Part shown: piece by piece, positions 1 through 36,800 of the stretch
How the letters are laid out: each line of letters begins with the position of its first letter
How positions within the stretch are numbered: position 1 is the stretch's first letter
Virus record (IMG/VR): IMGVR_UViG_3300032074_000019
Coordinates: 1 to 36,800 of that record
Source of the DNA: a virus
Taxonomy: Duplodnaviria > Caudoviricetes
Strand: one strand, 5' to 3'
DNA: 36,800 nt
The notes under the pieces: model-generated
Told to the model about the DNA's origin: nothing
The model's input: only the letters and a program-made list of their open reading frames with translations
Databases searched by the model: none
Position numbers and translations under genes: made by a program

Positions 1-74
1 GGCAACGGTCTTCACGACGCGCCCGGCCGCGATCAGGGTGTCAGCGGCGCGGTCCGCGCTCTCCACGGTGAGTC

Positions 75-371
75 TCATAGCAGGCACTCGAACTTCCGGT
101 TGTGCGGCCCGCCGCAGACGGCGCAGACCGCGATCTTCCCCACGGGCACCTTGCCGCGCGGGGCGTCGTCGAACGAGGGAAGGGGGTCCGGCGCCCACGT
201 GACGCCGGTCGGCGCCAGGTCGGCCTCGCCCAACTCCACGCAGCGGGCGTACGTGCCGCGGTCCTTGACCAGGCCGTCGACGTACCGCTGCGGGTCCTCC
301 ATGTTGGTGCCCGCGTGCCCGACCGCCCAGCCCGCAGTGGTCAGGTACTCCACGCGCACGAAGTCAACCAC
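75..371 (-). CDS. hypothetical protein with C-terminal Cys/His cluster (CAVCGGPH...C)
   Basis: 98-aa ORF overlapping the upstream leftward gene by 8 nt; CxxC-xxx-H-x5-C possible zinc site. Confidence 0.6.
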   Translation of the reverse strand: MVDFVRVEYLTTAGWAVGHAGTNMEDPQRYVDGLVKDRGTYARCVELGEADLAPTGVTWAPDPLPSFDDAPRGKVPVGKIAVCAVCGGPHNRKFECLL

Positions 372-711
372 GGGGCCACCCCCACGGGTCGCCGCTCAGG
401 TACAGGCCGCGGACCAGGCCGCCCTTCACGCGCACGCGGCCGTTGACGCGCTCGGTGTCGACCTCGGAGACGAAGATGTGCGTGTTCAGGTCCGGCGGCA
501 CCGGGCCGCCGTCCGACATCCTTACCTCGCAGGAGATGTGGCCCCGCTCGTCGCGCCGGAACAGCGTGGCCAGGCCGACGATCGCGCCGTCGCCGCCGGG
601 CCGCATGACCGGCACGAAGCCGGGCATGAAGCGGAGCGAGCCGGGCTCGATGAACCGGCCGTCTACGGTCGGCAGGCCCTCGATGGCGACCTCGATGCGC
701 TGGCCGGTCAC
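364..711 (-). CDS. small protein resembling the N-terminal prohead-protease domain (probably inactive paralog)
   Basis: GGAG RBS before GTG at 711; IEGLPTVDGRFIEPGSLRF..VP...DGAIVG aligns by eye to MENQRTGDGRLIEANALRW..VP...DGAYVVG of 22162..25110. Confidence 0.6.
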   Translation of the reverse strand: MTGQRIEVAIEGLPTVDGRFIEPGSLRFMPGFVPVMRPGGDGAIVGLATLFRRDERGHISCEVRMSDGGPVPPDLNTHIFVSEVDTERVNGRVRVKGGLVRGLYLSGDPWGWPRG

Positions 712-738
712 GTGGGCTCCTCGTACTGGGTCATGGTG

Positions 739-1629
739 TCAGCCACGCCGGTCACCCGCCCCCACCGGGACGTGGACGGGGTCCGGGTCCGCGCTGGCGG
801 CGCAGGCGACGGCCCACGCGGCGCCCTCACCCCCTTCCTCGTCGTCGCGCCAGACGGCGCCGTCCCACACGAGGTTTCGCAGGCAGCCGCGGCACACGTC
901 CCTGGTGCCGGGCCCGGCGAAGGCGCAGCCGCGGCGGGCGCCGTCGGGCGCGTGCTCGGACCGGGCGCGGCGGCAGCGGGCGCACGCGTCGTCGTCCGGG
1001 TGCTGGTCGACGGCCGGGGACGGGTCGGGCTCGACGAGGGGCCAGCCCTCGACGGGACGCACGTCCATGCCCACGGCGTACGCCGTGTTGACCTCCAGGC
1101 GGGCGCCGGGGGACATGTGCCAGGCGGGCAGCAGGGCCACGCCGTCGCACTGCAGCATGGCGCGGAGGTCGCCCTTCAGGTAGCACTCCCAGGAGTGCTT
1201 GCCCTGGCCCTGGCTGACCATCTTGTGCTGCTGCTTGGCCAGGCACTCCTCCGCCGTCAGGCCGCACTCGCCCTCCAGGTCGGTCGGCAGCAGGGGCTCG
1301 TAGCCCAGGGCCGCCAGGCGCGCCCCGGCCGCGTCGAACTCGGCCTTCTTCTGCTCGAAGGTGCGCGAGGGGTCGCTGCTGATCGGCCCGCTGACGTACA
1401 GCACCGGGCGCGCGGGCGGGGCCGTGCGCGGGTCGTGCGGGTACGGGCAGTGCGCCAGGGCGCAGCGGGCCAGGTCGTCGTCGTGGCGGTCGCGCTCCGG
1501 CCCGGTCAGGCCGTACTCGTCGCAGGGCGCGATCTTGACGCCGTTGATCTCGACGGCGCCGCCGGTCTGCTTGATGGTGTCCGCGGCGGCCAGCATCGCG
1601 TCGGCCTCGTGTTCCCTGTTGTGACGCAT
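739..1629 (-). CDS. DUF4406 (nucleoside deoxyribosyltransferase-like) domain protein with Cys-rich C-terminal extension
   Basis: LYVSGPIS...FDAAGARLAALGYEPLLP...WECYLKGDLRAMLQCDGVALLPAWHMSPGARLE is typical of DUF4406; ATG 1629 follows a GAGAGGAA RBS. Confidence 0.75.
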   Translation of the reverse strand: MRHNREHEADAMLAAADTIKQTGGAVEINGVKIAPCDEYGLTGPERDRHDDDLARCALAHCPYPHDPRTAPPARPVLYVSGPISSDPSRTFEQKKAEFDAAGARLAALGYEPLLPTDLEGECGLTAEECLAKQQHKMVSQGQGKHSWECYLKGDLRAMLQCDGVALLPAWHMSPGARLEVNTAYAVGMDVRPVEGWPLVEPDPSPAVDQHPDDDACARCRRARSEHAPDGARRGCAFAGPGTRDVCRGCLRNLVWDGAVWRDDEEGGEGAAWAVACAASADPDPVHVPVGAGDRRG

Positions 1630-1663
1630 CGGTTTCCTCTCGGTGGGGCGGGTGTCCTGGTCC

Positions 1664-1692
1664 ATCATACCACGAACCACGGCAGGTAGCAC
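1664..1692 (-). promoter_or_regulatory. putative leftward sigma70-type promoter
   Basis: minus strand reads GTGCTA-N17-TATGAT with TGG directly before the -10, upstream of the 1629 start; divergent from the rightward promoter at 1742. Confidence 0.5.
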
Positions 1693-1720
1693 GCGCCGTC
1701 CCTTGGAGCAGGGCGTGGCG

Positions 1721-1740
1721 CGGGGAGTGGCGGGGAGTGG
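1721..1740 (+). repeat. tandem CGGGGAGTGG x2 (same motif as the 5.2-5.5 kb array)
   Basis: exact 10-bp tandem duplication between the divergent promoters. Confidence 0.8.
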
Positions 1741-1741
1741 T

Positions 1742-1772
1742 TGAACCAGGTTTTCGGAGTTGGTGGTAGGAT
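1742..1772 (+). promoter_or_regulatory. phage promoter motif copy (TGAACC-N19-TAGGAT)
   Basis: matches consensus TnnACCRR-N15-GGTAKRAT found at five intergenic sites. Confidence 0.55.
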
Positions 1773-1884
1773 GGGTAGGTACGACCGGAAAGACCGACCC
1801 CCACTGGTGTACCCCTCTCGGGACCTCTTTGGCGTGCTCGCTTTCCCCTCCGCAGTGTCAACAAACCAAGGGAGGGCTGGCCTG

Positions 1885-2550
1885 ATGGCCATCCAGACTG
1901 TGTACAAAGGGATCAGGTACCGATCCCGCCTCGAAGCCCGGTGGGCGGCGTTCTTCACCCGCATCGGTTGGCAGTTCACCTACGAGCCGTTTGACGGCGA
2001 CGGCTACATTCCAGACTTCCTCATCCACGGTGACGACCCGTTCCTCGTGGAGGTCAAGCCCGCGGTGACGCCGGGAGACTACGAGGCCGCCGTGCCGAAG
2101 ACCCTGCGCGGTGTCGACCACCAGTGGGAGAAGCGGATCCTGATCGTCGGCGTGTCGCCGTTCGTCGGTGTCTCGCACGAGTTCGGCGACGGCGAGTGGG
2201 TTCGCGCCGGACTCCTCATCGAGCGAAGGCCGCCGGACGTGGAGCGCGGGCACCACGACTACACCCTGGACGGCGACGCCGCCGTCTGGGCGACCTCCTG
2301 CTACAACGGCTACAGGGTCTACGGCCCACACCCGCACCACGGCAACCCAACCCACGCGGTCGCGGGCGCGACACGCTGCGAGGGCGTCAGCGTCTTCCAC
2401 GAGTTGATGGGCTTTGACGCCTCGCCGTGCGGACACTCCTCGGGCGGGCGTGCGCCCGGGTGCAACGTCGTCGCTGGGCTACGTCGGCACTGGGCAGCGG
2501 CCACCAATGACGTGCAGTGGAAGAAGAAGAAGAAAAGGGGACGCGCGTGA
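1885..2550 (+). CDS. PD-(D/E)XK family nuclease
   Basis: YKGIRYRSRLEARWAAFF...YEP...YIPDF...VEVKP; GGAGGG RBS before ATG 1885; C-terminal KKKKKRGR. Confidence 0.8.
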   Translation: MAIQTVYKGIRYRSRLEARWAAFFTRIGWQFTYEPFDGDGYIPDFLIHGDDPFLVEVKPAVTPGDYEAAVPKTLRGVDHQWEKRILIVGVSPFVGVSHEFGDGEWVRAGLLIERRPPDVERGHHDYTLDGDAAVWATSCYNGYRVYGPHPHHGNPTHAVAGATRCEGVSVFHELMGFDASPCGHSSGGRAPGCNVVAGLRRHWAAATNDVQWKKKKKRGRA

Positions 2551-5018
2551 ACCGCGACGAGACACTGGCCTTTGCCAACAACCTGCTGGACTGGGGCGTG
2601 CCGGTGGTGGTGTGCGCGCCGAAGCCCGACTCGCAGGACATGGTGCCCATCATCGCCTGGACCGCGATCACCAACGCGGAGCAGTGCCGGGCGCACCTGT
2701 CGCGGTACCGGCACGGGACGGACGCCCTGGCCCTGATCGGCGGCCACGGGATCGACGTCATCGACGTGGACACCAAGGCGGGCGGCTCGATCGCCCCGTT
2801 CGGTGACCTCACGCACTTCGGCGTCACCAAGACGCCGAGCGGCGGCTACCACTACGTCATCGCCAGCACCGGCCTCCGCAAGAAGCAGAACCTCACGGTT
2901 GACGGCCAGGTGGTCGGCGACTACGTCGGCGGCACGGCGGGTCACGGCTCACGGATGATCGCCTACCTGCCGGGCTCGTACCGGCCGAACAAGTACGGCG
3001 ACGTGCAGTACATGGAGTTTGAGCCCTGGGACGTGGAGGGGGCGGTGCTCGCCGGGCCAGACCCCAAGGTGGTCGAGATCCTGGAGCGTGCGGGCGTCAA
3101 CGACGACGACGAGGTCGAGGGCTACATCGACGACGCGCCGGACCGCGACCCCGCGGACGGCGTCCACCCGGAGGCCCAGCGGTGGATCGACGAGGAGTTG
3201 AAGCGGCTCGACGACCTGCCGCAGCCGTGGGCGCCGGGCTCGTACTGGGACGACACGACGTTCCAGGTCGCGTGTGCTCTGCAGCGGATCGCCAACTCAA
3301 ACTGGACCGGGTACTCGACCGACGACGCGCTGGCGGACCTGCTCGACCACGCGCCCGCGGACGAGCGGTGGGGTCCGAAGGAGCACACGGCGAAGTGGCG
3401 GTACGCGAAGGAGGCGGTCGGCAACACGGGACGCCGGAACCCACACGACGCACGGAACGACTTCACGGTGGTCAAGACGCCACGGCCGAGGGACCAACTC
3501 GACGTGACGACACCCAAGGACGCGTTCGACGCGGTCTTCCTCCTGCTGGGTCAGGAGGGCACGTCGCTGGCCGGGCTGTTCCGGCGAGGCGTGGACCTCG
3601 TCTACACGCCTCGGGTCGGCGAGGACGGCTACGTCGAACCGACCAACGGCAACGACGACGGGCCGCTGCAGATCCGGCGGATGACGCCCACGGCCCTCCA
3701 GGCGTACATCAACCACCGGTACCGGATCTTCAAGTGGAAGGCTGCCACGCAGACGCAACCGCGGCAGGCGGTGCCCGCGATGTTCCCGAAGGAGGTGGCC
3801 GTCCAGGCGTGCGAGGCTCCGGAGTTGCTGTCCTCGCTCCGGCCGCTGGCGGGCGTCTCCCACACGCCGTTTGCGCGAGCGGACGGCTCGGTGCTGACCC
3901 GGCCGGGCTACGACGAGGCGTCCCGGATGCTGTTCCTGCCGGACCGCGGGCTGAGGATCCCGAGCGAGCACAGGGGCCTGGCGCTGCTGGACGAACTGGT
4001 GGAGGGCTTCCCGTTCGTGAGCGAGCACGACCGGGCGAACTACCTCGGCCTGCTCCTGACGCCGCTGCTCCGGCAGGTCGTGCCGCCCGCCTACCCGCTG
4101 TTCGCGATCGGCGCGCCGCAACCAGGCTCGGGGAAGTCGCTCCTGGCGCAGGTGCTCCGCGTACTGCACGGCGGCGTCTTCCGCGCGGAAATGCCGCGAG
4201 ACAGCGCAGAGTTCCGGAAGCAGATCACGTCGATCCTGGACACGACCTCGGCGCCCGTGGTGACGTTCGACAACATGAACGGCACGCTTCGCTCGCCGCT
4301 GTTCGAGTCCCTGCTGACCGGTGACACGTGGACCGACCGGGTGCTCGGCGCGACCGAGGACCGGGAGATTCCCAACGACCGCGTGTGGACGCTGACCGGC
4401 AACAACCTCTCTCTCGGCGGCGACCTGAAGCGACGCACGGTGTGGATCACGATCGACCCGAAGATGGAGCACCCGGAGCAGCGGACGGCTTTCCGGCACC
4501 CGGACCTGCCGTCGTGGGTGGAAGAGACTCGCGGGGAGATCCTGGCCGCCCTGCTGGGTCTGGTCACGGACTGGGTGGACGCGGGCAAGCCGGTGCAGCC
4601 GCAGGAGCGAACGGACTCGTTCGGCCGCTGGCAGCAGGTGGTCGGCGCGATCCTCCGGCACGCGGGGGTGCCCGGCACGCTGAACCACGAGTCCAGCGTG
4701 CGGCAGGCGGGGCTGGAGGACGAGGACGAGTGGGCGGGCTTCCTGGCGGGCGTCCAGCAGATGTTCGGGGGTGACCGCTGGCAGGTCAAGCAGGTCATCA
4801 CGGCGGTCGAGTTGGGTGACCTGGACGGCGACGACCTGCCCGCCGAGATCCTGGACAAGATGCGGTTCGACTCGCGAGCCGCGTCCAAGTCGCTGGGCCG
4901 CTGGGTGCAGAACCGGGCCGACCGCTGGTTCGACGGTCGGAGCGCCGTGGAGGCGGGCAAGGACCGGAACAAGGTGAAGTACTGGCGGATCGTGACGCCG
5001 GAGACCGACCTGCTGTGA
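2547..5018 (+). CDS. bifunctional primase/polymerase (Prim-Pol) fused to SF3-type helicase
   Basis: N-terminal VIDVD and TPSGGYHY Prim-Pol motifs; Walker A GAPQPGSGKS, Walker B VVTFDN, motif C LTGNN; GTGA overlap with the nuclease stop. Confidence 0.85.
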   Translation: MNRDETLAFANNLLDWGVPVVVCAPKPDSQDMVPIIAWTAITNAEQCRAHLSRYRHGTDALALIGGHGIDVIDVDTKAGGSIAPFGDLTHFGVTKTPSGGYHYVIASTGLRKKQNLTVDGQVVGDYVGGTAGHGSRMIAYLPGSYRPNKYGDVQYMEFEPWDVEGAVLAGPDPKVVEILERAGVNDDDEVEGYIDDAPDRDPADGVHPEAQRWIDEELKRLDDLPQPWAPGSYWDDTTFQVACALQRIANSNWTGYSTDDALADLLDHAPADERWGPKEHTAKWRYAKEAVGNTGRRNPHDARNDFTVVKTPRPRDQLDVTTPKDAFDAVFLLLGQEGTSLAGLFRRGVDLVYTPRVGEDGYVEPTNGNDDGPLQIRRMTPTALQAYINHRYRIFKWKAATQTQPRQAVPAMFPKEVAVQACEAPELLSSLRPLAGVSHTPFARADGSVLTRPGYDEASRMLFLPDRGLRIPSEHRGLALLDELVEGFPFVSEHDRANYLGLLLTPLLRQVVPPAYPLFAIGAPQPGSGKSLLAQVLRVLHGGVFRAEMPRDSAEFRKQITSILDTTSAPVVTFDNMNGTLRSPLFESLLTGDTWTDRVLGATEDREIPNDRVWTLTGNNLSLGGDLKRRTVWITIDPKMEHPEQRTAFRHPDLPSWVEETRGEILAALLGLVTDWVDAGKPVQPQERTDSFGRWQQVVGAILRHAGVPGTLNHESSVRQAGLEDEDEWAGFLAGVQQMFGGDRWQVKQVITAVELGDLDGDDLPAEILDKMRFDSRAASKSLGRWVQNRADRWFDGRSAVEAGKDRNKVKYWRIVTPETDLL

Positions 5019-5227
5019 CGGACGAACTGAGGCAGTGCTGCCTGTGCGGGCGCCGGAAACGGCGGGGGTGGCGTTCGGTGCCCGGGGGCAAGCAGGCGTG
5101 CTTGGAGTGGGACCGGTGCCTGGCCCGGCGGGGCCCGGCGTGCGCCGAGGAGGGGCCCGGCGACGACCGCTGTCGGCGGCGCCAGGGCCACCAGGGCGGC
5201 CACGTCGGCGTTCTGCGGGCGTGGTGA
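5015..5227 (+). CDS. small Cys-rich hypothetical protein
   Basis: GTGA overlap with primase stop; CCLC...C...C..C..C...H..H pattern. Confidence 0.45.
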   Translation: MTDELRQCCLCGRRKRRGWRSVPGGKQACLEWDRCLARRGPACAEEGPGDDRCRRRQGHQGGHVGVLRAW

Positions 5228-5527
5228 CCGCGGGGAGTGGCGGGAAGTGCAGCACTCCCCGCGGGACACCGCGGGGCCGTCAGGGGGTAAAAGCGGGGCG
5301 CCAGGGGGCGACGGTGGGCCGTCGGCTCGTTGCCACCCGGACGACTCCCCGCGACTTACCGCGGGCTTCCTTCAAGGGAGCGAAAAAACGCGGGGAGTGG
5401 GGTAGTGGCGGGTAGTCCTTCGGTCCCTTCGCGAGTCGACTTCCATTTTTCAAAAGCAGAAAGCAGGGGGGCAGAGAAAAAAGATGAACCACCCGGAGGA
5501 CTCCCCGCGACTCCCCGACTCCCCGCG
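5228..5527. repeat. iteron-like GCGGGGAGT/ACTCCCCGC array with AT-rich core; candidate replication origin
   Basis: about 10 exact or degenerate copies in both orientations; perfect 12-bp inverted repeat 5228-5239/5253-5264; A/T tracts at about 5440-5490; directly downstream of primase-helicase. Confidence 0.65.
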
Positions 5528-5657
5528 TTTGCCCTCGCCCTTGCTTGGAGGAACACCCGGGACGCCCGGGGGCGTCGAGGAACCGCCAGACAGCACGGAG
5601 GCCCCCGCCGCCCGCCGACGCCGCGCGCCCACGCGCCAGAGGGGCGAAAGCCGCGGC

Positions 5658-5688
5658 TGCACCAGAAACGGCCGTCGCGGGGTAGAAT
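5658..5688 (+). promoter_or_regulatory. phage promoter motif copy (TGCACC-N19-TAGAAT)
   Basis: consensus match upstream of 5732 gene. Confidence 0.65.
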
Positions 5689-5731
5689 GGGTTTGACAGC
5701 CCAAACCCAACCAAACAAGGGGAAACTACAG

Positions 5732-5989
5732 ATGGCACGCAAGACCGGCCTGGAGATCGCCCAGGACAACCTGGCCACCGCGGAGCGCGTCCACGAGAAG
5801 GCCAAGGCCCGCGTGGAGAAGACCCGTGAGGCCCACGAGAAGGCCGTCGCCGACGAGCGGCTGGCCGGGCGCAAGGTGCGGGCCGCCCGCATCGTCGCGC
5901 TCGACGAGGAGGTCGACCAGCCGATCGACCCCGAGGCCACGGACGCCGCGCCGCCGCAGACCGGCGACGACGACTCCGACGTCCTCTGA
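5732..5989 (+). CDS. hypothetical coiled-coil protein with acidic tail
   Basis: AAGGGG RBS, ATG 5732, helical A/E/K/R-rich 85-aa product. Confidence 0.75.
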   Translation: MARKTGLEIAQDNLATAERVHEKAKARVEKTREAHEKAVADERLAGRKVRAARIVALDEEVDQPIDPEATDAAPPQTGDDDSDVL

Positions 5990-5999
5990 GGCCGGGGCC

Positions 6000-6461
6000 G
6001 TGACCGGCAGCGCCTTCCCGCACCCGCTCGACGGGGCGGGCGTGACCCCGCCCGCGACGCTGATCGCGGAGCCCGGGCAGAACGTCGGTCACGGCCACGT
6101 CTTCCCGCGGCCGGACGGCGTCCGGGCCCGCTGCGGCGGCCCGGCGCTGTGCCGGACCTGCAGCACCGACGCCGCCCACAAGGCCGCCCAGGAGGCCCAG
6201 ACGGCGGCCCTGCTGGGCGCGCTGGCCGCCCCGTGGGTCCGGCCCCTGGTGGCCTGGCTGCGGGCCGAGAGCGACACCCTGGACTTCGGCGGCGAGGAGG
6301 TCCCGCCCCGGCTGCGGGCCGTCCTGGACGCCGTGTTCCGCGCCGACGAGGGCCCGGACGGCGAGACGGTGCACGGCGTGCTCCGCCGCCACCTGCCCGG
6401 CTGGGACGGCTCCGTCGTGCACCTGGGCCAGATCCTCGGCGCCGTCTTCGGGGGGCGGTGA
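6000..6461 (+). CDS. hypothetical protein with GHGHVFPRPDG..ARCGGP.LC..C metal-binding-like motif
   Basis: GTG 6000; His/Cys motif; GC3-rich codon usage. Confidence 0.65.
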   Translation: MTGSAFPHPLDGAGVTPPATLIAEPGQNVGHGHVFPRPDGVRARCGGPALCRTCSTDAAHKAAQEAQTAALLGALAAPWVRPLVAWLRAESDTLDFGGEEVPPRLRAVLDAVFRADEGPDGETVHGVLRRHLPGWDGSVVHLGQILGAVFGGR

Positions 6462-6571
6462 CCGTGCTGTTCTGGCTCGGCTTCCTCGTCGGCGCGACCG
6501 CCGCCAGCGTCGCGTTCGGCGTGGCCCTGTGGCCGCGGCACGCGGCCGAGGACGAGGGGCGGCGGCCGTGA
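6458..6571 (+). CDS. small membrane protein
   Basis: GTGA overlaps at both ends; hydrophobic VLFWLGFLVGATAASVAFGVALW. Confidence 0.6.
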   Translation: MTVLFWLGFLVGATAASVAFGVALWPRHAAEDEGRRP

Positions 6572-6732
6572 TCGGCGTCTGCCCGGCGGTGAGCCCGGAG
6601 TCCGGCCGCCCGTGCGTCCTGCCGAACGCCCGGGAGTACCACAGTCGCGGGCACGAGAGCGCCCGTGTCGACGTGGTGCGCGTCGTCTGGGGCACGACCG
6701 ACGAGGACGCCGACCGCTGGGACGAGGGGTGA
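6568..6732 (+). CDS. hypothetical protein (C..C..H..H)
   Basis: GTGA overlaps at both ends. Confidence 0.55.
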   Translation: MIGVCPAVSPESGRPCVLPNAREYHSRGHESARVDVVRVVWGTTDEDADRWDEG

Positions 6733-7298
6733 CCGCCGTGGCCGCGACCAAGGAGCCGAAGCGCGTGCTCAGCCCCGCCCAGGAGGCGGAGATGCTCCGC
6801 AAGGAGCGGATCGTCCTGGAGGAGCGGATCAAGGGCAAGTCCTTCCACAAGATCGAGAAGGAGTTCAAGATCCACAACCCGGACCGGGTGTGGAAGCGCG
6901 CGATCGCCCGCGAGGAGAACCTGGGGTACGTCCGGGCGGAGGCGATCCGCCTGGAGGAGTTGCGGCTCGACGAACTGCAGGAGGGCATCTGGCCCCGGGC
7001 CCTGTCCGGCGACGCCCGCGCCGTCGAGGTCGCGCTCAAGGTCCTGGAGCGCCGGGCCCGGATGGGCGGCCTGGACTTCGCGGACATGATCAGCGGGCAA
7101 CTCGTCGAGGTCGAGCGGGCGAAGGTGAAGGTGATGGCCACCGCCCTCGTGAGCGCCCTGCAGGCGATCGGCGCCACGCCGGAGCAGCGGACGCAGGCCA
7201 CGGCCGCGTTCTTCGCCCAACTCCGCACCGTCGCCGCCGAGGGCGCGCCCGCCCTGGAGCCCGCCGGGCTCGCCCCCGAGGACGAGGCCCTGCTGTGA
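6729..7298 (+). CDS. HTH DNA-binding protein, probable terminase small subunit
   Basis: RIKGKSFHKIEKEF HTH-like segment followed by RLEELRLDEL..IWPRALSGD..AVEVALKVLERRARMGGLD, typical of actinophage TerS-like proteins; upstream of TerL. Confidence 0.6.
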   Translation: MTAVAATKEPKRVLSPAQEAEMLRKERIVLEERIKGKSFHKIEKEFKIHNPDRVWKRAIAREENLGYVRAEAIRLEELRLDELQEGIWPRALSGDARAVEVALKVLERRARMGGLDFADMISGQLVEVERAKVKVMATALVSALQAIGATPEQRTQATAAFFAQLRTVAAEGAPALEPAGLAPEDEALL

Positions 7299-7435
7299 AC
7301 CCGCCGCCCCGGCACTGGTGGCTGCCGCTCTGCACGCGGGCCGTGGCGGGCGCCCTGTGCTGGCTGGAGACCGGGCACGACGGCGCGTGCGCCGCCACGC
7401 TCGCCGAGGCACACCAACGGGAGGAGACGCGGTGA
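7295..7435 (+). CDS. hypothetical protein (C..CWLETGHDGAC)
   Basis: GTGA overlaps at both ends. Confidence 0.5.
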   Translation: MNPPPRHWWLPLCTRAVAGALCWLETGHDGACAATLAEAHQREETR

Positions 7436-7734
7436 CCGACACCGACGCCGTCCTGGCGACCGAGGCGGCCTGGCTGGAGACGGCGCACGCGAACAGCGCG
7501 GGCCGCGGGTACAGCGACGAGTACCGCCGGGGCTTCGCCGCCGCGGCGGGCTGGGTCCGCCTGCACGCGGAGATGGACAGCCCGCCGCACCACCGGCCGC
7601 CGCGCGACCCGGCCGCGTGCGAGCACCTGCTGGTGCCCCGGCTGGCGGGCCTGTGGCGCTGCCTGGGCTGCCACGAGGACTTCACCCGCGACGAGGCGGG
7701 CGCCCTGACCCACTACCGATGGGACCGACCGTGA
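7432..7734 (+). CDS. hypothetical protein with CEH...CLGC zinc-ribbon-like motif
   Basis: GGAGGAG RBS, GTGA overlap. Confidence 0.6.
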   Translation: MTDTDAVLATEAAWLETAHANSAGRGYSDEYRRGFAAAAGWVRLHAEMDSPPHHRPPRDPAACEHLLVPRLAGLWRCLGCHEDFTRDEAGALTHYRWDRP

Positions 7735-7934
7735 CAGACCTCCAAGCCACCAAGGCGTTCCTGGACTGGCAGGGCCAGGAGCCGCACCGCGCGGCGCCCG
7801 GCCCGGACTACTGGGCGTGGCGCTGCCGCGTCTGCTCCAAGCCCGTCGCCAACCGGCGCCTGCACCCCCGCCTCGGCGGCCTGGCCCGCGAGGTCCGGCG
7901 CTGGCGGGCCCGGATGCCGGGGCGGTCCTGGTGA
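7731..7934 (+). CDS. hypothetical protein (H...CRVC...H)
   Basis: GTGA overlap. Confidence 0.55.
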   Translation: MTDLQATKAFLDWQGQEPHRAAPGPDYWAWRCRVCSKPVANRRLHPRLGGLAREVRRWRARMPGRSW

Positions 7935-7972
7935 GCCCGGCCCCGGCACACCTGCCAAGGAAGGAAGGCCCC

Positions 7973-8155
7973 GTGACCACCACCGAGCACGCCGTCCGGG
8001 TCTCGTACCCCGGCGCCCAGGACCGCCTGCTGCCCTGCGCCTCCGCGGAGGTCGCGGCCAAGGCCCTGCACGTGATCAACCACCTGGACAGCACGCCCGC
8101 GACCGGCGTCCTGGTGTCCCGCGAGGTCGGCGCCTGGACCGAGGTCGAGCCGTGA
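7973..8155 (+). CDS. hypothetical protein
   Basis: AAGGAAGG RBS before GTG 7973. Confidence 0.6.
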   Translation: MTTTEHAVRVSYPGAQDRLLPCASAEVAAKALHVINHLDSTPATGVLVSREVGAWTEVEP

Positions 8156-8391
8156 GGAGCACCCGGCAGGGCTGCGCCCGCGGCCAGGGGCACGGCACCC
8201 TGGACCGGGAGGACCTGGACCTCGGCAGCCCCGGCCCCTGGACGTGGAGCGCGCGGGCGCAGGAGCGGCCCCACCCCGGCGCGGCGCAGGCCCTGCACGT
8301 GATCGCCGCGGGCGGCTGCTGGTGCGGCGAGGACTTCAACCACCCCTGGCCCGGCAAGGACTCCGGCGCCCCGCACCCGAGGAGCAACTGA
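8152..8391 (+). CDS. hypothetical protein (H...CWC...H)
   Basis: GTGA overlap upstream, TGATG overlap downstream. Confidence 0.55.
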   Translation: MRSTRQGCARGQGHGTLDREDLDLGSPGPWTWSARAQERPHPGAAQALHVIAAGGCWCGEDFNHPWPGKDSGAPHPRSN

Positions 8392-8651
8392 TGACGGCCT
8401 GGCTGCGGCGCTTCCGCTTCCTGCAGGCGTACCGCGCCCTCCGGCAGATCGCCGAGGACCACCGCGCCCAGGACCACGAGGTCACCTTCCTGGCCCTGAA
8501 CGAGGGCAAGATCGTGCTCGTCTGCCACACCTGCCAGGACGCCGCCCTGGGCCGCGCCCTGGACGCCCGGAAGGCGGACCCCCGCGAGTGCGGCCTGTTC
8601 GGCTGCGGCGACGAGCGCTGCAAGGACTTCTGCCAGGGGGTCGGCCTGTGA
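8391..8651 (+). CDS. hypothetical Cys-rich protein
   Basis: GAGGAG RBS; H..H...CHTC and C...C....C...C clusters. Confidence 0.6.
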   Translation: MTAWLRRFRFLQAYRALRQIAEDHRAQDHEVTFLALNEGKIVLVCHTCQDAALGRALDARKADPRECGLFGCGDERCKDFCQGVGL

Positions 8652-8791
8652 ACCGCGCCAGCCCGCTGGCCGGGCAGCCCGGCACCCGGCCCTGCCCCCT
8701 GGGCTGCGGGGCCGTCCTGCAGCGCGTCGGCAGCGGCACGCCGGAGGACGGCGTCGCCGCCCACCTCCGCGTCGTGCACGGGAGGGCCTGA
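8648..8791 (+). CDS. small C2H2-like zinc-finger protein
   Basis: CPLGC-x18-HLRVVH; GTGA overlap. Confidence 0.5.
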   Translation: MNRASPLAGQPGTRPCPLGCGAVLQRVGSGTPEDGVAAHLRVVHGRA

Positions 8792-8794
8792 GCC

Positions 8795-9097
8795 GTGGGC
8801 GTGCCCTGGATCCTCGACACCCCGGAACTGGAGGAGGCGTTCCGCCGGGACTGGAGCGTGTACCGCCTGACCCTGCGGGAGATGGCGGCCATGTACGGCT
8901 TCCGGAACGTGAACAGCGTCACCCGCGCGGCCCGGCGCCTGGGCCTGGAGAAGCGGCCCGGCGGGCGCCTGGGCCGGACCGAGGCGGCCCTGACCGGCGG
9001 CCGGTGGGTCCTGGACCCGGCCCGCCGCGTGCAGGTCTGGCAGGAGGGCCACTGGGTGCAGGCCCCGGACGGCGCCCTGCTGTGGGAGGCCGCGTGA
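8795..9097 (+). CDS. HTH-like DNA-binding protein
   Basis: LTLREMAAMYGFRNVNSVTRAARRLGL HTH pattern; GGAGG RBS. Confidence 0.6.
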   Translation: MGVPWILDTPELEEAFRRDWSVYRLTLREMAAMYGFRNVNSVTRAARRLGLEKRPGGRLGRTEAALTGGRWVLDPARRVQVWQEGHWVQAPDGALLWEAA

Positions 9098-9198
9098 GGC
9101 CGGACGAGGGCTGGGTCGCGCCGAGCGAGGCGGTCTTCAGCCTGGGCCTGGACCTGGAGATCGAGCGCCTGCTGGACGAGGAGGACGGCCGTGGCTGA
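9094..9198 (+). CDS. small acidic hypothetical protein
   Basis: GTGA overlap; 34 aa; overlaps TerL start by 8 nt. Confidence 0.4.
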   Translation: MRPDEGWVAPSEAVFSLGLDLEIERLLDEEDGRG

Positions 9199-10885
9199 GT
9201 CCTGGATCGACCTGCTGGAGGCCGAGGTCCTGGAGCAGACCGGCGGCCGGGCGACCTGGCCGAGCCCGGCCGACCTCGCCGTCGCGCTGGACCCGGCGTA
9301 CCGGATCCGGGCGCACCTGGCGCACCTGTCCGCCCGGCTGGCGCAGGCCGTCACGGACGTGGAGAACGGCAAGAGCCGCTACCTCCTGGTCTCGATGCCG
9401 CCCCGGCTCGGCAAGAGCCACCTGGCCAGCACGTTCTTCCCCGCCTGGTGCCTGCACAAGCACCCGGACTGGCCGATCATGCTGCTCAGCCACGCGCCCG
9501 ACCTGGCGTCCGGCTGGGGCCGCCAGGTCCGCCGCCTGGTGGAGGAGAACCCCGTGCTGGGGCTGGGGATCGCGGCCGACGCGGGCGCCGTGACGGACTG
9601 GCAGGTCGTCCGGGACGGGGACGCGGACGGCGGCGGCGTGCTGAGCAAGAGCATCCGGCAGAGCGTCACCGGCCGCGGCGCGAAGGTGATGATCCTCGAC
9701 GACGTGGTGAAGGACTTCGCGGACGCGCACAGCGAGAAGAGCCGCGAGTTCGTGTGGAACTGGTGGACGGCGAACAGCCGGACCCGGCTGCACCCGCCGA
9801 GCCTCGTTGTGGTGATCGGCACCCGATGGCACGAGGACGACATCATCGGCCGGATGCGCAGCCCGGAGTACGAGGGCGACCCGGACCTGTGGGAGGTGAT
9901 CTCCTTCCCGGCCCTCGCCGAGGACCCGGCGGCCGTCGACCCGGTCACCCGGCGGCCGTTCGGCCCGGACCCCCTGGGCCGCAAGGAGGGCGAGCCCCTG
10001 CTCAGCCCGATCGTGGACGAGACGCCGGAGGAGGCCCTGGCCCGCTGGGCGGACATCAAGCGGAGCGTCGGCTCGTACGCCTGGGCGGCCCTGTTCCAGC
10101 AGTCGCCCTCTCCGGCCAAGGGCGGCATCTTCGACAACGACTGGTGGAAGTTCTGGCGGCCCGGGGACTGGGACGACCCGGAGACGTTCTTCGACCGGCG
10201 CCTGACCACCTGGGACTGCGCCTTCAAGGGCACCAACGACAGCGACTTCGTCGTGATCCAGGAGTGGGGCTGCCGGGGCGCGGACCGGTACCTGCTGCGG
10301 CAGGTCCGGCGGCGGATGACCTTCACGGAGACGCTGGCCGCGGGCAAGGACTTCGTGCTCGGGCCGGTGCTCCGGTACCTGGAGGACGGCGAGGCCCCGC
10401 TGGAGGACGAGACGGTCTACAACGAGACCGTCTCCGGCGTGACGATGCGCGCGGCCCGCGGCCCGCACAGCGGCGTGCACGAGCACGCGGTCGAGGACAA
10501 GGCGAACGGGACCGCCGTCCTGGACGTGCTGCGGTCCGAGGTCCCGGGCATGGTGCCGTGGAGCCCGGGCCAGGACTCCAAGGAGGCCCGGGCCCGGGCC
10601 GCGTCCCCGCAGGTCGAGGCGGGCAACGTGTACCTGCCCGCCCTGGCGGACTGGCTGCCGGACTACCTGAGCGAGATGAAGGCGTTCCCGAACGCCACGC
10701 ACGACGACCAGGTGGACGCGACCGTCATGGCCCTGCTGCGGGCCCGCGGCGGCGGCGGCGTCACGACCCTGGTGCCCACCGGGCAGGTCACCCGCGGCTT
10801 CCAGCGCGGCGGCCTGAGCGCCGTCCGGCCCGGCGTCCGCGCCCCCGCGCGGACCGGCTTCGGCGGCACCCGGCGGCGGGTCTGA
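9191..10885 (+). CDS. terL: terminase large subunit
   Basis: MPPRLGKS Walker A, MILDD Walker B, IGTRWHEDD, TWDCAFKG and HDDQVDA nuclease motifs. Confidence 0.95.
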   Translation: MAESWIDLLEAEVLEQTGGRATWPSPADLAVALDPAYRIRAHLAHLSARLAQAVTDVENGKSRYLLVSMPPRLGKSHLASTFFPAWCLHKHPDWPIMLLSHAPDLASGWGRQVRRLVEENPVLGLGIAADAGAVTDWQVVRDGDADGGGVLSKSIRQSVTGRGAKVMILDDVVKDFADAHSEKSREFVWNWWTANSRTRLHPPSLVVVIGTRWHEDDIIGRMRSPEYEGDPDLWEVISFPALAEDPAAVDPVTRRPFGPDPLGRKEGEPLLSPIVDETPEEALARWADIKRSVGSYAWAALFQQSPSPAKGGIFDNDWWKFWRPGDWDDPETFFDRRLTTWDCAFKGTNDSDFVVIQEWGCRGADRYLLRQVRRRMTFTETLAAGKDFVLGPVLRYLEDGEAPLEDETVYNETVSGVTMRAARGPHSGVHEHAVEDKANGTAVLDVLRSEVPGMVPWSPGQDSKEARARAASPQVEAGNVYLPALADWLPDYLSEMKAFPNATHDDQVDATVMALLRARGGGGVTTLVPTGQVTRGFQRGGLSAVRPGVRAPARTGFGGTRRRV

Positions 10886-10886
10886 C

Positions 10887-11264
10887 GTGCTCGGCGTCCT
10901 GCTCGCCCACCTCGTCGGCGACTACCTGCTCCAGACGCACCACCAGGCAACGGAGAAGACCCGGCGCTGGGGCCCGGCCCTGGCGCACGGCGCGACGTAC
11001 ACCCTGGCCTACCTGCCGGTCACGCGGAGCCCCCTTGCCCTGCTGGTGATCGGCGGCACGCACGTCGTCATCGACCGGTTTCGCCTCGCCCGCTTCGTGG
11101 TCTGGGCGAAGAACCAGGCGGCCCCGGCCGCGTACCGGCCGCCGCTGTCCAGCCCGACCGGCTACCCCGCCAGCACGCCGGACTGGCTGGCGGTCTGGCT
11201 GCTCATCGCCGCGGACAACACGCTGCACCTGCTGATCAACGCCGCGGCCGTCGCCCTGCTTTGA
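10887..11264 (+). CDS. DUF3307-family membrane protein
   Basis: LLAHLVGDYLLQT...H...HVVIDR...ADNTLH motifs with hydrophobic helices. Confidence 0.8.
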   Translation: MLGVLLAHLVGDYLLQTHHQATEKTRRWGPALAHGATYTLAYLPVTRSPLALLVIGGTHVVIDRFRLARFVVWAKNQAAPAAYRPPLSSPTGYPASTPDWLAVWLLIAADNTLHLLINAAAVALL

Positions 11265-11291
11265 CCGGTTTGCTACGTTCCGTGGTAGAAT
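11261..11291 (+). promoter_or_regulatory. phage promoter motif copy (TTGACC-N19-TGGTAGAAT)
   Basis: consensus match with extended -10 TG; upstream of secreted protein gene. Confidence 0.7.
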
Positions 11292-11321
11292 GGAGTAACC
11301 GACCCTTGAAGGGGGATTTTG

Positions 11322-11816
11322 ATGCGTAGAACCATCTTCGCGCCGATCGTTGCTTTCCTGACCATCTTCGCCGTCCTGTTCGCGGCCTCGCCCGCGATGG
11401 CCTCGTACACCACCACGCCGCGGACCTTCACGTACGCCGACGTGGCGACCGAGGTCCAGTTCAACTTCCGGACCCAGGACGACGGGACCGGCGTCCGCGT
11501 CGAGTACTTCTGGCTGTTCACCAACCGGGGCTGCGACTCCCTGGAGGCCAGCGGCGGCAAGTACGACCCCGTCAAGGTCGAGATGTGGAACAGCGCGGGC
11601 ACCGCCGTCCTGGACACCGTGAACTTCGGCCCGGACGGCTGCCAGAACTACCACGACATGGAACTCCCGGGGCCGGACACCGGGTGCATCCAGATCCACG
11701 TGACGCTGAAGGCGCGGATCAACAACATGCACGACCGCTGGCTCTACGTGGGCTACAAGTTCTGCCCGAACCCGGAGCGGAGCGACTTCCTCTACATGGA
11801 GCAGGTCGAGGCCTGA
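11322..11816 (+). CDS. secreted protein with Sec signal peptide (moron-like)
   Basis: MRRTIFAPIVAFLTIFAVLFAASPAMA signal peptide; beta-rich mature part with 4 Cys; own promoter and terminator. Confidence 0.8.
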   Translation: MRRTIFAPIVAFLTIFAVLFAASPAMASYTTTPRTFTYADVATEVQFNFRTQDDGTGVRVEYFWLFTNRGCDSLEASGGKYDPVKVEMWNSAGTAVLDTVNFGPDGCQNYHDMELPGPDTGCIQIHVTLKARINNMHDRWLYVGYKFCPNPERSDFLYMEQVEA

Positions 11817-11835
11817 GCCCTCGCCGCACCGCACG

Positions 11836-11864
11836 AGGCCCCCGGGACACCCCGGGGGCCTTTT
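11836..11864 (+). terminator. rho-independent terminator
   Basis: AGGCCCCCGGG-ACAC-CCCGGGGGCCT stem followed by TTT. Confidence 0.85.
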
Positions 11865-11871
11865 GCGTGGC

Positions 11872-11902
11872 TCGACCAAGTTCTCCCTGCTCCAGGTAGA
11901 AT
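11872..11902 (+). promoter_or_regulatory. phage promoter motif copy (TCGACC-N19-TAGAAT)
   Basis: consensus match right after terminator, upstream of portal. Confidence 0.65.
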
Positions 11903-11936
11903 GGGAGGGTAGCCGCCCCCCGCCCGTAGGAGCAGC

Positions 11937-13574
11937 ATGGCCTCGTGGTTCCAGCGCCGCACGCCGCCCGTGACGGGCGCGGCGGTGTCCGCCTTCCGCT
12001 ACGGCGGCCCGACCTCGGATGCGTCCTCGGGCTCGACCTCGATCACGGCCGCGGCGAGCCGCGTGACGAGCAAGAAGGTCAAGCGGGGCAGGGAGGTCTC
12101 GGACTCCTGGCAGCACGAGGCGTGGGCCATGTACGACGCGGTCGGCGAACTCCGGTACGTCGCGAACGCGATCGCGGGCCGCTGCGGGCAGGCCGGGGTC
12201 TTCGTCGAGAAGGGCGGCGAGCGGCAGGACAAGCCGGAGAACGACCCGATCCTCGCGCTGATCACGCCGCAGATGGTCGAGCGCCTCGCCCTGAACATCT
12301 TCGTGGCGGGCGGCGGGTACCTGGCGGGCCTCCCCAAGGAGGAGAGCGAGCCGGACCCGAGCCCGGACCACCTGGCCCCCGAGGGCGGCACCGAGAGCGC
12401 CGCCGCGGAGTGGCTGATCCTCAGCGCGGTCGAGGTCACCAAGAGCCGGAACGGCAAGAAGGTCTCGATCCGCGGCCGGGAGTACGTCCTCGACGACATC
12501 TACCTGGAGAAGATCTGGGACCCGCACCCGGCGCACTGGGAGGAGGCGGACAGCCCCGTCCGCAGCGCCCTGCCGGTGCTCCGCGAGTTGGTCGGCCTGA
12601 CGCAGCACGTGAGCGCGCAGATCGACAGCCGCCTGGCGGGCGCGGGCGTGTACTGGATCCCGAACACGATCCTGCAGAGCGCCAAGGTCCCGGACCAGGG
12701 CGAGGGCCAGACCACGTTCAGCGACAACGCCGTCCTCAACGCGATCATGAACGCGATGCTGGTCCCGCTGGAGGACCGCAGCAACGCGGCGGCCGTCGTG
12801 CCCGCGCTGTTCGGCGCCCCGGACGACGCGATCAGCAAGATCCGCTTCGACACCTTCGCGACGCCGTTCGACGAGAACACCAAGGACCTCCGCGAGGAGG
12901 CCATCCGCCGCCTGGGCCTGGCCCTGGACGCGCCGCCGGAACTCCTGCAGGGCATGGGCGACGCGAACCACTGGGGCATGTGGCTGGTCCGCGACGAGGT
13001 CGTGCAGGCGCACGTCAAGCCCCGCCTGGAACTCATCTGGGACGCCCTGACCACCGCGTTCTACCGGCCGATCCTCCGGCAGTTGCAGGGAAAGGCCGTG
13101 CCGGGCACGCCGGAGGGCGACCCGGACACCTTCACCCTCAAGCCAGACGTGGGCGAACTCGTGCAGCGGCCGAACCGGCTGGCCGACGCGAGCCAACTGC
13201 ACGCCGTGCAGGCGGTCGGCGACAAGGCCCTCCGGACCGCGGGCGGCTTCGAGGAGAGCGACGCGCCGAGCAGCAAGGAGCGGGCGATCGCGGTCGCGCT
13301 CCAGGTGGCCACGCAGAACCCGCAACTCCTCGACAACATGACCGAGATCGTCAGCACCGTCATGGCCCTGCTGGACGGCACGCCGGAGACCGGCCCGGGC
13401 GACCTGAGCAGCGCCCGCAGGCCCGGCACCCTGGACCCCCTGGAGCCCGAGAACCGGGGCCAGGCCCCGTCCCCACGGCTGGCCCCCAACGGCACCCCGA
13501 CGCCCGGCGGGGCGGCCCCCGCGCCGATCACCGACACCGAAGGGGTCCCCGCCAGTGGCAACCCAGTCGCCTGA
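11937..13574 (+). CDS. portal protein
   Basis: WQHEAWAMYDAVGELRYVAN, WDPHP...ADSPVRSALPVLREL...SRLAGAG, AIRRLGLALDAPPELLQG..NHW motifs of actinophage portals; follows TerL. Confidence 0.85.
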   Translation: MASWFQRRTPPVTGAAVSAFRYGGPTSDASSGSTSITAAASRVTSKKVKRGREVSDSWQHEAWAMYDAVGELRYVANAIAGRCGQAGVFVEKGGERQDKPENDPILALITPQMVERLALNIFVAGGGYLAGLPKEESEPDPSPDHLAPEGGTESAAAEWLILSAVEVTKSRNGKKVSIRGREYVLDDIYLEKIWDPHPAHWEEADSPVRSALPVLRELVGLTQHVSAQIDSRLAGAGVYWIPNTILQSAKVPDQGEGQTTFSDNAVLNAIMNAMLVPLEDRSNAAAVVPALFGAPDDAISKIRFDTFATPFDENTKDLREEAIRRLGLALDAPPELLQGMGDANHWGMWLVRDEVVQAHVKPRLELIWDALTTAFYRPILRQLQGKAVPGTPEGDPDTFTLKPDVGELVQRPNRLADASQLHAVQAVGDKALRTAGGFEESDAPSSKERAIAVALQVATQNPQLLDNMTEIVSTVMALLDGTPETGPGDLSSARRPGTLDPLEPENRGQAPSPRLAPNGTPTPGGAAPAPITDTEGVPASGNPVA

Positions 13575-13929
13575 CCTCCGAGTGCTCGCGGCGGCCTGCG
13601 ACATGGCCGTGATGCGCGCCCTCGAACTCATCGGCAAGCGCGTGGCGAGGGACGGCCGGGCGCGCTTCGGCGCGATGCAGAAGTCCGGCAAGGAGTGGCA
13701 CGAGGCGCACACCATCTGGCGCCCGGAGCCGCACCACGTCGAGGCCGCCCTCTCCGGCGCCTGGGCCGTCCTGCCCCGGCTCGTGAACGAGCACGGGTGC
13801 TGCAGCCTGGTCGAGCCCGGCCTGCAGAGCCTCCTCGACGCCTATGTCCGGGAGGTCGTGTTCTCCGGCCGCCCGCACGCCTTCGAGGACCTGGAAGCGA
13901 GGCTGGCCCGTGCGGCGGCCGAGGGGTAG
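13555..13929 (+). CDS. hypothetical protein (portal-adjacent)
   Basis: 124-aa ORF, ACDMAVMRALELIGKR helix, overlaps portal end. Confidence 0.7.
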   Translation: MATQSPDLRVLAAACDMAVMRALELIGKRVARDGRARFGAMQKSGKEWHEAHTIWRPEPHHVEAALSGAWAVLPRLVNEHGCCSLVEPGLQSLLDAYVREVVFSGRPHAFEDLEARLARAAAEG

Positions 13930-14116
13930 CGCGTACCGCGGCCTCGTCGGCCGCACCGCCCGGCGCCGCTGCCCGCACTCCGACCTGACCGGCATCTACG
14001 GCGACGAGATCATCGCCGCGGCCTGGTACCGCCTGTTCTGCCGCGGCTGTCGCCGGTTCATCGACGGCCCGGTCTCCCTGGCCCAAAGCAGGGAGCGTGA
14101 GCGTGGACTCGCGTGA
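13910..14116 (+). CDS. small zinc-ribbon-like protein
   Basis: RCPHSDLTGIYGDEI...LFCRGCRRFIDGP; fills gap between neighbours; start uncertain. Confidence 0.55.
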   Translation: MRRPRGSAYRGLVGRTARRRCPHSDLTGIYGDEIIAAAWYRLFCRGCRRFIDGPVSLAQSRERERGLA

Positions 14117-15965
14117 CGCGGCGGAGGAGGCCCTGGCCGCCGTCGTCGCCGCGGAGACGCGCTCGTTCCTGCGCCAGGTGCTGGACGCCGTCGTGGCCGC
14201 GATCAAGAGCGGGCGGCACGACGCCGCGCAGCCGGTGCTGGCCCTGGGCGTCATGCTGGGCTGGTGGACGGACGCCGTGCAGGAGCGCGTGGTCGCGTCG
14301 ATCCAGACCGCCTGGCAGGCGTCCTTCGGCGTGACGGCCAAGGACAAGGCCCTCCTCGACGCGCGCAGCGACGCGATGGCCTTCCACATCACGGCCGTCA
14401 AGGACCGGCTCTCCCGGTCCGCGCTGCCGGAGATCCCGGAGGCCGCGTTCGACGAGGTCCGGCTCAGCCAGAGCGCCGCGGCCCTCGGCGGCTGGCCGAT
14501 CGACAAGCAGGCCCGGGACATCGCCGAGCGCCTGGCCTGGGAGCCGGACAAGGCGTACTGGAAGCAGGTCAAGGCCGAGGCCGAGGCCAACATCGACAAG
14601 ATCCTCGACCCGCTGGGGAAGCCCGGCACCGCGGCCCGGACGCACGCGCACAAGCACGACCCCGAGGTCAAGATGTGGCAGGACGTGCGGGCGGGCGCCG
14701 TCGACAAGATCCGCGAGGACGAGGGCGACTGGCAGGTCCGCGCGACGCGGATCGCCCGCACCGAGGCGACCGCCGCGTGGAACAGCGGCTCCCTGGCCGC
14801 GCTGGCGGCCGAGGGCCGGACGCACAAGAAGTGGCTGGCCACCAAGGACGAGCGGACCCGCGAGGACCACAAGGTCGCGGACGGCCAGGTCGTCCCGCTG
14901 GGCCGCCCGTTCCGGGTCGGCAAGAGCCTGCTGATGATGCCCGGCGACCCGGCCGCCCCGCCGTGGGAGACGGTCAACTGCCGCTGCACCGTGCTCGGCG
15001 CGGACGAGCCCCCGAAGAAGGCGATCACCGCCTCGGCGAAGGGCGCCAAGGACCAGGCCCGGGTGCCGCGCGGCAACGGCCCGGTCTCCGGCCGCTGGCT
15101 GGACATGCCCGGCACCGTGCTCGCCTCCCTTGTCGAGGAGCCGGACGACGGCTACGTGCCCGACCTCGTCCTGGCCTCGCCCGCGGACCGGCGGACGTTC
15201 AAGGAGATACACAACAAGGCGATCCCGCCGTCGTGGACCGACGTGGAGGTCGACCTGAACCCGCAGGCGTCCCTGGTGGCCCGGGGCAAGGACAAGGCGG
15301 GCCGGACCGTCCGCCTGTACAGCCAGGCGCACCAGGACCGGCAGGCGGCCAAGAAGTTCGAGCGCCTGCAGGAGGTGCACGCCGCCCTGCCGAAGATCGA
15401 GGCGAGCCTGGCCACCGTGGACGGCGACCCGACCAAGGCGGTCGCGCGGCTGATGTACCTAGAGGGGATCCGGGTCGGCAGCACAGACGACCAACTGGGT
15501 AAGGTGAAGGCGTACGGCGCCAGCACCCTCCGCGCCCAGCACGCCAGCGTCAACGAGGACGGCACCGTGCGGCTGGCCTTCGTCGCCAAGGAGGGCATCC
15601 CCGTCGAGTACCAGATCGACGACCCGGAGTTGGTAGCCCACGTCGGCAAGCGGCTCGCCGAGGACCCGGCGCCGGACGAGCCCCTGTTCCCGGGCGCGAG
15701 CGCGGCCAAGACGATGCGCCTGCTCCGGCGGGCCAGCGGCGTGGCGGGCATCAAGAACCACGACCTCCGGACCCTGCTGGCGAACCGGCTCGCGGCGGCG
15801 GCCCTGCACGACGAGACGCCGCCCCCGCCGCGGACGCCCAAGGAGATGCAGGCGCTCCGCAAGCGGGTCGGCGAGGTCGTGAGCGCACAACTCCGCAACA
15901 AGCCCGCGCAGGCGCTGTCCTCGTACATCAACCCCGCGATCTTCGCGGCGATCCGGGAGGCGTGA
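14097..15965 (+). CDS. MuF-like minor head protein fused to type IB DNA topoisomerase
   Basis: MuF: RIARTE...KKWLATKDERTREDH..ADGQ...PGDP...NCRC; TopIB: IPPSWTDV, GKDKAGR..Y, IRVG, FVAKEG, HDLRT, LRNKP, SSYINP. Confidence 0.85.
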   Translation: MSVDSRDAAEEALAAVVAAETRSFLRQVLDAVVAAIKSGRHDAAQPVLALGVMLGWWTDAVQERVVASIQTAWQASFGVTAKDKALLDARSDAMAFHITAVKDRLSRSALPEIPEAAFDEVRLSQSAAALGGWPIDKQARDIAERLAWEPDKAYWKQVKAEAEANIDKILDPLGKPGTAARTHAHKHDPEVKMWQDVRAGAVDKIREDEGDWQVRATRIARTEATAAWNSGSLAALAAEGRTHKKWLATKDERTREDHKVADGQVVPLGRPFRVGKSLLMMPGDPAAPPWETVNCRCTVLGADEPPKKAITASAKGAKDQARVPRGNGPVSGRWLDMPGTVLASLVEEPDDGYVPDLVLASPADRRTFKEIHNKAIPPSWTDVEVDLNPQASLVARGKDKAGRTVRLYSQAHQDRQAAKKFERLQEVHAALPKIEASLATVDGDPTKAVARLMYLEGIRVGSTDDQLGKVKAYGASTLRAQHASVNEDGTVRLAFVAKEGIPVEYQIDDPELVAHVGKRLAEDPAPDEPLFPGASAAKTMRLLRRASGVAGIKNHDLRTLLANRLAAAALHDETPPPPRTPKEMQALRKRVGEVVSAQLRNKPAQALSSYINPAIFAAIREA

Positions 15966-15966
15966 C

Positions 15967-18900
15967 GTGGCGACCACCTTCACCCCCGAGCAGGACGCGG
16001 CCCTGGCCGACCTGCTCGCCACGACCGAGTACGTGGACGCGAGCCCGACCGAGGACACCGACCCGGACAACGGCCTGCCCGCGCTCGCGGAGCGGCTGGC
16101 GGGCATCGGCCCGTGGGACCCCGGCTTCGAGGACGCCGTCGACGAGGCGATCGCGGCCGTCCGCGCCAACCTGGACGGCGAGGTCCGGGACGACACCGTG
16201 AACGCCCTGCAGGCGCTGCTCCTGGTGAACTGGGGCCTGCCGCCGGAGGAGGCCGCCGTGACGGCCAGCGCGGCGGGCCAGCACTGGAAGGACGAACTCC
16301 GCATCCCCAAGGGGAACGGCGACCACTCCGGCCAGTGGACGTTCACGCCCTGGAAGTGGATGGACACGCTGCAGGCCGAGGCCGAGAAGGTCGGCAAGGT
16401 CATCGGCGTCGACGACATCGAGGAGTACAACGCGAAGGTCCGCGCCAAGTTGGACGTGGCCCGGACCGTGCTGAACGCCCTCGACAAGGACGAGGCCAGC
16501 ACGCACCCCGGCGACCCGATCGTGACGACCTCCTCCGCGGTCGCGGGGCAGTTGTTCCTGGACGCCGCGGTCGCCGCGAACGACATGGGCCTGCCCAGCA
16601 AGAACCTGGAGGAGGCCGCCAAGAGCACCCTCGCGTTCGGCAAGTACGACTGGACGCTGTTCGACGAGAGCAGCGACATCGGCGCCAACGACCCGGACGA
16701 GGACTTCGGCGAACTCCTGACCGAGGACACCGACATCGGCGCGGGCGACATCCCCGACAACCACCAGGACGACACGCCGGTTGCCGAGGACGTCAAGAAG
16801 GCCAAGGACCTGAAGCCCGGCGACACCGTCGTCACATACGACGAGGAGGGCAGCCCGTACGCCGTCGTGCTGGACGACGTGCAGCCGGTCGCGGACACCG
16901 CCACCGGCGAGCCGCAGATCGAGGTCACGGACCAGGACGGCGCGTCCTGGAACTACGGCCCCGACGACGAGGTCGAGATCATGGCGGGCGACGACGAGGC
17001 CGAGAACGCCGCCGCGCTGAACGAGGACGTGGGTCCGAGCAAGACGGCCAAGGACCTGAAGCCCGGCGACCAGATCCTCGTCGGCTCGGAGGAGGACGAC
17101 ACCCTGGCCTTCACCGAGGTCTCGGACGTGCAGGTCGGAGCGGACGGCGTCATCGAGGTCACCGACATCGAGGGCCTGACGTACCACTTCGCCCCGGACC
17201 AGGCCGTGTCCGTGGAGCCCGCCGACGACGACCTGGAGGACTGGGAGAAGGCCCTCCTGGCGCCGGACACGTCGGGCGCGGTCCACAAGGACGCCAAGGA
17301 CCTGAAGGTCGGCGACCTGTTCTGGGACGGCGCCGGGCACGAGCAGAGCGTCAAGGAGATCCACCAGAACCACAAGGGCCAGGTCGTCGTCACGGACGGC
17401 AACGGAGCGGAGCACGCGTTCCACCCGGAGTACATGGTGCCGATGAGCCCCGACAGCCCGGCGGCGCTGCCGCCGAAGAAGGCCGGGGACATCGTGGCCG
17501 GGGATACCGTCATGGTGCACGACTTCCCCGTCGAGGTCGCCGAGGTCGCGCTCATCGAGGACCCCTGGGGCGGCAAGCCCTACGTCCAGGTCACGTCGAC
17601 GGGCGAGCAGACGTACGGCTTTGACCCGGACGACGACGTGCCGCTCGTCAAGGCCGCGCCCGAGGCCAAGAACCCCAGCGGCTACGAGGACCCGGAGGAC
17701 GTGCCCGTGGGCACGAGCGTCTGGCTGCACGACGCGGCCTCCGGGGACGAGCCCGAGAAGTACACCAAGGTCGCCGAGAACGCGTGGACCAGCGACGGCC
17801 TCGAAGAGGACGTGGAACTCACGGACGGCGTCATGAGCGGCGGCTGGAACCTCGTCGTCGCGCCGCCGGAGCCCGTGCCCGCCGCGACCCGGGCGGACTT
17901 CCTCGGCGCGGAGTCCTTCACGCCCGCGGAGAAGGCGGCGGTCAAGGCGTACGGGATGCCGCACGGCTACAAGACCGTGAACCCCTACCTGAACAACAAC
18001 GGCCAGGTCTACGACACCTCGATCCCCGGGCTGCGCCCGGCCACGGCGCAGGAGAAGGCGTTCGCGGAGAAGACGATCAAGGACCTGGACTCCGCGTTCG
18101 GGAAGGCCGCCCCGCTGGACCACGAGGTCACCGTCGTCCGGCGCTCCGGCGCCGAGCAGTTCGGCACCGACCCGCTGGCCCCCGGCGACACGTTCACCAA
18201 CGCGGCCTACCTCAGCACGGCCCTGCCCGGCGGCAAGAAGAACGGCTACGGGTACGAGAGCAAGCCGGTCCAGTGGGAGATCACCCTCCCCAAGGGCGCC
18301 AAGGCCCTGCAGGGCAACGCGCACGAGAACGAGATCCTGCTGCCCCGCGGCTCGCGGTTCGTGGTCGAGAGCGACACGACCGACGCGGCCGGGCTGCGGC
18401 ACCTGAAGGTCCGCGTCGTGCTGGAGAAGCCGAAGCCGGTCGGGGACACGGGCGGCTACGCCTCGGCCGCGGACGTGCCGGTCGGCGAGAGCGTGCTCCT
18501 CCTGCCCGTGGAGAGCGGCGGCACGCCGGTCAAGTACACCAAGGTCGGCGACGACGAGTGGTCGAGCGTCGACCCGAAGACCGGCGAAGCCGTCACCGAC
18601 AGCGACGCCGACCTGGCCGGGGCGTGGGACACCCTGTTCACGCAGGAGGAGGGCGCGCCGGTCACGCCCGGCATGGTCGAGGTCGACGTGCCGATCGTCG
18701 GCAAGGAGATCCAGCCCGGCGACACCCTGGACCTCTCGAAGTCCGTCATCCTCAAGAAGAGCGGCGGCAAGTTGGTCCAGTCCACGGGCGTCAACCCGAC
18801 CGTGGCGGAGGTCAAGCACGGCCCGAAGTGGGCGAACGTCGTCACGACGACCGGCCAGAAGTTGTGGGTCCCGACCGACGAGCCGATCACCGCCAAGCGG

Positions 18901-20256
18901 AAGGTCGCGCCGAGCACGACCACGTACCCGACGACCTCGCTGCTGCCGGGCGACACCCTGACGCTGGACGGCCCGGTGCTGAAGAAGTCCGCGGGCAAGT
19001 TGGTCCCGGCCGAGGGCGCCAAGCAGGGCAAGCACGACGAGAGCCCCGTCATCGCGACCATCAAGCACGGCCCGAAGTGGACCGAGGTCACGACGACCTC
19101 GGGCCAGAAGTTGTGGATCCAGTCCGGCACCGAGGTCACCGCGCAGCGGGTGCCCGGGGCGGCGACGCCGGGCGCGGTCACCCCGGCCGTCAAGGGCAGC
19201 GGGGAGTGGAAGAACAAGCCCGCCCCGGTCGCGCCGCCGGAGCCCGTGGAGCCGCAGGCGGGCGTGCCCCAGAAGGACGCCTTCGACGCCTGGCTGGTGG
19301 CCGTCAAGGAGCGGTACGCGGCCAACCCGAACAAGGCCAAGGGCTCCCTGGAGGAGAGCGCCAACTGGCCCAAGGTCCAGTCGATCCTCAACGGCGACCC
19401 GGCGCTGGCCAAGACCGCGATCGACAGCCTGCACAAGAACCAGTACCTCGACGACGACCTGCGGGCGCAGGCCGAGAAGATCTACGCCGACGCGGCCGTC
19501 ATCAAGCCGGGCGAGTTCGAGAAGTACGCGAAGGCCCACGCCGCCTGGAAGCAGGCGATGGAGGGCTACGAGGCCGACCTCGCCGCGTGGCAGAAGGACA
19601 ACCCGACCTCGCTGAAGGGGATGAGCGGGGCGAAGGTCTTCACCAGCAACGAGGCGGGCGTCGCCTGGGCGAACAAGACCCTCAAGGTGCCGATCCCGGA
19701 CGACGCCAAGGAGATGGTCAAGAGCATGAAGGGCTCCTCCGGCTACGTCAACGGCCAACTGTGGAACAACGGCGGCGCGGTCCCGGCCTCGGTCCAGACC
19801 CACGTCGCGAGCCTGGACAAGGCGATGACCCCGCTGCCCGAGGACATCTACCTGTTCCGCGGCACGAACATGAACGAGTTCAAGGGGATCGGCAGTGTCG
19901 AGGACCTGAAGAAGGCGGTCGGCACGACGTTCGTGCAGCACGCGTACCAGCCGACCGGCCTCGGCGTGGACACGGCGTTCTCCGGCAGCCCGGTGCAGAT
20001 CGTCTACCGGGCGCCGAAGGGCACGCTGGGCGTGTGGGCGCGGCCGATCAGCCCGCCGCCGTTCAGCGCCGAGCGGGAGTACATGCTCGGCCGGAACACG
20101 AAGTACTTCATCCACAAGGTCACGCAGAAGAACGGCCAGACCTTCGTGGAGGCCGAGATCATCCCGCCGGGCCACCCGGACCCGAGCGGCCAGCCGGGGC
20201 AGGGGCTCACGCACAAGGTCGGCACCCACTTCGCGAGGTTGCGCCTCCCGGCGTAA
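15967..20256 (+). CDS. large multidomain protein with two VIP2/Alt-like ADP-ribosyltransferase domains and SH3/KOW-like repeats
   Basis: ART1 (about 17930-18420): VVRR, YLSTA, HENEILLPRG; ART2 (about 19700-20165): LFRG, YQPTG, AEREYML; repeats AKDLKPGD. Confidence 0.8.
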   Translation: MATTFTPEQDAALADLLATTEYVDASPTEDTDPDNGLPALAERLAGIGPWDPGFEDAVDEAIAAVRANLDGEVRDDTVNALQALLLVNWGLPPEEAAVTASAAGQHWKDELRIPKGNGDHSGQWTFTPWKWMDTLQAEAEKVGKVIGVDDIEEYNAKVRAKLDVARTVLNALDKDEASTHPGDPIVTTSSAVAGQLFLDAAVAANDMGLPSKNLEEAAKSTLAFGKYDWTLFDESSDIGANDPDEDFGELLTEDTDIGAGDIPDNHQDDTPVAEDVKKAKDLKPGDTVVTYDEEGSPYAVVLDDVQPVADTATGEPQIEVTDQDGASWNYGPDDEVEIMAGDDEAENAAALNEDVGPSKTAKDLKPGDQILVGSEEDDTLAFTEVSDVQVGADGVIEVTDIEGLTYHFAPDQAVSVEPADDDLEDWEKALLAPDTSGAVHKDAKDLKVGDLFWDGAGHEQSVKEIHQNHKGQVVVTDGNGAEHAFHPEYMVPMSPDSPAALPPKKAGDIVAGDTVMVHDFPVEVAEVALIEDPWGGKPYVQVTSTGEQTYGFDPDDDVPLVKAAPEAKNPSGYEDPEDVPVGTSVWLHDAASGDEPEKYTKVAENAWTSDGLEEDVELTDGVMSGGWNLVVAPPEPVPAATRADFLGAESFTPAEKAAVKAYGMPHGYKTVNPYLNNNGQVYDTSIPGLRPATAQEKAFAEKTIKDLDSAFGKAAPLDHEVTVVRRSGAEQFGTDPLAPGDTFTNAAYLSTALPGGKKNGYGYESKPVQWEITLPKGAKALQGNAHENEILLPRGSRFVVESDTTDAAGLRHLKVRVVLEKPKPVGDTGGYASAADVPVGESVLLLPVESGGTPVKYTKVGDDEWSSVDPKTGEAVTDSDADLAGAWDTLFTQEEGAPVTPGMVEVDVPIVGKEIQPGDTLDLSKSVILKKSGGKLVQSTGVNPTVAEVKHGPKWANVVTTTGQKLWVPTDEPITAKRKVAPSTTTYPTTSLLPGDTLTLDGPVLKKSAGKLVPAEGAKQGKHDESPVIATIKHGPKWTEVTTTSGQKLWIQSGTEVTAQRVPGAATPGAVTPAVKGSGEWKNKPAPVAPPEPVEPQAGVPQKDAFDAWLVAVKERYAANPNKAKGSLEESANWPKVQSILNGDPALAKTAIDSLHKNQYLDDDLRAQAEKIYADAAVIKPGEFEKYAKAHAAWKQAMEGYEADLAAWQKDNPTSLKGMSGAKVFTSNEAGVAWANKTLKVPIPDDAKEMVKSMKGSSGYVNGQLWNNGGAVPASVQTHVASLDKAMTPLPEDIYLFRGTNMNEFKGIGSVEDLKKAVGTTFVQHAYQPTGLGVDTAFSGSPVQIVYRAPKGTLGVWARPISPPPFSAEREYMLGRNTKYFIHKVTQKNGQTFVEAEIIPPGHPDPSGQPGQGLTHKVGTHFARLRLPA

Positions 20257-20267
20257 CATGCTACAAT
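20239..20267 (+). promoter_or_regulatory. consensus-like sigma70/SigA promoter
   Basis: TTGCGC-N17-TACAAT with extended -10 TG, overlapping the ART gene end. Confidence 0.65.
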
Positions 20268-20289
20268 GGCAGAAAGAAAGGAGACGACC

Positions 20290-20643
20290 GTGACCGAGCA
20301 GGCCCCCGAGCAGCGCCACCCGATCTTCGCCTCGATGGTTGTGAGCACGCCGGACGACTACCCGGAGCCCAAGCCGGGCCCGGCGACCCGGTGGGTGCTG
20401 ACGACGCCGGACAAGGCGCCGGTCGGCGTCCTCGTCTTCAACGACAGTGGGCTCTCCTGGACCCCGGCCGCGACCGAGGAGCCGGACCCGCAGGAGTACG
20501 CCGCGGAACTCCTCTCGTTCATCCGCGGCAACCGCGAGGAGGGCACGGCGCAGGCCGACCTCCTGGCCGCGATCAGGGACGCCTACACGGGCGACCTGAC
20601 CGAGGACCAGGTCCGGTTCTTCCCACCGAAGAAGAAGGGCTAG
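20290..20643 (+). CDS. small acidic protein, candidate ART immunity/partner
   Basis: AAAGGAG RBS before GTG 20290; immediately follows the ART gene, with its own promoter. Confidence 0.7.
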   Translation: MTEQAPEQRHPIFASMVVSTPDDYPEPKPGPATRWVLTTPDKAPVGVLVFNDSGLSWTPAATEEPDPQEYAAELLSFIRGNREEGTAQADLLAAIRDAYTGDLTEDQVRFFPPKKKG

Positions 20644-20647
20644 GGCC

Positions 20648-22072
20648 GTGGAGGACAAGGAGATCGCGGCCGTCGTCGCCCTGTTCGGCGAGCGGGAGGC
20701 CGCGGACGCGCACGAGTTCGAGTGGCTGCTGCGCCGCCACGGGGGCGCCGAGTTCGCCCTGCCCAAGGACGAGGCCCGGCCCGCGCCGAAGGCACCCGCC
20801 AAGGGCCCGAAGCAGACCCGGACCCCCGCCAAGGCCCCGACCAAGGCGCCCGCCAAGAAGGGCGGCAGCGGCGGCTGGGACGAGAGCCAGCACAAGCGCG
20901 CGGACAAGGGCAGCCCCGGCGGCGGCCGGTTCATCCCCAAGGACGGCGGCGGCGGCCAGGGCAAGCCCGCGCCCAAGGCGAAGCCGAAGCCCAAGAGCGG
21001 CGGCACCGGGCACGGCCGCCCGAAGGCGCCGCAGAAGCCGAAGATGACCAAGCAGGAGAAGGTCAACGCCCTCGTCAAGGGCGTGCTGAAGGCGCTGGAC
21101 GAGGTCCTGGGCCAACTCACCAGCAAGCAGGCGCAGGCCCTCATCAAGCGGATCAAGGCGAACGCGACCGCGTTCATCGAGGGCCAGGCGCACGCCCCGA
21201 CGCACCACAACCCCAAGGGCGGCGGTGGGGGCAAGGGCGGCCCCTCCGTCACCAGCAGGCCCGCGCCCAAGGGCGGCGGCCCCAAGGTCACCAAGGGGCC
21301 CGGAGGGACCACCAGCAGGCCCGCGCCGAAGAGCCACCCGAAGGGCGGTGGCAGCACCAAGACGAGCAGCGTGGCCGGGATCGTCGCCAGCGTGCAGGGC
21401 CTCCTGAAGACGTTCGGCCACGCCATGAAGCCGGAAGCGAGGAAGAAGTTGCAGGACGCCGTGAACGCGCTCAGCAAGGCCGCGGCCGAGACCGAGGCGA
21501 TGGCCGGGGACACCGAGACCTTCGCGCCCGGCGACGACTACAGCGAGACCGTCTGCATCATGGCGATCCCGGCCGAGGACGACCCCTGCCACGGCGTCGG
21601 CGACCCGGACAAGCACGCGACGATCCTCTACTTCGGCGACCGGAGCCAGAGCGCCGACCCGGAGCGGATCGAGGGCTCCCGGGCCCTGTTCGAGAACGTG
21701 CTGCGGCTTGCGGCCCAGGAGGTCGAGCCGTTCACCGCGAAGGTCACCGGCATCGAGGCCCTGGGGCACGACGACGAGCCCGCGCAGGTCTGGCTGCTCG
21801 ACAGCCCGGAACTGCACGCCCTGTTCGGCGAGATCCCCGAGATCGACAGCGAGATCGCCTCCATGTACGAGGACGCGGACGCGACCCGGTACCCGGAGTA
21901 CAAGCCACACGTCACGATCGTCTACGGCCCGGAGGCCCCGCCGGAGGCCCGGCAGGTGACGGAGATCCGGTTCGACCGGCTCAGCCTGTGGTGGGGCGAC
22001 GAGCACGTCGACTTCCCCCTCGGCTCGGCTGAGTTCGACGCCATCCTCTCGCACTTCGGCGTGGTGGTCTGA
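20648..22072 (+). CDS. Lys/Gly/Pro-rich protein with C-terminal 2H phosphoesterase domain
   Basis: two HxT motifs: KHATILYFG (21614) and YKPHVTIVYG (21908); basic low-complexity N-terminal half. Confidence 0.8.
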   Translation: MEDKEIAAVVALFGEREAADAHEFEWLLRRHGGAEFALPKDEARPAPKAPAKGPKQTRTPAKAPTKAPAKKGGSGGWDESQHKRADKGSPGGGRFIPKDGGGGQGKPAPKAKPKPKSGGTGHGRPKAPQKPKMTKQEKVNALVKGVLKALDEVLGQLTSKQAQALIKRIKANATAFIEGQAHAPTHHNPKGGGGGKGGPSVTSRPAPKGGGPKVTKGPGGTTSRPAPKSHPKGGGSTKTSSVAGIVASVQGLLKTFGHAMKPEARKKLQDAVNALSKAAAETEAMAGDTETFAPGDDYSETVCIMAIPAEDDPCHGVGDPDKHATILYFGDRSQSADPERIEGSRALFENVLRLAAQEVEPFTAKVTGIEALGHDDEPAQVWLLDSPELHALFGEIPEIDSEIASMYEDADATRYPEYKPHVTIVYGPEAPPEARQVTEIRFDRLSLWWGDEHVDFPLGSAEFDAILSHFGVVV

Positions 22073-22099
22073 GCCGGTCTGGCGAACACGAGGTAGAAT
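22070..22099 (+). promoter_or_regulatory. phage promoter motif variant (TGAGCC-N18-TAGAAT)
   Basis: GGTAGAATGG core; upstream element shifted by 1 bp. Confidence 0.55.
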
Positions 22100-22161
22100 G
22101 GTAGGCAGGAGTCGTCTGGCGGCAAGGGCCGGGCTTCACGTCACTTCGACGAGGAGACCAG

Positions 22162-25110
22162 ATGACGACCGAGTGCCTTCCCTGCCAGGAGAGCCTGGCC
22201 CGCAAGGACATCCAGGACAGCGTGCCGGACACCGACGCATCGCAGAGCGCGGAGTGGTCCGGCCCGATCGGCATGGAGAACCAGCGGACCGGTGACGGCC
22301 GCCTCATCGAGGCCAACGCCCTGCGCTGGGACACCCTGCCCGTCCCGCTGCGGTGGGCCATGCAGGACTTCGGCGCGCACGACGGCGCGTACGTGGTCGG
22401 CAAGATCGAGAGCATCGAGCGCCTGTCCTACGAGGAGGCGAACGAGCGGCTGGAGAGCACCGGCCGCGACGCGCTCCCCGAGGCGTTCAAGGACGCCGTC
22501 ATCGTGTGGGGCGAGGGCTCCCACGACCTGGGCAGCGAGTACGGCCGCGAGGCGTTCCGGCAGGCCGACGAGGGCCTGACGCCCGGCGTCAGCATGGACC
22601 TCGACGACATCTTGGTCAAGGAGGACGACGGCGACTCCTTCACCATCCTGGAGGGCCGCGTCCGCGCGGCCACGCAGGTCGCGATCCCCGCCTTCGAGGG
22701 CGCCCGGATCTCCGTCGCCAAGGACGCCCGCGAGGCGTTCGACTCCGACGAGCAGCGGCTGGCGGACGCCGACCTCCTCGTCGACGAGGAGTCCTTCAAC
22801 TGGGTCGAGGACGCGGGCGGCCTGCCGCCGTACATCAAGCGGATCCAGAAGCACCTGGAGAAGAAGGGCATGGACGAGAGCCGTGCCATCGCGACCGCGG
22901 TCAACGTGGTCAAGAAGATGTGCGCGACCGGCGACACCAACTTCCCCGGCTCCCAGCAGGTCAACGCGGGCTCGCGCGCCGAGGCGTGCGCGGCCGTCGC
23001 GGACTGGGAGAAGAAGAAGGCCGAGCACGGCACCGAGAGCATCGTGGCCAGCGCGGGCTGGCTGCCCCCGGCCGAGTGGTTCCAGGACCCGCACCTGGAC
23101 GGCCCGACCGGGCTGACCGTGGACGACGACGGCCGCGTCTACGGCCACATCGCCCTGTGGGGTACCTGCCACGTGGCGAGCCCGCAGGGCCGCCAGGTCT
23201 GCACGCAGCCGCCGCACTCGCCCTCCAAGTACAGCGCGGGCTTCCACCTCGGCGTGACCAACACCACCGAGGGCCCGCTGCCGACCGGCAAGATCACCCT
23301 CGACACCCTGCACGCCGGGCCGAAGTTGTCGTTCAGCGACACGGTCTACCACTACGAGCACACCGGGAACGTCGCGGCGCACGTGCGCGCCGGGGAGGAC
23401 GCGCACGGGATCTGGGTGGCGGGCGCGGCGCGGCCGGGCGTCGACCTGGACGTGCTCCGCGCCGCCCCCGTCTCCGGCGACTGGCGCACCATCGGCGGCA
23501 GCCTGGAGATGGTGGCGGCCCTGTCCGTCAACGTGCCCGGCTTCCCCGTGCCCCGGGCCCAGGCCCTCGTCGCCAGTGGCTCGATCCACAGCCTGGTCGC
23601 GTCCGGCATGGTCGAGGTCGAGGAGCGGACCGAGGAGGTCCTGGACCTGCCGTGGGACGACGACGCCGTCCTGTCCCTGCGGGACCGCTTCCGGGCCCTG
23701 GACCGCAAGGAGAAGGCCGACGCCCTGGCGGCCAAGGTGAGCCGCCTGCACGCCCTGGAGCGGGTGCGCAGGCTGCGGGCGAGCCTGCCCCAGGCGGCCT
23801 TCGCGGGCCACGACGACCAGTGGCGGGTGCCCAAGGGCAACCCGGACGGCGGGCGCTACATCGACATGCCGGACGCTGGGGTCAAGGACCTGGAGACCAC
23901 CCTGCAGGACGCCCTCGACGGCGGTGGCGTGGACGACAACGCCGCGGCCGACATCGGGCAGAGCCTCGACAACGCGGTGCAGGCGTCGGAGAAGGCGTCC
24001 GACGCCCTGCGGAACAACGACGGCGCCGGGGCCACGGCTGCGGCGACCGAGGCGGACAAGCACCTGTCCGACCTGGAGGCCAAGTTGCAGGACGCGGCCG
24101 ACAGCGGCGCGATCGACGAGAACACGGCGGCCACGATCGGCGAGAAGTTGGACGTGGCCCGGACCAGCGTGGGCGTCGTGAAGGACAGCGACCTCTCCCT
24201 GCTCGGCGACGACAGCGTCAACGAGGGCGGCACGGGCGACATCGGCGGAGACGCCAAGCCCGGCAAGGGCGCGGGCGACATCGGCGGCGGGGACGCCCCG
24301 GCGGAGCACCCGGCGGGCCCCGCAGGCGAGCACCTGAGCAAGGCCGAGGCCGGGCTCCAGCACGCCGCGGACAGCGGCATGGACGAGGGCCAGGCCGCGC
24401 AGATGGGCGACGCGCTGGACAACGCCCACGACGCGATCACGGCGCACAACTCCAACCCGACCGAGGCCAACAAGCAGGCCGCGCACGACGCGATCAGCAA
24501 CCTGGAGGCGCACGCCGGGAACGCGGCCGACAGCGGCGCGATGGACGAGGGCACCGCGGCCGGGGTCGGCGAGGCCCTGGACAACGCGCACGCCGCCGTC
24601 GACGCACACCACGAGGCCAACGCCCCGAAGGCCCCGGCCGCGCCGGACGCGGGCCCGCAAGGCAGCGCGGCGCAGCAGGCGTCGACCAAGGCGCAGGACA
24701 CCGCCTCCGCGCTGGAGGCCAACCTGCAGGACGCCGCAGACGGCGGTATGGACGAGGAGTCCGCGGCCCAGGTTGGCGAGCACCTGGACGCCTTCCGAAG
24801 CAGCATGGACAAGTTGCACGAGGGGATCCAGGGCGGCAACTACAACGCCCAGGACCTGGCCGACGCGCAGACCAACCTCAGCGCGCTGGAGGCGTCGATG
24901 ATGGACGCCGCCGACAAGCCGGGCATGAGCGACGAGACGGCCAACGGCCTCGGCGTCGCCCTCGACGACATGTTCAACGACCTCGGTACGCTGGCGCAGT
25001 CCCTCCAGGGCTCTAGCGAGCCGCCCCCGTTCGCCACCCGGAAGTACGTCCGGCAGTGGCTCGGCCGCCGCGGCATCCGCCTCGGCACGTTCAGCCGCAG
25101 GGAGGGGTGA
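22162..25110 (+). CDS. capsid maturation (prohead) protease, multidomain, with acidic helical C-terminal repeats
   Basis: WSGPIGMEN..TGDGR..., AHDGA (His), GVSMDLD (Ser), VAIPAFEGA; second domain WFQDP..DGRVYGHIALWGTCH; position just upstream of capsid genes. Confidence 0.8.
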   Translation: MTTECLPCQESLARKDIQDSVPDTDASQSAEWSGPIGMENQRTGDGRLIEANALRWDTLPVPLRWAMQDFGAHDGAYVVGKIESIERLSYEEANERLESTGRDALPEAFKDAVIVWGEGSHDLGSEYGREAFRQADEGLTPGVSMDLDDILVKEDDGDSFTILEGRVRAATQVAIPAFEGARISVAKDAREAFDSDEQRLADADLLVDEESFNWVEDAGGLPPYIKRIQKHLEKKGMDESRAIATAVNVVKKMCATGDTNFPGSQQVNAGSRAEACAAVADWEKKKAEHGTESIVASAGWLPPAEWFQDPHLDGPTGLTVDDDGRVYGHIALWGTCHVASPQGRQVCTQPPHSPSKYSAGFHLGVTNTTEGPLPTGKITLDTLHAGPKLSFSDTVYHYEHTGNVAAHVRAGEDAHGIWVAGAARPGVDLDVLRAAPVSGDWRTIGGSLEMVAALSVNVPGFPVPRAQALVASGSIHSLVASGMVEVEERTEEVLDLPWDDDAVLSLRDRFRALDRKEKADALAAKVSRLHALERVRRLRASLPQAAFAGHDDQWRVPKGNPDGGRYIDMPDAGVKDLETTLQDALDGGGVDDNAAADIGQSLDNAVQASEKASDALRNNDGAGATAAATEADKHLSDLEAKLQDAADSGAIDENTAATIGEKLDVARTSVGVVKDSDLSLLGDDSVNEGGTGDIGGDAKPGKGAGDIGGGDAPAEHPAGPAGEHLSKAEAGLQHAADSGMDEGQAAQMGDALDNAHDAITAHNSNPTEANKQAAHDAISNLEAHAGNAADSGAMDEGTAAGVGEALDNAHAAVDAHHEANAPKAPAAPDAGPQGSAAQQASTKAQDTASALEANLQDAADGGMDEESAAQVGEHLDAFRSSMDKLHEGIQGGNYNAQDLADAQTNLSALEASMMDAADKPGMSDETANGLGVALDDMFNDLGTLAQSLQGSSEPPPFATRKYVRQWLGRRGIRLGTFSRREG

Positions 25111-25115
25111 ACAAC

Positions 25116-25226
25116 ATGGCAAAGAAGACGAAGGTCACCAAGATCGCCAACGGGGTCCGCAAGACCTCGGGCGTGAAGCAGCCCTCGACCAAGGGCCTCG
25201 GCAGCAAGCCGCCGAAGAACCTGTAG
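25116..25226 (+). CDS. 36-aa very basic peptide (MAKKTKVTKIANGVRKTSGVKQPSTKGLGSKPPKNL)
   Basis: GGAGG RBS, ATG 25116, TAG 25224-25226; below the ORF-track cutoff. Confidence 0.6.
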   Translation: MAKKTKVTKIANGVRKTSGVKQPSTKGLGSKPPKNL

Positions 25227-25230
25227 CACC

Positions 25231-25261
25231 TGCACCAAGCCTCGGGAAACCGAGGTATGAT
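25231..25261 (+). promoter_or_regulatory. phage promoter motif copy (TGCACC-N19-TATGAT)
   Basis: consensus match upstream of major capsid gene. Confidence 0.65.
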
Positions 25262-25338
25262 TGACCCAAGAGCAGTACTCCTGATGGCGTGAGGGCCTGG
25301 GATTCCGACCAAGTGGCCACCCCACCAGGAGGATTCTC

Positions 25339-27072
25339 ATGGCCCGCAACAAGGACACCCAGTCCGACCAGATCACCATCCCCGAGGACCTGAGCACGCT
25401 CAGCGACTCGGACCTGACCGCGCTGCACGACACCGCGGTCACCGCCTTCCAGGCCATGCTGCCGGAGGACGGCTCCGCGCCGGACGACGCCACGCTGGAG
25501 GCGCTGAGCGCCCTGGCCGACGGCGTCGAGGCCCTGAAGGGCGAGGTCGCCGAGCGCGACAACGCCGCCCTGGCCCGCTCCGGCAAGGCCAAGGAGTTGG
25601 CCGACAAGGTCCTCTCCGCGGGCGAGACCGCCCAGGCCGTGAAGGACGAGGAGGAGGCCGCCGAGACCCCCGAGGAGGAGGCCGCCGAGCCCGCCGACGA
25701 GAACGACGACGAGGTCCCCGCGGAACTCGTCGCGGGCGCCAAGAAGCGCGCCCCGATCAACATCAACCTCTCCGGCCTCCGCAAGGACCGGCCCGCCAAG
25801 AAGGAGACGCCGGTGGACGCCGGACCCAAGAAGATCGGGTTCGCGGCACAGGGCGCCGCGGGCTTCAACGTCGGCACGGAGATGACGATCCGTGACATGG
25901 CCGAGAGCATCAACAGCCGCCTCGGCGGCTTCAACGCCTCGGCCTACATGGCGGCCCGCTCGAAGGGCAACCGGCAGACCGAGCGGTTCTCGATCGCCCG
26001 CCTGCCCCGCCAGTTCGACGAGAAGGCGGTCGTCAACAGCGAGGACCCGAAGGCCGCGATGGAGTTCGCGACCCGCGAGTCGGCGCTGCCCGGCGGCAGC
26101 CTCGTCGCCTCCGGCGGCTGGTGCGCCCCGTCCGAGACGCTGTACGACCTGGTGGACATCAGCGAGGCCGCGAACCTCGTGTCGGTGCCCGAGATCCAGA
26201 TCAACCGCGGCGGCGTGCGGCACACCCTCGGCCCGGACTACCGCGAGGTCTTCGCCGACACCGGCTTCTGCTACACCGAGGCCGAGGACATCGCCGGGGA
26301 CTACGACGGCGCGGGCGGCGGCACCAAGCCCTGCGTGACCGTCCCGTGCCCGGACTTCGACGAGGTCCGCCTCGGCTACTGCGGCGTCTGCATCGGGGCC
26401 GGGCTGCTCCAGCAGCGCGGCTACCCCGAGGTCATCGAGGACTACGTGGGCAAGACCCTCAACGCCCACGCGCACCGCATGTCCGCGTCCGTCATCAACA
26501 GCATGGTGGCCGACAGCACCGCCGTCGTCTTCCCCGGCCCGCAGGCCGGGGCGACCGCGCCGCTGCTCACCGCGATCGACCTGCAGGCGACCCACTACCG
26601 GGCCGTCAACCGCATGTCGGACAACGCCTCCCTGGAGGTCATGCTGCCGACCTGGACCAAGACGGTCGTCCGGGCCGACCTCGCCCGGCGCCTCGGCGTC
26701 GACCTGCTGGACGTGAGCGACCAGCGGATCGCGGGCTGGTTCGCCGCCCGCAAGGTCAACCCGCAGTACGTCGTGGACTGGCAGGACATCGCCACCACGG
26801 CCGCGAGCGGCTTCACCGCCGCCCCGACCGGCGTGGACTTCCTGCTCTACGCCGCGGGCACGTTCGTCAAGGGCGTGACCGAGTCGATCACGCTGGAGAA
26901 CATCTACGACAGCGTGCTCCTGGGCACCAACGACTACACGGCGCTCTTCACCGAGGACCCGTTCCTCGTCCTGAAGCGCAACCACGACAGCCGTGTCGTC
27001 ACGGTGCCGGTGACGCCGGACGGCGCGACCCACATCGGGATCGCGATCGCCGGGAACGGCACCGGCTCCTGA
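25339..27072 (+). CDS. major capsid (hexamer) protein with N-terminal scaffold region
   Basis: acidic coiled-coil N-terminus then SLVASGGWCAPSETLYDL...PEIQINRGGV...KPC...CP.FDEVRL; AGGAGG RBS. Confidence 0.85.
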   Translation: MARNKDTQSDQITIPEDLSTLSDSDLTALHDTAVTAFQAMLPEDGSAPDDATLEALSALADGVEALKGEVAERDNAALARSGKAKELADKVLSAGETAQAVKDEEEAAETPEEEAAEPADENDDEVPAELVAGAKKRAPININLSGLRKDRPAKKETPVDAGPKKIGFAAQGAAGFNVGTEMTIRDMAESINSRLGGFNASAYMAARSKGNRQTERFSIARLPRQFDEKAVVNSEDPKAAMEFATRESALPGGSLVASGGWCAPSETLYDLVDISEAANLVSVPEIQINRGGVRHTLGPDYREVFADTGFCYTEAEDIAGDYDGAGGGTKPCVTVPCPDFDEVRLGYCGVCIGAGLLQQRGYPEVIEDYVGKTLNAHAHRMSASVINSMVADSTAVVFPGPQAGATAPLLTAIDLQATHYRAVNRMSDNASLEVMLPTWTKTVVRADLARRLGVDLLDVSDQRIAGWFAARKVNPQYVVDWQDIATTAASGFTAAPTGVDFLLYAAGTFVKGVTESITLENIYDSVLLGTNDYTALFTEDPFLVLKRNHDSRVVTVPVTPDGATHIGIAIAGNGTGS

Positions 27073-27078
27073 GAGACC

Positions 27079-27121
27079 GCCCCTGGCCAGGTCGCTACCC
27101 CCCGTGCGCCTGGCCAGGGGC
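27079..27121 (+). terminator. 13-bp stem-loop after capsid gene
   Basis: GCCCCTGGCCAGG / CCTGGCCAGGGGC perfect inverted repeat, ACCCCCC in loop, no U tract. Confidence 0.55.
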
Positions 27122-27156
27122 TCCTCTCACTCTGACACGAGGACTGGAGGTCCAGG

Positions 27157-27945
27157 ATGGGTTACGCAGCCCCGCAGAGGGTCGAGGCACAGCCGCGCGT
27201 CGGCTTGCCGTTCGGCCTGTTCTCCGTGCTGTCGCTGCGAGAGTCCGGTGACCCGCACTGGGCCAACGGCGTCGTGTGGGAGGCCCTGTCGTGCGCCCCG
27301 GTCTCGGGGCAGACGTGGCAGGACGACCCGGACTGCACGACCGACATCGAGAAGTTCTTCCGAGGCTCCGGCGGCCTCGGCGAGGCCCGGCCGTTCACGG
27401 CCGTGGGCTCGTACCAGTGTGGCACGCCCGGCGGGCGCGCCTTCCAGGAGGGCGAGGAGAACGCGACCGCGGACCTGCTCGCCCACGAGCAGAGCCAGGT
27501 GGAGCGGTTCCTCTGGAACAACCTCGCCGCGGAGGCCACCGACCTCAACCCGGCCGGTGCCCTCAACGTGGCGGCGGCCCTGGCCGTGCTGGAGGACTGG
27601 ATGGGCCAGACCTACGGCTCCCTCGGCGTCATCCACGGCTCACGTGGCGCGATCTCGGTCGCGGACACGCGGGTCAACGCGACCGGCAGCCGCCTCGTCA
27701 CCAAGGTAGGCACGCCCGTCATCGCGGGCGCGGGCTACCCCGGCACCGCCCCCGGCGGGGCCCCGCCCGCCGTGGGCGAGACGTGGATGTTTGCCTCGCC
27801 CGCCCTGTTCGGCTACCGAGGACAGGTCTTCACGTCCTCCGCTCTGGACCGGGGAAAGAACGACCACTACGCGCTCGCCGAGCGTCAGTACGTGGTGGGC
27901 TTCGACCCATGTGGGGTCGGGGCCGTCCGGATGAACCTGGCCTAG
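27157..27945 (+). CDS. second capsid protein (pentamer-type)
   Basis: PFGLFSV...HWANGVVW..LSC...EQSQVERFLW...GTPVIAGAGY...ALAERQYVVGFDPC; follows the hexamer-type MCP as in Rosebush-like actinophages. Confidence 0.7.
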   Translation: MGYAAPQRVEAQPRVGLPFGLFSVLSLRESGDPHWANGVVWEALSCAPVSGQTWQDDPDCTTDIEKFFRGSGGLGEARPFTAVGSYQCGTPGGRAFQEGEENATADLLAHEQSQVERFLWNNLAAEATDLNPAGALNVAAALAVLEDWMGQTYGSLGVIHGSRGAISVADTRVNATGSRLVTKVGTPVIAGAGYPGTAPGGAPPAVGETWMFASPALFGYRGQVFTSSALDRGKNDHYALAERQYVVGFDPCGVGAVRMNLA

Positions 27946-27962
27946 CCGAAGGAAGGAAACAC

Positions 27963-28649
27963 ATGACCACGCGTTGCTTCAAGCCGATCTTCGGCAAGAG
28001 GATCCGAGTCTCCAAGATGGACTCGTCCTGCCGCGCCGTGACGGGCGGAGACTGCTCCGAGATCGTCACGGACGGCTTCATCAGCCTGTCCCTGTCGTCC
28101 GAGACCGAGGACGGCGCCGAGATCATCACCAAGAAGGCGAACGGCGCCCTCTGCATCAACCACAAGAACCCCAACGCCTTCAAGCGCTTCACGCTGGAGA
28201 TGCAGTTCTGCGGCGTGGACCCCGACCTCCTGTCGTTCATGACCAACATGACCCCGTACCAGGACTGGGCCGGGGACGTGGCGGGCGCGACCGTCTACGA
28301 GGGCATCGTCGACGAGAAGTTCGGCCTCGAACTCTGGACCGGGCTGGCCGACGCCGTCGCGCCCTCCGGTGCGGAGGAGGCCAGCGGCTACGTCGTCCTC
28401 CCGTGCATCAACGCGGGCGTGCTCGGCGACATCACGGTGGACGGGGAGAACGCCGTCTCGTTCACCATGCAGGGCGCGTACACCGTCTCCGGGCACTCGT
28501 GGGGCGTCGGCCTGCACAACGTGCTCATGAACGGCACCACGCCGGACCTCCTGCCGGAGGCCCTGCTGCCGACCGAGCCGATGCTCATCATGGAGACCGG
28601 CGTCGCTCCGCCGCCCTCGGCCTGCGGCTGCCAGCCCTTCGCCGCGTAA
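27963..28649 (+). CDS. major tail protein
   Basis: GKRIRVSKMD.C...VTDGFISLSLS.E.EDG.EII.KKANGALC...FCGVDPDL; GAAGGAA RBS before ATG 27963. Confidence 0.8.
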   Translation: MTTRCFKPIFGKRIRVSKMDSSCRAVTGGDCSEIVTDGFISLSLSSETEDGAEIITKKANGALCINHKNPNAFKRFTLEMQFCGVDPDLLSFMTNMTPYQDWAGDVAGATVYEGIVDEKFGLELWTGLADAVAPSGAEEASGYVVLPCINAGVLGDITVDGENAVSFTMQGAYTVSGHSWGVGLHNVLMNGTTPDLLPEALLPTEPMLIMETGVAPPPSACGCQPFAA

Positions 28650-28652
28650 GAC

Positions 28653-28699
28653 TCGCTGGCCCGGGTACGACCCCCCACCTGTGGTGCCCGGGCCAGCGA
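28653..28699 (+). terminator. 16-bp stem-loop after major tail gene
   Basis: TCGCTGGCCCGGGTAC / GTGCCCGGGCCAGCGA (one G-U), ACCCCCC in loop. Confidence 0.55.
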
Positions 28700-28725
28700 A
28701 GGCGTAACCCGGAGAGGAGCGAGGA

Positions 28726-29535
28726 ATGTTCAGCACGGTCTGCGAGTGGCCCGCCGTCTACCCCGACGACACGCCCTGCAACGCGCTCGCGTCCCTCCCC
28801 GCCTCCGGCCAGGCGCGGTTTGAGCAGATGGCCGCGGAGTACCTGTGGCGCTACACCGGGCGCCAGTTCGGGCAGTGCGAGGGGGTGATCCGGCCGTGCC
28901 GCCAAGACTGCTTCGAGGGTGTCTCCACCTACGGGTCCGACTCGCGCGTGGGATCTCCCTGGCAGCCGACCCTCATCGGTGGCCGCTGGTTCAACGTCGG
29001 CTGCGGCGGCGGGTGCGCTGACACCTGCGGCTGCGGCTCCTGGGGCAGCGTGCTCCGCTTCGAGACCCCGGTGACCGAGGTGGTCGCCGTCGAGGTCGAC
29101 GGTGTGCTGCTCGACCCCTCGGCCTACCGCGTGGACGGCTACCGTCTCCTCGTCCGCCAGGACGGGGGGCGGTGGCCGTACTGCCAGAACATGAGCCTGC
29201 CGCTCGGCACGGAGGGCACCTGGGCTGTCACCGTCAAGATCGGTGCCCCCGTGCCGATCGGCGGTCAGGTGGCGGCCGGGAAGTTGGCCTGCCAACTCGC
29301 CCTGGCCGCCTCCGGCGCCAAGGAGTGCGAGTTGCCGCAGCGGTGGCAGACGATCACCCGGCAGGGCGTCACCATCGCCGCGGGCCTGGACGCCTTCGAC
29401 GACCTGGACGCGGGCAAGACCGGCATCTGGCTCATCGACTCCTGGGTCGCCAGCGTGACCAAGCCGGACATCGGCTTCAGCGTGGCCGTGCCGAACCTCC
29501 GCACCGCGGGGCGCCGGACCACCTGGGGAGGCTGA
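28726..29535 (+). CDS. head-to-tail adaptor
   Basis: AAEYLWRYTGRQFGQC..IRPC...V.VDG..LD..AYRVD...WP.CQ...LP.R..ITRQGVT...TGIWLID. Confidence 0.75.
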   Translation: MFSTVCEWPAVYPDDTPCNALASLPASGQARFEQMAAEYLWRYTGRQFGQCEGVIRPCRQDCFEGVSTYGSDSRVGSPWQPTLIGGRWFNVGCGGGCADTCGCGSWGSVLRFETPVTEVVAVEVDGVLLDPSAYRVDGYRLLVRQDGGRWPYCQNMSLPLGTEGTWAVTVKIGAPVPIGGQVAAGKLACQLALAASGAKECELPQRWQTITRQGVTIAAGLDAFDDLDAGKTGIWLIDSWVASVTKPDIGFSVAVPNLRTAGRRTTWGG

Positions 29536-29536
29536 C

Positions 29537-30031
29537 GTGGTGGACCGCGTCGGCCCCGCCCTGCAGAGCCTCCTGGACGCCGCGGAGGCGGGCCTGAACG
29601 CCTGCGAGCGGCCGGTCGGGCTGTCCTCCGTGGTGCCCGGCAACACGGTCTCCTGGGACAACTGCTGCGCCGCCAGCGAGGGCGGCGGCCAACTGTGGGT
29701 CCGGCTCGTGAGCCTGCTGCCGCAGCCGCAGGGCAGCCAGCCGTGCGACGTGCACGCCCTCCAGGCGAGGGTTGGCGTGGGGGTCGTGCGCTGCATGCAC
29801 GGCGTGGACGAGGAGGGCTTCCCGACCGCGGCGGAGATGACCGAGGACACCCTCGGCATGACCCGGGACGCGGACATCCTCCTCGACGCGATCCGGGACT
29901 GGTCGTTCCCCGTCGCGCCGCCGAAGACCCTCCGCATCGAGCAGGGGCTGCCGTTGGGTCCGCAGGGCTACTGCGGCGGCTTCGAGTGGACCCTCGTCTT
30001 CCAACTCATGCTGCAGCGAGGCTGCGAGTGA
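29537..30031 (+). CDS. neck / tail-terminator-like protein
   Basis: position; WDNCC...GQLWVRL...VGVVRC...PLGPQGYCGG motif. Confidence 0.6.
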   Translation: MVDRVGPALQSLLDAAEAGLNACERPVGLSSVVPGNTVSWDNCCAASEGGGQLWVRLVSLLPQPQGSQPCDVHALQARVGVGVVRCMHGVDEEGFPTAAEMTEDTLGMTRDADILLDAIRDWSFPVAPPKTLRIEQGLPLGPQGYCGGFEWTLVFQLMLQRGCE

Positions 30032-30408
30032 AGGTCGTCGTCCACCCCGAGAAGATCGCCTACCTCATGTCGATCGGGCCGATCGCGACCGCCTCGGCCC
30101 GCGCTGCTGGCCGGGTTCGGGACCGGGCCAAGGAGAACGCCCCCGTCGACAAGGGCCTGCTACGGAACAGCATCATCGCAGTCCGGCAGCCCGCCACCAA
30201 GACGAGGATCATCTGGCGGATCGGCTCCGACGTGGAGTACGCGATCTGGCAGGAGGTCGGCACCCCGCCGATCCACGCGAGGCGGGCACCCTTCCTCGTC
30301 TTCCAGGTGAAGGGCAAGTGGGTGCGGACGTTCTCCACCAGCGGCGTGCCCGCGGCCCGGTACCTCACGAGGGCGGTCGAGTCCGTTAGCATGGAGGACT
30401 TTCGCTGA
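30028..30408 (+). CDS. HK97 gp10-like neck/tail-completion protein
   Basis: AKENAPVDKGLLRNSI...GSDVEYAIWQEVGT...ARYLTRAV; GTGA overlap. Confidence 0.75.
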   Translation: MKVVVHPEKIAYLMSIGPIATASARAAGRVRDRAKENAPVDKGLLRNSIIAVRQPATKTRIIWRIGSDVEYAIWQEVGTPPIHARRAPFLVFQVKGKWVRTFSTSGVPAARYLTRAVESVSMEDFR

Positions 30409-30414
30409 GGTCAA

Positions 30415-30434
30415 GGTAGAATAGGTACGTACCT
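30415..30434 (+). promoter_or_regulatory. GGTAGAAT -10 element followed by 12-bp palindrome AGGTACGTACCT
   Basis: -10 at 30417-30422, palindrome 30423-30434; upstream ACC element absent. Confidence 0.45.
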
Positions 30435-30460
30435 GTCATCCCAACAGAAAGGTGGGCATC

Positions 30461-30595
30461 ATGGGATGCAACTGCGGAAAGACCACGAAGCGGCCCTCGC
30501 CGCCCAGGACCTCAACCGGCCAGACGCCGCCGCCCCCGCGCGGCAACAGCACGCCGACGCCGTCCGCCCCTCCGGCCCAGGGAGACACCAAGTGA
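30461..30595 (+). CDS. 44-aa MGCNCGK... Pro/Thr-rich peptide
   Basis: GAAAGG RBS, ATG 30461, stop overlaps chaperone start (GTGA); absent from ORF track. Confidence 0.6.
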   Translation: MGCNCGKTTKRPSPPRTSTGQTPPPPRGNSTPTPSAPPAQGDTK

Positions 30596-30903
30596 GCGAC
30601 CTCTCCTTCAAGGTCGCCAAGCGGCGGACCGACGCGATCACCTTCGACCTGGAGGGTAGCGCGCACGTGTACTCGTTCGTCCCGCCGAAGCAGGCCGCGA
30701 TGATCCTCCCCATGCTCGACGCCGAGAGCGACCTGGAGGCCGCCAAGGCGGCCTTCGAGTGGCTGGACACCGGGCTCAGCCAGGAGGACCAGGACCACCT
30801 GTCCGGGCGGCTGAAGGACCCGAAGGACGACCTGGACATCGACATCTTGGAGGAGGTCGTGTCGGGGCTCGTCGAGCGGGTGTCCGGCCGCCCTACCACG
30901 TAG
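30592..30903 (+). CDS. tail assembly chaperone
   Basis: position before tape measure; ITFDLEG...ends SGRPTT*; GGAGA RBS. Confidence 0.75.
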   Translation: MSDLSFKVAKRRTDAITFDLEGSAHVYSFVPPKQAAMILPMLDAESDLEAAKAAFEWLDTGLSQEDQDHLSGRLKDPKDDLDIDILEEVVSGLVERVSGRPTT

Positions 30904-31199
30904 CGACCCGGCTGATCCGGGTCGCCGAGCAGAACTGGACCGTGTTCGACGGATGGGCAGCAGCGAAGGGAGTGGATCCGATGGGCTTGCCGCTGGACCG
31001 CTTCCTGAACCTGATCTACTTCTATGCCGTCGAGGACGCCGAGTCCGAGGAGAAGGACAAGTTCGACATCAGGCTGCACAAGCCTGACGCGCGGGCGATC
31101 AAGACGGGCGCGGCCGTGGCGGACTCCTCGCCGTGGTCCAAGCAGAACGAGGAGGCCTCGTTGAGCGGCTTCGTCGCGGCCCTCTCCGGGAAGGGGTGA
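30890..31199 (+). CDS. tail assembly chaperone C-terminal extension (-1 frame)
   Basis: open -1 frame PYHVATRLIRVAEQNWTVFDGWAAAKGVDPMGLPLDRFLNLIY; may be reached by frameshift or an independent start. Confidence 0.6.
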
Positions 31200-31203
31200 G
31201 GAC

Positions 31204-33786
31204 GTGTCCGTAGCCGACGCCTACGTCGACCTGCACGTCAACGGTGACAACCTCGAAGGCGAGGTCAAGCACTCCGTCAAGGAGGTCGGCCCGGCCGCCG
31301 ACAAGGAGGCCGACAAGAGCGGCAAGCGCATCGGTGACCGCCTCGGCTCCGGATTCCTCAAGAACTTCGGGGAGAAGATCAAGGGCGGCGACGGCGGCGG
31401 CATCGGCAAGAAGTTGAAGGAGTCCTTCGAGGGCTTCGACGGCGGGAAGTTGAAGATGGGCGCGATCGCCGCCGCCCTCCCCCTCATCACGAGCGGGGCG
31501 TCGGCGCTGTCCGGCGCCCTCGTGGCCTTCACGGGCGCCGTGGTGCAGGCGGGCGGCGCGTCGCTGTCCTTCGTTGGCGTGCTCGGCTCGCTGATCCAGG
31601 CCAAGATCGTCGCGAAGATGGCGTTCGCCGACTTCACCAAGGCGGTCGGGGGCGACGACAAGGCCCTCGCCAAGTTGGCGCCGAACGCCCAGGAGGCGGC
31701 CAAGGCGTTCCGCGACCTCTCCAAGAGCGGCGGCGGCATCAAGACCGCGATCCAGCAGCAGGTCTTCAAGAACCTCGACGGCATCATCAACCGCATGGGC
31801 AAGACCACGGTGCCCATGCTGCGCAAGAGCCTCGGCGGCACGGGCGCCGCGCTCAACGGCGTGCTGCGGAGCGTCGGCCGGTACGTCACCAGCAAGACGG
31901 GCGTCGCGCAGTTGGGCAAGGCCCTGCAGGGCAACAACCGGATCATCCGCGTGCTCGGCTCCGCGGCGGCGCCGATCCTCAACGGCATCCTGCACATCTT
32001 CAACGCCCTGCACCCCTCGTCGATGCGGCTGGCCCACACCATCGCCAGCGCGGGCAAGGCGTTCGGCACCTGGGCCTCGGCGCCGAAGACGGGCGAGAAG
32101 ATCCGCGGCTTCATGGACCGTGCGTTCCACAGCGCGCACAACCTGTTCGGCATCGTGAAGAACCTCGGCAAGACGCTCTTCAACGTCTTCAGCGCCGCGA
32201 CGCCGTCCGGCGACGGGATCCTCGGCACCCTCAACAAGTTGTCGAAGCGCATGGCCGACTTCACGAGCCTGGCCTCGTCGAAGAACGCGATCGCGGACTG
32301 GGCCAAGAGGGGCACCGCGGCCACCGGCCAGATGCTCGGCTTCCTTGGCAAGGTCGGCAAGATGCTGCTGCCGCTGTTTAACCCGAGCATCGCCAGCGGG
32401 TACATGAAGGTCTTCAGCGCCGTGCTACCGGTGATTGTGAGCATCGTCAAGGTCGTGCAGAGCGCGCTGGCCCCGGTCCTGGAACGGATCGGCACGGCGT
32501 TCGCCAAGAACGGCCCCAAGTTCGCCGGGCTGTTCAAGGCCCTCGCGCCCCTGCTGAAGGGCGTCGGCTCCGTCATCGGCGAGATCATCGGCCAGAGCCT
32601 CGACATGCTGGGCACGATCGCGAGCGTCATCACGCCGGTCGTCGGCATCATCAGCAAGGTGGTCGGGCCGATCCTCACGCGGTTCGCGCCGATCATCGCG
32701 ACCATCATCCTCGCGTTCACCAACTGGGGCGGGGCGATCGTCAAGATCCTCCCGATCGTCGGCAAGTTCCTCGCGCCAATGGTGGAACTCGCGGTCACCC
32801 TCGGCAACATGGTGGGCCCGGCCTTCATCAAGATCGGCAAGGTCGTCGGCGTCGTCTTCAAGTTCCTCGTCAAGGTCGTGGGCGGCGGCGCCCGCCTCAT
32901 CAGCCGCCTGGTCGGCGCGCACTTCACCCTCGTCAGCCGGACGGTGGGGATCTCGATGCGGATCGTGCAGCGGGTCATCAGCGTGGCCTGGCGGGTCATC
33001 CGGACCGTCTTCGGCACCTACCTCCGCATCATCGGGACCGTCGTGCGGACGTACTTCAACGTCTACAAGACGATCGTCATGGCCGTCTTCAACGTCATCC
33101 GGCGTGTGATCTCCGTTGCCTGGAAGGTGATCCGCGTCGTCGTCGGCGCGGGTGCCCGGTTCGTCCGTGCGATCATCGGCACCGAGATGGCCGCTGCCCG
33201 GGCGATCTTCTCCCGAGTGTGGGGCGTCATGAAGGGCGTCGCCTCCCGGGCCTGGAACGGCATCAAGACCGTCGTGGGTGCCGGGGCCCGCGGCGTCGTC
33301 GCGATCTTGAAGGCGATCCCGCGAAAGATCCTCAACCTGGCCAGCAACTTCCTGCAGGCGGGCCAGGACCTCGGCAAGCGCGTGATCCGCGGCATCGGCA
33401 TGGGCCTGTCCGCGGCGGGCGGGTTCATCAGCGACATCGGGAGCAGCGTCAAGCACGCGATCAACAGCGCGCTGCACCTGCCGGTGCACATCAAGGGCCC
33501 GGGCCCGCTGCCGGACTTCACCATCCCGGCCTTCGCCCGCGGCACGAACTACGCCCCCGGCGGCATCGCCCTGGTCGGTGAGCGCGGGCCGGAGTTGGTG
33601 AACCTGCCGCGCGGCAGCCAGGTCAAGACGGCCGCGGAGACGCGGGCAGCCGCGGGCTCCGCGGCCCCGTCCCTCCCGAAGAAGATCCTGCTCCGCATCG
33701 GCAGCCGGGACTTCGAGGCGTACGTCGCCGAACTCGCGGACGGCCGGATCGACGCCGCCGACAGCCTCGCCTGGCAAGGAGCCTGA
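31204..33786 (+). CDS. tape measure protein
   Basis: 860 aa, VADAYVDL N-terminus, Ala/Gly/Lys helical and W/F-spaced repeats, C-terminal FARGT...VGERGPELV. Confidence 0.9.
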   Translation: MSVADAYVDLHVNGDNLEGEVKHSVKEVGPAADKEADKSGKRIGDRLGSGFLKNFGEKIKGGDGGGIGKKLKESFEGFDGGKLKMGAIAAALPLITSGASALSGALVAFTGAVVQAGGASLSFVGVLGSLIQAKIVAKMAFADFTKAVGGDDKALAKLAPNAQEAAKAFRDLSKSGGGIKTAIQQQVFKNLDGIINRMGKTTVPMLRKSLGGTGAALNGVLRSVGRYVTSKTGVAQLGKALQGNNRIIRVLGSAAAPILNGILHIFNALHPSSMRLAHTIASAGKAFGTWASAPKTGEKIRGFMDRAFHSAHNLFGIVKNLGKTLFNVFSAATPSGDGILGTLNKLSKRMADFTSLASSKNAIADWAKRGTAATGQMLGFLGKVGKMLLPLFNPSIASGYMKVFSAVLPVIVSIVKVVQSALAPVLERIGTAFAKNGPKFAGLFKALAPLLKGVGSVIGEIIGQSLDMLGTIASVITPVVGIISKVVGPILTRFAPIIATIILAFTNWGGAIVKILPIVGKFLAPMVELAVTLGNMVGPAFIKIGKVVGVVFKFLVKVVGGGARLISRLVGAHFTLVSRTVGISMRIVQRVISVAWRVIRTVFGTYLRIIGTVVRTYFNVYKTIVMAVFNVIRRVISVAWKVIRVVVGAGARFVRAIIGTEMAAARAIFSRVWGVMKGVASRAWNGIKTVVGAGARGVVAILKAIPRKILNLASNFLQAGQDLGKRVIRGIGMGLSAAGGFISDIGSSVKHAINSALHLPVHIKGPGPLPDFTIPAFARGTNYAPGGIALVGERGPELVNLPRGSQVKTAAETRAAAGSAAPSLPKKILLRIGSRDFEAYVAELADGRIDAADSLAWQGA

Positions 33787-35576
33787 TGCCCACCATCACG
33801 ATCCCCGTCACAACGTACTCGGTCCGGAACACGAAGCCGACGACCAAGTACGGCTCGCCGAGCACGATGCCGGTCAAGTCCGGCGACTACATGGCGTTCG
33901 CCCGGTTCTCCCTCGACCGGGTGCCGGGCAACGCGACCATCGACAGCGCCGTCCTCCGCGTCTACACGTCGGCCTCCCACAGCGGGACGTTCCAGTTGCA
34001 GGCCCGCTCGCTGTCCGCGGCGGTGACCTCCTCGGTGACCTGGCGGACCATGCCGGACCGGGTCGCCTACGTGGGGAACAGCCCCTCCGTCTCCTCGCCG
34101 GGGTCCGGGGTGGTCTTCGACATGCCCGTCACCGGCTGGGCGCAGAGCCGCCCGGCCACCGGCCTCGGCATCAGCACCGACTCGGCGAACACGGTCTGGA
34201 TCTACGGCTCGACCGCCGCGCACCACCAGCCCTCCCTCATCGTCACGTACCACGTGCCGCCCACCAACCCGGGCAACCTCCGGCCGAACGGCGGCGCCGT
34301 CTCCCTCGCGCAGCCGGTGCTGACGTACGCGGGCGACACGGACATGACCGAGCAGAAGGTCGAGTTCTCCACGGACGGCGGGGCCACCGTCAACCTGGCC
34401 CTGACCGCGGACTGGCACGCAGCCACGAGCGGCCGGTACGACCCGGCCGACCACCCGGGCAGCCCGGCCCTGGCGGACGGCGGCTCAATCATGTGGCGGG
34501 TCACGACGCGCGGGCCGGACGGCACGAGCGCGCCGAGCCCGTGGGCCACGTACTCCTTCAGGCCCCTCGCCACCGTCGCGATCACGGCACCGGGCGCGAC
34601 CGTGACGGACGGCTCGCCGACGATCGAGTGGACGGCCTCGGACCAGACCTCGTTCCTGGTCAACCTCCACGGCGAGGGCCGCCTGCTGGCCTCGTCCGGC
34701 TGGCGAAACGAGCCCGACACCCGGTTCTGGACCCCCTCCGGCGCGGGCGTGCGGGTGCCCGGCGGCGTCGGTGACTTCTACCTGTACGTGCGCGACAGCG
34801 TGCTGCCCCGCGTTGCAGCAGAGGCGGCCCCTGTGGAGGCCAGCGCACACGTGACCTACACCACCTATGGCGACGGCACCGCGGGCCCCGTGGACACCCT
34901 GGTAGCCACCTACGAGGAGCCCGTCCTGGTGCTGACCGGCGGCCGGGCCGCGGGCGTACCCGACGAGGTCAGCCTGTTCCGCGACGGCGTGCAGGTGCCG
35001 ATCTGGGACAGCGAGGGTAACGTCTACGGCTGGGCCCCGGGCGTCACGTTCTTCGAGGGCACGAACTTCACCATCCGGGACTACACCGCCCCGCTGCGCG
35101 GCGAGCACACCTGGGAAGTCCGGCTCCGCGTCAACGGCGTCGTGAGCACCCCGGGCCCGGCCGTCACCGACCTCTACAACGCCACGAGCGTCTGGCTGGT
35201 GAACCCTCGGACCGACGAGCGCGTCGAGGTCGTGGGGATGGACGACGTGCTCTCCGTCGAGATACAGACCGACGAGCAGTCGATCGTGCACGTGCCGCTG
35301 AACGGCGGCCTCCTCGTCGAGCCCAAGCGGCGCCGCCTGGTCCGCACCACGAAGAGCGGGTCCCTGGCGGGCATCGTCCTCAACGACGCCGAGGCGATCC
35401 TGGACGGTTGGGTCGAGGGCGACAGCGGCACGAAGTACCGGCTCGTGTTCGGCAAGGAGAACTGGAGCGTCATCATCGGCGACTACTCGCCGATGAGCCC
35501 CGTCTACCAGGCCCGCCTGACGCCGAACCGGACCGCGATCAGCCTGAACTGGTGGCAGCGGCTGGCGGACGTCTGA
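33786..35576 (+). CDS. minor tail protein (beta-rich, N-terminal DNRLRE-like domain)
   Basis: follows TMP with TGATG overlap; AFARFSLDRVPGNATIDSAVLRVY...VTW...PSLIVTY. Confidence 0.7.
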   Translation: MPTITIPVTTYSVRNTKPTTKYGSPSTMPVKSGDYMAFARFSLDRVPGNATIDSAVLRVYTSASHSGTFQLQARSLSAAVTSSVTWRTMPDRVAYVGNSPSVSSPGSGVVFDMPVTGWAQSRPATGLGISTDSANTVWIYGSTAAHHQPSLIVTYHVPPTNPGNLRPNGGAVSLAQPVLTYAGDTDMTEQKVEFSTDGGATVNLALTADWHAATSGRYDPADHPGSPALADGGSIMWRVTTRGPDGTSAPSPWATYSFRPLATVAITAPGATVTDGSPTIEWTASDQTSFLVNLHGEGRLLASSGWRNEPDTRFWTPSGAGVRVPGGVGDFYLYVRDSVLPRVAAEAAPVEASAHVTYTTYGDGTAGPVDTLVATYEEPVLVLTGGRAAGVPDEVSLFRDGVQVPIWDSEGNVYGWAPGVTFFEGTNFTIRDYTAPLRGEHTWEVRLRVNGVVSTPGPAVTDLYNATSVWLVNPRTDERVEVVGMDDVLSVEIQTDEQSIVHVPLNGGLLVEPKRRRLVRTTKSGSLAGIVLNDAEAILDGWVEGDSGTKYRLVFGKENWSVIIGDYSPMSPVYQARLTPNRTAISLNWWQRLADV

Positions 35577-36799
35577 TGCAGCACATCGAGTACGGCGCCG
35601 CCTGGCTGGCCGCCTACCACGCGCACCTGCAGCGCGACCACGACTACCGGGTCTGGGCCGACGTGCTGGACCTGAGCGAGCGCCTGGTCTCGACGGTGGA
35701 CATCCTCGACGGCCAGGTGAACGTGTCGGTGAACAACGACAGCGGCCCAGACCGCACCGGCACCGTCGTCCTGAGCGACCCGGAGGGTGCGCTCTCGTAC
35801 GGCACGGCGTACGCAGAGGACGACCACGGCGTCCTTTGGGTGAACCGTCTCGTCCGGCTCCGACACAGCACCGTGGTCCCCTCGCTGGGCCAGGTGGACA
35901 CGACCTGCCTGGTCGGCGTGCCGACCTCGGCGAACCGCTCCGGCGCGGAACTCAGCCTCGAACTCGGCGACAAGAGCCTGCTCGCCGACCACGGCGTCCG
36001 GCCGCGGTCCTTCGGCAAGGGCGCCAACGTGGGCGACGTGCTCCGCACCATCCTGGGCGACCTGACCGGCGAGCAGCACATGCGGATCCCGCCCACGAGC
36101 GCCCGGCTGAGCGTGCCGTACACGACCGGCATGGGCGACGACGTGCTGACGCCCTGGCGGCTGGCCAAGAGCATCGCGGGCCGGGAGTGCGGCTGGCGCC
36201 TATACTACTCCGCGGACGGCTACGCGACGGCCGAGCCGACGAACACGGCGCGGCCGGACGTGCAGGTGGAGGCGGTGCTCGCGCTGCCGGACGCGAGCAC
36301 GTCGTTCACGGAGTTCAAGAACTACTCGAAGGCGACCTCGCGCCGCGAGATCACGACGGCCGCGACCAAGACCCGGAAGTCGTCCTCGTACACGATCATC
36401 TACGAGGGTGTCGCCGTGCTGCCGCCGAGCGACCGGCTCTCCGAGACGGCGCTGGCCCGCAACGGCGTGCCGCGGACGCTGCCGATCGTGACGAGCGACG
36501 ACAACCTCGTCAACCAGGACCAGGTGAACGCCCGCGCCGTCTCGGAGTTGCAGGCGGCCTCCGGCGTGGACTCCGAGCCTGGGTACGAGGTCATGCCGTT
36601 CTTCCACCTCGACCAGGGCGACCACCTCAACCTGCCGCTGGGGATCGGGCGGGTGCCGTTCGACGCGGCCTCCATCCCCCTCGGCGTCGGCGGGAACATG
36701 ACCCTCGGCACCGTGAAGTGGGTCTCGGCGCCCGTCAAGGTGCGGGCCACCGGACGGCGCACCATCATCCGCCCGAAGAAGAAGGGTGGCAAGAAGTAG
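35576..36799 (+). CDS. minor tail protein (hub/Tal-like)
   Basis: TGATG overlap; ILDGQVNV...DRTGTVVL...LGDKSLL...PFFHLDQGD pattern; stop at 36797-36799. Confidence 0.7.
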   Translation: MQHIEYGAAWLAAYHAHLQRDHDYRVWADVLDLSERLVSTVDILDGQVNVSVNNDSGPDRTGTVVLSDPEGALSYGTAYAEDDHGVLWVNRLVRLRHSTVVPSLGQVDTTCLVGVPTSANRSGAELSLELGDKSLLADHGVRPRSFGKGANVGDVLRTILGDLTGEQHMRIPPTSARLSVPYTTGMGDDVLTPWRLAKSIAGRECGWRLYYSADGYATAEPTNTARPDVQVEAVLALPDASTSFTEFKNYSKATSRREITTAATKTRKSSSYTIIYEGVAVLPPSDRLSETALARNGVPRTLPIVTSDDNLVNQDQVNARAVSELQAASGVDSEPGYEVMPFFHLDQGDHLNLPLGIGRVPFDAASIPLGVGGNMTLGTVKWVSAPVKVRATGRRTIIRPKKKGGKK

Positions 36800-36800
36800 C

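Follow-up and report, generated by a model that had tools for sequence, protein, structure and literature searches.

A MuF minor head protein joined to a type IB topoisomerase in an uncultured phage of actinobacterial type, with a likely inhibitor peptide encoded directly behind it

Why would a tailed phage join a topoisomerase to one of its minor head proteins? The locus that raises this question comes from IMG/VR record IMGVR_UViG_3300032074_000019, which is about 66% complete. The window, that is, the whole stretch of DNA analyzed here, covers positions 1-36,800 (36.8 kb) of that record and belongs to an uncultured phage of actinobacterial type; positions written as x..y below are those of features on its plus strand. 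A sequence-only reading of the window had proposed that a MuF minor head protein is fused to an intact type IB topoisomerase (TopIB) and that the enzyme is carried in the virion.

The gene in question (14097..15965) is a single open reading frame of 622 aa with a GTG start, and a model of the full-length protein was made. Its MuF minor head region (14115..15014; aa 7-306) was recognized by PHROG families 2468, 859 and 3517 and contains the Phage_Mu_F core (14733-14993, plus strand; aa 213-299; Pfam PF04233, E 5e-11). A two-domain TopIB follows (15168..15962; aa 358-622), with an N-terminal beta domain first and the catalytic domain second; Pfam matched Topoisom_I at aa 415-583 (E 6e-8, above the cut-off) and Top1B_N_bact (PF21338) at aa 364-399 (E 9e-4, below the cut-off). 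The motifs IPPSWTDV and GKDKAGR, on which the proposal had partly relied, are both found in this frame. An assembly error, the most trivial way to obtain such a gene, was checked and ruled out, because the GC content at third codon positions (GC3) is even across the junction (1.00 for MuF, 0.97 for TopIB) and because the same fusion occurs at 74-78% identity on independent contigs, represented by four protein clusters (P0003-P0006) and the viral contig L003. Comparison with L003 gave dN 0.20 and dS 0.62 for the TopIB part and dN 0.21 and dS 0.48 for the MuF part, dS being probably too low given the GC content. The values for the TopIB part indicate that it is under purifying selection.

The TopIB pentad has been defined as Arg, Lys, Arg, His/Asn and Tyr (PMC2647283), and the domain contains all five as R459, K498, R558, N601 and Y610. 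Their codons begin exactly where the earlier reading had placed them: Arg459 at 15471..15473 (vaccinia R130, Deinococcus R137), Lys498 at 15588..15590 (vaccinia K167), Arg558 at 15768..15770 (vaccinia R223), Asn601, the fourth residue of bacterial type, at 15897..15899 (Deinococcus N280), and the nucleophile Tyr610 at 15924..15926 (Deinococcus Y289). All five align with the catalytic columns of the D. radiodurans TopIB (2f4q), which is the best sequence match in the PDB (E 1e-14; variola TopIB, E 3e-5), and the catalytic set is indeed intact. Among 198 aligned domains, a set that includes some duplicates and, having been gathered by similarity, is biased toward conserved sequences, the two Arg, the Lys and the Tyr were invariant (198/198 each), and the full R-K-R-N-Y was present in 193/198, the number in which Asn was kept.

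A feature absent from the earlier reading is His555 (15759..15761), which occupies the position of vaccinia Lys220; this position was His in 43/198 domains and Lys in 155/198. The Lys220-equivalent belongs to the pentad in PMC2666729, where it is cited as important for vaccinia catalysis, and not to that in PMC2647283; the position is an auxiliary one. Because His555 stands in for a Lys that is important in vaccinia catalysis, the activity may be lower. The TopIB domain is likely to be active as an enzyme.

His is typical of tyrosine recombinases at the Lys220 position (PMC2666729), and His555-Asp-Leu-Arg558 has the HxxR form by which those enzymes are recognized. The sequence-only reading had named a tyrosine recombinase as the best structural match among the outcomes that would overturn it, and fold searches were run with an AlphaFold model of aa 341-622 (mean pLDDT 92). 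Foldseek against the PDB returned 22 matches at E<=0.001, and every match shown (ranks 1-22, one similar chain omitted) was a TopIB, headed by variola 2h7f (E 3e-12, TM 0.73); the first recombinase-fold protein appeared at E 6e-3. A search of viral structures in BFVD gave eleven matches at E<=0.001, eight of them topoisomerases and the other three unnamed, with integrases beginning at 1.5e-3. The small N-terminal beta domain is present as three strands in the model, and the alignment to 2h7f extends over the whole length. Neither a recombinase-type N-terminal domain nor a recombinase as the nearest fold was found: there was no integrase match in Pfam, and recombinases came at E>=6e-3 in the PDB and >=1.5e-3 in BFVD. 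Identity as a tyrosine recombinase was rejected, since both fold searches rank TopIBs ahead. Taken together, Pfam, the active-site alignment, the fold search and the independent contigs bear out that the open reading frame is a MuF domain joined to a complete TopIB of the bacterial/poxvirus type.

The gene lies in a head module with the order terminase, portal, MuF-TopIB, a 1429-aa protein with two ADP-ribosyltransferase (ART) domains, a 125-aa gene, 2H phosphoesterase, protease/scaffold and major capsid protein. An N-terminal MuF domain within this module (Pfam, PHROG) is a feature that the fusion shares with MuF polymorphic toxins. Upstream are the terminase large subunit (9191..10885; Pfam, PHROG) and the portal protein (11937..13574; phrog_776, E 8e-97), separated by a 165-aa gene (11319-11816) that has a signal-peptide-like start, an atypical GC content at the first codon position and no family match. 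A 124-aa gene at 13555-13929 is a split-off portal tail matching the C-terminal part of phrog_776 (positions 521-618), and a gene of similar size occupies this place in L003 and in Gordonia phage Savbucketdawg.

Directly downstream of the fusion, the 1429-aa cargo gene (15967..20256; phrog_3895) has its ART domains at about 17911-18378 and 19732-20172 (PF03496, E 1e-29, two stretches). Its product also has repeated acidic beta-rich units, and its L003 counterpart shows one ART match. The 125-aa gene that follows (20266..20643) is conserved in L003, has no family match in Pfam or PHROG, and is possibly an immunity gene. The 2H phosphoesterase (20648..22072; PF13563, E 2e-7; Acb1 (anti-CBASS), E 1e-3, below the cut-off) carries a tag-like stretch near its start and is likely a further head cargo; the N-terminal half of the protein is rich in Lys, Gly and Pro. 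The module continues with the prohead protease/scaffold (22162..25110; phrog_18402, E 2e-52) and the major capsid hexamer protein (25339..27072; phrog_777). Past its protease region (23818-25110), the protease/scaffold gene encodes a tag and long acidic helical repeats, similar to those in L003, L005 and gp58 of Microbacterium phage Leaf, a Wizardvirus. Farther on, the N-terminus of a tail-region protein (33786-35576) matches the carbohydrate-binding module CBM96 (E 1e-10). No integrase was found among the scanned window ORFs (Pfam, PHROG), and no RNA polymerase of the phage's own in the record, which is just 66% complete.

A total of 877 records of cultured phages, almost all of them actinophages, match the capsid protein of the window, the best being Leaf at 44%. 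The TopIB domain, by contrast, matches one of 50,697 phage records, the unrelated Burkholderia jumbo phage BCSR5 (29% identity), and no cultured phage with the cassette of the window was found among these records. Savbucketdawg has the gene order of the window with an ART fused to MuF in the slot of TopIB. Because the capsid relatives lack TopIB and Savbucketdawg carries MuF-ART, we conclude that TopIB is an optional cargo outside the core packaging machinery, placed in a slot that is filled elsewhere by a host-modifying enzyme.

Beyond cultured phages, a search of 1.84 billion cluster representatives (50% identity) gave 268 matches to the domain at E<=1e-30 and 1783 at E<=1e-10, the latter with cellular enzymes to be expected among them. 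Of the best 150 representatives, Pfam assigned a MuF domain to 16, a portal domain to 13 and a protease-like domain to three; the remaining fusion partners among these 150 were ART, 2H, InPase, NUDIX and a papain-fold deamidase, mostly effector types given for phage-delivered proteins in Iyer 2017 (PMC5512222). Alignment-based scans of viral contigs found TopIB loci, and a single-protein scan found none. Dropping identical C-termini and loci with <3.5 kb upstream reduced 127 viral TopIB loci to 84, of which 83 were queried. The N-terminal extension was at least 200 aa long at 65 loci, and at 52 of these 65 it matched the PHROG category 'head and packaging' (E<=1e-8; 22 MuF-type, 28 portal, 2 other), with 13 having no PHROG match; a head gene lay immediately upstream of 7 of the 18 TopIBs that lack a long extension, both denominators still holding some near-duplicates. 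TopIB is thus fused to MuF, portal and other effector domains in phages with portal and terminase genes, the arrangement of a virion-delivered effector. The proposal that the topoisomerase would be virion-borne gains good support from this gene context, in which MuF and portal fusions recur. Two MuF-TopIB proteins (P0014, P0069) have an intein in the MuF domain near an NCRC motif.

A FastTree tree of 254 domains, rooted on two cellular-type sequences, groups the phage TopIB domains apart from 6 cellular-type sequences, with MuF and portal fusions scattered across it; many of its tips are unlabelled, and its deep support is low. The GTDB genomes scanned contained no member of the TopIB clade of the window. 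A second scan yielded four cellular-type TopIBs and one phage-type TopIB in a Deltaproteobacteria MAG. The phage-type enzyme (L072) lies with a partner peptide, described below, on a 62-kb contig, a host hint for the low-GC group.

Another feature that the earlier reading did not include is an acidic peptide encoded behind TopIB. The next gene in the window starts 1 nt past the TopIB stop. Its first 95 aa carry a net charge of -18, and the first 35 of them (15967..16071), at the start of the ART cargo, are the candidate TopIB inhibitor. Two types of peptide occur after the TopIB stop, often overlapping it. Profiles of these peptides matched within 150 nt past the TopIB stop at 84 of 105 non-redundant loci, 57 of the 105 having been used in training; among those held out, 27/48 matched. 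Four cellular-type TopIB loci, BCSR5 and two cultured relatives gave no significant match. When the profile was built from other phages only, aa 8-34 of the next gene scored best of 1320 six-frame window pieces (16 bits, E 5e-4), a weak match in that the training peptides were chosen by eye after the leader had been seen and in that it falls below 12 bits in the whole-segment count. The score of the window leader was exceeded by 0/2000 shuffles, and L003 was matched at the same place. A profile from low-GC phages alone did not match the window leader, the L004 and L005 leaders had no significant score with the partner profile, and a search of the ESM Atlas with the leader gave no usable match.

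The partner is free in many relatives, whereas the window has no free small ORF after TopIB, the partner-like peptide being fused to the next gene. It is also joined to a longer downstream protein in L079, L080, L085, L088, L107 and L132; what is new here is its fusion to the start of the 1429-aa double-ART gene. Because the acidic partner lies downstream, the locus has a layout like that of a toxin with its immunity gene; the peptide is a likely inhibitor of TopIB. Other arrangements were also seen. A portal-TopIB protein has the acidic partner motif as part of its own C-terminal region (L066:8847-8990); a second partner type, acidic and with an LGFDP-like ending, follows TopIB in a large subgroup of mostly portal fusions (L097, L116-L153); and extra partner-type peptides (L146:912 and L147:241, minus strand) are encoded on the strand opposite to TopIB, at a distance of about 5.9 kb from its gene. 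No statistical support was found for a tag-plus-helix module split by the TopIB cassette, with aa 36-97 of the next gene as its second half.

The third feature that had not been noted is a linker resembling a cut site. The sequence ITASA (15024..15038; aa 310-314), a candidate prohead-protease site singled out by motif enrichment, lies between MuF and TopIB, and the linker around it (aa 304-315) has pLDDT <50 in the full-length model. Six head proteins of the window together contain seven copies of the motif [LIVM][TVS]A[SA][AGW], where 1.1 would be expected, and 13 other proteins contain one. Besides ITASA, its copies are found in the portal (ITAAA at aa 36), in the cargo gene (VTASA), in the protease/scaffold (three copies, with one tag) and in the major capsid protein (LVASG at aa 255; 26101-26115). 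The motif was first derived from the window itself and then checked in Leaf and Savbucketdawg, whose head proteins contain 7 copies against 0.7 expected and 8 against 0.6, respectively (0/1000 shuffles each); each phage has one copy outside them. A copy stands directly before GWCAP in all three capsid proteins. This is the pattern that a prohead-protease site would give, and we infer that the motif is likely such a site, although the Savbucketdawg MuF-ART fusion contains no copy. The PDB contains no sequence relative of the window capsid protein.

Just past the candidate site, ahead of TopIB, is a tag, QxRVPxGNGxxSGRWxDxP (15054..15110; aa 320-338), that recurs in the next gene and in the protease gene. 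A second pair of candidate cut site and tag (16258..16338; VTASA at aa 98-102, tag at aa 110-124) lies behind the acidic leader in the next gene, and L003 is arranged likewise. The tag is also found at the start of the stand-alone TopIBs P0029 and P0030 and again ahead of cargo domains; it may therefore serve as an address label.

What could such an enzyme do for the phage? TopIB nicks a single strand by way of a 3'-phosphotyrosine, and it needs no divalent ions. It relaxes positive and negative supercoils without ATP (PMC2647283). In SPP1, one or two copies of the MuF protein gp7 bind the portal in each capsid (PMC5576092), MuF proteins are believed to be present at 2-3 copies and to bind viral DNA (PMC12226406), and the main use of vaccinia TopIB is in early transcription (PMC12188299). 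These three properties favour an enzyme that is packaged, released and delivered, and packing into the head and delivery are likely because TopIB is joined to MuF and a likely inhibitor peptide starts the next gene. We reasoned as follows. The partner peptide would inhibit TopIB while it is made late in infection, and MuF would load TopIB into the head. The prohead protease would then free TopIB, a cut after ITASA leaving the tag near the new N-terminus, and TopIB would part from its partner, which lacks a tag and would be severed from the protein that carries it. Ejected with the DNA, TopIB would relieve supercoiling in the first transcription of the incoming genome. This is our preferred reading, and we put the chance that TopIB is packaged, cut free, held off by its partner and delivered to relax the incoming genome at about even. 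Among the roles suggested earlier, action after delivery fits best, whereas a role in packaging is weakened because 877 cultured records are related by capsid and only one of 50,697 has a TopIB match. The host has topoisomerases of its own and cultured relatives grow without the domain; any benefit is therefore conditional.

The toxin-type neighbours suit a host-directed role equally well. The delivered TopIB could relax or nick the host chromosome or plasmids and so damp transcription and defence, with the acidic peptide as the immunity protein of a MuF toxin-immunity pair. TopIB does trade slots with ART and other effectors, and by analogy the toxicity of P. aeruginosa TopIB on expression in E. 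coli (PMC2666729) may be relevant. We nevertheless consider this unlikely, since MuF would supply about 1-3 copies per head, few against host gyrase, TopIB normally religates, and there is no sign of a poisoned, nick-accumulating variant except His555, which is present in 43/198 domains.

Direct fusion to portals (28/65 loci) and to MuF (22/65) could instead point to an enzyme that remains in the head, tethered to MuF or portal, and releases twist during packaging or ejection; MuF binds both portal and DNA (PMC5576092, PMC12226406). However, the 877 cultured capsid-related records package DNA without TopIB, the candidate cut site separates MuF from TopIB, tagged stand-alone TopIBs occur (P0029, P0030, L004), and a partner resembling an inhibitor would keep the enzyme silent during assembly, all of which make a tethered enzyme improbable.

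Vaccinia TopIB performs strand transfer, and delivery with a linear genome would place the window enzyme at DNA ends, where transfer through the 3'-phosphotyrosine, not relaxation, could close nicks, shield genome ends or connect them to each other, or resolve junctions once the DNA has entered. The HxxR of His555-Arg558, as in tyrosine recombinases (PMC2666729), would suit such a role, but the fold, the N-terminal beta domain and Asn601 are all of TopIB type with recombinases at E>=6e-3, and 155/198 relatives with the same architectures have Lys at the His555 position, leaving this a slim chance. Least probable of all is a late enzyme that is never delivered: it would act on replicating or concatemeric DNA inside the cell that makes it, and its place in the head operon would serve timing only. 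The jumbo phages Motura and PaBG do have a gene for a TopIB-like enzyme, which PMC7824862 treats under DNA recombination and topology, and 13/65 extensions have no PHROG match, but at most loci the enzyme is covalently fused to portal, MuF or protease and could hardly escape being built into the prohead.

The packaged, released and delivered enzyme can be put in a wider form, which we offer only tentatively: many unrelated tailed phages may inject a TopIB that is addressed by MuF, portal or tag and silenced by an acidic inhibitor, and here, with the inhibitor riding on the ART cargo, one protease step might free both enzymes and sort tagged cargo from untagged inhibitor. Phage DNA topology just after injection is thought to rest on host enzymes. 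The 268 clusters (50% identity, E<=1e-30), mostly of uncultured phages with head-tied TopIB, suggest a widespread need to control twist at entry. Hundreds of cultured and genetically tractable relatives without the domain make gain-of-cassette tests practical. If the partner truly inhibits TopIB, it would represent a small natural protein inhibitor of this enzyme, a kind that we did not find in print, and the combination of cut site and tag could be a general route for loading proteins into actinophage heads.

Our literature search found no paper on a head-linked phage TopIB, most subscription journals lying outside its coverage; effectors fused to MuF and portal have already been described (PMC5512222). 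The locus adds an actinophage-type lineage with many cultured relatives, the partner-ART fusion, a candidate protease site whose motif was also checked in cultured phages, and the replacement of Lys by His in the active site.

Compared with known systems, the locus resembles MuF polymorphic toxins (Jamet 2017, PMC5576092) and the MuF- and portal-fused effectors of Iyer 2017 (PMC5512222) in its MuF N-terminus with a variable C-terminal enzyme, in its position between portal and capsid genes with a small acidic module directly behind, and in sharing its slots with ART, 2H and InPase. It differs from them in that the partner is fused to the next cargo instead of being free; no integrase was found in the window. 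A topoisomerase cargo is not named in the main texts of PMC5512222 and PMC5576092, nor in six supplements of Jamet 2017. The topoisomerase I of jumbo phages (Motura, PaBG, Lu11, phiRSL1 and BCSR5) has the same phage TopIB fold (BFVD, E 2e-13 and 1e-8), but the passages of PMC7824862 that deal with it place it under recombination and topology, not head cargo. The BCSR5 enzyme has His in the pentad, its locus gave no partner match, and no head genes are annotated nearby.

Bacterial TopIBs (D. radiodurans 2f4q/3m4a; P. aeruginosa, PMC2666729) are likewise small two-domain enzymes with R-K-R-N-Y, that is, with Asn, and nine residues from Asn to Tyr, and they provide the best PDB sequence match; the window enzyme differs in being encoded by a phage, fused to a head protein and followed by an acidic partner, and in having His at the Lys220-equivalent. 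Poxvirus TopIB (variola 2h7f, vaccinia) is the best fold match, with the difference that the window enzyme has Asn in place of His265 and Arg406 at the position of Tyr70 in the CCCTT-reading motif. Poxviruses also bring an RNA polymerase of their own, whereas the 66%-complete record of the window showed none. As an early-transcription enzyme carried in the virion (PMC12188299), poxvirus TopIB may still serve as the functional model, and the locus described here, if the reading of a packaged and delivered enzyme is true, would be a phage counterpart of the packaging of TopIB by poxviruses.
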